Source: Balanoglossus misakiensis
Lineage: Eukaryota; Animalia; Hemichordata
Direction: 5' to 3'
Assembly: GCA_040954595.2 (NCBI GenBank)
Contig: CM082577.2
Coordinates: 16,313,903-16,377,902 of the forward strand
DNA: 64,000 nt
A program made the translations under genes and the position numbers. Numbering within the stretch: position 1 is the first letter of the stretch; each line of letters starts with the position of its first letter. Below, piece after piece: positions 1 to 64,000 of this stretch. The notes below the pieces were generated by a model that saw only the letters and a program-made list of their open reading frames with translations, searched no databases and was not told the origin of the DNA.

Positions 1-1964
1 ACCCTTTATTAAAGTTCTATTATCTTTATCTTTTAACAGTTTTTCCCTCAAAAAATTTCACATTCGAGTCACCCTTTCTCCTAAATGTTTTTTTTACGAA
101 GAAAGAAGCACAATTTGTGAAGTTTCCGCAACATATACTAGCGCGAAGTCCTATAAACCAAGGTGTCGGAAAGAGCGTGTCTGTTTACAATCACAATGTT
201 CACCTTGGGTCAACTGACGGCAGGAACACAGAAAACAGTGACGTTGTGATCCACACAAGACTTTCAGTTCACGTGAACTGCGTGATCAAAACATCCAGCC
301 ATGTGCTTGCCAGGTTAGTTGTTACAACGCAATGATTCTGAGAATGGCCGATATGGTAAGTGAAAACTGTTTTGTTTTATTCACTACTCTAAAACTTTCT
401 TTCAGTTTTATGGTTCATACCTTGCATGCGTTTTGTGTGTCTGTTTCATAATCTCGTCGGAGGGCAGTACGAGTGAGTGCGTGTCGCCCGTATTGTTCAC
501 GTACGATGCAATAGTCGGAGGCGTATAATGCTTTTCAAACATCCGAGTGCTGCCAGATCCACGTATTTACCTCAATTTTACCGTAGATTCATGAATATAT
601 ATGCTTGTACCAGATACGATTTTTTTCAGGGGAAGTAAAAAAATATAATTTTATTGATGTCTACTTTTCATTTTTACTATTTTGTTTTTACAGTCTTGTA
701 ACTGGAGCTCCAAGACAAAGTTTTCATCCATAGCTACTTGTATACGAGATCGGTGGTGGAGCTGTAATACCAGTGGAATACATAATTGAAATATATGGAG
801 AAAAAATGACCACAGCAAAGGAGTATCTGACATCTGCAATATCAAACATGCCTGAGAAATCTGTTTTAGATGCCCCAATCAGTGGAGTTTACTATAGACA
901 AATAACCATTTGGTTCGGGTGGGTTTTGTGAAGCATTCAGAGCAGTCAGTAAAACTCCTAAATTTGCTACTTCTGATTGGGTGGTGAAAACATATCTTCC
1001 TGATCTTTGTCAACAATAGAGGCAATTAACCAGACTACTGAAGAGCATACCAAAAAAGCTCGGCCAAAAATTTTGCCGAACGACTTCAACATCATCTCAA
1101 AAAGAAAAATGTTTTGCATCAGTATGGTGAAACACTCAAGTACAATCACATTTTCCTCGGGAAAGTAACACCTACAACCATGGTCAAGTGTCTACTGCTG
1201 ACGAAAATGGTGTCCACGGTGCATCCAACGCCATCGCAACATCATGCCCCCCCCCCCCCAACAACAAGTACATCGCTCACAACTGTCATCTATCATATCG
1301 CAGCCTGCTTTCAGTGGTGTGTCCCAGCCAAATATCAATAAAGACATACCCGCACCCAAATCAGCTGCAGCATTCCTTTTTGCAGGTGCTACGATTACAG
1401 GACATTTTAAGATTTTTCTTGGACAAAAACAATGACTGTAATTGACAATTTCTCTTTTGTGAAATAGTCTATGTCCAGTGCGTTTATTGTTGGTAACAGA
1501 TAAAATGATAAGTGGGCACAAATTGAATGACAAGTATGTTTTATGAAATACAAAACATGTTCATAATGGAATTCAGCGTTTCGTGTTTGGCCATTAAACT
1601 GTTGTGGTAATATAAATCCTGACAGTGCGATATTTGTCCTGTATGTTGTGTGAATGTTTGGTGTAGTAAAATAAATAACACAGCTTAATGGTTATCGAAT
1701 GTGGGTTGAGCCACTGATTACTGCCATGAAGGTGTTACGTTCTGAGACTCCATGTGTTAGTTACACTTCAGTAGCTGGCGGAATGGTTTTGGAGTTGGAC
1801 TGCATTTGAAATATTTAAGCTTTGAATTGAAGTTTATGGGTCTTTCAGGATGTTACCCATCATGCACTGTGAACTGTCATTGTGATTTTGGGGGTTTTCT
1901 CTAGAAGGGATTTCACTGTTTACAAAGATTCATTGTGTGTAACTGGTATTGTTTCTTCCACCAG

Positions 1965-2192
1965 GAACGTGTGCCGGTGTGGTACAGTATGAGCCCTCAA
2001 CTATCACCAACGGACCATTATCATAGAGCGATATGCGTTGACTGGATGTACGCTGTGTCATCAGAACTCAATTGTGAGCCTGACACGGTATACACAGCTG
2101 TGTGGTATTTTGACAATTTTATAACAAGGTGCCGGGCTTTTCATGTGGAATTTTAGCAATTGGTTGCTGCGGCCAGCCTATTTACCGCTAGT
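1965..2192 (+). pseudogene. Cyclin-box (cyclin N-terminal domain) fragment with in-frame stop
   Basis: Translation HRAICVDWMYAVSSELNCEPDTVYTAVWYFDNF...F*QLVAAASLFTAS follows the cyclin-box consensus R-x2-L-x-DW...ETLxLAV-x2-DRF...LQLV-x2-A-x-L-x-IA. TAG at 2154-2156 interrupts it, and an acceptor-like ttcttccaccag precedes it. Confidence 0.6.
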
Positions 2193-4837
2193 GTAGTGAT
2201 TTACTTTCATTAATTGGGTGTGTTTGGTTTTGTTGCATACATTCTGTAAGATTGTGTACCTTGGCAGTTAGGCGATGATGGGTTTCATCTTAAATCATCA
2301 ACATTCTGTCTTTTTCTATGACCTGAACAGTTAAATTACTACAACAAAAATAAAATTCCAACTAAATCCATGATTTGAAATCCACAGATAGCTTATTTTG
2401 TAACTTGCCATAGCTCAGCACCCTTTGTACATGCATTACAGAGTCTGCATAGGTGACTATCTTCATTAGTAAGTAGACAAAAATCTCACCAAAATAGTTG
2501 TTCCTGACCCTCTGAAACAGTGAAAATAGGGCAGGGGACACGCCCATGATGGATTGGCCAAGTTGAAGCACCCCACCAGACAAATCAATGCCCGCCTTTT
2601 GTTTACAATAATTTATACACACATTTTTATATAATGCTAAGGTATTTTCTTTCTTTCAATAACAGCAAACTTCACAAAGTCCAGGTGTATGAAGCTGCAA
2701 CATTTGCCAAATACACTGCGGATGCATTTATCCCACGGGGTTTGCAAAATGGAACTGTTGATAATGAAATTACTAGATTTCAAATTATCAACAGTTCCAG
2801 TGACAACCTTCCTTGGGTGTCTATGAGAATTGTATCCCCAAATAAAACCTTGTGCAGGTAAGACATTTGAATTGAAAACATTTAAGTCTGATGTGAAGAT
2901 GACCTCACTTTATTAAAAACGTTAGTCAAAACACTCCACTCAAAGTAAGCATCGGTGGGGTGGGGTGGCAAGCAGTCTGCCTGGTACACTAGACTAACCA
3001 GCCAATAAATGAAATGTGGCGAAGAATGGAGGGGTGGGTCTTAGAAAATTTTGTAAAATAAAGGGCGCAAACCTGCAATTTTGTGGACTTAATAAGAAAA
3101 AGTTTGGTGGCAAAAGTGTGACCCCCCTTAAAACGTTTAAAAAAGATGACCCACCCTACCCTTGGATTGTGCCGGCCCCCAAGCCATAAAAACTGAACGG
3201 TCCCTTATGCCCACAAACGGCTTACACGGTGTATAAAGCTTTTTACCATGGAAAACATTCTAACAAGACTTGGATTATCTATGTTGTGGCCTATGTTCCA
3301 AACTGAACCTAATGAGCCAAGAACTGGCAGCAATGACTGATGATAAACTGATACGAGTAGGGGCAACAAGGGTTGGTGATGGGTATGACTTGTGTAAAAT
3401 GTGTGACATTGTTGTAAGCCAGGCATCAACATATGGGAGTACTACAAGTGCTACAACTGTCCATCGAGAAACAACCCTTCTCTTTAATCCTAAAAGAGGA
3501 AGTGGCAGAAAGAGAAAGAGAGACGGCATGAGGGATTGAGGCACCAGAACGAGAACATGGACAGTGAGATTTAAGCATGCAAAAAAAAAAAGGTGTCAAG
3601 AGACAGATACTGTTTAATGAAAGATAATTAAAAAACACTTGCTAAATATTGAAAATTTCTAATCTCAGAATTTCATAAAAGCTGCATATTACATGTCTTA
3701 GGCCAGGAAGAATAAATAAATTGTTCATCGGAATCGCCGCTTCTACTTTGGCTGATTTGGAAATTATTTTTGGGGGGATCTCGGCATATTCTACTTCCGT
3801 ATTACAAATATTCTTAGTACTGCCTTTGGTGGCGCCCTACACTTTCTCGGGTTTTCACCGGCACAGGATTTTGATTGAGACTTCCGCCATGTTTGGAGTG
3901 AGTTGACCACAACACGTTGTTGTGACTTCTGAATTTGGCGAATCGCGACGCAAAGTGTGTCTATTTGGGCCGAAATTTCCTTGTTCAGTAAAGGTTGGTA
4001 TATGTACATGTCATGAGTATCAATTCGATCGCCAACATTCAACGTGATGGCAAACAGTTAGTTCGAGAGAGGCTATCCAGTGTTTGTCCTGATATTACGT
4101 TTGGCGATTTGTTTAACAACAAAATCGTGACAGCAGATGGACGGTGCATCTGATTGAAAGAAAATTTCATTGAAAGTATAAAAATTTACAACAGTGACAA
4201 AATACCGGTACATGGTTGCGTCGATGTTAAGTAGGATCTGAGGTGTCAGTCTGCAGCGAGTTCACATGAAGTTTGTGGTGTTCCATGTGTCTAACTCGGA
4301 TAGTCAACATGCACACAAAGCCATTCCATCTACCGGTACTTCCGCCACTGCGCCATCTGATACTGGCGGCCACATTCAAAATGCGTTTTTCGATCATGAT
4401 GTCCACTGTTACTGATGTCTGTCTGCCTGACAAAATAGATGTTTCCCACAAGCTATTACGTCCCAAGTTCTTTAAAATGATATTATTCAGCTGTTTGACG
4501 AACTTTGTGCAGACTGGAACAAATTAGACACGGCTACCGCGACCAAAACGGTGTGTGCAGTGAGAGATAGTCTGTACAGTGTTGTTTGACCATCATTTAA
4601 AATGTGTAGACACAGTGGTAAAGATACCAAGACATGGGGACAAAGTAAAATGAAAAAAAAAACTCAGATGTTACGTCCCACAAGGACAATATTAATTAAA
4701 GGATAATACTAAATTGTGGGATTTCAGTAATTTGCTGTGCATTTCGTTTTATTCTGACAGCATGTTGAAAGACTCAGAATATGCTGTGCAAACACCAACT
4801 GTAAATGTAATTGCCTATGTTATTGTTGGGAAATATA

Positions 4838-6090
4838 CAGACCTGCCAATAAGTATTCACGCACCTTGAAAATGTACGTTTGACATGAAAAATTACTCAC
4901 AAAATCGATCGAGTGTAACTTATTTCCGAAAATAAATAACCTACGGAAGGTTTAACCCATTTTAGTCAACACAGATGTGTTGCCGCGCCGAATTTGACTG
5001 TATACGCGGCGAGTTTTCCGGCCAGTGAAAATTCCTATGGTTATTGCAATGGTGGTATACTCATTAACATATCATTTGCATCTCATTAACTTTTCGCGCC
5101 ATTGTTTCCGTGGATAATTTCCCTCTATTCATATTTAAATCTCCACCAATCAGAGCTTTTATATATAATTCCGATTAAATTTGGGGGCGGGAAAATCTGC
5201 TAGACTTGCTTATGAATATTCTGATCGAGGTCGTCGGAGGTTGCTGCATAATTTTTGTTTGTAAACATTGGATCAATGAAACCATGCCCAAAGTTCGCGA
5301 ACTTCCTGAATTTGTGAAAGGTCAAATTGAGGCACTGCATAGGCAAGGTTTGAGGAACAGGGAAATCGCAAGTTCGAGTCGAGAACACCATGAATCGCTG
5401 GAAGTACTTGGACGTACTGCAAAACGAAATGCTACCATCGGCTTTGAGACTCGTCGGGCCCGACTTTGTGTTCCAGCAGGACAATGCCCCCGTACATACT
5501 GCCTTGGCTGTGAAATCATTTCTGCAAAATCCCCAGGATTACGGCTATCCGTTCGACAATTTCACTACTTTGGAGTGGCCAGCCCAGTCTCCAGATTTGA
5601 GCCCCATCGAGAACCTGTGGGAGTTAATCGACTTGGACGTTCATTCCCGTCCAATTCACAGCATCGACGACCTGTTTGACCGCATTGTAACATCTTGGGA
5701 ACAATTCCAGCAAAATATGTGTCGAAAACTCGTCGACACTATGCCCAAGCGCCTGCGAGAGGTCATCAGGAGAAGGGGTGGACATACCCATTATTGACAG
5801 TTGTTACGTTCGATTTCACCTCATGAATATTCATGACGTTCTTTGCATTGTTGTTCCCATAGAGAATGGAACGTTTCGCCGACTCCGTTGCATATCTAAT
5901 TTTACGTCGCTATTTCTCACTCAAATTTAATCGCACATGAAAGATTTTCGCTGTACAACTGTTATTTCTCGTGAATTCATTAAATATTTTTGAATTTTCG
6001 CTAAAAACTGTCTGCAAGGTGTGTTATTTCATGTTTCTGAAACGTTTTGACTGCAGAACGTGGGTGCGTAAATACTTATTGGCGGGTCTG
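4838..6090 (+). mobile_element. Tc1-type DNA transposon, internally deleted (copy 1)
   Basis: TA flanks both ends. 28-bp TIR CAGACCTGCCAATAAGTATTCACGCACC matches at 26/28. A transposase N-terminus (MPKVRELPEF..., ATG 5284) is joined out of frame to the C-terminal part. Confidence 0.92.
5284..5797 (+). pseudogene. Tc1 transposase with internal deletion
   Basis: The first HTH start (LPEFVKGQIEALHRQGLRNREIA) is followed in another frame by FQQDNAPVH...WPAQSPDLSPIENLW...GGHTHY. The second HTH and the first catalytic D are missing. Confidence 0.9.
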
Positions 6091-7320
6091 TAGTATTGAA
6101 TTCAGTTACAAGTACATGTATCAGTGTTTTTGTCTGAGATATTTCTGGTAAAAAGGGAAACAATTATCTCGCCTTGTCTGCATCTGTGCAAATATGCCAG
6201 AGAACCGCATTTACCTTTGACCAAAAAAAAAAAAAAAAAAAATTTGCTCGCCGCTCCTGGAACTTGGTCTCTCTGACCTTATGAACTTGCATCCAAAATT
6301 CCAACGCAATCTGTCAAAAACTTGGGTTTCCTTTAGGAATGGTGGTAGGGGCCATCCAAGTATACTTTGAACCCAGCATGAATCACCCAGATGTCGTGGC
6401 TCTCGGTCACATCAGATTAGACCCATCAATGTGGTATGACCAAGATTATGTTTTCAGCAGTTTGCTAGAGCTGGGGGCTCAGTTTCCAGCGATTATTACC
6501 CTGAAGGGGACGGAAGGAGACCTTTATGGGTTGGACGTCCATGCAACAGCTAATACTATCCAGTGTTTGTCCTGATATTACGTTTGGCGATTTGTTTAAC
6601 AACAAAATCGTGACAGCAGATGGACGGTGCATCTGATTGAAAGAAAATTTCATTGAAAGTATAAAAATTTACAACAGTGACAAAATACCGGTACATGGTT
6701 GCGTCGATGTTAAGTAGGATCTGAGGTGTCAGTCTGCAGCGAGTTCACATGAAGTTTGTGGTGTTCCATGTGTCTAACTCGGATAGTCAACATGCACACA
6801 AAGCCATTCCATCTACCGGTACTTCCGCCACTGCGCCATCTGATACTGGCGGCCACATTCAAAATGCGTTTTTCGATCATGATGTCCACTGTTACTGATG
6901 TCTGTCTGCCTGACAAAATAGATGTTTCCCACAAGCTATTACGTCCCAAGTTCTTTAAAATGATATTATTCAGCTGTTTGACGAACTTTGTGCAGACTGG
7001 AACAAATTAGACACGGCTACCGCGACCAAAACGGTGTGTGCAGTGAGAGATAGTCTGTACAGTGTTGTTTGACCATCATTTAAAATGTGTAGACACAGTG
7101 GTAAAGATACCAAGACATGGGGACAAAGTAAAATGAAAAAAAAAACTCAGATGTTACGTCCCACAAGGACAATATTAATTAAAGGATAATACTAAATTGT
7201 GGGATTTCAGTAATTTGCTGTGCATTTCGTTTTATTCTGACAGCATGTTGAAAGACTCAGAATATGCTGTGCAAACACCAACTGTAAATGTAATTGCCTA
7301 TGTTATTGTTGGGAAATATA

Positions 7321-8573
7321 CAGACCTGCCAATAAGTATTCACGCACCTTGAAAATGTACGTTTGACATGAAAAATTACTCACAAAATCGATCGAGTGTA
7401 ACTTATTTCCGAAAATAAATAACCTACGGAAGGTTTAACCCATTTTAGTCAACACAGATGTGTTGCCGCGCCGAATTTGACTGTATACGCGGCGAGTTTT
7501 CCGGCCAGTGAAAATTCCTATGGTTATTGCAATGGTGGTATACTCATTAACATATCATTTGCATCTCATTAACTTTTCGCGCCATTGTTTCCGTGGATAA
7601 TTTCCCTCTATTCATATTTAAATCTCCACCAATCAGAGCTTTTATATATAATTCCGATTAAATTTGGGGGCGGGAAAATCTGCTAGACTTGCTTATGAAT
7701 ATTCTGATCGAGGTCGTCGGAGGTTGCTGCATAATTTTTGTTTGTAAACATTGGATCAATGAAACCATGCCCAAAGTTCGCGAACTTCCTGAATTTGTGA
7801 AAGGTCAAATTGAGGCACTGCATAGGCAAGGTTTGAGGAACAGGGAAATCGCAAGTTCGAGTCGAGAACACCATGAATCGCTGGAAGTACTTGGACGTAC
7901 TGCAAAACGAAATGCTACCATCGGCTTTGAGACTCGTCGGGCCCGACTTTGTGTTCCAGCAGGACAATGCCCCCGTACATACTGCCTTGGCTGTGAAATC
8001 ATTTCTGCAAAATCCCCAGGATTACGGCTATCCGTTCGACAATTTCACTACTTTGGAGTGGCCAGCCCAGTCTCCAGATTTGAGCCCCATCGAGAACCTG
8101 TGGGAGTTAATCGACTTGGACGTTCATTCCCGTCCAATTCACAGCATCGACGACCTGTTTGACCGCATTGTAACATCTTGGGAACAATTCCAGCAAAATA
8201 TGTGTCGAAAACTCGTCGACACTATGCCCAAGCGCCTGCGAGAGGTCATCAGGAGAAGGGGTGGACATACCCATTATTGACAGTTGTTACGTTCGATTTC
8301 ACCTCATGAATATTCATGACGTTCTTTGCATTGTTGTTCCCATAGAGAATGGAACGTTTCGCCGACTCCGTTGCATATCTAATTTTACGTCGCTATTTCT
8401 CACTCAAATTTAATCGCACATGAAAGATTTTCGCTGTACAACTGTTATTTCTCGTGAATTCATTAAATATTTTTGAATTTTCGCTAAAAACTGTCTGCAA
8501 GGTGTGTTATTTCATGTTTCTGAAACGTTTTGACTGCAGAACGTGGGTGCGTAAATACTTATTGGCGGGTCTG
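7321..8573 (+). mobile_element. Tc1-type DNA transposon, internally deleted (copy 2, from the tandem duplication)
   Basis: Identical to 4838-6090, with TA flanks and TIRs. Confidence 0.92.
7767..8280 (+). pseudogene. Tc1 transposase with internal deletion (copy 2)
   Basis: Identical to 5284-5797. Confidence 0.9.
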
Positions 8574-9182
8574 TAGTATTGAATTCAGTTACAAGTACAT
8601 GTATCAGTGTTTTTGTCTGAGATATTTCTGGTAAAAAGGGAAACAATTATCTCGCCTTGTCTGCATCTGTGCAAATATGCCAGAGAACCGCATTTACCTT
8701 TGACCAAAAAAAAAAAAAAAAAAAATTTGCTCGCCGCTCCTGGAACTTGGTCTCTCTGACCTTATGAACTTGCATCCAAAATTCCAACGCAATCTGTCAA
8801 AAACTTGGGTTTCCTTTAGGAATGGTGGTAGGGGCCATCCAAGTATACTTTGAACCCAGCATGAATCACCCAGATGTCGTGGCTCTCGGTCACATCAGAT
8901 TAGACCCATCAATGTGGTATGACCAAGATTATGTTTTCAGCAGTTTGCTAGAGCTGGGGGCTCAGTTTCCAGCGATTATTACCCTGAAGGGGACGGAAGG
9001 AGACCTTTATGGGTTGGACGTCCATGCAACAGCTAATACACATCCACGACTTCGGGGGGACAAAGGAGGCAATAATCGAGTGGCAACGCCATTTCCCCCC
9101 ACCCCCCACCCCCCAGTTACTTTGGATTCATAGCGGCAGTGAGGTCTTTTGACAGGGTTCAGTTGGCCAGGATGAGAACCGA

Positions 9183-9500
9183 TTGTTGGTGGAAAACAAC
9201 ACTCCGTTATATACCCTGGGGGCCATCCAAGAAACTGTCACCCGATCCCACATCAAAGACGCGGTAATCGAAGTGGCTTGGGGGCGCCAAGTTCATTTCG
9301 AGGAGCTGCTGGAGAACTACCAGGCGCCTCTAGAAGCTCTAGGGGTACTGCCAAGGAATTATGAAGATGATCTAAATTTATGGACTGACAAAGCTCACAA
9401 AGCCCAACCATGGTATATTGGTAATAAGTTGCATCTACTCGACAAAAATCTTCTGAATATAAAACCACATGACATGATAAGTAGAGCTCCAAGAGGTTAA
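9183..9500 (+). pseudogene. Possible CMC/EnSpm transposase fragment
   Basis: The C-terminal part PWYIGNKLHLLDKNLLNIKPHDMISRAPR resembles the animal EnSpm transposase motif (P)WYIG...D-x2-L-x2-IKP-x3-I-x-R-x-PR. The rest of the ORF is unrecognised. Confidence 0.45.
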
Positions 9501-10483
9501 ATGTCAAATGAACTGGCACACTGGAAAGCATCAGAGTTCAGGAGTTTCCTACTATATTACTCCATCCCAATATTATGGAAAATACTGCCTGATGATTAGT
9601 AGAGTATATATATTTATTACTACAAACATTAATTTCACCAAGAGACTTAAAAAAGTCATCTAGCCTTCTCAAACATTTCTCATTAAAGATTGAAAGCTTC
9701 TACGGGACGCGATATCAAACATACAACATGCACATGTAGCTTCAATTTGTACATAGAGTTCGATGTTTATGGCCTCTATGAGCAATGTCATGCTTCTTTT
9801 ATGAAGACTGCAATGGTGAGCTTAGAGACCTCTGTCATGGCAAGAATTGTACACTGTTGCATTTTTGTAGATTGTAGCAGAAGTGAATGTTGCTTGTTTA
9901 CTTATGCCCCAACACTGTTAAAAAGGATTAAACTTCGTTATATTGGGGATATTTGCAATGATTGTATGTTTTTGGTGATTTAGACTGACAGCCAGCATAA
10001 TTAATAGAGAATAAGCATTATTGTATAATTTCAAGGAGACAACATTTGCATTCAGGATTTTTGTTGTGTGTGCTGTGTATGCATAGCTGTCACCAAAATA
10101 AATCCAGACATTGATACATCATGAAAAAGATGTAATAAAGATATTACCTATATACTGTACATGTACTGTCTCATTGTTGTGAATATTACTTTATGTGCTG
10201 TCAGTCAAACATGCATCACCATGGCTCAAGAATTTTAGAGCCTGGGCCTATTTTCAACAGGAAAGGCTGCAGTCCTTACCTAGCACTCACTATTACATTC
10301 GAATTTGGATTATTGCAGTGGACCAACCCATAATAGCTTTTTTGGGGGTGGGGGTGGGTATTGGACTGTTTTTCAGTACATTCCAGTGATAGAACACTCC
10401 AAAAAGATGGATGAGCCCTCAGCAGAGCATACATGTAGGGTCTATTAGCAATCTGATTAAAACTCTACTTCTTCATGTTCTGA

Positions 10484-10663
10484 GTGCCTTCATCACTGTT
10501 CCTGATGTGCAAAAGCTGCTATGTCTAAAGCGGGTGTGTTTTGGGTGCCTTCAAAGCTATTGCTCTGATGTGAAAAAGGTTTATGTCTAAAGCAAGTGTG
10601 TTTTGGGTGGCTTCATCACTGTTCCTAAAGTGAAAAAGTTGCTAAGTCCAAAGTGGGTGTGTT
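10484..10663. repeat. Degenerate tandem repeat, ~3 copies of ~60-65 bp
   Basis: gtgccttcatcactgttcctgatgtg...atgtctaaagcgggtgtgtttt recurs three times. Confidence 0.7.
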
Positions 10664-13119
10664 TTTAATTCCTAAATTTTAAGGCACATTTTTAGGAAAA
10701 AAGTATATTTTTAGAAACTACAAAGCATGGGCTAACATATAACATATCAAATATTGGTGAAATTGACAATAGTAAAAATGTTTTATATTTTTCATCATTT
10801 TAAATTCCTAAATTTTAAGGCACATTTTTAGGGAAAAAAAATAAAAAATAAATATTGAAATTATCAGTATTATTTTTCTGTTGACTAAAATGTTTGTTTA
10901 CATTTTGGGTTTTATTTAAAAATTTAGTTATAATAGAAATGTACAAAACTGCATATTATTCGACTTACAAAGGCATATCTTATCATGATGAATTTTAGTT
11001 AACTTTTAGAAAAAAAGATTTTTTATTGAAAAACAAGCACAGTGACCCTATGTTTTTTTTTTCATTTTTGGATTACCCACGTACGGTATGTTGGTATCCA
11101 AAAAATTATATTTAAAAATATGACAATACTTTCATTTTTTCTGAACCTTAATGTGGTATATTTTCTTTGTAAATTGTAGTGTATGTTTAGAAACTAATGA
11201 ATTCCCCAATGCATAATTATCTAATGTGTCCAAGCAACAAGCTTGCAATGATCAGCTACGAGATGACCTTCCTGACAAGACAGGGGCTATTAATACATTT
11301 GTGGGCCACTTTAATAGAGTTGTGTGAGGCAAAATAGAATTTGAATAATTGAACTTTTGAAGGTATATTTCCTCTGTTTTGATGGCCACCAATTTGTATA
11401 TAATCCCATGTTGATTTCATCGCTGACACTATTTTAATAATTTTTAACACTTTTTAGGATGATCCATCAATGGTGGTGCCTAATGGAGAGAAAATGCATA
11501 TTCAAAGAGGACCTACTGAAGTTGATAAATAATCTAACATGGACAACATTCCTTGAGGAAGAGCTACCTACGTTACTTGACTGCAGTGATATGGAAGAGA
11601 AAGAATGGCCCATTCACAACCTTCTTCAAACAGTGAACAAGTCTATTGTGGTACACTCTCACAACCTGCCAGTACACCCTCACGACTTTCTTCACAGAGA
11701 AATAAATACATGAGTGGCACTCCCTCACACTTTTCTGACAGTTTCCTTTCACAAGCCAACACAAACCCTGTTGGAATCACTCATATAATAGTCATGCCAC
11801 TGACATTCCTGGTATACTCAACACTTACAATAGCACAAACTCTACATTCTCATTTTGATCCATCATCATCTACCAGAACACCATTGCCTCAAAATAATTC
11901 ATATGAAGCTGATACCACACAACCTGCTGGATTTCTTCAAATGATGTACGATGACGTGTGCACTGTGTGTTCCTATAAAGACCACCAAATAACAAGCCTT
12001 AAGGAGAAGTTAACAAACAGTGAACATAACCTGCATCATATTAGAGTTCGAGCCAATAAGATTTCTGGTGTATTTTATTTTTTAAACATACATTAGCGAA
12101 TAAACTATGAAATGAAATGAAATGATTACATTGAAGTATGAAGAAGCACAGAAGAAAATTGGGAAGTGTTCACATAATTCTTCGATTATAATTTATTTGT
12201 TTTGATAATGATATTATGAGAAGCTTGGCTGACATAAAAAGCTTTTGATTATTTTTTTATTTCCACTTGTGTCCCCTGTTTTGTGTAAATTGGTTTTGTT
12301 GTCAGACCAATTAAATGTAAAAGGCAGTCACATTTGCTAGATAGACTGTGAATAGCCATGAATGCAGGTGTATTGTCATGGATTACTCTTGTGTTGATAA
12401 CATACTTATTTTTAAATGTACAGCCTCCTTAATGAATTTGAAATCAGTATGAGGACCCTCTAGTTCCGGTAGAGATGGACGAAGACATATTTCATTATGT
12501 AACTTCATTTAATTTTTGTCGGAATTAAATGAAGTTGTAGTGATACACATGAGTATAAAAGTTACAAGGAGAGTTTGTTGTGACTTGATTTGGATGAAAA
12601 TAAAATAAACATCTTCGACAAAGCTTCAAAAATTAAGCTTGTTTAAAGGTTTGTTTAGTAAAGCATTGTTGAAGGTTTTTTTCACCAAGCTTTGAAGACG
12701 CTTTGCAACCACAACATTGGCCAAAGATTGGAATTATAAGGTTTCACAAAGGTTAGTACAGCTTAGGTTCAACTAAGGCTAGTAATAAGAAGCTTCAGCG
12801 AAGGTTGGGACATGACCCCTTCAGCAAAGGTCGGCACCCAAACTCTTGTAGCAAGCTTCAACACAAAGCTTATTGCAACATTGTTCCAAGCTTTGTCCAA
12901 GGTACTGCACAATCGCGCGTGTATAGAGGCACCCAACAGCTCGCAACGATTTTTTTCGAACGTGAAGTCGTTCGTTTGTTCGTTCGTTCGTTCGATGCCG
13001 CGTTAGTCCGTCATTCCTGTGTGGCAGCAACGCAGGACCGAACTGTCAGCTCGAGCCAATAACCCACGTAGGAATTCTAAAAAGACGTGTCCGAGACAAA
13101 AACCAAGGAAAAATCGCCC

Positions 13120-13927
13120 TTTTCCAGATGATGACAGTCTTTCCTTGGAATGCGCCTGCCTTCAAGGGAATTGTCTGCGGAAGCTTTGGAGTACGCATGT
13201 TTTAGGCACAACAAGAAAATAGTTTGATGGTCGCATGTATAATGAACAGAACTTGATGCTCTACAAACTGATGGATATGCAGATGAAGTCGCACAAGAAA
13301 TCGGTTCGTTATCACCTGGTGAATGAAGGCGGTAAAACGGTTACTGTCTGCAAAAATGCATTCCTGAAATTATTTGGCATAAGTGAGAGTCGGACCGTTC
13401 TAAGCAAAATGATGCACTGTTCAACTGGTCTGATGCAGGATGCAAGGGGCCGACACAAAGGGCATCGTCGGAAACTCAATCCAAATTTGCTGACTGATAT
13501 CACTGAACACGTATGCAGGCACAGAATTGTAGAATCTCACTACTGCAGGAATCCTCGATTTAAACCGTACCTGGCGCCGGACCACAGTATATCGCAGTTA
13601 CACCGAGAGTTCATAACCAACCAATCTCTTCTGGGATGAACAACTGTCAGTTATACGATATTTCGTAAAATTGTGAGCGAGGACCTAAATACGGGACTCA
13701 GAAAACCCCATAAAGATACATGTAGAAAGTGTGATACGTATGTAAATAAGAAAAAACACGCCAGCCCAGTTTTGAAAATTCAATTACAGCGTGAACATGA
13801 TGAACATTTGAAAGTAGCTGATTTTCACTATGCATGTCGCCACTATGATTTCAAAATCCTTGCAAAACATGGAGATTCTGACACAAACAGTGAACCACGT
13901 TGGCCAAAGTGGAAAGAAACTAGTTAG
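13120..13927 (+). pseudogene. Degenerate DNA-transposase N-terminal half, Sola-like
   Basis: Motifs VCKNAFLKLFGIS, DARGRH, ESHYCR...YL..D.SI and KPHKDTCRKCD are spread over broken frames (stop at ~13220, frameshift near 13640). They resemble Sola1-type transposases. Confidence 0.55.
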
Positions 13928-14383
13928 TCACTTGTTTCTCAGAAATGTTTTGTAAAATGCACAATCTAATGTGTCATTAAAGACTGTAAACAACAAACAC
14001 AATAACACACTGCACATTCAAAATTTATAGTTGATTAAAATACTTGTACAAAAATGCAATATTGTCTGTAAACATAAATATAACCAGGGCCGGGAATGCA
14101 CGTGGAACTTTACGCGGTGGCTTGCTGGGAATAAACGTGGTCTCCTCTGAACAGTTGCCACAGATAAACGGGCCCACAGCAGATGAGTTAATTTCAGCAG
14201 GTGACACTCCCCTTTTGGCCAGCTCAGCTCTGGGAAAAGACCAAATATATTGGTGCAATGAATGAATGGACGGACACAAAACACGGTTTGGTTCAGCTGT
14301 AAGGGAGGGGGTGGGTGCAGTTTGACTGAACAGCTAGGCATTTGAACTCTCCAATGGCCTTTAAGATCTGTCTTGAAATTGAA

Positions 14384-14608
14384 GAAAGTACTCTGATTTT
14401 TAACATGGTTGAACACCATGCAACGCACCTGTGAGTGCTTCAGTGCATATATCTGTAATGAAAATGGAGAAAGTACCCTATATTTTCTGTAAAATAGACA
14501 TTTAATTGGCATGCCATCCTGCATCAATTATTAAGTCTGTATATGCACTGAAGCACTCACAGGGTGTGTTGCATGGTCTTCAACCATGTTAAAAATCAGA
14601 GTACTTTC
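14384..14608. repeat. Inverted repeat (~68-bp arms), MITE-like
   Basis: gaaagtactctgatttttaacatggttgaa...cagtgcatata is mirrored by tatatgcactg...ttaaaaatcagagtactttc. Confidence 0.75.
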
Positions 14609-14882
14609 TGATATTCAGATTGGGCGAGACTTGTAGTCACGTGACCGCGTTACTCTTTCGAGTTGAGGCTGCCAACAGGACTGGGATGATTAATTTGTCA
14701 TGTACTGAATTGAAGTACAAATTGAATGTCCCGAAAAAGAAGACTGACATCAAACCCCTTAAAGTAAAAGACATGGATTTTAAAACAAGCCAAATATAAT
14801 GCTTCAGGTTAGTGATCTTTATCATAGTAAAGACACTAAGCCTAACATTTGACAAAATTGTCAACAGTTGGCATGTTATTCA

Positions 14883-15407
14883 TTGAGACAGCCTAACGTC
14901 GCCGCACTGGGAGACATTGGCCTGGACCAGACTGCAGACCCCTCGACGTGGGAGGACAGGACAGGGTGTTTGTGGAGCTACTTCGTATGAACCAGGGGAG
15001 GAAGCCGGTGATGATCAACGTCAGGGGGACCGCCGAGAACAGAAATGACCCTGCTGACCATGACGCGCCACTGCAGTGAGCAGCAGAAAATCCACCTCTG
15101 GGATTTTAGGGTGTGTGTGGAGACCGTAGGGGACTGGCGGCGATATTTCCCAAAATCCTATCTCGGGTTCTCGGCGGCAGTCCGGCAGTTTGACGAGCAA
15201 CAAGTAGAAGCACCGCAGGCCATCCCCGAGAATAAGATCCTCGTTGAGACTGAATGGCCCAGGGAGCGTGTATGGGAAGCGCAGCACATTAACACTCCAG
15301 CCTTCCTGGGAGATGTGGCCTCAGAAGTGGCGAGACTTTGGGGGACGTCGACCTGGCAACTGTTAGCACAGACGGCGGAGAACACCCGCCGTTTGTATAG
15401 GCCGTAG
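14883..15407 (+). pseudogene. TatD-family nuclease fragment, frameshifted
   Basis: VAALGDIGLD (compare VAIGEIGLD), then IPENKILVETEWP...NTPAFLGDVASEVARLWG...TAENTRRLY (TatD C-terminal LLETD-x-P...N-x-P...T-x2-N-x2-RL-Y/F). No introns, N-terminus absent. Confidence 0.7.
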
Positions 15408-15727
15408 ACTGAGCAGCGAGATTGCAAGCTACTAGGGAATGTGAAGTCCGTCACCGACGGAGGAAAACAAACACAAAAATCCTTGCTATAGATAAGCTTT
15501 CGCTGACAGGTTTGTCTCACATTTCCTTAGTGTTAAGATAGTTGTTAAGTTAGTAGTTAAGGTAGGCATCGGTCGCTTCGTGTAGGTACTATACACACTG
15601 TCGGTGCACTCACAAGTATTATTTTTTTTCCTCTTAGGGTGAGTATTACTTCACGATCAAATTCGGCGCGAATTTTGAACCCATTCCGCCAATTAGCGTT
15701 TGATAATACTGTTACTTGGTCCTTTTA

Positions 15728-16014
15728 TGGGTGTGTGTGATCATGGTGCCGGGCTAGAATTTCATCAGACAGTCATTGAATCACGATGTAGATTTTGTTT
15801 TGGTAATTTAAACCGTGCTGGTGCTAGTAAGTACAATGTATGTGATTATATTTTTGATATTGGGGCCATTTTTCATGTCGATGTTTCCTGTGATGAGGAT
15901 GGAGTTCATCCAAGGAAATTCTCTGGCAACTGTCATAGGAAACTTTTACGTGGGAGGGAGGCTCTCCTTCGCCAAAAAACTACACCATGTTTTGGGGTAA
16001 TAAATAAAGTTTAG
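15728..16014 (+). pseudogene. RAG1 N-terminal-like (RAG1L/Chapaev-type) zinc-binding domain fragment
   Basis: H...CRFCFG...IGAIFHVDVSCDEDGVHPRKFSGNCHRKL parallels RAG1 CRICG...[25 protein letters not shown]. One Cys is replaced by Ser. Confidence 0.6.
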
Positions 16015-16145
16015 ATTATTCAAAAGAAAGTAAATCTGGACTGTGGGTAAAAAGTTACATGTAGTTTGTTTGCATCTGGCCCTCTACTGCTTTTGGTGCA
16101 CATATGCTATTATAATGGTTTAATTTATGTTCTCCCCTACACAGT

Positions 16146-16469
16146 ATGTGTTTGTACAAAGTTGTACCTAACTACTGCAACGAAGATAAAGAAGATGATC
16201 TCAACCTGTCTGTACATGACATTGTCGAAGTTGAGGGGTTACCATGGAAATTCCATGGTACCCCTCAACAACCAAGAGGTTTGTTGAAGGGGAAAATTAT
16301 TAACCAAGAGAGAAGAGGTTCTTCTCCAACCAATTACGTCTTGTATTTTGGAGAGCAACAGAGTCCACTGCCACCAACTCCACCACTTCCATTGCGAACA
16401 ACATCAGCTAGTAAGTACAATAGAATATTAGATGAGATGCAACTGCTACTCAAAGGATCTTTGGTATAG
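16146..16469 (+). pseudogene. SH3-domain exon (PI3K p85-type SH3 plus Pro-rich stretch), degenerate
   Basis: LYKVVPNY..EDKEDDLNLSVHDIVEV...GLLKG...RRGSSPTNYVLYFG..PLPPTPP, preceded by the acceptor cctacacag (16144). Confidence 0.5.
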
Positions 16470-17639
16470 TTTTTGCAGTGAGCACCGTGTTTCAAATATG
16501 AGTGCACTTTAAGTATCCATGGTTTCTGTGCAGGATTTACCTTTGTTTGCACTTTGCTTCAAAAATAATGAGACTGGGTTCCATAATTTATTTTCACATT
16601 AATAAAATAATGCACTCGTTAGCAGGTGTTTAATGAGAAACTGGATAGCATGACTTCAGGATTAACAACTGATAAAAATGATTTCTGGGACAAAGATTGT
16701 TCAGCAAGTAATGTTTAAAGAAAAAAATATAGATCACAACTCTGCCATTTATTACTAATTGTTAGCAACACCCTGTGAAGAAACATGCAAACATAATTCA
16801 GTGATCAAATCGACATTTTGTTGCCCAGTTACAGCTAATATGATGACTGTGTCAGACTGTACAGATTGATGTTTTCTTGGCTACAATTATTTCACTAATA
16901 TTACGATCACATTCCAGGTCCAGCTGGCAAACTTTGTTTGCTTCGCACAATTTTGCAATCCAGATGGCAAACTAGAGTTTTGATGAATGTTCGAAAGTTT
17001 TCATTAATAGGAAAGAATATAAAATCATATATTTTCATAGCAAAGGTGTAATTTTTAACACTTGGTTTTCTCTCAGCAACTATTAAAAAAAAGTTTGTCC
17101 CTCTATAAAGTAAACTGAAACGCTAAATGATCTGCACCTAATCAGATATTGTCTTTGAATTATGAACACTTACTAATAAATCTGTTAGTAACACTGTTGT
17201 TTTAATTTCCAGGTGGTCCAATATGGGGTGAGATCCCCGCCAAAACTAAAATAATTCAATTAATTGCTATTTAGTATTATTGACTATTTTTATCATAATT
17301 TGCTAAACATTTTATATTTGCATAGATAGGTGCTGATTATTAGCAATTATGTGCTCAATTATAAGGTAAGGTAAAGTCAAGCCAACAGTAAGGTGGCCAG
17401 GATTTTGCTGTGAAAATAACTGAGACAATTCTTTGTCAGTTTTCTAAACAAAATTCAATTTTAATGCTTGAATAAAAAGCTTAGTATCATGGTACGTGGG
17501 ACCTAAGCTTATAACAGAACTCATGCACACACAGGGGGCTCACCCTCTGCGATTTTATCAAACAAACAATCAAATCGCGGAGGGAGAGCACCCTGCGATG
17601 CACACAGCCCAATTCGGCCGAAATTGTCAGACTGTGTAC

Positions 17640-18112
17640 TGACTGATAATAAACGGTCATTTCACCCCAGCTATGCGCTCCAAAACTGATGTGGCATTAA
17701 CACCAGAGGACGTGTACTGATCTGAGTGAATCAGATCCCGTGAGGAGTACGGTGCCCAGAGTACACGTATCCAGAGAAATGCCAATAGTTTTGCTACAAC
17801 TTCGCCCGCCATGTTGCAAGGTCGACCTTGCTCTCCGGAAAATACGAGACTGCATGTAGTCGAGCGAGCACGTGCGAGCGGATTATGTCGTTGCTTCCAT
17901 CGATGATGAGGCGAATTAAGACATAGCGCTAATGAATATCGTCTGTCATGACTGTCACACCAAAACCATCCTTTACAGTAAATATAAAAACAGAACAGGA
18001 AAGTCGGCGAGGTCAGTACACGACGTGTCTTCATTACCGAGAAGCCATTTGTATCTGATCGATTTTGCATACTGGTCAGGAAGCCACGCCTTACAGCCTC
18101 GTTCGCGGATGA
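17640..18112. repeat. Dispersed ~470-bp repeat, second copy at ~20715-21173
   Basis: actgataataaacggtcat...cgccttacagcctcgttcgcggatgac is present twice in the same orientation, with substitutions and indels. Confidence 0.85.
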
Positions 18113-18183
18113 CCTGTTTCATTCAACATTGTAGTGATGCATATGCAAATGATGTGGCGTGCATTTAGGCCACTGTCGGCTAA

Positions 18184-19250
18184 GGGAGCATTCGTTTTTT
18201 ACAGGGAGGGGGGGGGCCGGTGGAAATCAGGGGGGGGGGTTTACTTTTACAAAGCAGTTTTTAGGGGGGGTGCAAATTTTATAATCAATGGTTTGGGGGG
18301 GGGACAATTTTTACAACAGATTTTATGGAATTATAGCAAAAAACAACAGAATTGACCGTAAAGTGTATAAATAGAATACGAACATGTCTTTATTCTGTGT
18401 GATCAGGTGACAACAAGTACACTTTTGATCACAAAAATAACATTTTCAGGCTGTATCGTGGCTATATTATGACATACATCACTTTTAAAACTCTTTGGAA
18501 ACTGGAAAAATAGCTATATTCCGAAATACGGATATATGGAGTGTTTGCAAAGATTTTCAGACTTTGTTATCACATACACTCAAACAAACAGGATTATATA
18601 GATAAGAACACAAATATAGATAAGAACACCAATGGGAACCTAAAAGGAATCTAAAAACCCTTGTACAAAGCATTTGTACAAGTTGTATTAAAAAAATACT
18701 GTCTATGACATCACGTACAGCTACTGTGGCTATACGGTAGAGTGTAATGTTAAAAATTGAATGTAATTCAGAATAGAACAGAAACAGTGAACTATGTAAG
18801 CTGAAAGTTTCTGACCTAGACATGTACATGAACAGACATAAATTGACAACAGAGAAAAAGATGCTGAAAAAAGACAAACTGAAAATAGTTGAAGCGCACA
18901 TTGGCCGGAAACTGTGTCAAACAACTCTGGAAAGTCTCAGAGTAAACCATGAGAGGGACAAAGAGGAGGATGAGCAGGAGGATGAAGAGGATGACTTGGA
19001 AGAGGACAGTGAACCAGAAGATGAACATGTAGTGATAGGTGAACTAGGTGATTCAGAGGAAAGTGACTCAGAAAGTGATAGCGGCGACATTGAAAATGAA
19101 CTCTTTCATGTAACAAGATCAGGCAGACAATGCACTACTTGGTTTCATGGTTGATTATGTGGTATGTCGAACATACACCAATATCTGACAAAGTTTGATA
19201 AGTTTAATCCGGGGTCACATTTTAGAAAAGTAATTTCGAGGGGGGGGTTG
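18184..19250 (+). mobile_element. PIF/Harbinger-type non-autonomous element, 3'-truncated copy carrying an acidic ORF fragment
   Basis: TAA followed by GGGAGCATTCGTTTTTTACAGGGAGGGGG, the same left end as the 24120 element. It shares the block encoding EEDEQEDEEDD...TRSGRQCTTW (18822-19154). The right TIR is absent. Confidence 0.75.
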
Positions 19251-21151
19251 ATTTGGGGGGTCTTTTATACCCCGCACCGGGGTTTAACTTTCTACAGAGA
19301 CTGGCCACCTCAGTTAGCCATTTGCTTGTTTCCTCCAAAGTGTGACATTTGCACTACATGAATACTTTGATTTCTATGGCTTTTAAATTTTGATTTTGAA
19401 ATTTTCACTCTAATTCCTCAACGTACTTTTCCTAGATAAAAATAAATAAATTTATATCTACTTCATATCATTGTTAGTATCTAAAACAGAAAAAGTTATT
19501 AAATGGGCAACCTTAATTAGATGATACAAATCATGGAGAATTGTTGGTAAAATATTGTACTGCGCAACCGACCCCCTAAAAATACACACATAGCAACTAA
19601 GCAAAGATACCAACTTGGTATTCCAGTGCCATACGTATTTTTATAGACTTGGGACATCAACTGGCTATGACATCCAGTAGCGTAAAGGGTTAAACAAAAA
19701 ACAATATATGACATATTACAGGCTGCCTGGGGCTACAATAAGCAGCAGCTTATATTGAGCAACTTGAAAAGTAAATTAGTTTATTATCCATCCATAAATT
19801 GTGTGCTTCAAATTAAAGCTTCCATTTAATACGTCAGAGAAACAACCTATTTGTAATCTTTCTTAAATTGTGTGTAATGATTTTATTGGCATTCCCAAGA
19901 TTCAGTGGCTTCCATATCATTAGGCAGTGAAAGTTATTTGGTACTTTTTTGTGCATTCTCAAGATGAATCTTGATCTAAAGATGAATCTTGAAATAACTT
20001 CCATATATTTAGGCAGTCAAACAGCAATTTAATAATTTTTCTGCATTCCCCAAATGCTCCTTTAAATAGCTTCCAAACATATCAGGTCATTGTACACAAT
20101 GAAGACAGCTACCTCTTACACATTTAAACATGATCATTTTTTGTTCCAGACTTTTTTCTTCTTAGTCAATGAAGAAACATGTTAGTTATGTTTTTGTTGG
20201 ATACTGTGTATAAGATTTCCTAAAAAATGCATTCCCAAGATGCACCTGTTAAACAGCCATTTGGTAATTTTGCTTCATACGTGGACAAACTAAAACACTA
20301 TGCAACACAAAAGCAGGCAAACATCTTATTCTCACCAAGTACATTACAGATAAAGACAGATTGTAAGAATATACTCAAAGTACAAAACGGCCTCCACTTC
20401 TTTTCATAAAGCTACAGTATTGAGTTCCTCTGCTCTTTCCGAAGCAAATTCTATACTCTATCTCTGCCTGCGTGATTTACTACAAGCTTAAATCAGACTG
20501 TACGAAATAAGTTTGCACAATTTACACTGTGAGTGTGGGGTTTAACCATAGCTCTTATTTTAACAAAATGTCATGCCAAACTGCACTATAACTAATAATA
20601 GTATGCCATGCCGCAGCCTAGCTCTGTATTGTGCCTCTTTCGCTGAGAGGGGCGGCGGCCTAAAGCTCATAAAAGAACTCATGCACAGCCCAGGAAAATG
20701 TCATGCTGTGTACCGACTGATAATAAACGGTCATGTCATTTCACCCCAGCTATGAGCTCCAAAACTGATGTGGCATTTACACCAGAGGACGTGTACTGAT
20801 CTGAGTGAATCAGATCCCGTGAGGAGTACGGTGCCCAGAGTACACGTATCCAGAGAAATGCCAATAGTTTTGCTACAACTTCGCCCGCCATGTTGCAAGG
20901 TCAACCTTACTCTCCGGAAAATAGGAGACTGTAGTCGAGCGAGCAAGTGGTGTCGCTATCGTCGATGAGGCGAATTCAGACATAGCGCTAACAAGTAGTG
21001 TCTGTCATGACTATCACACCAAAGGCGTTATTTAACGGTAAATATAAGAAAAAATCAGGCAAAGTCAGCGAGGTCTGTACTCGACGTGTCTTCATTACCG
21101 AGACGCCATTTGTATCTGATCGATTTTGCATACTGGTCAGGAAGTCACGCC

Positions 21152-21780
21152 TTACAGCCTCGTTCGCGGATGACTGGGAATACCAGCGTGTCTACTTTCC
21201 TCTATTTGTAACGGAAGACAGGAGCAGCGGAAACAAGCAAATGTTTGAAGTGCTTTACAATCTAGTTTTAAAGTCAAGTACTTTTCTACATCTAATGTGC
21301 TTTTAAATTCAATGTAAGAACGCATTTTCGGTTTCTTGTCAATAGCTTCCCACCATTTTTGTTTAAAAACGTCCTTTAGTCTTAAATCAAATTCTTGCAA
21401 GAACCAGTCTTTATCACCAACTTCCTGTGCCAGCCAAACGTATCCAAAGCCATAAGAATATAAAATATGTTTGATAGAAGTTGCCCAGTTTTGTCGCCGC
21501 AGTAGATCAAGACTCTTAAGCATAGAATACGCTTGACGTGGCAGTCTAGAAGGTGGTAGTTCAATTACACGAAGCCAAAACTTAATACAACGCTTTAAAG
21601 TTAAAATAAACACAGGAAACCTGCCACATTCAGCAACCACCGCCTCCTTTTGAGCATTTGGTGGAAGTCCCATGTACAGTCGACAAATTTTCCTTTGGAC
21701 TTGCTCTATTTTTCATAATACTGATAGCCCCATACTTCAGAGGCATAAAGCATGACGGGTATAAATAGTGGATTCAAATA
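21152..21780 (-). mobile_element. LINE (CR1/L2 group) ORF2 C-terminal fragment
   Basis: GLPPNA..AVVAECGRFP...IKFWLR...LP..RLP..AY.ML...NWA..IK.IL...GFG.VW..Q.V...EKYL...FRCS is a typical post-RT region. Same strand as the EN/RT pieces at 26108-28307. Confidence 0.75.
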
Positions 21781-21802
21781 ACATAAAGTGAGTTTTAAAA
21801 GG

Positions 21803-22713
21803 TTATCACATGAACTGGCCCTGATCACCACCTGTGTGACGTAGACCAGGACAGATCAAAAATCCTGATCACCCCTGTGTTACGTCATCAACCGGAACTA
21901 TTTCCACCGATTCGCCGTAGCTTTGTTGTCAAACAGAAACAGTACGTGTAGCGCGCGGCATTTACAATACAGAAATGAAATAAAAAAATTACGGTTCCAT
22001 GACAATAACGCTTTGTAAGCTCAAAACAGAAAGGTGGAATTTGGAAAGAAGACAGTCGACGCAACGATCATGGACGATCGTGGCTGTCAAAGTTTTGGGT
22101 CAGGTGTACATAGCCTAGTCTAGGCAAGTCCGGTACGTTCCGAGTCGAATCAGTGTGGGGAATTGTTTCGAGCCAGTTCAGCGTGACGACTGAACCTCTC
22201 TATTGCACCGGTCAACGAAATGTATAAGACGTGGAAACAGGTTGCAGTAAAATTGTTAGAGAATCGATTACATTTGTGTAAGGCCGAACTTCGAGCGAAC
22301 GGAACTCAACGGGACGACTTGTTGGGAGATTTTATGAATGATCAGCGATAGTTCACCATTTGCGTATATGCAAATGATGAACTATCGCTGATCATTCATA
22401 AAATCTCCAAACATATATCTCCTGGGGGACATAATCCCGCTCAGTAAAATACGACACCGCTCCAAAATTGTTGCAAGGTACTGAATTGTTTTAGTCCTGC
22501 CTCTTCTAACGAAAAATAAGAAGACTGTTCATGTGATAAATATATAATCCCATGATATCTTTCTTTGTTTAACGTCATCGTATACTCGTGGTTTTCGCGG
22601 AAGCGTACAACTTCTCGCCTGCGGCTCGAAGTTGCACTGCTCCGCGAAAACCACTCGTATACGATGACGTCAAACAAAGAAAGATATCATGGGATTATAT
22701 GTAATTATCACAT
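21803..22713. mobile_element. Palindrome-bearing non-autonomous element (Crypton-like architecture)
   Basis: Short IR ttatcacatgaac (21803) / gttcatgtgataa (22527), a ~180-bp hairpin at 22531-22713 with core ctcgcctgcggctcg, and a second near-perfect hairpin at 22325-22408. Confidence 0.55.
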
Positions 22714-23154
22714 ACATAGCCCCGCATATACCATAGTATGACGTCAGACGTAGGTAAATTTGCACCAAGTGTTATTGTAATACCCATCCCTCTGACGTCA
22801 CCAAACGGAACTATTTTAAACTTGTAGACAAAGTCCTCTTAGGGCGACAAAATTCAGTGCAATTGTTGGTTTTATTTCGATAATAAAAAATAAGCAAAGA
22901 TAAATAAAATGTTTCGTATGTGTAAATATGGACGATCGACGATTAGTTTTACCTGTGTACATTTTTATCGCACCAACCGGCACCAAAACTGTCGCGAGGT
23001 CGTCAGTACTGAGCCAAAGTCGTCGCGTTGTCGAACGAGCGACAGGTACAAAACTGAGTATTCGCAAAAATGTTGATGCGACGATTAGAGCAAAACGGTC
23101 TAGTCCAGGAGATAGGTGCCGTTAATCAGAATTGTTGGTAAGGAAGGTTTGAGA

Positions 23155-23950
23155 AGTATTCTATGTAAAAAATGGTGCTGATTCCAAAAAAGTCAGTCTT
23201 ATTGACCCCACTCAAGACAAAATTGCCATTTTGGCCATTTTTAACCCAAAAATGGTCTTTTTTAGAAAACACTAAAAACACACTGTTTTCGTCACATTCT
23301 GAGATCTGATGACATATGATATGCTTATTCTATGTAAAATTTGGTGAATATTACGAAAAAAGTAGTCCGATTGACCCAAAACGATTTTTTGCCCAAAAAA
23401 CGTCATTTTTAGAAAAAAAATAAAACACACGGTTTTCTTCATAATGATTGATCTGGTGATATATGGAAATTCAATTCTATGTTAAAAGTGGTGACTTTAA
23501 AAAATAAAGCAGTCTTATTGACCTCAATCAATACCAAAATGCCATTTTGGGCCACTTTTTGAGGTCAAAACAGGTCATTTTTACAAAAAAACTCAAAACA
23601 AATTGTGTTCTTCATTTTCAGAGATCATTGGATATATGAAATGTCCATTCTATGTAAAAAATGGTGCTGATTCCAGAAATAGCAGTCTTATTGACCCTAC
23701 TCAAGAAAAAATGTCATTTTTGCCACTTTTTGCCCAAAATTGTCATTTTTAGAAAACACTCAAAATTTATATATTTTCTTCACTTTCGGAGATCTGATAA
23801 TGTATTATATGCCCACCCTTAGTAAAATTTGGTGATTATTCCAAAAAACAGATTTATTGACCCAACCTAATGCAAAAATGCCCTTTTGGAAAGTTTTTGC
23901 CCAAAAAGGCCATTTTTAGAAAAAAAATTAAAAACAAATTCTTCGACTCC
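23155..23950. repeat. Diverged ~150-170-bp tandem repeat, ~5 copies
   Basis: ttctatgtaaaa..tggtg...ttattgacc recurs near 23158, 23328, 23476, 23648 and 23819. Confidence 0.8.
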
Positions 23951-23985
23951 ATCTTCCCACAGGTCCAGAAGTGGTGGGGAAAGAA

Positions 23986-25917
23986 GCTGAATTGGATCAG
24001 CAAGTCGCATCATACCGGGCAGCAACATTTGCCCAGAACACCAACCGCACTTATAAATCACAATGGCAGTGCTATCTCCGATTTTGCAACTCCATGGGCT
24101 ACCGAGCAATCCCAGTTAAGGGAGCATTTGTTTTTTACAGGGAGGGGGGGGGGGCGGTGGAAATCAGGGGGGGGGGTTTACTTTTACAAAGCAGTTTTTA
24201 GGGGGGGACAAATTTTATAATCAAGGGATTATTATATAGGGACTGAAAGGGGGACTTGAAAACTTTGACGGCTAAATATTTATTTTGAGTCCACAAAAAT
24301 GCAGTTTCGCGTCCTTTATTTTACAAAATTTTATAATGTGGGAGGGGGACACCCCCTCCCACACCCACCCCCTCCATTCATCAACACCTTTCAATCATTG
24401 ACTGGTTTATCTAGTGTCCCAGGTCAGGGGACTTGCCCCCCACCCCATGATAACTTTGAGCGGCGACGTTAATTTGCTTTTGCTGGGTTCATTAAAATGC
24501 AGCTTTGAGCTCTGTATTTTATAAAATTTTCTTACGTGGGAGGGGGACACCCCCTCCCAAACCCACCCCCTTCAATTCTCGGTTTACGATGTCTCCCAAC
24601 ACAGAATACAAATACTTAAAAAATAAAAACAATGTTCAGTAGACATGTACATGAACAGACATAGAGGGACAAAGAGGAGGATGAGCAGGAGGATGAAGAG
24701 GATGACTTGGACGAGGACAGTGAACCAGAAGATGAACATGTAGTGATAGGTGAACTAGGTGATTCAGCGGAAAGTGACTCAGAAAGTGATAGCGGCGACA
24801 TTGAAAATGAACTCTTTCATGTAACAAGATCAGGCAGACAATGCACTACTTGGAAATCAAGGAACTAGGTTTCATGGTTGATTATGTGGTATGTCGAACA
24901 TACACCAATATCTGACAAAGTTTGATAAGTTTAATCCGGTGGATAAACTTCTTTTTTTGGGGGGGGGGTCACATTTTAGAAAAGTAATTTCCAGGGGGGG
25001 GGGGGGTTGCCTTTTACATTTAGTCGGCGACTCAAATTCCACCGCCCCCCCCCCCTCCCTGTAAAAAACGAATGCTCCCTAACAACATTGTTTTAGGCAG
25101 GTATGTTGCCTTCCTTGCAACACGCTTAAAATTTTCTTCCATCAAGCAGTATCTAAATGTTCTGCGTATTTTTCACCTAGAAATGGGTTACAATAATCCG
25201 CTAAGTGAGAATTGGTTCCTAACTTCTCTCTTACTTGGTGTGAAGCGGTGCAAGGGAAGCACAGTGGAGCGCAAGTTGCCGATCACCCCCAGTTTGCTCT
25301 TGCAGATTAGGTCTACCCTTAATTTGGCACAGCTAGATGATGTACTGTTCTGGTCTGTTTGTACATCTGCCTTTTTTGGCTTGCTAAGATTGTCAAACCT
25401 GCTTGTTCCTTCTGCAACTCAGTTCGATGCTGGCAAGCATCTTTGTAGACAGGATATCATTTTTCGTCCTTGGGGTCTACTTCTCTCTATCAGATGGTCT
25501 AAGACCATTCAGTTTCAGCAACGTATTTTGCAGGTACCCCTTCCTTTTGTTCCGGGCCACCCCCTTTGCCCTACAACGGCACTCGTAAGATTTTGGCTTC
25601 TTTCCGCCAGGGCCCCAGCACAGGGTCCAGCCTTCTGTCTCCCTGGGGTCCCTAGTTGCCCATCCTTTACACAGTCCATGTTTCGTTCACGCTTGCGTAG
25701 CGTCTTGTCTTCACTTAGAGTATCTACAGCCACGTTTTCAGGCCATAGTTTTCGTCATGGTGGGGCAACTTGGGCTCTGCAATGTGGCATCCCAGGGGAA
25801 ATTATTAAAGTACTGGGAGACTGGCAGAGCTCTGCCTATCTGTCTTACGTCCAAGATGTTAGCTTAGAACAACGTTTATCTGCTATGTCAACTTTTACCC
25901 TACACCTACCACATTGA
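23986..25917 (+). pseudogene. DIRS/Ngaro-type tyrosine recombinase, interrupted by an insertion at 24120-25079
   Basis: Removing the insertion and one TAA restores the frame ...FAQNTNRTYKSQWQCYLRFC..GYRAIPV-NNIVLGRYVAFL.... The catalytic motifs FFGLLR, SKT, GHSFR.GGAT and GDW.S.AY..Y are present. Confidence 0.9.
24120..25079 (+). mobile_element. PIF/Harbinger-type non-autonomous element (960 bp)
   Basis: TAA TSD at 24117-24119 and 25080-25082. TIRs GGGAGCATT(T/C)GTTTTTTACAGGGAGGGGG...GCGGTGGAA at both ends. Confidence 0.9.
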
Positions 25918-26107
25918 GTTTCTTTGGACACCTTGGGAGAATAGTTCTGACATTAAGTCATTGTGGACTTTCTGTATTTGCATTAAAGAACTATCCTGAG
26001 TGTGCCAACGAAACCAATGTGTCGTTCGTTTTCTATTTTGTGTATGCATCAACTTTTCGCTGTCGATGTGACCATTTAACCTCTTTTTACACTGAGATAT
26101 TTCTGAA

Positions 26108-26554
26108 CTACCGCATGTAAGACAAAATACCATCATAGCCTGGGGACTTTGATGATTTTAAGTTTTTCAAACATAGCAAAATTTCATCTGTTGAAGTGGG
26201 CTTATTTAAATCATCCATTTCTTGTGTAACATTTACTGAAATGTCAGTATTTTGAATAGCATCTTCTACAGTTTGAAAAAAGTCACCATCTAAAGATTCA
26301 GTATCACTGCACTGCATATACAAACTTTTGAAGTACTGATACCAGTCTTCTAAAGTGATAACAACGGCGATTCATACAAGACTTCAAAACAGACCAAAGA
26401 TCCGGGCCACCTTCAGTACAAGCTTTTAAGAGCTTCTCTTTTACAGCATTTTGAAAGTCGTTTTTTTAACACGACACGTTTGTTTAAACCCTTTCTTTGC
26501 AGCAATAAAATCCCTTAAAGCAACGTCAGAGTTTGTCTTTCTGAACTCTTTCAA
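26108..26554 (-). mobile_element. LINE ORF2 fragment (linker and start of RT)
   Basis: LNKPTSTDEILLCLKNLKSSKSPGYDGI is the canonical K-x-PG-x-DGI motif just before the RT domain. Confidence 0.75.
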
Positions 26555-26558
26555 TTAA

Positions 26559-27033
26559 AGGCACGTAAGCTGCAACTGGATAAAAAATCAATGTTTTAAA
26601 TAATCTCATATATGCTTTTAATTATATCTATTAAATGCTATTTCATGATAATATATCAAGCTCAACACTTATTTATGACAAAATGGCCAAAAATTAAAGA
26701 AAAACGAAAATTCCTGAAATTTTTAAAAAAGTGCAATATTGCAATGAAAAATGAAAATCTGATGTCTCAGTGGATGAGATCATGTTTTGTTTATGAAGTT
26801 TCACAACCGGAAATGCGACATTTTCATTGTTTCTTTCATTTTCCCACGGTGGCGGCCATAATCGCTTGCGGCAAAGCTTTATTATTTATCTGGTTAAAAC
26901 TTGCATATGCACTCATATTTAGGGTTTATAATGCTTGTGTATAGTTCACTGCCTTCATCTGCATGGACTAATGGTAGTGCAGTGTGAAACAAAAATTATG
27001 AAAATTATCCCAAAAGTTACAGCTTACGTGCCT
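26559..27033. mobile_element. Kolobok-type MITE inserted in the LINE
   Basis: TTAA on both sides (26555-26558, 27034-27037). TIR AGGCACGTAAGCTG(C/T)AACT matches at 18/19. Confidence 0.8.
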
Positions 27034-27037
27034 TTAA

Positions 27038-28030
27038 CTGTACATAACACGCTTTTAATAGGCCTGGTACTATCAAACCACACGGTTTGTTTATGTTGTT
27101 TCGAGTTTCTTTCGGACACCGGACATTTCATTACTTCCCCTGCAAGTTCCAGTGCTTTAGTCAACCGCTAAATCAACATTTGGAAGACTAACAAGAGAAT
27201 CCTGTAAAACAACTTTCACTTCAATTGAAGACATATTTTCAAAAAAGGTGTTTCTAAAATTTTCAGACCATTTGTAACGCTCTGTTTTTCTACCAACATT
27301 TACATTTTCAACATTTACATCACAATGATAATTCCTGATCCCATTATATAATAGATGACACGACAAAGCCATATGGTCAGATTCGGTGCGAGGCAGTACG
27401 TTGAAATTCTTTACATTGTCAAATAACTTCGTGGACAGGATGACGTAATCAATAAGACTAGCACCGGCATAAGAAATACATGTGAAATGACCATCTTGGT
27501 CACCAGGTGTTCTCCCATTTACAATACGAATGCCCATTCGCTTGCATAAATCAATTAACATTCTACCTGCTGGAGTTATTACTGAATCTTTTGAACAACA
27601 GGGTGTACAAAATGTGTCAGGAATGTAACCCAAATTGTCTAACATCGGAACATGTGCAATTGCGTCATCAGTGATAAAATCGTCCAGGGGCCCCACTCTT
27701 GAGTTGAAATCGCCCAACAAAATAATGTGTTTATCAGAATTGTCTGAAGAAAAGTTAACTAGAAAGTCATCTAACATTTCAATTCTACGGATGGGGTTAT
27801 CTGGTCTAATGTAACAACAACCAATGAGCAAGTCTTTGTCAAAAGAAAATACATCTCTGTGGAATTCAAGAAAAACTCAATTTTCTAATGCACATTCAAC
27901 CCTCTTAACTTTATCAAAACACTTTTTGACGTAAACTGACACACCACCACTTGGTCTGCCTCTCCGAGAACATTCCAAGTTTATAGAGAAAAAATATTGT
28001 GATTCTGATGATATGGGCCTTGGCCTCTTA
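27038..28030 (-). mobile_element. LINE ORF2 APE endonuclease domain, frameshifted
   Basis: RGRPSGGVSVYVK, CYIRP, ILLGDFNSR, GRMLIDLC..NGR, FTC, SLIDY and SDH motifs (ORFs 27877-28116 and 27157-27831). Confidence 0.9.
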
Positions 28031-28031
28031 C

Positions 28032-28295
28032 TCATCTTGATAATTTTGCATTGTATGGAAATGTTTGTTCTGAAATCTGACCAGTCTCTTCGTTCAAGCT
28101 GAACACGCGTCTGCAATCAGAGTCTTTCACCACCAGTTTATCGTATTGGAGAAAAGCTTTTAGATCCTTATTGGTTGCAAGGAGAGGGCGACGGTGGCCC
28201 CATAGTTTTGAACGAATTGTTCTTACTCTCCTTATGGAGATGTTTGAGTTCTTTAGCTTGAAAGCGTTTCGAAGAACTTGTTCTTTGTCTTTGAT
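28032..28295 (-). mobile_element. LINE ORF1 C-terminal fragment
   Basis: KDKEQVLRNAFKLKNSNISI...R..R.KL...AFLQYDKLVV resembles the ORF1 RRM/CTD tail and lies directly upstream of the EN domain. Confidence 0.65.
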
Positions 28296-28549
28296 ACAAG
28301 ACACCATTTATTTTAATGTAAATGTGGATATATAGTGAATCAATGATCAACCACACAAAACTTCCATCCCACTTGTATGATATGAGAGTAAAAACTCGCC
28401 CAAAATGAATAAATGGTATAAAGAACGATTATTCATTTTTGCGAGTTTTTTCACTCTCCTGTCTATAAGAGGGATGGTAGTTGTGTGTGGTTGAACGTAC
28501 ATTCACTATTTATCCACATGTAGAATAAAAAACGGTGTCTTGTATCAAA
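28290..28549. repeat. Imperfect 260-bp hairpin truncating the LINE 5' end
   Basis: tttgatacaagacacc...ggtgtcttgtatcaaa, with internal symmetry. Confidence 0.7.
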
Positions 28550-28787
28550 TAAAATTAATGGAAAAAGGGGCTGCGAGAGACAGATTTTGTCCCTTTAATT
28601 GGTCGCGATGAACGACGTCACTGACCACAAATACTCAGTAACGGTTTGTTTACATGCCCGTTAATCTGAATAGTAATATTAAACAGTTCAGTAAATACAT
28701 TTTGCGTAACACAAGTCCCGGGGCCCCTTGTATTTTGCGTGGGGACATTTTCGTATATTTTGACGGGTTTCTTGAGTTCGTTAGAAA

Positions 28788-28960
28788 TATAATGGAAATA
28801 ACCGACTCCGCCCTGACAATGAACGTTTGTTTATGGGCTCGGGCTCGAGAAAAGCTAAAATTCATTAGCTCGGAAGCCTCGCCCATGAATTTTTGGCTTT
28901 CCCCTTGCCCATAAACAGACGTTAATGGTCAGGGCGTCGTCCATTATTTCTATATTATAT
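28788..28960. repeat. Imperfect ~170-bp hairpin
   Basis: cgccctgacaatgaacgtttgtttatgggc...gcccataaacagacgttaatggtcagggcg. Confidence 0.7.
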
Positions 28961-29211
28961 ATCGTTTGCTTGGTAGATGGTCAATCGTGCTGTGAGGCCC
29001 TTTCACACTGGTGGTTTTCTACACGAAACGCTTTTCCCGTTTCTATCATTGTAGCCAAGTTTATTCAATAGACGGGGTTCTTTTATTTTGGTGTCCAATC
29101 ATTCCCCTTCCCATGATCCTTTCTGTTTATGAGTTTTTGCCATATACGCCTTGTTTCCAAAGCGACAACTTCGGTAGGAAACGAATGCAATCATTTTCGC
29201 CATCATTTAAA

Positions 29212-29791
29212 TAATAACACATGATAGCGAGGGCAATATCACGATTTGAAGCCTACACGAGGGATGGTGATCTCTGACCATAATATTGATGATGCCCGAG
29301 CCGCAGGCGAGGGTTTCATCAATATTGTGGTCAGAGATCACCAGCCCGGGGGTAGGCTTCAAATCTTGATGTTTCCCGAGCATCGTGTGTAATTAATTTT
29401 ATTACGCCGAACATTTGAACGTACATACACTGCAGCATAGAAGAACGTAGGGTTGCGTCCATGTCGTACATTGCTGAGAATGTAAAATGTCTCGATCTCC
29501 CAAGAACTATACCTACTTCGAACTCAGATAATTTTGAGGATACTGCGCTGTTGGTTTCGATTTCGGTGTATTTACTGCCTGTTTGCAGTAAAATATCGTC
29601 AAGTTGAACAGGTGTTAAGCCTGTCGCTTTGAAGCCATAGATGCGGGAGTTGGCTGATCGGCGAGGAAGCCATTGAACAACAGTTTGTCAAGCGCAGAAG
29701 TCGTGCACAGAACACCAAAACAACCAAGCGGGCAATATCAACATGCTTTATCACTCTTGCCATGTTTTATCACTTTTTGCTCTATGTCACG
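29212..29791. mobile_element. Left part of a palindrome-bearing (Crypton-like) element that received the Polinton-type insertion; resumes at 43058-43111
   Basis: Hairpin at ~29212-29395 with core cgagccgcaggcgag. Short IR ttttattacgcc (29397-29408) pairs with ggtgtaataaaa (43100-43111) beyond the insertion. Confidence 0.55.
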
Positions 29792-29825
29792 AGTAGTATA
29801 GGTTGGAGCCGTAGCACTCGGATTT

Positions 29826-30335
29826 GGGGAGGAGGATCAGGAGGAGCTGAGGAGGAGCTGAGGAGGAAGAGGAGGAGCTGAGGAGGAAGAGGAGGAGCTG
29901 AGGAGGAAGAGGAGGAGCTGAGGAGGAAGAGGAGGAGCTGAGGAGGAAGAGGAGGAGCTGAGGAGGAAGAGGAGGAGCGGAGGAGCTGAGGAGGAAGAGG
30001 AGGAGCTGAGGAGGAAGAGGAGGAGCTGAGGAGGAGCTGAGGAGGAAGAGGAGGAGCTGAGGAGGAAGAGGAGGAGCTGAGGAGGAGCTGAGGAGGAAGA
30101 GGAGGAGCTGAGGAGGAAGTGGAGGTGATGTTGGGAGGAGGCAGAGGAGGCAGTGGAGGTGATGTTGGGAGGAGGTGATGAGAGGCGAAGGAGGCCTATC
30201 ACCCATGAGGTAGACAACCCTAAATGTTGGGAGGAGGCAGAGGAGGCGATGAGAGGCGGAGGTGTATCACCCCCTAAGGTAAGGAACCCTAAATGTTGGG
30301 AGGAGGCGGAGGCGGAGGAGGCAGAGGAGGCGATG
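29826..30335 (+). repeat. Subterminal purine-rich array (GAGGAGCTGAGGAGGAA)n grading into TGTTGGGAGGAGGC units, left arm
   Basis: Directly visible, and mirrored with different copy number at ~42355-43017. Confidence 0.9.
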
Positions 30336-30364
30336 AGTGGTAGCCCTTTCCCTATTTGAGACTG

Positions 30365-30372
30365 TATAAAAG
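30365..30372 (+). promoter_or_regulatory. TATA box upstream of the ANKRD9-like ORF (mirrored at ~42316-42323)
   Basis: TATAAAAG lies between the GAG array and the ORF. AATAAA at 31530-31535 follows the stop. Confidence 0.5.
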
Positions 30373-30459
30373 GCTAGCCCTGCATGACCATCGTTCTCTT
30401 GGGCGTATTGTGGATATGGTCAATGCGCATTTTTAACGAACATCGTCGAGATCAGAGGA

Positions 30460-31377
30460 TTGCTTTCACGATTCGACCAATTGTCTTTTTATAACTTGCT
30501 AGTCACCGCGATCAGAAAACACAAGCCACCAAAAAGGATAGAGAGAGTTCGGAAACGCGTTGTGTTCGACTGGGAGGAGAAGAGCGACGCCAGGTTTTTC
30601 ACGCCGGCCGATGCGCTGGCACTGGCCGTTGAGTGCAACCATATCGACTACGTGGAATACCTTCTGGAATATCATCTGGCAGAGGCGCTGGATGTATCAA
30701 AACGATGTTGCTCGCATCTCATTCTAGCTGTGAGGTGGGACAGACACCAGATTATGGAGAAGATTCTCTTTTACGCGAGAAAGAAGTTCGACCACTGCAG
30801 GAGTGCCATCGACGAGAAACTGCAGCGTGAGGCGAATACTGCACAGAGCCGAGAGAATTATAGGGCGGAGGCCCCTCCGACATATGATTACAATGGCGAC
30901 TGCTATATCAACTGCAAAGGGTGTCGTTCGTTGGGATTTTCAAGAACGGCCGTCCATGTCGCTTGTGAGTTGGCCCACGTCGAATGCCTGAGAGCCCTGC
31001 TCAAGTACGGAGCGAACCCGGCAACCATGGATCTGGTGGGGAAAACGCCGCTGGAATACTGTCTGTTTCAAACGGGGCCGTCGTCGTCCGATTTGACCTC
31101 TCGGCCGGAACGACTAGCGGAGTGCGTCGAGCTTTTGTTGAGAACACTGCAAAATATTGATGTTTCAATCGTTGAACGGTTGGAAGCTTTAAATACTGGG
31201 GGAGTGAAAGACGGGTTCCTCCAAAACATCGACATATCAAATTCTCCCTGTCTTCTAAAGCACCTTTGCCGCTTCACAATAAGACAATCCATAGGTCTGA
31301 ACGACAGGTTACCTCACGGGATCGGTCAACTACCGTTACCGCTAACTCTAAAACGGTATTTGGCGTTAGATATGTGA
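30460..31377 (+). CDS. ANKRD9: ANKRD9-like ankyrin-repeat / SOCS-box protein (CRL5 substrate adaptor family), left-arm copy
   Basis: FDWEE...FFTPADAL..A...H..Y..YLL, RCC.SHL.LAVR, GC...TAVHVACELA..ECL..LL..GA.P...D..G.TPLE match ANKRD9. C-terminal SOCS box: PCLLKHLCRFTIR...LPLPLTLKRYL. The start is uncertain: the frame is open from 30388 but the first ATG is at 30754. Confidence 0.85.
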   Translation: MLSRFDQLSFYNLLVTAIRKHKPPKRIERVRKRVVFDWEEKSDARFFTPADALALAVECNHIDYVEYLLEYHLAEALDVSKRCCSHLILAVRWDRHQIMEKILFYARKKFDHCRSAIDEKLQREANTAQSRENYRAEAPPTYDYNGDCYINCKGCRSLGFSRTAVHVACELAHVECLRALLKYGANPATMDLVGKTPLEYCLFQTGPSSSDLTSRPERLAECVELLLRTLQNIDVSIVERLEALNTGGVKDGFLQNIDISNSPCLLKHLCRFTIRQSIGLNDRLPHGIGQLPLPLTLKRYLALDM

Positions 31378-31682
31378 ATTTGAATCTGTTTTCAAACTGC
31401 TCCATGCAGTACCTTTGCCAATGTTCATGTTGTACATTATTCAATGTTCAAGTTTGACCAAAGTTATCTGTTTTATAATCTTGTGAATTGTGATATGTTT
31501 GTTTGTTTGTTTGTTTTTTTTTTTTAGAAAATAAAACCAACTGTTCATGGTTGTTGTTTTTTTAATGGAAACTGATCTGGCGTTTTGCTTGTATGTGTGT
31601 GAGTGAATGCATAAGAGTCATGTCATTTAGCGACGAATCAAGTTAAATTTATAGATTTATTGGTTTAAACACTAGAATTTGG

Positions 31683-31793
31683 TGGATCTGGTGGGGAAAA
31701 CGCCGCTGGAATACTGTCTGTTTCAAACGGGGCCGCCGTCGTCCGATTTGACCTCTCGGCCGAAAATGACTAGCGGAGTGCGTCGAGCTTTTG
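31683..31793 (+). repeat. ~110-bp duplicate of ANKRD9-like coding sequence 31028-31138 downstream of the gene (mirrored in the right arm)
   Basis: tggatctggtggggaaaacgccg...gcgtcgagcttttgt is repeated with a few substitutions. Confidence 0.85.
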
Positions 31794-32122
31794 TGTTATG
31801 TTATAATTTATCATTTTAATTATTATTATGATATTGTATGTGATTTCTGAGTAGTTTTGATAAATATATCCAAGTAAATGGAGAGTACTATAGTGTTACT
31901 AATCTTACTCAGTTCGTGGGGTACAATAATGGAAATGTGTTAAAGAGAGAGGGTTCCTTACCTAAGAGGGTGATACACCTACTACATCCTGAAATGCGCC
32001 CTCTACCGACCGAAGTAGCGTTTCATTCGTCCACAACGTACAATCCATACCGTCTGCGTTCGGAACTATGGACTTTTCCGCGAGTGAGCAGTGGGAAACA
32101 ATAATTAATTTAGAACGACAAC

Positions 32123-33247
32123 ATGGAAGACAAGACCAAGAAGATAACCAGGTAAGTAACACATTGTAAATTATTTAGATCAATGCCCAGTAATTTTTAA
32201 TGACACATTATAATTATCCCACCCAAAGCTTTTTTCGCCCGTGGGTAACACATACTATCTGTACTATATATATATATATATATTTTTTTTTTATGGTCCT
32301 CTCTTATTATCATTACATAAGAGTCAACACATCATTTTTGAACAATATTGTACTCCAAGAAATGGACTGCCCTGTGGATGTTATGTCAGTATATTTCATG
32401 TAATTCGTAAGCTATATTTTCTCTCCGTTAAAATGGGCGCGCATTGAATATATATGAGCTTATCGTCTGCGCGTAGCACCTACATCCCACTGTACATGTA
32501 GGCCTATGTACTAATTTTGCGCAGCGTGACTATCAGCGTCACACGCCCTCTCCCCATGATTGTACTGGCGAATAGTGTGGTAACGAGGATAAGCCAAACA
32601 AGGAAGTGTATGCTATCTACACTGAGTTTTAACCAGCGTGCGAAGTTTTATTTTATTTTATTTTTATCGCAACGAACGCAGTGGGCTCACACTCACTGTG
32701 AGTGTGAGTGTATTCTATGTGTACCCAACTGGCTGTGCATTCGTCGCCGCGAATTGCAGTGTACGATTTCCTATCATTTTCACTCATCGATTTTACATAA
32801 ATTCAACTCCCTTTATCACAACAAGTTTGATGAAATACATTTTCATTGAAATATTAATCTCAAAAATTGTCCTGTTGCGATCGTAGAAGATGAGCAGTGA
32901 CGCCCGCGAAATGTTACGGTGATTATGTGACCTGGCCGTCTAGGGGCTTGCAAGCAAATTGCTACATTGTTGCATTGTAATCGCTGGGGTAGCTGTTCTC
33001 CCCAGTCACACGCCACTAATACAGCACACGCGTGTTCAGGCATTGTTATACCATTAGCAATACCTCCACGCCAGCAGTTAGAGCTAATGACAGAATGATG
33101 TGCTATTTCAACAGGTGTTATCGCTCAACGAGGAAAGTGATTTGGGCGCGCAGCATGAAGAACCCAGTGCTCGCACGTCCGGCGAGAGTTTACCACAGTA
33201 AGTTTTTGCTCGATTTTATCGTAATCGGGGGTATCCTGTGTATTTGA

Positions 33248-33300
<53 letters not shown>

Positions 33301-34307
33301 AACAAACAAACGTGGGTATACGCTTAGTCAGCAACTATTTTTTTTTTTTTCTTTTTTTCTTTTTTTTTTTTTTTTTTTTTTCTTTTTAATCTTTGCTAGA
33401 GCAGATATACCATCACAAAGAGTGAACGAGGAAGTGTCAGAGACACAGCCTTTACCGAATCCAAAGAGCGTTATAATAAAACCGTCGGTCGGTCGCTGGT
33501 GATGACTTATTTTTTTTTTTTCAGGATGTAAAGACCTAATCAATTGTCTATTCACGTTGTAATATATTTTTCATCCTCGTAGAATCGACACCACACCAAA
33601 CAATAACACATCGGGTACACAAGAGGATGCATCGTCCTCTCCGAAGCAAATCAGGTAGGTTTAAATAGATTGTGTTTCTATTCACCTTAGGCAGGGTACT
33701 CGTTCTAACATGTATGGTTGTCTATCTGACTGCAAGGTCGTTTGTAAATTTATTCTTGCAATTTTTTTTCTCTCCCAGACTTCCGTCTACACACCTTGCT
33801 GTCACCGAACACCAGCCATCACCAGATTATATACAGGTCCTTCGTGAGACCACTAATCGCCCGGATGTCTATGGTGAGGAGAATGATGAAGGCCGATCAA
33901 CGTGCCCCCACTGTCCCCGCACATTTTCCAGACCAGGTGATTTGTGTCGTCACATCAACACCGTCCATGGGGAAAACCGCCTGTCGTGTGCCAGTTGTAG
34001 TAAGACGTTTACACGCAAAGACAACTTGGCAAGACACCAAAAGAGAGTGCATGACAACAAGAAAACAGGTACCGGTGGTGATGAAAATGACCAGTTTCAG
34101 TGTCCCTGTTGTGACCTTACCTTCACCCGAAAGGACAACATGGCACGGCATTTAAAGGAAATACATCACCGCCTGGATTCCCAATATAAATGCTCAATAT
34201 GTGACATGGTATTTAAAAGAAAAGCACATCATGCCAGTCATTTGAAAATACATAAGAAGCTGTCTTGTACCTGGAGGTATTTAAGGGTGTCGAAAATACA
34301 AGAGTGA
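32123..34307 (+). CDS. Spliced C2H2 zinc-finger protein (4 fingers), predicted 237 aa; exons 32123-32151, 33400-33483, 33583-33654, 33779-34307
   Basis: Fingers CPHC..HINTVH, CASC..HQKRVH, CPCC..HLKEIH and CSIC..HLKIH lie in ORF 33672-34307. The ATG exon ends AG|gtaagt. All three GT-AG introns are phase 2 and keep the frame open; the exon-2 donor gtcggt is weak. Confidence 0.75.
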
Positions 34308-34828
34308 GGGGCCAAAGTGCGGGACACGCACAGTGCTATAAATGGCACTCTGCGGGAATTATCCGACGCGCAGGGAACGGACCTTGCTCTGTTCCCGGCG
34401 TTCCACGGCCTCCACCACTGGAGGCCGTGCAGTGTAACCGGGAACACACAGACCAGTACGCAGATCTAGGAACGGACCGTTTGATTGTTCGGCAGAGCAG
34501 AACAACACGTAACCTAATGTGTACTCAGACAGAGCCAGGCCTGTATGGCTTGTGAACGACGTTGCATAAACGTGTGTCATCCTTGGGTTTACCACTTACG
34601 AATGCAACATCAGGACAGTAGAAAATGTCGATTGTGGGTGGTTGATCGCCCGATCATTTATTATTTTCAACGCCCGAATGTCGTCGGTCGTCGTCAAAAA
34701 CACGATCGACCTCCTCGAAATGCAACATGAAAGTAGAAAATGTCGGTCAAAAACACGATAGACAACCATACATGTTAGAACGAGTACCCCGCCTAAGGTG
34801 AATAGAAACACAATCTATTTAAACCTAC

Positions 34829-36193
34829 CTGATTTGCTTCGGAGAGGACGATGCATCCTCTTGTGTACCCGATGTGTTATTGTTTGGTGTGGTGTCGATT
34901 CTACGAGGATGAAAAATATATTACAACGTGAATAGACAATTGATTAGGTCTTTACATCCTGAAAAAAAAAAAAATAAGTCATCACCAGCGACCGACCGAC
35001 GGTTTTATTATAACGCTCTTTGGATTCGGTAAAGGCTGTGTCTCTGACACTTCCTCGTTCACTCTTTGTGATGGTATATCTGCTCTAGCAAAGATTAAAA
35101 AGAAAAAAAAAGAAAAAAAAGAAAAAAAAAAAATAGTTGCTGACTAAGCGTATACCCACGTTTGTTTGTTGTTGTTTGTTTGTTTGTTTGTTTTTTTTTT
35201 TTTTTGTGTGTGTGTGTGTGTGTGTGTGTTTTCATCAAATACACAGGATACCCCCGATTACGATAAAATCGAGCAAAAACTTACTGTGGTAAACTCTCGC
35301 CGGATGTGCGAGCACTGGGTTCTTCATGCTGCGCGCCCAAATCACTTTCCTCGTTGAGCGATAACACCTGTTGAAATAGCACATCATTCTGTCATTAGCT
35401 CTAACTGCTGGCGTGGAGGTATTGCTAATGGTATAACAATGCCTGAACACGCGTGTGCTGTATTAGTGGCGTGTGACTGGGGAGAACAGCTACCCCAGCG
35501 ATTACAATGCAACAATGTAGCAATTTGCTTGCAAGCCCCTAGACGGCCAGGTCACATAATCACCGTAACATTTCGCGGGCGTCACTGCTCATCTTCTACG
35601 ATCGCAACAGGACAATTTTTGAGATTAATATTTCAATGAAAATGTATTTCATCAAACTTGTTGTGATAAAGGGAGTTGAATTTATGTAAAATCGATGAGT
35701 GAAAATGATAGGAAATCGTACACTGCAATTCGCGGCGACGAATGCACAGCCAGTTGGGTACACATAGAATACACTCACACTCACAGTGAGTGTGAGCCCA
35801 CTGCGTTCGTTGCGATAAAAATAAAATAAAATAAAACTTCGCACGCTGGTTAAAACTCAGTGTAGATAGCATACACTTCCTTGTTTGGCTTATCCTCGTT
35901 ACCACACTATTCGCCAGTACAATCATGGGGAGAGGGCGTGTGACGCTGATAGTCACGCTGCGCAAAATTAGTACATAGGCCTACATGTACAGTGGGATGT
36001 ACGTGCTACGCGCAGACGATAAGCTCATATATATTCAATGCGCGCCCATTTTAACGGAGAGAAAATATAGCTTACGAATTACATGAAATATACTGACATA
36101 ACATCCACAGGGCAGTCCATTTCTTGGAGTACAATATTGTTCAAAAATGATGTGTTGACTCTTATGTAATGATAATAAGAGAGGACCATAAAA

Positions 36194-36224
<31 letters not shown>

Positions 36225-36368
36225 TAGTACAGATAGTATGTGTTACCCACGGGTGAAAAAAGCTTTGGGTGGGATAATTATAATGTGTCATTAAAAATTA
36301 CTGGGCATTGATCTAAATAATTTACAATGTGTTACTTACCTGGTTATCTTCTTGGTCTTGTCTTCCAT
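34829..36368 (-). other. Mirror copy of zinc-finger gene exons 1-3 (36368-36340, 35084-35001, 34900-34829), without the finger exon
   Basis: Reverse complement of the left-arm exons with the splice sites retained. Confidence 0.6.
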
Positions 36369-38120
36369 GTTGTCGTTCTAAATTAATTATTGTTTCCCAC
36401 TGCTCACTCGCGGAAAAGTCCATAGTTCCGAACGCAGACGGTATGGATTGTACGTTGTGGACGAATGAAACGCTACTTCGGTCGCACTGCATGAAAACCC
36501 TATAATACAGACAAATTCACACAAATCAAGTTGCCAGTATTTTAGGCTAATACACGCTAATTCTTGTGAGTCCACATGAATATAGGCTTGCTGAATACAA
36601 GCAATGGATTTTTGTCTGTATTCATCAGTATAAGCACTATTCTAAATCCATGCATAATACTGAAAAATACAGATTGTACAAGTCTTTAATACATTCTGTA
36701 TTAAGAATAGATGGACGATGTATTCACAAAGACCGGTTGGAAATGGTACTGCAAAATACAATCTGTATTCGCAGAGATTTGAGTTCTATTTGCATATCAT
36801 TACTAGAATGACCCGACCAGTGTGAAGGTCAACCTGATTCAGTCCACAGTCCCTCTTTGGTAGATCTAAAATAGTCCATTGATCCTTGTGATCGAAACAA
36901 GCAACATACACAATACAATTTAATCCATCTATAATATCAGTAGGAAAAACCATGGATGCAATCTTTCCTTATACCTCCATGGAACAACGGAGTAAACTTA
37001 GTTCTTGCCGAAGTGTTAAGACGATTTTAATAACCGTAAATTCAAAGCTTGCAAGTTACGTATATATGAAGGCTTTATACTGCCAGCACTTAATTGCGTC
37101 AATTTGGCCATGCACATAAAAAACCTTGTGCAGGAAAAGACTATACGCTGTAGCCTATTCGCCGGTCTGAAGCCGGCCGGCGACTGTAGCTGCTCAATCA
37201 TTGTTATTTCTTTAGCGCCTGTGCCTACAAGATTGCGAGGTAAAATTAGCGTGTCCGGCTTTGCCTAGCCTGCGCGGCTTCCCCACTGCGGAGGACCAGC
37301 AGCCTAGTCACGCGGCGAGACGGACAGACCCTGTGATCTGATATAGAAAAAATGGGCAGTCCGGCGCACCACGTTACAAATCTCGAGCGCATGTGCCGTG
37401 GCCGGACTTTCTCGCCATTCTACATCTAACAATCCAAATATGATCGTTATATCTCAGAAATGTGCTGACTCTGAGCCATACGCTACAATAACCTGTGCGT
37501 TCAACAACAGTTACTAGAAAAGACGGTTGGGAAACTATCTGGCTGTCCATTGTAAGATGCTCGACTTGGTAAACACTGAGAGTACTTTTCTAGTTAACAC
37601 CTCCTTCACACCTTCCGAACAATATAGAGTTTCCCAACAGTCTTTTCTAGTAACGCAGTGTGAACCATGCATGGAGGTACGGAACGAAACGGAACACAAC
37701 ACTGTTCAACAACACTGGTGATTCATTTTACTTTCTGTAAAAATGTTTGGCCTGGTGACACTTTCTCTGGGGAGCACGTGCAGGGCAACAAGAGAGAATT
37801 GATCTCGACAGTGGGGAATTCGATCGCCACTATAAGCTCTACCAAAACGAAGTTTCAGGACGTCTGTACCATTGTTACAATTAAGTGCCCCAGGCGTCTA
37901 TATGAGTTATCTGGTGGGCCAATAAACTACCGATCAAGGTGAACAAAAGACAGTAATGTTTGTGAAAATGACACGACTGACCGCCAGTGAAATGATTGAC
38001 AGTCTATACCGTGTGCTGAAGATGCGGTTGACACCCACAGTCAGCGTTAATCAAGGCCGGATCGGCCACACATTTGTCAGACATCGTGCAGGTGCTCCCC
38101 GCACCTGGCCCGGTCATGTA

Positions 38121-38212
38121 TAGCCCTGCGTACGGGTCTGTGTGTTACCGGCGTTACCATAGTGGTAGAGGCCGTGTAACGCCGGGAACACACAGACCTG
38201 TACGCATAGCTA
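38121..38212. mobile_element. Hairpin MITE of the TAGCCCTGCGTAC family (degenerate)
   Basis: Same TIR as 46052-46454. Another decayed copy lies at ~34388-34468. Confidence 0.65.
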
Positions 38213-39484
38213 TGCCGATGACTGCCCTTAGATCCACGAAAGACTGCCTGATCGAGATATGCCCTGGAGACAGCAGGAGCAAAAAAGGGAGAAAAGGCCA
38301 CAATGCGCTAATTCAAGCCAAATCCTAACAGATCAAACTTAATTTAAGCGCAATCACCCTAAAAATAATTTGACATCCATTTTGAGCTATTGGGGGCACT
38401 CCTGTGGGGGGGGGGGGGTCGCCTGATCTCAGCTTGCGTAGGTTTAAGAACATACCATTCAGTAAAAGGTGTGACACACTATATACAGACTACAAAGCTG
38501 CCAGCATTTTGCAAAGCAATACAAGTTTCGGCGTTTTTAAAAGAGTTACAAATTGATTATTTAGAGTAGCATAGGGGGACCTGTACAGCGCCACCATAGG
38601 GTATATATCTCGAATTTGAAAGGTTAAAGTTCAGCAGTGCAGCCGAGCTGATTGAACTACAGTGACAACAGTGCGCAGCAGAGAGCAAGAACAGAGATCC
38701 ACTCCAGTCATATTTTTTATAGAGTTTATAGTACAGAAGATATGAGCTATCGATCAAGATCGCGAGTTGCTAGTCGATTAACAGCTGACCAAGTTGCACA
38801 TGACATTGTGCGGTCAACTCCAATTCGTCCGTCCAGATGTCCATGCAGCAGGCAATTACTATGTTTTAAATCGTTGACAATAATCTGCACATTCATAAAT
38901 CAGTCTGTTTGAACTGTAGCAGTAACTTCGAATCCAATGGCCGAAAGTGTGTTCTGTAGGCAATAAAAGCGTACTGCCTTTGCTTTTAGACATATGATGA
39001 ACATCACTTAGTCATTTGTGTGTTTTTGAAGGGAGTTGTTTGGTTAGCGGATGCATGATGGAAAATTGCCATGATTATGTTCAACTAACAAATGTAATGA
39101 GAGTCACTCATTCTTCCATGCTACCCCAAAATACTCATTGTTCTGCAGGAAATGACACATGTGCTTGATAAACTAACTTTAACACATACACAAGGCATAA
39201 ACAAACTGCACACAATAAGCTTGCACACTTCATCACTATTGTTTGTGACATCTCTATTGTTCATGACACCTGGAGATAAGCATGTCTTTGTCATGTTTTG
39301 CATTGTAGTGAAGAGAACAATATAAAACTGGAGAATTGAAGCCTGTGTAAAGGTTGTCATTCAAGAGGCATCTTTCAGCAGGCAGGTTCACCATAATACG
39401 AAATGCCATTCAAAGAAAAATTTGACTTGATATGTTAGATTTTTAAAAAAATATTAATACAGTTCATTTTTTTTTTATTTTCAG

Positions 39485-39777
39485 ACATTAAAAAGGAGAG
39501 AAAGGGTCGTCAATGCAGATGAGAAAGAATTCTGGGCAAGGGTAAAGGCGAAACTAATGTCGGACGAGGAAGTTGGTGAATCAGAGGACATAGTTTTAGT
39601 CAAGTCGCCGGCCTGGAGAGCTGCACCCCTTAATGAACTGATCAAACACTTGACAGGAGACTAGAGGAAAAGAGAATTTTAGGCAGACTAGTCAAAAAAA
39701 GGCAACGCTCAGCAACTCCATCATCCCGGTCCCGTCCAATCAATGTTTATTCAGAAAACTATGTTGAACCTCAGTAA
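39485..39777 (+). pseudogene. C14orf93-like exon inside the CACTG element, one frameshift
   Basis: After a T-rich acceptor: ...FWARVKAKLMSDEEVGESEDIVLVKSPAWRAAPLNELIKH/DRRL, matching the MSDEE...P-x-WR-x3-L-x2-L...LD motif. Confidence 0.55.
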
Positions 39778-41310
39778 CATTTAAATTGACTAAAATTCCC
39801 TTTTCCTCTAGTCTCCTGCCGAAGCTTGAAATTGTCACCATTATTTCCAATCTCAGGATATCTTTTTATTCTTTATCTTACATTTCCTGCCATTTTTATA
39901 ATATTGCAATATGTAAAAACAGAAAAAAATTTGTGGAGTTAATCTCTTATTTAAGTTTGATTTTAACAGCTATCTTTTTTATTGTAATTTATTTATGAAT
40001 AATAATAAAAAGTGAATAATGAAAAATTTACCCTCTTCATTATGTTTTATTGTTGGCATGAATGTACTAGTAGCATGAGAGGATGTGTGGATGGGAGATG
40101 TCTTGTCTTGTGTCACAGCTTTGGTCAGTCTGTATTCCCATATGACCCATGATATATTTGAAGACGTTTATACAATACTGATAAAATTCAACCAGTTAAT
40201 TTTTCTGCCTGTAGCCTGACATCAGGATTGATTGTGCTGAAAGATTTACTGGAATGCTATCAATTACATGGGGTAATTCTGCAAATAAACAGTATGCCCT
40301 TTATGAAGAAAATCGCAGGATAAAGTTAATGAAGAAGCAAAGATCAAAAGTCATTAATTTGATGTAAAATCAGTCATGAATCAATATGGAACCCATTACC
40401 TGCAATGAAAAAATCACACGAATTCATGTCTGTATTTTTCCTAAAGCACAGATGAATACAGACAAGTCCACATCTTTATTCTTTGAAAAATACTGATGAA
40501 TTCTTGCAGTGTATTAGCTGGTATACAGAATGGTGCTTATACTTGTCTATCCATTATGAATATATCTGTATTCACGGTGAATACTTTCTATATTAACAAT
40601 GGACTAGACTGTATTCAACTAAAATACAGGCGATTGTCCATGCTTATATTGTAAGTATTATTAGGTTTTCATGCAGTGTCGGTAGAGGGCGCATTTCAGG
40701 ATGTAGTAGGTGTATCACCCCCTTAGGTAAGGAACCCTCTCTCTTTAACACATTTCCATTATTGTACCCCACGAACTGAGTAAGATTAGTAACACTATAG
40801 TACTCTCCATTTACTTGGATATATTTATCAAAACTACTCAGAAATCACATACAATATCATAATAATAATTAAAATGATAAATTATAACATAACACAAAAG
40901 CTCGACGCACTCCGCTAGTCATTTTCGGCCGAGAGGTCAAATCGGACGACGGCGGCCCCGTTTGAAACAGACAGTATTCCAGCGGCGTTTTCCCCACCAG
41001 ATCCACCAAATTCTAGTGTTTAAACCAATAAATCTATAAATTTAACTTGATTCGTCGCTAAATGACATGACTCTTATGCATTCACTCACACACATACAAG
41101 CAAAACGCCAGATCAGTTTCCATTAAAAAAACAACAACCATGAACAGTTGGTTTTATTTTCTAAAAAAAACAAACAAACAAACAAACAAACATATCACAA
41201 TTCACAAGATTATAAAACAGATAACTTTGGTCAAACTTGAACATTGAATAATGTACAACATGAACATTGGCAAAGGTACTGCATGGAGCAGTTTGAAAAC
41301 AGATTCAAAT

Positions 41311-42228
41311 TCACATATCTAACGCCAAATACCGTTTTAGAGTTAGCGGTAACGGTAGTTGACCGATCCCGTGAGGTAACCTGTCGTTCAGACCTATGGA
41401 TTGTCTTATTGTGAAGCGGCAAAGGTGCTTTAGAAGACAGGGAGAATTTGATATGTCGATGTTTTGGAGGAACCCGTCTTTCACTCCCCCAGTATTTAAA
41501 GCTTCCAACCGTTCAACGATTGAAACATCAATATTTTGCAGTGTTCTCAACAAAAGCTCGACGCACTCCGCTAGTCGTTCCGGCCGAGAGGTCAAATCGG
41601 ACGACGACGGCCCCGTTTGAAACAGACAGTATTCCAGCGGCGTTTTCCCCACCAGATCCATGGTTGCCGGGTTCGCTCCGTACTTGAGCAGGGCTCTCAG
41701 GCATTCGACGTGGGCCAACTCACAAGCGACATGGACGGCCGTTCTTGAAAATCCCAACGAACGACACCCTTTGCAGTTGATATAGCAGTCGCCATTGTAA
41801 TCATATGTCGGAGGGGCCTCCGCCCTATAATTCTCTCGGCTCTGTGCAGTATTCGCCTCACGCTGCAGTTTCTCGTCGATGGCACTCCTGCAGTGGTCGA
41901 ACTTCTTTCTCGCGTAAAAGAGAATCTTCTCCATAATCTGGTGTCTGTCCCACCTCACAGCTAGAATGAGATGCGAGCAACATCGTTTTGATACATCCAG
42001 CGCCTCTGCCAGATGATATTCCAGAAGGTATTCCACGTAGTCGATATGGTTGCACTCAACGGCCAGTGCCAGCGCATCGGCCGGCGTGAAAAACCTGGCG
42101 TCGCTCTTCTCCTCCCAGTCGAACACAACGCGTTTCCGAACTCTCTCTATCCTTTTTGGTGGCTTGTGTTTTCTGATCGCGGTGACTAGCAAGTTATAAA
42201 AAGACAATTGGTCGAATCGTGAAAGCAA
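41311..42228 (-). CDS. ANKRD9: ANKRD9-like ankyrin-repeat / SOCS-box protein, right-arm copy
   Basis: The translation is identical to 30460-31377. Confidence 0.85.
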   Translation of the reverse strand: MLSRFDQLSFYNLLVTAIRKHKPPKRIERVRKRVVFDWEEKSDARFFTPADALALAVECNHIDYVEYLLEYHLAEALDVSKRCCSHLILAVRWDRHQIMEKILFYARKKFDHCRSAIDEKLQREANTAQSRENYRAEAPPTYDYNGDCYINCKGCRSLGFSRTAVHVACELAHVECLRALLKYGANPATMDLVGKTPLEYCLFQTGPSSSDLTSRPERLAECVELLLRTLQNIDVSIVERLEALNTGGVKDGFLQNIDISNSPCLLKHLCRFTIRQSIGLNDRLPHGIGQLPLPLTLKRYLALDM

Positions 42229-42354
42229 TCCTCTGATCTCGACGATGTTCGTTAAAAATGCGCATTGACCATATCCACAATACGCCCAAGAGAACGATGG
42301 TCATGCAGGGCTAGCCTTTTATACAGTCTCAAATAGGGAAAGGGCTACCACTCA

Positions 42355-43017
42355 TCGCCTCCTCTGCCTCCTCCGCCTCCGCCTCCTCCCAACATTTAGG
42401 GTTCCTTACCTTAGGGGGTGATACACCTCCGCCTCTCATCGCCTCCTCTGCCTCCTCCCAACATTTAGGGTTGTCTACCTCATGGGTGATAGGCCTCCTT
42501 CGCCTCTCATCACCTCCTCCCAACATCACCTCCACTGCCTCCTCTGCCTCCTCCCAACATCACCTCCACTGCCTCCTCTGCCTCCTCCCAACATCACCTC
42601 CACTTCCTCCTCAGCTCCTCCTCAGCTCCTCCTCTTCCTCCTCAGCTCCTCCTCAGCTCCTCAGCTCCTCCTCTTCCTCCTCTTCCTCCTCAGCTCCTCC
42701 TCAGCTCCTCCTCAGCTCCTCCTCAGCTCCTCCTCTTCCTCCTCAGCTCCTCCTCAGCTCCTCCTCAGCTCCTCCTCTTCCTCCTCAGCTCCTCCTCTTC
42801 CTCCTCAGCTCCTCAGCTCCTCCTCTTCCTCCTCAGCTCCTCCTCAGCTCCTCAGCTCCTCCTCTTCCTCCTCAGCTCCTCCTCAACTCCTCCTCTTCCT
42901 CCTCAGCTCCTCCTCTTCCTCCTCTTCCTCCTCAGCTCCTCCTCAGCTCCTCAGCTCCTCCTCTTCCTCCTCAGCTCCTCCTCAGCTCCTCCTCAGCTCC
43001 TCCTGATCCTCCTCCCC
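42355..43017 (-). repeat. Subterminal purine-rich array, right arm (longer than the left)
   Basis: (CTCCTCAG/CTCCTCTT)n array, with one extra CCAACATCACCTCCACT unit relative to the left arm. Confidence 0.9.
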
Positions 43018-43691
43018 AAATCCGAGTGCTACGGCTCCAACCTATACTACTGTCACGTGAGCGCGTCTCAGCCAATCACGAATACGACATAATACGTAAG
43101 GTGTAATAAAATATCTTAATGTGTATCTGTACGTCATATATCTCATCAAGGTGAACGTGTGAACTATAACATCCAACACATTTTCTTAAGAATTTCATCT
43201 CGAGAGGTGATCGACATTTTTTATTCAAAGCAGGAGCCTACATACAAACAATGGAAATTGTGTTTTACAGGATAATCGTTCAGATACTGAACAATAGGAA
43301 GACGCAGTGGCGTTCAATACCTGGACACTTGCACTACAGATGTGCATTGTCCGGCTTACAGCACACCAAAATATCTGCTGTAAAGCCCGGCCAACCACGA
43401 ACAACATTCCTGCAGTCAAATTACGATTGGAACGATCAACGAGTCGATCAATGGTCGAGAGTGGCCGCGCGCAGAGCATTTGCATAGAGCTTCACCAGGT
43501 GCTTCACAAGTTCACACGTCACTTTATTCGTGTCACTGCATGCACGGTGATATTTGCATATTTCTTGTGTTAGGGGTCCGTGTGTCAGTGTAGTCCATTT
43601 CTTAAAAAGCATATACCATTTCGTTTTGCTACTTTCCCTTACTTAGAACAATCACAAATTATTGTACACAGTTACTGAGTACAAAACATGA

Positions 43692-45135
43692 CTACACTGC
43701 AAAAGTATACGTCAGATACAAAGAAATTGCGATCACACTCAGGAGGCTGGGCACCGCAGATGGTCGACTGGCATCTGACACAGACTGTAATATCTGGCAC
43801 TCACGTGACTCGGGGTCTCCAGCACACAGGATGTAACGAACGTCGCTGTGGAGACAAGTTAAAAAGATCTGAAGATTCTTTACGGCGCGGCATGGCAAAA
43901 TTCACCACACGCAAAGGCAATTCGTTTCTTTCCTGAATACCCCGGAACTTTTAGACTGAAATGTGCCCTTGACTCGCTCCACTACATGTATGTCTGTCAA
44001 ATTCAAATGTGTTTGAAGACATTTCATTTGTTTCAGATATACAGACAAACAACTTTATTTTACTCACTCGGGGTCGTCTATACATGTGTAACGTATTCCC
44101 CGTTCGTCCAGTAAATTCTGCAACCTTAATATTGATTTCTCGCCACAGCTTTCTCTATAAAAGAAACATACCAAACGTGCCATCTGCAAGATGTCTTTGA
44201 GAAAGGAGCTTGGATGGGCGGCCATCTTGGATTTTTCTGTTGCTAACGCTGCCTTTGTCCAAGAGTAACGACAGTTTGTGCACGTGACCCTGGAAAACTC
44301 AATACAAGAACAGTAACAGCCTCAAGAAAACATGCGCGAATTTGCGCATGCTCAAATAACCAGGGCGACATTATACATGTACTCACATCTTGGCACGATT
44401 GAGGGTGTGGATGACCAATATAGAGAGTGACGTCACTCTGTCTGGATCCAGCTTGGGGAGTTCGTATGCAGCGAAATAACTGTAGTACAGAAGAAGTTGA
44501 CATACACCTTAACAGTCCGTTGTTGGGGTTGCATATGAAAAATTATGGGATGTCATACACTAAATACATGTATGTGCCATCTTTACATTAAACGCTGTAA
44601 GTTCACACAATACTTGTATTGAGAGCAGGACCAAACAACTTCCGTCAACAAACACAGACACTAATTGTGTCACGTGATATAGAAGTCATAACCAATTCCA
44701 AATACTAGAACACGACCATTATTGCTGACTAGTAAATTCCTATCTAAAACTTGAATTCAACTATAACAAGAACAGTGACTGCACACTTGTAGCCTGTGTT
44801 GCTATAAATCTATAAATACTGGGCAGTTCACCTTGCCTACTTTGTATACATTAAAGACTGGTGAAAGTATGACATATACCTGTTCATTCGGAATGCGTCG
44901 TGGCCTTCTCTTGAACCGTTTAGCATAATTGTGGCGACGCCACTTGCTTGAAGGGCAAACTGTGATTTAAAATATATGTTGTTAAATTTCCATCAGGAGT
45001 AACCACTGTCAAGGTCAATACCATCACAATTGCATCATCATAAATTGTCTTTTATCATCATCATCAGCATCAGCATCACCACCACCACCAACCCCCCCCC
45101 CCACCAAACGCCACCACCACCAGTTCCACCAACAC

Positions 45136-45201
<66 letters not shown>

Positions 45202-47326
45202 AATATTTATGACATACACGTAAACGCATTATATACAAAGTAATGCAAATCATAATGATAATTACATCAGCTGAAAGACTTCCCCAGAATGCATCAGTGG
45301 CTTGTTGACAACAATTTGTTCGACATGACTCATAATTGATGCCGGGCTCTTGAACTTGGCCGCACCATATCAGACGATTCGCCACATACCCAGGTAATGT
45401 ATCTTCGAGTGTTTGGTATTGACGGTTCAACGATGAATACGCATGCGCGATGTGATTGGTTCCAGACCAAAATAGTGTCTGCAATAACAATGATAGTTTT
45501 CATTCGAAATCCTGTGAGCTCACTGGATCACATGGCAATATATGATGTGTATAAGTTTACTTTACGTTTTGACTATGGGCGTTAATTTTGTTAAATGTAC
45601 AGAATTGCCCGTTTTATATCTCGGTTGACGTCACACCTCAATGCGGGTTTAATTTTGACTACTAAAGAAATATGTTTGATTAGCAAGATGACAAAAAAAC
45701 CACATATATCAAACCAAAAGCGTCACATCCCTTGGACTTTTGTGATAAGGGGGGGGGGGCACTGTTGCGCATGCGTATACGAACCCCGTTTACTTGAACG
45801 GACTGTAAAGCTGCTTCTCTGAAAGGTTTGTAGAGTTCGCTGGTGACGTCACATGGATCACGATATACAAATCCCTGCTGAAACAGCTCCCACAACTCTG
45901 TGCAGTTACTGACATTACAGAAATAGAAAGTAAACAAAGAAACAAACATAAGCCAGATCAGACAATGAGAAAATCGTCATTTCATATAAAGTGCATTCAA
46001 ACAGATTCACAGACTGCGGTGGCGCAAAGTGATATAAGCATAGTGGCTGTGTAACCCTGCGTACAGGTCTGTGTGTTCCCGGCGTTACACGGCCTCCACC
46101 ACAGCCCTGCAAGGCGCCATAGAAAAAACTGATGCTTCTGCGGTCCGGATCCGGACCGCAGCTTTTTCGGAAATTCGAATTTATCGAGGGAAAAATCATT
46201 TCCCTGTCTACTTCTGCCTCCTAACCGACTCCAAATATGATGCGTTTAACTTGTCCTAACGTCCGAACCACTCGCGTTTGATTTATTTTTGTGTGTTTAC
46301 ATGTTGAGATCGCCATAATTAAATATAAGGCTTACAGCGAGTTTATCTCCATGGTTATGGGTAAACATAACAGTTTTTTTTCTATGGCGCCTTGCAGGGC
46401 TGTGGGTGGAGGCCGTGTAACGCCGGGAACAACACAGACCTGTACGCAGGGCTAGGTGGCTGTGCAATGGGGAAGTCAGAGTGAATCAGATTCCAAAGGT
46501 TATCCAAAGTAGGCTAGAGTGACAATGTAGTGTTTGGTCCAGTGAATGGATTTAGGTCACGCACCATACTTGTCAGTGCCAGTGAATTCTTTTAGTGCAA
46601 ACTTATGACCTGATCGTTATTAAATTGCAACCATATGGCGTATATTACTAGTACTATTCTACCCATGTGTATAGATCAACAAAACAAAACACTGTGTGGT
46701 TTGGTTGAGGTTTGATTGTAGTTTAGGTCGAACATTATTGACACGGCTGTTCATAAGAATAGGCTGGTGACTCGAAAGTGAAACTTTGCGGAACTGTGAA
46801 ATATAACCGTGTTGGAGAAAAGGCTCAAATCAAAATGGCAGAAGAGTTCAAGTCGGTTCAGATCCTCCACATTATTTGATTGATTGTTCGATCGGTTAAT
46901 TGATTGATCGATGAATCGATCGAGTGATTTGAGTGAATGAGTGAGTGGGTGCGTTAAGATCCATTGCTTTCAAAATAAAATAATCATTATATTAATTTCA
47001 ATGATATATTCTTTAAGGCTAACATTCAACAGAGTTCAGCCCGGGCTGTAACTCGCAAGGGAAAAAAGAGTTTACCTGGTATCACTGTCGGATAAGTGGT
47101 ATTCCCAGCACCGCCCCAAGAAAATTTCTTTCAGATGCGGCGTTGTTCCACTGGCTGGACAGTATTCGTCTCCGAGTCGTCTAAAGTTGCTTCTCATAGA
47201 CCGCGAGAAACGACCAGACTCATGAGACTGGTACCCTAGCAGGTGAGCCCATGAAGGGGCAAGTGAGAGGGAAAGGACGCCCAGAGTGAAAAACACGACG
47301 CTGCAGAAGTTTCCATTCGGCTTCAT
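43692..47326 (-). CDS. ADP-ribosyl cyclase / cADPR hydrolase (CD38/BST1 family) gene 1, 333 aa; exons 47326-47076, 45908-45785, 45478-45266, 44959-44880, 44479-44387, 44154-44068, 43845-43692
   Basis: Signal peptide; GTTPHLKEIFLGRC; TLFWSGT; TLEDTL; FWGSLS; MLNGS; catalytic E in YFAAYELP; ESCG..SI; C-terminal C-x8-C and a hydrophobic GPI-like tail. All introns are GT-AG and phase-consistent. Confidence 0.93.
45139..45201. repeat. (CAT)n microsatellite in a cyclase gene 1 intron
   Basis: Directly visible. Confidence 0.95.
46052..46454. mobile_element. MITE with ~80-bp TIRs and 9-10-bp TSD (AcademH-like ends TAR...CTA)
   Basis: TA(A/G)CCCTGCGTACAGGTCTGTGT... TIRs, with flanks (a/g)gtggctgtg on both sides. 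Confidence 0.8.
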
Positions 47327-47982
47327 TTCGAACAACTGCGGTGGGAATGTTCGTTGGTTTGCATGTACAATCCAGCCCAGGGGATTCTCCCACACTAATA
47401 GGAACGGGCGCGTCTACAAATTTTCATGGGTATTATTAAGAGAACCGTGTTTTAAGCAGTTAGTACAAATGGCAACACTGTCCCTTTAAGTGGCTCAGTC
47501 TTTAAGATTTGGCACAATGCACGTTTTCATCATTAGTAAGAACGTCTTTTTCGTCTTAAGAAAAGTTCAAACACAGGACAAGGCTATGTTATGAATCCTT
47601 CTTCCCCTAAACGCAAACTCTCCTCGAGTGGTATGTCCCGGATATTTATTGATAGTACAATGGCCCCACGTGCTCGACGGAGGATATTGCATGCAATAAA
47701 GCTATTAGAAACACAACAAATATGAGAGTAAAACAATAAACTCTAACATACAAATGCCCACATTTGGTTAAACGGTGCGCCTTCTAATAACGATTCCTGT
47801 GATTTCCACAGTTTCCATGGAAACTGTGGCATTGGTTTCGAGTGACCTCCCGGGGGAAGTCTGTACTGGGCTCGTCAACTCGTTATGACACCCGTGGCAT
47901 AGGTGATCGTGCGCCACCTTAAATACAAAATTTGGACATTTGACACGTATATGCAATTTATCGTCTGGTACCACTGTTACAT

Positions 47983-48074
47983 TAGCCTCGGTTACCCAGA
48001 CGCCTTTGCTCTTCCGATGCTCTCCAGCTCTGGAGAGCATCGGAAGAGCAAAGGCGTCTGGGTAACCGAGACTA
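47983..48074. mobile_element. 92-bp near-perfect hairpin MITE with 9-bp TSD CTGTTACAT (AcademH-like)
   Basis: tagcctcggttacccagacg...cgtctgggtaaccgagacta, with the TSD at 47974-47982 and 48075-48083. Confidence 0.85.
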
Positions 48075-48592
48075 CTGTTACATGACCTGGAGTGGTTAAC
48101 GAAGGGGCCTACGTCACCCATAGAGGTGATGACCTTCGCCCACGGCCCAATTCCTAGCTTTGTCTAACTCCTCTACCCGGATGCTTCTCAAGTGTCATTC
48201 ATCATGTTCATATTACGCAGAGCACTTGTCACGTGATTGCCGCGGCACATTATTGGAAAACGCGATTTCTTTGTAAGCTTAGTATTTTCGCTTTCGGGAC
48301 CGCACTATGCAGCAAATAAACAAGAATTTGTTTGGGGCGTTAAACCATTAAAAAACAGAGAACCATCGCCTTATGATGCTGACTAGTTACTTGGGATCCA
48401 GATTAGAAATTTCACAATCAGCAAGAAAACAAAAAATTAGTTAAAAAACCAACAACAACAAATGCGAGAACCAGGGATTGAAAATTGCCACATCAAACTG
48501 ACCAAAGTTCGTTCAGGCTACGGTTAGGCTAAGTACTTTGGTCACGTGGGTAACGATTCTATCCAACTCGGTCCGTTCTACAAGAAGCGACG

Positions 48593-49474
48593 ATGGCAGG
48601 TTCTAAAGTGGTGTTTTACGTCATTTGTGTGATGGTCATGGGAAGTGCTCCATCATCCCTTGCTCGTAGGGACAGTTGTGACCCTGCTGCCAGAATATTT
48701 TCTGGGCAAGCAGTCGGGGCTGCAAGGTAACTGCATGGGTGTGGTGTTATGGTTGTTAGTTGACTGCCAGCCATTGTGTTTGTCGCCCTGAACATGCCAC
48801 TAGCAAAACCAATAACACCCATAATCATCTATATACTATACGCATATATTTGAATCCACGCCTTTGAACTCGGTCCTCTCTGGCTAGAATTTCAGCAGTT
48901 CTATCGTAAACACGCTTTTATTATTTTTGTTGATTTACCACAAAAGAGGATGTGACCATAAGTTGGGAGTCTTGAAACAGCCTGACAACAAGTAGCGGAG
49001 TACAACTTATCTTCGAAATGAAAGAGGTTGGCCACATGAATCATGAAAGTTTTCAACGCTTTCCAAGATAGCTAATGCAATTAACAAAGTCAGATATTTT
49101 GTCATGTAAGAATATGTGCGATATCGCCTTTGAGTTTACGGGATAGAATTTACTTTCGGTTTGAAATTCCCCGGAACGTTAGTGCAGCTGTAACGCCACC
49201 ACGGTTGTATTCCTAGAAACGCCTCCAAATTGACGCCATATTGATTATTAAGTCATAACAGCTCTTCCCTGTCCAAAGCTGAAGTACTCATTTATTGTAC
49301 CTGCCAAGCGTCGTTTTCGATGCCTCAATATCAAATTGCGAAGTTCGAAGTCTTAAGTTTTGATTTTTAAATGTAGGAGTCCTCGCGCCAGTGATTCAGG
49401 AACTCCGGGGAACCTGCAGGAAATCTTCTTGGGGAGATGTGAAGATCATAAAACTAAATGCTCGCTCAGGTAGG

Positions 49475-49534
<60 letters not shown>

Positions 49535-52500
49535 CGACGACGCATGATTAGTTGTTTAATTAACTTCTCCAAAATCCGTTTCTCCAAAAGCCGTCTCGGA
49601 AATTATTTTAGTCAGTCAGTTGGCTGGTTGATATCTTTCGCCTTTTTTTCCCTTTTCAGCCAGGGTAAAAACTGTGATAATCTGTGGAACACATTCTTCG
49701 AGGCATTTGCATATCAGCAACCCTGCATATATAACACCAGATATACAAGTTTCTGTAACGATGCAGCTCATTTAGTTGCTCAAGGAAAGGTATGTCCAAC
49801 GCTCACGATTTTCGCCTGTTTTTTGAATGTTCACACAAACTTGAACGTGTTGATTCACACAATATATGTATGATTTTTGCGGTCCTCACACCTTATGGAA
49901 TAACTAAGACAGTGACTACGAAGACCAAGAAACAGATCACTCGCATATTCTATTTGCGCCTCCAAAAAATGTTAGTCCCCTAAACCTTTCATTTTTTTGC
50001 TATTTTAAAGCGTGTGGCTTAGTCTATCATCATGTCAAGCAATTTGGTGCAGTAACTAAATTTCTAGCGCCCATTGCACAAGTGGTGAACTATGCCTATT
50101 GGTACATTGTGGACAGTTATTTTCTTTTATTTGTATCCATTCTCCCGCTTGTATCATTCAGACATTATTCTATTCTGGGACTTACAAACAATCTCGTAAC
50201 ACCGGACTCACAACGTTGGAGGATACGCTTACTGGTTACGTTGTGAATGAGATCGACCAGTGGTGTGGACAGACAACCGAACCTGGTGTTAACTACGACC
50301 ACTGCCCCGGCTACAACGAGTGCAACCCGCCGTTGCCTCCGAGTAATGCTTGGTGTGCATTCTGGCAGATGGCATCTATGAAGGTAAGATACCAGTGAAG
50401 TACTGGTATTTCTATCAGTGACAAATCGATCATAAAGTGAAGCCATCAATATCACTATGTACGCTCCTCGGGGACAGATTTTCAGTAAAATATCCTTCAA
50501 ATTCTTTTATATTTTTTAGTATGGGAGTAATCTTAAAAAGTGTTTCCACTGTCTTTTCATAGTAGTCGCTAAATTTAAGTCTCCATGGAGTTAGACACAT
50601 AGCCTGGCGGCCATTTTCAATTTCAAATTTGAGACAATTTTGTTCCCTTATTCAAATTTTGCACGGTGACCGCCAGGTTATTTACTGAAATTCTGTATTT
50701 AAGATAGACTAATTTCGAATTGCTTTAATCAAAATATAAGGAAAGGCTTAAGACTTTAATTTTCGAGGTGCATCCCCCATCTTTGCATAATGACCCATAA
50801 TTCCCAAGTTCATATATGGCACATGCCCCAGTAAGGAGTAGTACAATGTTTGTTATTGGACAACTGTGTCTTGAAATTTTCACAGTTCGCCAAAATCGCA
50901 CGGGGTAAAGTCTATGTCATGTTGGACGGTTCTCGCAAGAACACGGCAGGCCGGTATGAGGCAGTTTCCTCCACGAGGTATGTACTGATAGAAAATGTAA
51001 GCCTTAGGTATTTTGAGGTGTCAGCCCGTGTGCCGGATTAAATTAGGGCCACAAAACCATCTTTCTGGTTTAAAGAAAAAACCCGCACTATACTATTCAG
51101 AAAGTTTTGTATTTTTCTTACTTTGTATCTAGTCCGAGATTGTACAGTTTGCGTTATTGATCAGTCATCTTAATGTTCTCAAAGATCTTGAGGAAGCATA
51201 ATGATAAAACACATTGCACTATGTGACGTCACATCACGTCATGTCACGTTCAGATTATCGACAGTTTTTCATACAATCTTTGTCATAACTGTAGCGCCCT
51301 CGTGCAGTCAGCATGAATTTGAAATCAAAGCGAGACCCAATGAAAAATCCCTTGATGTGATTGGTCAACTTTCCCGTTGGCCTCGCTTTGAGTTTAAATT
51401 CACGATGGCTGCATGAGGGCGCTGGACATATAAAAAGTGTGTATTGATGGTGGCATATGTATTGACTTCTCCCTATAGCTACTTTATGACATATGAACTG
51501 CCATACATTCAAAAGAGTTACGTGAGTGAAGTCCACATCCTCATGGTTTTCACAGGTGAAAGGTAAGACATATTTACAGTAAAGTTTAACGGAAACTGTT
51601 GCTCGTTTTGGACATTATCTGTGTTATTTTAGCTTCAGTTGTTAGATTTTATGCTGTTGTGCTCACTGAAACATGGGAAATCACCAGTTGTTAAAGCTCT
51701 GCTCACGCCAAATTTAGTAGCTACTTTGTCTAAAGGGACTCTCCTTTTATTTTGAAAACCTGGAAAGACATATTTTATTTGTTTGTACGTTCTCTATATT
51801 AATGGAAAATATGTCGAGATTGTCATTCAATCAGGATTCAGAAACGACTATTGTCTATGATTTAGCTGGAACTTTGTAACTGTTTTGTAATGTTTTACTA
51901 ACGCCTTTCGTGCAATCGAACCAATTGGTCTTTCAAACACGCATCGGTTATTGCTAACACATTTATATTATTATCGGTGTACACTCCTCCACTTTGGCTG
52001 AAGTTCCAGAAGCCTTATCTGGCGCTTCTTTTTGAAAAAAAACAGGGGCGAAGAGTGCGGCGTTGGTTCGGTACAGAACCTGCAGAACAACATCCGTTCC
52101 CTTGGGTTTAGTCAACGGTGTAGCGATTATACGTGAGTATTAATTTGGGCGACTTCTCTTTCCCAATGCCAAGTTAACTTCTATGTATTATATTTTGTGT
52201 CATTTTTACCAAATCCTTTACGGACAGTGCTGTTTCTCCCCTTACCACGTAATAGAGACCTTCACCCTGAAAGCGTCAGCTATACCCTGGTAGTTCTATC
52301 CAGCCCCCATAAAGTTTTAATAGTCCTGCTTCAAAATGACCTACATTACACGTCCTATGCACACGTATTACATGTTCTGATTGGTTTATCCGCTTCTCTA
52401 AGGTCCACTTGTGGCACGCTGATTGGAGGGACCTTATGTGTTAGGTCTTATTACTATGCATTATTCACCACACCTTGTAGGTTAGGTATTCACCATACAG

Positions 52501-54028
52501 CTCCCTGATTGGTTAACGTGTCAGTCTGGTCTCCCATGTGTTCACTGCCTCAATGTGAAATGTCCCATGTGCTTCCTGGCTAGCGTTGTGGTAACACATT
52601 ATTCGGGATGTCCGCAGATCGTTCATTGATTTTCTGAGAAATAGGCTGACTGATACTATCTCCAACATAAACCGCACCCTGGAAAGATTAAATGATTATT
52701 TAGATGGAATTTGAAAATATGATTTCTCATCTAAGCATTTTTGCTAACAGTTGTATACTTCTCATCATCAATATTATTATTGTTGTAATTACTATTTTAA
52801 AGTAAATTTGTAAAGATGTTGTGATAAGGAGCACGTTGTCCGTTTATACATTCCTATATTGTTTTCATAAAATGGAACTATGACGGTGCAGCTTCGTGAA
52901 AGAAGTACAATAAAACTTATCATACCTGTAAAGCAACTAATGAGGTATCCCAAAGAACTGCAATGCTATTCTAAACATATCTATTTTAAGATATTTTTGG
53001 TTTGCTCGAATGAATAGCACAAACTTCGTATTCAGCCACGTGTTACACGAAGTGATGCGCTGAAAGGCATTACGTAACAAAACACTAGCCCATTTCAACA
53101 AACCGCCACTGGAAATAAAATACAAAATTTCTCCCGGCAGTTTTTATTTCGAGTATCAAGTTCACAGTATCACATAAAATGCCATGAATAGTGAAGGAAA
53201 AGGTGACATCCAATCATTATATGAGTGCCTTTCTTTATACACTGGGATCGAGCTTCGACCACGCGCAGGCAGCATGCCAGACAGAATACGACAACTGTAT
53301 TCAGAAAGTACAAAGGACTTTGCATAACGAGGCAGTGAAAACTGGATACCTACACATTAACCAATCAGGGAGCTGTATGGTGAATAAATACATATTAATA
53401 AGACCTAACCGACATGGTCCTGCATAATGAGGCAGTGAACACTGGAGGACCAGACCTACACATTAACCAATCAGGGAGCTGTAAAGTGAATAATACATAG
53501 TAATAAGACCTAACCTACAATGTCTAGTGAATAATACATAATAATAAGACCTAACACATAAGGTCCCTCCAATCAGCGTGCCGCAAGTGGACCTAAGATT
53601 TCCAGATGACCAATCACAGATGTCGGTACATATGTCATGGACCTGACTTATGAAACAGGACTAATGGGTCTGTTATGGCTGCAATGATTGTAGCGGGTGT
53701 TGCTTGCGAACACCATCGCCACCCTTGCAGCACACGCTACAATCGTTGCAGCCTGGCATATGATATTTTCCTGAACCAATTGCGGACATTGGTTATACAA
53801 CAAATCAAGCAAAAGGGTGCCTACCATCAACAATTTGACATTGACCCTCCAGATCAATTTTCACACTTTTTCAGGCAATTCGTGGCCACTGACGATGGTC
53901 CTGGGTTGCGCAAAATCAGAGCAGCAGAGGAGGATGGCGACTGCGCCAATATCAGCAGTGTTGTCCGTGTCGGCCTGGATTTTGTTCTCGTCTTCGTTTG
54001 CATTATTTTCTCCGTTTACACAAAGTAA
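48593..54028 (+). CDS. ADP-ribosyl cyclase (CD38/BST1 family) gene 2, ~331 aa; exons 48593-48726, 49377-49469, 49660-49789, 50162-50383, 50886-50977, 51479-51562, 52046-52132, 53875-54028
   Basis: Signal peptide; GTPGNLQEIFLGRC; TLFYSGT; TLEDTL; FWQMAS; MLDGS; YFMTYELP; EECG.GSV; hydrophobic C-terminal tail. Introns are phase-consistent GT-AG; the last exon is the least certain. Confidence 0.88.
49475..49533. repeat. (GAT)n microsatellite in a cyclase gene 2 intron
   Basis: Directly visible. Confidence 0.95.
52401..53595. repeat. Intronic inverted repeat pair (~52401-52516 vs ~53460-53595) with a local tandem duplication
   Basis: aggtccacttgtggcacgctgattggagggaccttatgtgttaggtcttatta is mirrored ~1.1 kb downstream. 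Confidence 0.7.
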
Positions 54029-54529
54029 TGTTCTCCAGATTGTCGACATATGTCATTATCACACCATGTGTGTGTTTATGTTTTCATTAAGGGTGGTAGT
54101 TACGGTGTGGTTCTGTGTGTTTTCTTCGAGAAAGTTCAGTTAAAAATATGTATATCCGTTTAGCTATGAGACATTAATTCCCTCAGAATCCTATCACTAA
54201 TTGGTTAGCTGGTAATTTGCTATTCGCTCCCTTGGCGTCCTCTCTGAGAAGTTTTGTAGAGTAGTTTCCAAGTTCTGAATAAACCAACAGCTAAACTTCA
54301 CCCGTTTTAATGTGAAAGTGTGTTACCATAGTAGACAAAAGAACATGGTTCACCAGAGTTGCACAACTGTTCCGGATGATCTTGAACCCGCCAATTATCA
54401 TATCTCAAGTTCACTTTGATGATTATTCAGTTTCAGTTTCGAGTATTTATCGTGTAATCTTGTCCACTGTCGAGTAATTGCAGTTGGACTAAGTGCTATT
54501 TCTCCTTTCAATGACATAAACTGTCTAGG

Positions 54530-55063
54530 TCATTTCAAGGCATGATCCAAAGGTAGGTGGTGTGTGACAAGAACATTTCTCAATTCCAGTATATGCTTGA
54601 TTTGAAGGTTAATAGTGTTGTCCTGGCTATCTGAGAAGCTGCAAGTGAGCAAAACCTGCTTGGTGATATTATTCTCACTGAAAACATCTGACAACTTCCT
54701 CTCTGTCTGGCCTGAAATAATGGTGCTGAGTTCTTCGTCTTCATTTCCTTCTATTCTACCTTTCTCTACTCTCTTCCTAACTTGCCTTGTTAAATTACTT
54801 ATTTTTGCTGGCAAAATGATGTCAGGATCAAACAGTTTAATGATGTGAGGTAAAGCCTGTTGAATATTAATTCCGGTTGCCTGCAGCTCGTCATGTAAAC
54901 TTAGATACAGGTTGTAGGTAAGTGGAACCTCACAATTAATATCAGCTAAAGGCTTCTGTCCTGTCACAAAGCTGTGTAGATTATCCATTATCTGAAGTAC
55001 TGTTTCCGTATTTCTTATGGCCGACAAATACAAGGTGACTGAATTTTTAAATGTATATGTCAC
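54530..55063 (-). CDS. Unidentified 177-codon ORF, probably an exon of a TE-derived gene
   Basis: A long open frame in AT-rich DNA with protein-like composition. I cannot name a family. Confidence 0.3.
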   Translation of the reverse strand: MTYTFKNSVTLYLSAIRNTETVLQIMDNLHSFVTGQKPLADINCEVPLTYNLYLSLHDELQATGINIQQALPHIIKLFDPDIILPAKISNLTRQVRKRVEKGRIEGNEDEELSTIISGQTERKLSDVFSENNITKQVLLTCSFSDSQDNTINLQIKHILELRNVLVTHHLPLDHALK

Positions 55064-55935
55064 TGATGAAGAACCACGAGGAAATTATATTGAAAGACTC
55101 AAAAACCTACTTTGTGATCTTAAAAAATGCCCCCCAAAATAAAAATAAAATGTGTTCATTACTAATTTATCCCAGGATACACTAAAGGGAAATATGAATG
55201 AATTCGAATGCAAAGGGAAAACTAAGACTTGACTGCTGACATGAGAAGGAAATAATAAGTAAATTTCAGACTTTTGACAGCACAGATGAACTGGGAGATG
55301 AACTTCACATCGTTAAAACTCGGTATAATTTATCATGAAATACCATGCCACTAGACCTGCCCACACTCAATGCCGTTTAAAACTATTTTATTGTGGTGAA
55401 CACGACTATAGCCCCAGGAAACGCTTCATCGCCAAGCTGGATCAAATGCATGTACCTTTGATGCCTTCAAGGTGAGATGATGTCATACAGAGATGTCGTT
55501 CCAAGGGTAAACCACAAAGTAAACTATAACCTTTGTTTTGTCGGCTTTTCGTGCAAAATACATGGTATTTAAATATGACATCACTTCTACGCTTTTCAAA
55601 GTCAAAGCATTTCTTACACATTGTATTTTTCTATAAAATAGGCAATTGAATTGTCTGTATGATGCGTTGCCCTAGAACCGAATTGTGGATGGATGTATTA
55701 CAAAGAATTTACTTCTTTAACTAGAAATGTCACAATTTTCATTCTGCGATAACTGGAAAGGGACATTTCAACGCGCGATTTTTGACAATCTGGTATTATT
55801 GCCCCCTCACATTTATGGCAAGAAAACGTGATTTCAGATTCCCAAACTATTTGTAATACTATATAAGGTCAGAATCAATAAATATATAGGTCCTCGTAAT
55901 AGCCGCTTCTCGTTTAGCCGATTTCATTACTGTAA

Positions 55936-57551
55936 TTAGGGCACAAGCCAAGCAGGCTTGTGCCCTATTGGTATTACTGGGGTTTTTCATCTTTTTTTTT
56001 TTCTTGTGTAGTTTTTTTGCTCAGGTAGATCTTGAAAACGGCTGAACCTACAAATCTCAAACTTGGCACAATGGTGCAGGCCTATGAGAGCTGGTGCAGT
56101 ATCCCTGTGAATGTTTAATTAGTCATGTGGCTTGATGACCATATATGGGGAAAATTTTTAAAATGGGCCTAATTTGCATATGAATGGAGATATCGAAATT
56201 CTTTTAGCAACTTTTGTGGACCATGTGATCAGTGTCCTACATGCCAAATATCAAGGCCGTGGGCCAAGTCTATTTTGAGAAGAAGACTTGTAAATATTAG
56301 TAGTTTTTCATATTTTTGGACCCAGCCATGGGCCTATACTTTCTATAGTTAAGCTATGACGCCATGTACACGTCTGTGCAATGGTCCTGTACAGTGACTG
56401 CCTACTGGCCCGTGAGCAGAATGGGACCACATTAAAAGGCAAAATTTCGGGCTCACCTGTAACACCTGCTAAACTCATTAATTATGTGCATACCTAATTC
56501 CGGGCTAACTAATAGGGCTAGAGGTTTCGTTCTTTTTGGTCATGGACCAGTATGGGGTTAAAAAAATTTGCCCAAATTCTGGGTGACCTCAGGTGACCTT
56601 TGACCTACTTTCCTATATCTCCGCATCCAGAGCAGTTACAGACTTGGCGTTTGGAGGGTTGGGACTAAAATAGAAAAGCCAAAATTGGGGGTCACCTGTG
56701 ACACCTGCTTATCTCATTAATTATGTGCATACCTAATTCCAGTCTAACCGATAGGGCTAGAGGTTTTGTTCTTGTGGGACATGGACCAGTATGAGGTTAA
56801 AAAAATTTGCCCAAATTTTGGGTGACCTCAGGTGACCTTTGACCTACTGTCCTATATCTCCGCATCAATAGCAGGTACAGACTTGGCGTTTGGAGGGTTG
56901 GGACTATAATTGAAAAGCCAAATTTGGGGGTCACCTGTGACACCTGCTTATCTCATTAATTATGTGCATACCTAATTCCAGGCTAACCAATAGGGTTAGA
57001 GGTTTGATTTTTGTTGAACATGGACCAGTATAGGCTCAAAATTTCTTGCCCAAATTTTGCATGACCTCAGGTGACCTTTGACCTAATTTACCATATCTTG
57101 GCAACCAGAGCAGGCAAAGACTTGGCGTTTGGAGGGTTGGGACTAAAATTGAAAAGCCAAAATTTGGGGTCACCAGTGACACCTGCATATCTCATTAATT
57201 ATGTGCATACCTAATTCCAGGCTAACCAATAGGGCTAGAGGTTTTGTTCTTGTGGGACATGGATCAGTATGGGGTCAAAAATTTTGCCCAAATTTTGGGT
57301 GACCTCAGGTGACCTTTGACCTACTTTGCTATATCTTGGCATCCAGAACAGGTACAGAATTTGTGTTTGGATGGATCGAACTATTAATGGAGTCTTACAC
57401 TTTACATCATTAATTATGTGCATATCTAATTTCAGGCAAACCAATAGGGCTAGAGGTCAGGTTTCTTTTTGCCCAATTTTTGGGTGACCACATATGACCT
57501 TTGACCTTCGGCTTAAGCTTGTGCCCGTCATCGCTGCTTGCAGCTATATTT
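55936..57551 (+). mobile_element. Helentron-associated (HINE/DINE-like) element with a central 239-bp tandem array
   Basis: 5' agggcacaagc...gcttgtgccct hairpin, 3' subTIR gcttgtgccc, terminal stem-loop gctgcttgcagc followed by tatattt. Repeat units start near 56452, 56691, 56930 and 57169. Confidence 0.7.
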
Positions 57552-58511
57552 GTTTTTGTAATTTCTCAAAAATCCATACACACAAAGAAATAAGGCCATG
57601 GATACGGAGAAAGCACTTGAAGGCGGGGTACATGACATTGTTGTGAACAAAATCCAGTATCAAATGACATTTGTTGCAGACACCACCTGTAAATTGAGGA
57701 GCTTCTGATAAAAAATGAACATTCATATTTATTTCACCAAGGAACACTATTCGAACAAATGGCACACCTGATAATAATCATGCATTATTTTCCATGTTTT
57801 CTAGAGATTGATTGAACCACGAATATATACATGTTTTACTTTCACCAGTATATCACATTCACAAAAAAAATTAAAAAATTGCTTTCTCATCAATTTGGAT
57901 TCAACGTGCAAAAATTCAAAATGACCACCAATCCCTGCATTATTTCTATGGAGAAAAAGTAAAGTGGTGATTTCTATTTCTTCTTTGATTTCAAAAAGAT
58001 TCTCCACACAATTTAATATAACAAAGTATTGAGAGGTTTGGAGGGCCATATTTTTCTGAAAATATGTCCTAAAAGGCGCGTACTACCTTAAAATCTAAGG
58101 AAAGCAATCCACAAAAATCATTTAATTCAATTGGTATTTTATTAGACTGGGTTGATATATAGTGTTATCATCTACAATAAATGTTATAATGTAACATCAC
58201 GCAACTAGACCCCTCTATTGTTGCACAGTCGTATGGGTATTGTTCGTACATGACGCATTCATATAATCATAATCCACAAAAATAAAATATAGTATCAGTA
58301 TCAATAGCGTTGTCAGATTCAGACAAACACAGTACGCCACAGCACGATACAGCACAGCGCAGAAACATGTCTGTAGGCCCAATATGACCCTGAACAAACA
58401 AGTGCTGAACGCTTTCATTCCGAGTCTAAAATATGTAATCTCAACCATCGATAAACGCGGACAAATACGTTATTTTTGTGTGTAGGAAATCTCAGTCCTG
58501 TGACTTGCTGT

Positions 58512-59489
58512 TTAAGACGTTTCATTGGTCGGCGTTGGGTGGACGGTGGTTATTCCTGTTGTTCTGTTTGCCACATCGGTTGGCTGCTGCGCGTTACCGT
58601 CAACTCTTCGCCAAAATACATAGCGCTTGAACGCCTTGGACATGAGGGCGTATACAATCGGATTGGCGACGCTGCCCGCGTTTACCAGCATCAGCAACAT
58701 GTTGACAACGTGCAAGTTGAATTCAAAGAAACCACTTTGGTTGGCAAAGAAGTATATTGACACCGGTAAAAACGTGACGAAGAAACAGAGCACTATCGCG
58801 ATGGAGACTTTGAACGTGGCTATGTCCATTCGTTCTTCGGGCCCCGCTTGCTGCTGCAGCCACGGCGTTACGGTGAGTTGGTGGCGTCTTATCTTTGCGT
58901 AGATGCGCGCATGAGATATGACGATGGTTACCAAACTAAGTAGAATTATGATCATAGAGATGAAGTTAAGAGAGGTGTTTGTCTTGGTCTTCTCAGTTGC
59001 AATGAAACACGAGCCTTCTACCCCACTGCCCAATCTTAAAGAAGCCGTTGCGATGCCACATAAATAACTTAGGCTTACGGAGATTTTGATGACTGTCATC
59101 AGTGTCTCCTTCGGATACTTTCCGACCACAGCCAGTGTCCGTGTCACGCACACCGTTGCCAAAGTGACCACACTGGCTATTGCAGAGGCGTTTAAAATAA
59201 ACGTCTGTATCTTGCAGAGTGTCTGGTAAACACCGACTATTTCCAGTTCTCCGTCGCCAATGAGAACTTTCACCGTCAGAGCCAAGCGCATCGGTGCCGC
59301 GAAGACGCAGGCGGCCCCGTCGATGAACGCCAAAGAGACCAGTTGATAGTTACTCGGCGTTCGCATTTTCTTGTTGGCAAACACAACATAACACACAGTG
59401 GCGTTCCCGAGAAGTCCAACTACGGCCACTAATACGTAGAGAACACAGCAGATAGTGTCTATCAGATATTCTGTCTTACTGAGCGACAT
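58512..59489 (-). CDS. Intronless class A (rhodopsin-family) GPCR, peptide-receptor-like, 325 aa
   Basis: Seven hydrophobic segments; GLLGN (TM1), MRTPSN..LVSLAFID (TM2), LCKI (TM3), CFFVTFLP (TM6), NPIVY (TM7). First ATG at 59489. Confidence 0.9.
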   Translation of the reverse strand: MSLSKTEYLIDTICCVLYVLVAVVGLLGNATVCYVVFANKKMRTPSNYQLVSLAFIDGAACVFAAPMRLALTVKVLIGDGELEIVGVYQTLCKIQTFILNASAIASVVTLATVCVTRTLAVVGKYPKETLMTVIKISVSLSYLCGIATASLRLGSGVEGSCFIATEKTKTNTSLNFISMIIILLSLVTIVISHARIYAKIRRHQLTVTPWLQQQAGPEERMDIATFKVSIAIVLCFFVTFLPVSIYFFANQSGFFEFNLHVVNMLLMLVNAGSVANPIVYALMSKAFKRYVFWRRVDGNAQQPTDVANRTTGITTVHPTPTNETS

Positions 59490-61098
59490 TTTGCCGGGGA
59501 AAACGTCTGTTCGAATGACTTCTTGCAAAATACACCAAGCAAATGTTCCTTCTCTGTCTCCGTTCACCACTGACTGCCTGAGACACAAACGCTTATGAAT
59601 AAACCTCTGCCCATCTGACTAGAAGATCATATTCTCAACGTCATAATCTACCTCCATAGCAACGATGTAAGAGGAAAGATAAAGTTAACAGTAACCATTA
59701 CGTAACAGCATCTCTCATCACAGGAAGTGAAATACGAATACTTTTTTGCCAATTACCGAAGTCCTGAGCCCTTAAAGTATCTAAATCTGTTTACCATGTT
59801 TACACCCCGGTGTGACATGGTCGTCATGAATTTTAAAGATATATTTAGTGTTTTTTGTAAAAAAAGAAAAAAAAGAAACAGACATTGGTACAAGTACAAA
59901 CCGTTCATTTCATCTAGATATCACATAAAATTACCACTTTTCATACAGCGAAGGGGTAATTTCTGATTGTGATTTTTATGTCATGCACTGACATTATATT
60001 GCACAGTGAGTGAGTGACTTTGTACAAGGCCTTTGCCTATTCTCTGTGGTATTGATATCACAAAAAGGCAAAAACAACGAGTTAGTCGATTATGTGGATT
60101 CTGTTACGCGCAGTGTACTAATTTATAGTAAAGGTGTCACTACACATGTCGCCCATGACGATATCAGATTATTGGCTATTTCTAAATTCTTCTCTGTAAT
60201 ACATCTAGGTACTGGTAACATGTGTTGTGTAAACCACGGTCGCGATACTTATGAAAATGTTTGTTGTACGTGCAAATGCATACCTCTTACCACTGTTACC
60301 GGGGCCATGAAATGCGTTATGTACAGTCACACGCCGAGAACGTGAAACTTCAGCTCATATCACACAAATGTCCATTCCAGCGCTGATAGTTCATGGACAG
60401 TTAGTCAGTACATTATTGACATGCAACGTATATTTACGAGGTGCTGACGTGGTCATTTACATAGGACGCCGTTTTTACAGGCGACTCAAAAACCATGTTA
60501 ATCAATTACCCATGTTCATTTTCAAATAAAGTTAACATAACTGCCATTGTGCAAATGGAACACTTTAATGTAGCAAACCCGTGCTGCAACTTCAAGAAAT
60601 CATCACCTTTCTGGCTGACCAGACTGTGCACCGTTGCAATCCCTGAAGCATGTTAATGGGAATATGAGAACAAAATTTTCCAAAGTGTATGCCTTTTGAA
60701 GGCCACCAGTAATATGTTGATTGCATGTAACCACAGCAACTGTAAATTACCAGTTAGTGAAATTTTCAACCTCAAGCGTTGAAATGGCTTTTTATTGTAG
60801 TTCATATATCAAATATCTGACCTTCAAGTCTACTGCTTTAAGCCAAAAAGTTAAAATTACACATTTTGTTTGTACCTGACACAACATGAACATTGTGGCA
60901 TGTGACATGTGTACGACAACAAATCTTTGACCTTTTTGATATTATCCAAAAGCCACGTTCAACAGCATGTACAATCCTTATAAAGGCACACCATGTATGT
61001 ACAGGCGTGTGAATTAAATGAAAATATATTTCACCACCTAATAGCTGCTTTGACATTTTTGTTTTGAATTGAATGGTATTATATTTTTTGACTTGTGA

Positions 61099-62458
61099 AG
61101 AGATAGGAACCATGCATGTCAGTACGTCAATGCCTGTGAAATCTATACAGTTGGTGGTTGGTGGCGGTAGAACGCAAGTACATGTAGTCAGTAATGGACA
61201 ACAACCCACAACATCAACAGAATCAGCAAATGAGACAAAGACAGGACCGGTAGAAGTACAGAACGCGACTCGGGGTGTTACAGCCACAGTTCAGGCCACT
61301 TCTGTCGCAAAAGGAACCTCTTCCACGGCCACTACTCGGACAGTTACGAACACAACTGACCACAACGCAATATTGGGCCAGAGCACATCTCATTCGGAGC
61401 CGAGCAGTGTCAGTGAAACGCCCAATATAAACATTACCAAGGCTCACATAGTCACAAGTGAACAGGGCAACGCAGCAGTTTTTCAGCCACAAAATATTTC
61501 AACGACTACATCTCAAAGTTTTGATTCAACAACTACATCTCAAAGTGTAACACTGATAAAAGTACAGTTACTCCAACAGTTACACCTTCAAGTAAGTTAT
61601 CGCGCTGTGTCAGTATTTGTTGTACTTGTATAGTGGTACGTATAACACACATAACATTTATATAAATACAAATGTACCGCATTAACCAGAGTCTAACACA
61701 AGGAGACCAGCTCAGCTATTAACACCGTCTCTGGTACAAAGTACGCTGACACTGTAACTATTCTATTCACTGTACCTTGGAGTCATGCTTCCCGAACATG
61801 CATATAAAAGTATTAGATAGTAATATCATGCACGCCGTCTGCAGTGAATGTTTATGGCACCGTATCACCTGTAGTATACACAATCTTCCCAAATTGCATG
61901 CTACTTTTTCAGTTAGGGGGTCTTGAATATTGTTGAAATGCTGAGTCGGTAGTTTTCTTGCACTCCCAATGCTATACTAGTAGTTTTTCTATGGTGAAAA
62001 TATCTCCACAGCTCTGTCAAAAATCAAGCCAAGCACGGTGACATAGTGTTTCTTAATATCATTTAATAATACTCCTTTTTGGCACTTTTTGTGAAAATTT
62101 CAAGAAATACTGTTTTCTCAAAATTCTACATGTAATACTTCGGAATGTGGTAACCACGCACTGCATCAAGGTAGGTAGACATCTACCTTGATGATTCCTC
62201 CCTAGGGACAACTTCAGAAGCAGCGACTACAGAAGTAAATGAAGAAGGAGAATCATTGAACCAGGAGAACAAGCGACAACTCGGGCTACACCACAACAGA
62301 AGGTCAGGCGGACACAGAGGCGGAAATGACGACACAGCCAAGCCAGACGACGGCAGAGTCTGAGCCAATCCACCCATCCACGGAGCTTTGTGACTATCCA
62401 GAGTACAATGAAACCGCAGGAAGTTTCGGCCACATGATCGCCAGCCAGACAACAACAG
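61099..62458 (+). CDS. Ser/Thr-rich (mucin-like) coding exons of a larger, incompletely resolved gene
   Basis: ORF 61073-61633 is T/S-rich and ends at a gtaagt donor near 61591. Further S/T/E-rich exon-like blocks lie at ~61690-61740 and ~62190-62458. Confidence 0.4.
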
Positions 62459-63095
62459 GTGTGTAGAGCATAAATATGCAAATTACTCTTGAACATTTTG
62501 TTCTTGAAAATTTTGTTCTTCACTTGTACAGGTACTTTTTGGTGCAGAAAATATTGCTTGCTTTTACAGATTACATGCAACCAAGAACTTGGGGTGAAAG
62601 GGTTAAAAGCAGTCAAACACTACTCTAAGATGGACTACCTGATTAACGGGATGTACAACTGAGATCCTTGGGTGGATAGCAGATGCCATTTTATAGTTCC
62701 ATCGCATGTGAGATTTTTTTGAAAATTTTCCCTGTAATATACCAAGGTGTTGTGAGTGCTTCATTTATAGTATGTTGTACTGTGTCTTGCTAAAATGTAA
62801 TTTTAGTCACTGCCAGGAAGTGCCAAGGTGAAACATTATGTGACCGGGGGTTGATTTACCTACTTACCTGTGACAGGGGGGTTGACTTACTTACTTACCT
62901 ACATACGTTGAAGGCGTTATACACCTGTGTCAGGGGGTATGCTTACATACTTACCTGCATACGTTGAGGGCGCTATACACACATATATATAGGCACGCAC
63001 TTCCATACTAGGTCAGTCATTATCTGACCCGTGCTCGTTTCATTTTGTTACCTGTATGTGTAGGTGAGTTTACCTTTTACAATCCACTTTAGATT

Positions 63096-63530
63096 GCCTG
63101 GCCATGAGGGCCATAGCGGCCGTTTATTACACCCGAGGGGCTGTGAGTTACCAGAATCATATGCTATTTCCCTCGGCCTACGGCCTCGGGAAATAGCATA
63201 TGATTCTGGTAACTCAAAGCCACGAGGGGGTAAAAACGGCTGCTATGGCGCGAATATAGGCCAGGCCATAGGTGTTTTATAATAAACCTCATGCTAACAG
63301 TTGGGAAAATCTTGCAATTTTCTCTTAAGGTTGGCAGACGACATCTTCCGCGGTGGCCATTGTGTCAGACGACGCGACACTGATTGACGTGACCGAGTCT
63401 GCGCACTCACGCTCGTCACGTGACCGGTTTGTATTTTTTCTGCTACTTCCCTAGAGGGATTCATAGTCGATTCTATTTTCCTATCACGTGACGGATTCTG
63501 GCGAATCACAACACAGTATTAGCATGAGGT
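63096..63530. mobile_element. Palindrome-bearing non-autonomous element (Crypton-like architecture)
   Basis: Hairpin at 63096-63266 with core ctcggcctacggcctcg, followed by the IR acctcatgctaa (63286) / ttagcatgaggt (63519). Confidence 0.55.
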
Positions 63531-64000
63531 ATATTATAATGCTAAATATGAGCCATCCAAATATTTAAATACCTGGTATTGCTTTAGTTGATATTTATAT
63601 TTGTAGTGGGGGAATTTAGTTTATTCTTCTTTAGTTATTTATACTTCTTTTTGGCATTTAAAAATGTGGTGATGTGTGCTTCATGACCGAGCGGCGATTC
63701 AACTTAACTCATGTAACAGATTCATTATCTGACCCGTGCTCGTTTCATTTTGTTACCTGTATGTGTAGGCCTACCTGTGCTCTGTACTATGTGTAATGTA
63801 TGATTTATACGGCCGAAATAAAAGATGAACCAGACGAAGTGACAACCACAATTTCCCGAGCATGGTGTATTTCTTTGCTGACCCTATATTGGCAAGCTTC
63901 ACAATTACTTAAACGGGTGTTTTTTTCTTTTTTATCTACCAATCAGGTTGTGTTTTTCGATTCGTCACACGAAATACATAATCTTGGGTGGCCATCGTTC

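Follow-up and report, generated by a model that had tools for sequence, protein, structure and literature searches.

The window, a 64,000-nucleotide stretch of Balanoglossus misakiensis DNA, contains an element that ends like a Maverick/Polinton and consists mostly of two inverted arms. This raises the question of how such a palindrome was formed, and from what parent.

Ends and arms of the element

Terminus comparison and self-BLAST confirmed the ends, the GTCACG target site duplication (TSD), the near-identical arms and the nested CACTG element reported in the preliminary description (Table 1). Across the 39 nt compared, the termini (29792 and 43051) match exactly as reverse complements, with AGTAGT at the start and ACTACT at the end. 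The published Maverick signature consists of 5'-(AGT)2//(ACT)2-3' or (AG)3//(CT)3 end motifs and a perfect 6-bp TSD (PMC8097293, in excerpt). Consistent with the earlier naming of its ends as Polinton/Maverick, the element has (AGT)2//(ACT)2 end motifs, a perfect 6-bp TSD and terminal inverted repeats (TIRs), in agreement with that signature (same excerpt). The chance of an exact 6-bp TSD alone is ~1 in 4,096, and the anatomy of the element is well above chance. The terminus pattern was not found in metagenome contigs.

Table 1. Features of the palindromic element (window coordinates)
Feature	Position	Strand	Remarks
TSD GTCACG, left copy	29786..29791		6 bp
Left arm	29792..33726	+	3,935 bp; AGTAGT start; self-BLAST
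Subterminal GAG-rich minisatellite	29830..30125	+	8/11/20-bp units
Two 69-bp subterminal repeats	30169..30312	+
TATA-like box 5' of ankyrin gene	30365..30372	+	putative function
ANKRD9-like ankyrin and SOCS-box gene, left copy	30481..31377	+	intronless; Pfam
Duplicate of ankyrin coding piece 31028-31138	31683..31794	+	112 bp, 96%; mirrored in right arm
58-bp segment	31904..31961		in both window arms; missing from majority contigs of sample S1
Predicted spliced C2H2 zinc-finger gene	32123..34307	+	Pfam; splicing predicted
Centre (spacer)	33727..34756		1,030 bp; finger exon, MITE-like hairpin, direct-repeat units
Fold-back junction	34756..34759		GAT microhomology, 3 bp
Right arm, inner part	34757..36484	-	contains truncated zinc-finger gene copy
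Nested CACTG…CAGTG transposon	36485..40678		4,194 bp; 15-bp TIRs; 3-bp TSD TCG; right arm only
Right arm, outer part	40682..43051	-	ACTACT end
ANKRD9-like gene, second copy	41311..42207	-	protein sequence identical to left copy
TSD GTCACG, right copy	43052..43057		6 bp

With the nested element subtracted, the right arm is 4,098 bp and the core element 9,063 bp, of which the arms make up 88.6%; with the nested element the total is ~13 kb. Self-BLAST aligns the outer arms (29820-32010 vs 42890-40678) at 97.6% and the inner arms (32007-33726 vs 36484-34757) at 97.5%. When micro- and minisatellites are left out, 5 differences between the arms remain over 3,386 aligned positions (0.15%). The right-arm counterpart of the GAG-rich minisatellite is longer (42597-43015), and a ~30-bp motif of the 69-bp subterminal repeats is found again, inverted, at about 31950-31981. 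The element had been described as almost 90% terminal repeat; the proportion is accurate, but "terminal repeat" goes too far: the arms are probably a duplicated stretch of the parent, its left end together with the accessory region, rather than its natural TIRs.

A fold-back artefact of sequencing or assembly would agree with the absence of the window junction among 16 of 266 contig pieces of sample S1 (see below). This explanation is extremely improbable: the flanks differ yet carry the TSD, only one arm holds the 4.2-kb insertion and its separate TSD, minisatellite lengths are unequal between the arms, and each arm has private substitutions.

CACTA/CMC transposons are defined by CACT(A/G) termini, short TIRs and a 2-3-bp TSD, and the nested element has termini, TIRs and a TSD of this type. 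We take it to be a non-autonomous CACTA/CMC-type transposon; no transposase was matched by Pfam in its stop-to-stop frames of at least 55 aa.

Gene content

Core genes were searched for with Pfam in 65 stop-to-stop frames of at least 55 aa from 30330-34800 and the nested element, the right arm being taken as the mirror of the left. None of the 65 frames matches pPolB or RVE integrase. Likewise, there is no Pfam match in these frames to a packaging ATPase, a protease or a major or minor capsid protein, and no unexplained ORF of sufficient length. The only families above curated cut-offs are ZnF and ANK/SOCS; Relaxase_M, Post_transc_reg and DUF4616 scored under the cut-off and were disregarded. 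The earlier statement that viral core genes are missing thus holds for all 65 frames. We do not class the element as an autonomous Maverick, and its putative membership is assigned from its ends and TSD only.

The cargo was originally given as two ANKRD9-like ORFs and one zinc-finger gene. Pfam bears out the ankyrin/SOCS-box and C2H2 assignments; the 207-aa ORFs, however, span only the C-terminal 70% of the ANKRD9-like protein. Homology to hemichordate relatives begins at 30481, where there is no ATG, and the earliest in-frame ATG is at 30754. The ankyrin protein is 56-57% identical to the ANKRD9-like protein of Ptychodera flava, and its best atlas cluster is ANKRD9 (0.98; recognition under the strong threshold). 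In vertebrates, ANKRD9 regulates IMPDH2. ANKRD9 and ASB-type proteins are Cullin-RING substrate receptors (PMC12925506, in excerpt). The element protein, a putative adaptor, likewise has ankyrin repeats and a SOCS box, but its copies sit on mobile DNA and have no ATG at the homologous start. Judged from sequence, the cargo points to a ubiquitin-ligase adaptor captured from the host.

The predicted zinc-finger exons (32123-32151, 33583-33654 and 33779-34307) join into a single open frame, while the right-arm copy is truncated to the 5' exons and has no finger exon. None of 20 candidates is a homologue of the zinc-finger protein at E<=1e-8, and its atlas matches are generic C2H2 clusters with low recognition. 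No relatives of either protein were found in the viral and metagenome contigs searched. The proposal that only regulatory or host-manipulation genes were retained finds no support as a case of selective retention, given the missing ATG at the ankyrin start and the fingerless right zinc-finger copy. The retained genes look partly crippled, and both are probably host-derived passengers out of the parent's accessory region. Accessory regions exist outside the core modules of Mavericks (PMC8097293, in excerpt).

The gene content also bears on family assignment. The element could have arisen by fold-back within a different class of transposon with 6-bp TSDs and have taken up genes of the host, since no Polinton gene is attached and Mavericks do not typically carry a spliced gene or a host MITE (core ORFs of intact vertebrate Mavericks are intronless; PMC8097293, in excerpt). 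Such an origin is very improbable, because the exact (AGT)2//(ACT)2 ends plus perfect 6-bp TSD constitute the Maverick signature (same excerpt).

The palindrome junction and family copies

The arm boundary at 33726 falls within the last predicted intron of the zinc-finger gene. At the junction, GAT (34757-34759) matches a centre repeat unit and also the reverse complement of 33724-33726. The centre contains direct-repeat units at 34596-34759 and a host MITE-like hairpin at ~34361-34480, whose contig depth is very high. Strand switch within parental sequence, microhomology and one end present twice are all found here, as in a fold-back replicon.

Family depths were taken from contigs of one sequenced sample, S1 (runs X1 and X2), and carry no single-copy calibration. 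The arm contigs have ~6–11 times the depth of the shallowest contigs (uncalibrated), and by this uncalibrated measure the family is multi-copy. Position 33726 is not a family boundary, because contigs pass from arm into centre at arm depth, specifically at depth 267 in X1 (contig 33512-33826) and 1,101 in X2 (contig 33396-33898). The centre, previously called 1,030 bp of unique sequence, does have this length and is unique inside the window, but in family contigs it continues from the arm at arm depth. Beyond it, a joint 34759>34670, running on into further direct-repeat units, has a depth of 204 in X1 and 316 in X2. Most S1 copies pass 34,759 without folding back (joint depth 204-242 vs ~280 for the arms).

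A junction in a predicted intron, with 3-bp microhomology, and family copies uninterrupted across both breakpoints, strengthen the copy-back-like origin suggested in the preliminary description. Our preferred reading, with a probability of about 0.48, is that copy-back in a Maverick-type family, covering the left end and the accessory region, gave rise to the element, and that a helper integrated it. That most S1 copies differ from the window palindrome counts against it. The TSD is compatible with integration of the palindrome or of its parent. No parent with core genes was found in the viral or metagenome contigs searched.

A second opposite-strand joint, 34330/34720, occurs in one S1 contig from one run (depth 27.7, 56 letters on the short side). 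It lies ~40 bp from the window junction and, if taken as a fold-back, has a 3-bp TGC microhomology. The chance of two 3-bp microhomologies is ~1 in 4,096, provided that the fold-back geometry of 34330/34720 is correct.

Both window arms differ jointly from the S1 majority by at least 5 substitutions and the 58-bp indel, as expected if one arm was copied from the other. At arm-private substitutions, S1 agrees with the right arm at 32480 and 33693 and with the left arm at 32237 and 33177. X1 depth is not doubled across 30340-30491 (281 vs 302), and thus no short-TIR boundary is seen inward of 30340; the uniform depth fits short-TIR and long-TIR parents alike. Loose ends in X2 at 30453, 30509, 31685 and 33894 were rejected as TIR boundaries, being at GATC sites and interpreted as Hi-C-type ligation joints. 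A natural TIR end at 30453 was also rejected, as X1 depth does not double ahead of it.

These depths are pertinent to a different parent, one with natural TIRs of at least 5 kb bearing the ankyrin and zinc-finger genes, from which the core and ~1 kb of the right TIR were lost by microhomology-mediated deletion. In butterfly polintons, genes are duplicated within TIRs of ~2 kb (bioRxiv 10.1101/2025.02.07.637071, in excerpt), and the missing depth doubling at 30340-30491 means no short-TIR boundary inward of 30340. A ~90%-identical zinc-finger paralogue at 0.53, 0.53 and 0.54 of main depth (run X1) is the 1:2 expected for an interior gene relative to a TIR gene; this ~0.53 suits a long-TIR parent as well as it suits copy-back. 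TIR homogenisation would equally account for the variants common to both arms. However, at both junctions the breakpoints lie 0.4-1 kb apart within sequence at arm depth, a geometry that matches a local U-turn and not a >10-kb deletion, and intact vertebrate Mavericks have TIRs of 46-1,447 bp (PMC8097293, in excerpt; our depth comparison covers 30340 inward). We consider this deletion unlikely.

The same junction evidence and the TSD are equally accounted for by fold-back in place, in which a full-length copy was inserted, an interior break was repaired by fold-back synthesis over the left end and the product was rejoined at the right TIR with the first TSD preserved, a one-off that was never mobile. 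Both ankyrin copies are without a start ATG, as a decaying integrated copy might be. This scenario is improbable, as it requires two coordinated events instead of one, and the second junction at the same ~40-bp hot spot (a single contig) suggests a recurring process.

Proposed mechanism and significance

Under copy-back, the parent would be a free linear molecule replicated by protein-primed strand displacement. About 5 kb in from the left end, the polymerase would stall at the direct repeats (34596-34759), switch at the 3-bp match to the opposite strand ~1 kb upstream, and recopy the left end, in the way that defective virus genomes arise. The product would carry two left ends and retain both origins and integrase ends, so that its replication and integration could be supplied by a full-length helper. 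Insertion was likely by the helper's integrase; thereafter, the arms would have diverged by 0.15% and the CACTG transposon entered the right arm. A broader proposition is doubtful: that Mavericks here repeatedly yield DI-like palindromes by turning back at a hot spot ~5 kb in from the left end, and that these integrate and spread as a satellite lineage. The lineage would carry, in double dose, a Cullin-5 adaptor (ANKRD9-like) recently taken from the host, and would form a germline fossil record of polintovirus DI genomes invisible to gene-based surveys.

Mavericks are believed to replicate as linear, protein-primed, adenovirus-like molecules. To our knowledge, such replication has hardly ever been observed in animals. 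A palindrome that has a left end on either side, a U-turn at microhomology and a fresh TSD is the expected by-product of protein-primed linear replication, and would therefore allow the replication model, and integration in trans, to be tested at the sequence level. Such elements would escape surveys that demand hallmark genes and long loops; for example, coral survey settings were TIRs of 100-2,500 bp and a loop of 15 kb. With 4-kb arms at 0.15% divergence, the palindrome is a likely source of instability in the host genome.

Comparison with known systems

We found no published description of palindromic Mavericks that lack core genes, nor of Mavericks with ANKRD9-like cargo, in a search mostly of literature outside subscription, and no palindromic derivatives are described in the available portions of PMC11161782, PMC6431247 and PMC11296320. 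The element resembles Mavericks/Polintons (polintoviruses, adintoviruses) in its end motifs, perfect 6-bp TSD, inverted ends and accessory ORFs close to the ends (PMC8097293, PMC8502044, both in excerpt). It differs in having no pPolB, integrase, ATPase, protease or capsid gene, in cargo that includes a predicted spliced gene, and in arms of 3.9-4.1 kb, compared with the TIRs of intact vertebrate Mavericks cited above. Polintons of pierid butterflies, which are full-length elements, also have long inverted ends that duplicate protein-coding genes, in their case hexon and adenain (bioRxiv 10.1101/2025.02.07.637071, in excerpt). By comparison, the element has arms of double that length, which repeat a host-like gene and flank just 1 kb of sequence.

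Protein-primed replicons have helper-dependent derivatives, among them phi29 palindromic mini-replicons and pGKL hairpin plasmids, and the layout of adenovirus 12 SYREC is palindromic. SYREC is an Ad12-host recombinant dependent on a helper (PMC2396429, in excerpt). By analogy, the element may share with all three one doubled end, retained origins and enzymes supplied in trans. Those derivatives come from culture or in vitro work and do not use their own ends to integrate, whereas the element is a germline insertion with a TSD.

Structure of the palindromic element

The outermost 39 nt at the two ends of the element are exact reverse complements, with AGTAGT at the left terminus and ACTACT at the right, and GTCACG is present on either flank as a 6-bp TSD. 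The arms were delimited by self-BLAST and a repeat finder. With simple repeats set aside, they differ at 5 of 3,386 positions (0.15%); the subterminal GAG-rich array is longer in the right-arm copy than in the left-arm copy. Without the nested insertion the element is 9,063 bp long, of which the arms make up 88.6% and the centre 1,030 bp. Ends, TSD and near-identical arms with a nested element are as the preliminary description gave them. Because the flanks differ, a transposon with its own TSD sits in one arm only, and each arm has private substitutions, a sequencing or assembly artefact is a most improbable explanation of the palindrome. The element is a genuine palindromic derivative, young and core-less, of a multi-copy Maverick-type family.

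A motif of ~30 bp from the subterminal 69-bp repeat (30255-30295) recurs inverted at 31945-31985, beyond the ankyrin gene; this bracketing possibly records gene capture, or the motif may bind a protein. The element may have inserted into promoter-like sequence, because its insertion site (29780-29791 and 43052-43080) reads as a CACGTG E-box and then a CCAAT-like motif.

Features of the element and of the surrounding window
Feature	Position (strand)	Details
Element	29792-43051	
Left arm	29792-33726	
Centre	33727-34756	
Right arm	34757-43051	interrupted by 4,194-bp insertion
Nested insertion	36485-40678	15-bp CACTG termini, TCG duplication
Zinc-finger exons (predicted)	32123-32151, 33583-33654, 33779-34307 (+)	canonical sites, joined in one open frame
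MITE-like hairpins	34361-34480, 38120-38212, 46052-46128, 46376-46454	
Tandem duplication	4073-9039	2,483 bp, exact (100%), DDE_3 (Tc1/mariner-like) transposase fragments
TatD DNase fragment	15015-15407 (+)	
Open frame	25024-25917 (+)	297 aa
LINE endonuclease fragment	27157-27876 (-)	
ADP-ribosyl cyclase (CD38-like) exon	45038-45499 (-)	
Tandem array	56422-57507	239-bp units, 83-94% alike
Rhodopsin-family GPCR	58512-59618 (-)	intronless

Coding content

Stop-to-stop frames of at least 55 aa were scanned in 30330-34800 and the nested element (n = 65), together with the right-arm ankyrin ORF. Two of the 65 pass Pfam cut-offs, one for ankyrin plus a SOCS box and the other for a C2H2 zinc finger. 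None of the 65 matches a Polinton core family in Pfam, consistent with the initial claim that viral core genes are missing.

The ankyrin protein has three matches among 2,670 candidates, one of them weak; the ANKRD9-like proteins matching it are from Ptychodera flava (56%) and Glandiceps talaboti (44%). Homology begins at 30481, which is Met in both relatives and ATG in neither window arm. The ATG at 30754, the start of a 207-aa ORF, is missing from the majority contigs of S1, one sequenced sample. Thus, judged from sequence, the two ankyrin copies of the window look crippled or reliant on a near-cognate start. The majority contigs have one further unlisted difference from the window, somewhere in 30462-30491. 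S1 also contains an ankyrin 5' paralogue at lower depth (49 in sequencing run X1 and 182 in run X2); it shows 6 differences in 87 bp and diverges to different sequence before 30405. The element's ankyrin gene may derive from this paralogue as its source in the host, with the join lying a short way 3' of the element's TATA-like box at 30365. The flanking host GPCR has two matches among 4,732 candidates, both from Ptychodera flava at 51-52%, suggesting that the host is a hemichordate and that the divergence of the ankyrin gene is similar to that of a host gene. Vertebrate ANKRD9 has been described as a Cullin-RING adaptor that ubiquitinates IMPDH2 (excerpts of PMC12925506).

Splicing is probable for the zinc-finger gene, and the arm boundary at 33726 falls within its last predicted intron; the right arm therefore keeps 5' exons only.

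Family copies in a sequenced sample

S1, which may or may not be the sample that the window came from, is represented by three listed runs, two of which contain 83% and 75% of sampled words; its contigs drop rare variants. The contigs aligned to 30340-34800 number 119, 134 and 0 per run, and 16 of 266 pieces, 40 of 67 differences and 12 of 59 loose ends were listed. Among the pieces listed, seven X1 arm contigs have a mean depth of 279; the shallowest contigs have depths of 26, 28 and 49, corresponding to an arm/shallow ratio of 5.7-10.6, uncalibrated against single-copy flank.

The centre, previously described as unique, is ordinary family sequence, because contigs cross 33726 from arm to centre at arm depth (X1 33512-33826, depth 267; X2 33396-33898, depth 1,101) and X1 depth holds at 227-283 through the centre. 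Past 34,759, S1 contigs enter more direct-repeat units instead of turning back (joint depths 204 and 242 in X1, 316 in X2). Family sequence runs through both breakpoints. At least five substitutions common to both arms distinguish them from the S1 majority (30754, 30888, 32937, 33545 and one that is unlisted); the two arms also share 58 bp (31904-31961) missing from that majority. Loose ends in X2 lie at GATC sites and were read as Hi-C-type joints, not as TIR boundaries.

A host MITE-like hairpin in the centre is common to S1 copies (X1 34307-34484, depth 283). Its family is high-copy in the host (summed depth >10,000), with members in the centre, the nested transposon and the flank.

Origin of the palindrome

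The window's junction has microhomology: GAT (34757-34759) matches both the centre repeat unit and the inverted arm. The best reading, with a probability of about 0.48, is copy-back of the parent's left end followed by helper integration. Specifically, the parent would replicate as free linear DNA and stall within the repeat array, roughly 5 kb in from the parent's left end; the stalled strand would switch at the 3-bp match and copy the left end again, and a helper integrase would insert the resulting two-left-ended product, making the 6-bp TSD. In this scheme we infer that the parent replicated freely, that a helper existed and that the palindrome itself was what integrated. Fold-back in place, which would involve no mobility, is distinctly unlikely; because it yields the same junction as copy-back, a fold-back origin of either kind is reasonably probable overall.

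Deletion between naturally long TIRs is a somewhat unlikely alternative. It would fit a ~90% identical zinc-finger paralogue in S1 at half depth (0.53-0.54 of main depth), a depth profile that shows no step on the inner side of 30340, and the butterfly polintons with ~2-kb gene-bearing TIRs described in excerpts of bioRxiv 10.1101/2025.02.07.637071, but the breakpoints are only 0.4-1 kb apart.

Besides the junction on which copy-back is modelled, one X1 contig (depth 27.7, 56 letters on the short side), among the joints listed, connects 34330 and 34720 on opposite strands. Taken as fold-back, it shows TGC microhomology precisely where the two strands meet, with a spacer of 390 bp, and both turns would begin within about 40 bp in the same repeat array. 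A second palindrome here is only a lead, since it comes from a single contig whose joint orientation is not given.

Other features of the window

The tandem duplication at the left of the window is either very recent or an assembly duplication. The 297-aa frame, which by eye we take to resemble a DIRS/Ngaro-type tyrosine recombinase, has no Pfam match at 1e-3. The open frame of the ADP-ribosyl cyclase exon extends into a CAT microsatellite, which it translates as poly-Asp.

Comparison with known systems

In excerpts of PMC8097293, this end motif together with the TSD is the Maverick signature, intact vertebrate TIRs measure 46-1,447 bp, and accessory regions flank the core. The Polinton/Maverick-type ends recognized at first reading match that signature, and a non-Polinton origin is very unlikely. 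The element is not an autonomous Maverick, because the defining genes are absent; its proposed status as a satellite is plausible. Within the excerpts of literature searched on Polinton and replicon topics, we found no description of core-less palindromic Mavericks. In function it would resemble a helper-dependent derivative. Palindromic derivatives of phi29 and pGKL are among its nearest functional analogues. So is adenovirus SYREC, which, as excerpts of PMC2396429 describe, needs a helper.

Follow-up and report, generated by a model that had tools for sequence, protein, structure and literature searches.

A Polinton-type element of Balanoglossus misakiensis with a four-finger C2H2 gene predicted to read the element's own subterminal repeats

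The window, by which we mean the whole 64-kb stretch of DNA that was analysed, contains an element at positions 29792-43051 that starts with AGTAGT and finishes with ACTACT (43046-43051); its features are collected in Table 1. The available text of PMC8097293 gives Maverick/Polinton elements ends of the form 5'-(AGT)2//(ACT)2-3' or (AG)3//(CT)3 and a perfect 6-bp target duplication, and here the (AGT)2//(ACT)2 end motif, a perfect 6-bp target duplication and terminal inverted repeats were all found. In this copy the arms are 3.9 kb long and hold whole genes, as compared to terminal repeats of 46-1,447 bp in intact vertebrate Polinton/Maverick elements (same source, available text); their identity of about 98% is the figure after setting aside the 4.2-kb insertion at 36485-40678, which is separate and no part of the Polinton-type element. 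An intron-bearing cargo adjoining the left end is shared with nematode Mavericks, as these are described in the accessible part of bioRxiv 10.1101/2022.07.12.499685. Whereas Polinton/Maverick elements have core enzyme and capsid genes, none was found in the frames scanned from the present copy: a Pfam scan of the finger exon, the ankyrin frame and 40 further frames of at least 60 amino acids, picked from 85 listed, gave no family of the protein-primed polymerase, integrase, ATPase, protease or capsid. Because none of these families was found in the scanned frames, we class the element as a non-autonomous Polinton/Maverick derivative, short of full membership, and its mobilisation would require polymerase and integrase supplied by an autonomous partner. 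The insertion holds an exon-like frame at about 39484-39664 with a weak match to DUF4616 (E 1.5e-4, under the family cut-off), and a search of the ESM Atlas with this exon gave no usable match.

Table 1. Features of the element, with coordinates in the window
Feature	Position	Strand	Remarks
Target-site duplication, left, 6 bp GTCACG	29786..29791	+	Identical hexamer at 43052-43057
Target-site duplication, right, 6 bp GTCACG	43052..43057	+	
Left arm, opening with the Polinton/Maverick motif AGTAGT	29792..33726	+	Identity with the inverted right arm about 98%
GAG-rich minisatellite, units GAGGAGGAGCT / GAGGAGGAA	29830..30125	+	Partial three-finger (F4-F3-F2) matches
Four predicted four-finger sites, left arm	30132..30308	+	30132, 30166, 30228 with one mismatch; 30297 exact
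Second 30-bp motif, unrelated, between the sites	30261..30290	+	Inverted repeat at 31950-31979, upstream of the zinc-finger start
TATA box candidate, TATAAAA	30365..30371	+	Mirror at 42317-42323; sequence only
Intronless ankyrin + SOCS-box (ANKRD9-like) frame	30481..31377	+	Mirror at 41311-42207 (-)
Predicted exons 1-4 of the zinc-finger gene	32068-32151, 33115-33197, 33400-33483, 33583-33654	+	Splice signals and phases
Unique core, about 1 kb between the arms	33727-34756		Holds the finger exon
Last exon, four C2H2 fingers in 2+2 layout (predicted)	33779..34307	+	Translation and Pfam
F1 recognition helix (-1 to +6), RPGDLCR	33930-33950	+	Translation
F2 recognition helix, RKDNLAR	34014-34034	+	Translation
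F3 recognition helix, RKDNMAR	34128-34148	+	Translation
F4 recognition helix, RKAHHAS	34218-34238	+	Translation
Right arm, inverted copy of the left arm, closing with ACTACT	34757..43051	-	Split by the 4.2-kb insertion
CACT...AGTG insertion	36485..40678		3-bp duplication TCG; CACTA/EnSpm-like ends
Five mirror sites, right arm	42380..42590	-	42391 exact; 42460, 42522, 42556, 42590 with one mismatch

An earlier note on this DNA had treated 33779-34307 as a unit of its own; the fingers do lie there, but the stretch is the predicted last exon of what appears to be a spliced five-exon gene rather than a stand-alone open reading frame. Exons 1-4 are phase-consistent with it (the donor of exon 3 is weak), and the N-terminal exons are predicted to encode 142 residues in which D/E outnumber K/R by 28 to 9 and hydrophobic residues are few. 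The same four exons are duplicated in the right arm, without the finger exon. Pfam zf-C2H2 matches four stretches of the last exon (E 1.8e-19), zinc-finger families being the only ones matched, and the four helices re-read from the translation are those that the note had given. The fingers follow the classical tandem array (C-x2-C-x12-H-x3-5-H with F and a hydrophobic core) and are of the HX4H type with non-TGEKP linkers; at the usual Leu position there is Met in F3 and His in F4. The F1-F2 linker (6 residues, GENRLS) and the F3-F4 linker (7-8 residues) are both near the canonical TGEKP type, while the linker between F2 and F3, which had been described as long and non-canonical, measures 16 residues. 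The frame stops at 34307 and no enzyme domain lies downstream in the present copy, so that the fingers are not fused to an ATPase or polymerase here.

The ankyrin-SOCS frame is 57% identical over its length to an ANKRD9-like protein of Ptychodera flava, with a Saccoglossus protein next at 39%, which suggests an acorn-worm host and a cargo that would be a captured host gene; in the present copy the frame is without an ATG at the homologous start position. The two arms contain 5 and 6 GGGAGG boxes, which presumably could serve host Sp/KLF-type factors too. A stretch of about 110 bp in the ankyrin coding sequence (31028-31138) has a duplicate of 96-98% identity at 31683-31794, 3' of the gene in both arms.

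In the standard C2H2 code, fingers bind antiparallel and helices with R-1/N3/R6, R-1/D3/R6 and R-1/H3 read GAG, GCG and NGG, respectively; the four helices are thereby predicted to spell NGG GAG GAG GCG. This prediction, made in the earlier note, agrees with an engineered module table (GCG=RSDDLVR, TGG=RSDHLTT, AAG=RKDNLKN, GCA=QSGDLRR; PMC7317221) and with tool predictions that assign RSDNLVR to GAG (PMC5260015), as given in the available text of both sources. The predicted preferred word is NGGGAGGAGGCG, and all 11 specified bases are matched at 30297 and 42391, where TGGGAGGAGGCG occurs exactly (30297-30308 on the plus strand, and on the minus strand from 42391). The exact site and the 11/12 matches at 30132, 30166 and 30228 that had been reported were all recovered, and the mirroring claimed for the right arm was also found, with five sites there rather than four. 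Measured inward from the termini, the sites fall at distances of 340-505 bp on the left and 461-660 bp on the right, and they are copies of 34-bp and 69-bp tandem units, hence not independent. TATAAAA at 30365 follows the end of the exact site by 57 bp, in keeping with the earlier placement of the sites just upstream of that box.

All mismatches in these sites fall in the F1 triplet, which is then GCA or GTG. F1 is the sole GNG finger with Gly in place of Asp at +2, and GCA and GTG are both CpG-type transitions of GCG; we infer that the mismatches are explicable either by tolerance or by methylation decay. Nearer the ends, the claim that the repeats reach the terminus holds for the GAGGAG minisatellite, which extends to about 38 bp from it, but not for the GAGGCG half-sites, which stop about 390 bp short. 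The pattern N[AG]GGAGGAG, an F4-F3-F2 reading in which His3 tolerates A besides G, occurs 20 times in the left and 29 times in the right subterminal region, twice in the middle 12 kb of the element and not at all in the 50.7 kb outside it. Spaced half-sites are also present, with gaps of 6, 9 and 10 bp, and the 16-residue F2-F3 linker does not force a contiguous reading; a long linker dividing two half-sites has an engineered precedent (PMC7317221, available text). The 30-bp motif between the sites lies outside the finger code and may have a second factor as its user; it is a GGTG-N3-CACC palindrome with mirrors at 42398-42427 and 40709-40738 and a degenerate third copy near 30193-30222.

A scan against the background, which the earlier note had called for, was made within the 64-kb window: nine matches with at most one mismatch were found as compared to 0.22 expected, all of them subterminal and none outside the element, and none of 100 shuffles reached nine. 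The exact site arises from the natural antiparallel finger order only (1 of 12 distinct orders), although two further orders do equally well once one mismatch is allowed (four sites each), and NAGGAGGAGGAG then finds 35 sites in the GAG tract, far above the predicted word. When natural fingers were translated by a simplified code, none of the 462 four-finger runs specifying at least 10 bases (1982 runs in all, from the best 150 representative proteins) matched the subterminal zone or the left arm. With all seven arginine-specified Gs fixed and the four middle bases varied, 7 of 256 words (2.7%) occur in the 574-bp left subterminal zone; outside blocks (n = 87) hold a mean of 0.34 of the 256 words, and one of them also holds 7. 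The exact site appeared in 0.9%, 2.4% and 11.4% of 1000 shuffles of the subterminal zone that kept 2-mers, 3-mers and 4-mers, respectively, and in 0%, 4.8% and 23.4% of those of the 210-bp site zone. Most of the signal therefore comes from the GAG-rich tract and not from the exact word. The caution attached to the original claim, that the region is of low complexity, applies: the sites are copies of one another, duplicated in tandem within that tract, and an exact match by chance has a frequency of 2-11% when local composition is kept.

One could thus envision a coincidence, in which a C2H2 gene that was captured or is drifting, and whose arginine-rich helices are of a common kind, happens to lie beside a GAG minisatellite whose readers, if any, are host Sp/KLF-type factors. 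The tandem origin of the sites in a low-complexity tract agrees with such an account, as do the long F2-F3 linker, which weakens a contiguous 12-bp reading, and the conditional chance of 2.7% in a case picked from very many windows scanned. However, a coincidence demands a GAG array at precisely these ends together with four fingers in the matching order, the natural controls gave 0 of 462, and R-1/N3/R6 and R-1/D3/R6 fingers are rare (17 and 16 of 4470 natural fingers, respectively), and we regard this explanation as possible but rather doubtful.

The frequency of the helix in mobile DNA has a bearing on the same question. In viral contigs we found 22 stretches with an RKDN(L/M)xRH helix, surrounded by only 0-8 GAGGAG per 5.7-20 kb and by no array, so that this stock helix does occur in viral genes without GAGGAG arrays, as a coincidence would have it; the proteins are one- to three-finger products of giant-virus genes and not relatives of the present gene. 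Since the helix is common in giant-virus genes, a null drawn from host proteins understates its frequency in mobile DNA. Among giant-virus genes with one such finger, a repeated 9-mer near the start holds GAG at 7 of the 12 loci with repeats (7 of all 21), as compared to 5 of 40 matching control windows with repeats (5 of all 270; Fisher P 0.003), a test to which we attach little importance, as several of the loci are relatives of one another and AG microsatellites account for two. Three related giant-virus two-finger genes with the helix RKDNLIR (L002:4443-5375, L004:3493-4428 and L016:5829-6728) have a repeated GAGGGAAAA near the start.

Two public DNA runs from one sample (X1 and X2) contain the stretch. 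Contig depth in X1 is about 270-300 along the arm as compared to about 27 for the rarest variants, which points to a multi-copy family, depth being no copy number. Because the arm-core boundary at 33726 is spanned in each run by a single contig without break or branch (33512-33826 and 33396-33898), and because contig depth over the ankyrin gene is much like that over the exons of the finger gene, most copies in the sample are likely to be without the giant palindrome of the present copy, and the four finger-less exons of the right arm are likely to stem from a recent inverted duplication. Most copies in X1 and X2 skip 31904-31961, by which part of the inner copy of the 30-bp motif is gone, and the majority of family copies skip 34394-34582 in the core. 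The core also holds a short hairpin-like repeat (34336-34483) that recurs at 38120-38213, 46048-46102 and 46405-46454 and has a contig depth of about 10,000 in X1.

Diverged copies of the finger gene in contigs of the same species are, as judged from their sequence, under purifying selection. Among the differences listed for positions 34010-34265 of the finger exon, in intermediate-depth contigs grouped by depth, 12 are synonymous (49 sites) and 10 are replacements (207 sites), giving a pN/pS of 0.20 (binomial P 2e-4), a raw value that ignores transition bias and excludes differences at contig ends. None of the differences listed falls at the base-contact positions -1, 3 and 6; F2 is changed at +1, F4 at +2 and +5, and the His3 codon of F4 carries a silent change. 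This retention of contact residues in diverged copies, among the differences listed, is a further point against coincidence. Across 33894-33997 no difference is seen in X2, so the copies are mosaic, and the unchanged F1 and F3 helices may have recent exchange as their source. A third contig family of low depth (3 synonymous and 2 replacement differences, P 0.08) is too small for use.

Taken with these controls, the proposed self-contained protein/site pair stands as far as the code match, the comparisons with other finger orders, natural fingers and background, and the kept contact residues go, while the binding itself is a prediction; we consider it likely that the protein really binds the terminal repeats. 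Among the roles that had been offered for the pair, a promoter switch fits the anatomy best and an origin of replication is the least likely, and we set the latter aside since the full sites are 340-660 bp away from the termini. We did the same with autoregulation of the finger gene, as the scan of the 64-kb window gave no site at one mismatch or fewer near the gene's own predicted start. We tentatively prefer, at somewhat less than even chances, an element-encoded regulator, probably an activator, that would bind the repeats of both arms and control the TATA promoter before the ankyrin-SOCS cargo, because the layout resembles a transcription factor with its upstream sites: the protein combines an acidic tail with four fingers, and the tandem sites stop 57 bp short of a TATA box. 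Counting against this reading are the missing ATG of the cargo frame in the present copy and the absence of sites near the start of the finger gene. Under such circumstances, the acidic-tailed four-finger protein would bind the TGGGAGGAGG(C/T)(G/A) repeats in both terminal arms, F4-F3 reading NGG GAG and F2-F1 reading GAG GCG, with the 16-residue linker giving the two half-readings some play; F4-F3-F2 would load more weakly onto the GAGGAG minisatellite, and the acidic N-terminus would activate transcription at the TATA promoter.

Dense sites beside a TATA box could block as readily as activate, and the protein could instead be a repressor or competitor on the repeats, a captured host-derived silencer or a self-limiting brake; an intron-bearing gene of this kind resembles the host-derived cargo of Mavericks (bioRxiv 10.1101/2022.07.12.499685, accessible part). 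We judge this to be very improbable: Pfam gives only zinc-finger families in the last exon, the upstream exons (outside the Pfam scan) are short acidic peptides, and no close host homologue was found in the protein searches.

Alternatively, the protein could serve packaging or integration as an adaptor that recognises the ends. It might then be what remains of a longer zinc-finger-ATPase or zinc-finger-polymerase gene, namely its DNA-reading leader, and the array would be a packaging or assembly signal. The code evidence serves an adaptor as well as a regulator, the sites lie at both ends with many partial sites toward the termini, and precedents exist in the available text of two sources: the packaging domain of adenovirus has seven A repeats to which IVa2 and L4-22K bind (PMC4346872), and TnpA has multiple binding sites on the inner side of the TIRs (PMC9921582). 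Furthermore, two contigs diverge from the window just past 34265, where finger 4 ends, with a higher-depth repeat starting near 34274, and the C-terminal tail therefore differs between copies. However, contigs with the window-type tail reach the same depth as those over the rest of the gene, the 40 further element frames hold no ATPase, polymerase, integrase or capsid domain, and an acidic tail with fingers and sites before a TATA box is the layout of a transcription factor; we therefore consider an adaptor unlikely, and regulation of the cargo promoter our preferred, if tentative, reading.

Several known systems resemble parts of this arrangement. The Spm/En element also encodes a DNA-binding protein, TnpA, with many sites just inside both ends (PMC9921582 and PMC4219821, available text), but it is a CACTA cut-and-paste element, whereas the present one has a classical C2H2 array as its predicted reader and Polinton-type ends; the Spm/En type being defined by CACTA ends, a 3-bp duplication and TnpA/TnpD proteins, the outer element, with AGTAGT ends and a 6-bp duplication, does not belong to it, and only the unrelated inner insertion has CACT ends. 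The adenovirus A repeats are likewise repeated short sites in a related virus lineage, and their virus-encoded binders also act in transcription (PMC4346872, available text); the adenovirus packaging domain uses different proteins, while here the predicted sites are at both ends and no ATPase was found in the copy. The Ziftr gene of adomaviruses and some adintoviruses is, as here, a stand-alone gene resembling zinc-finger transcriptional regulators (bioRxiv 10.1101/2024.03.25.586562); the accessible part of that source reports only remote CTCF-like similarity and gives no target site. Mavirus also carries a zinc-finger gene, MV04, of unknown function (PMC3671162, available text). The helices R-1/D3/R6, R-1/N3/R6 and R-1/H3 are those of the Zif268/EGR1 code; unlike Zif268/EGR1, the present array has HX4H fingers, non-TGEKP linkers and a 2+2 layout, and it shows no orthology to a named factor, the best identities being 27-41%.

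The principle of an element protein acting on its own subterminal repeats is already known, as in TnpA. The available text of a giant-transposon review (PMC6431247) contains nothing on Polinton proteins reading their own ends, and in the literature covered, mainly open-access main texts, we found no description of a Polinton protein that reads the element's own subterminal repeats or binds its ends, and no account of Polinton/Maverick end recognition or gene switching. With one exact 12-base word at both ends, the question can be put to the test by one small domain of the protein and a probe of 200 bp. Should binding be confirmed, this would be a first cis/trans pair for Polinton-type elements and would give a function to adintovirus zinc-finger genes, and it would suggest why a non-autonomous copy keeps its finger gene under purifying selection. 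One could go further and suppose, with considerable doubt, that in animal Polintons C2H2 helices and the elements' own subterminal words co-evolve, marking each family's ends for transcription and for packaging or integration, and that the present copy has kept the reader, the address and a ubiquitin-ligase cargo but lost every enzyme.

Searches for relatives were of little help in placing the gene. The finger exon had no relative at E<=1e-10 among 20 candidate proteins of similar length, and among 335 longer proteins it gave only 9 generic C2H2 matches (27-34% identity) and no close host homologue; the best 150 from a 50%-representative library were long poly-finger proteins (27-41% identity), and the 25 of these scanned with Pfam contained no Polinton domain. 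The ESM Atlas returned only generic C2H2 clusters under its recognition threshold. Viral contigs gave no match to the finger exon or the ankyrin protein, and both the two-finger pattern and the double-site pattern were absent from them, while metagenome contigs gave one generic host finger only. A 20-base match to the terminus in viral contigs fell in a phage-like contig of no relation to the element, and we ascribe it to chance. None of these searches gave a relative that combines the fingers with the ends.

Outside the element, the window holds a frame for a rhodopsin-family 7TM receptor (58512-59489, minus strand; E 7e-21), a weak tyrosine-recombinase-like frame (25072-25917, plus strand; E 0.0035), a retroelement endonuclease fragment (27157-27777, minus strand; E 3e-6) and a tandem repeat at 56434-57371 with about 3.9 copies of a 239-bp unit.
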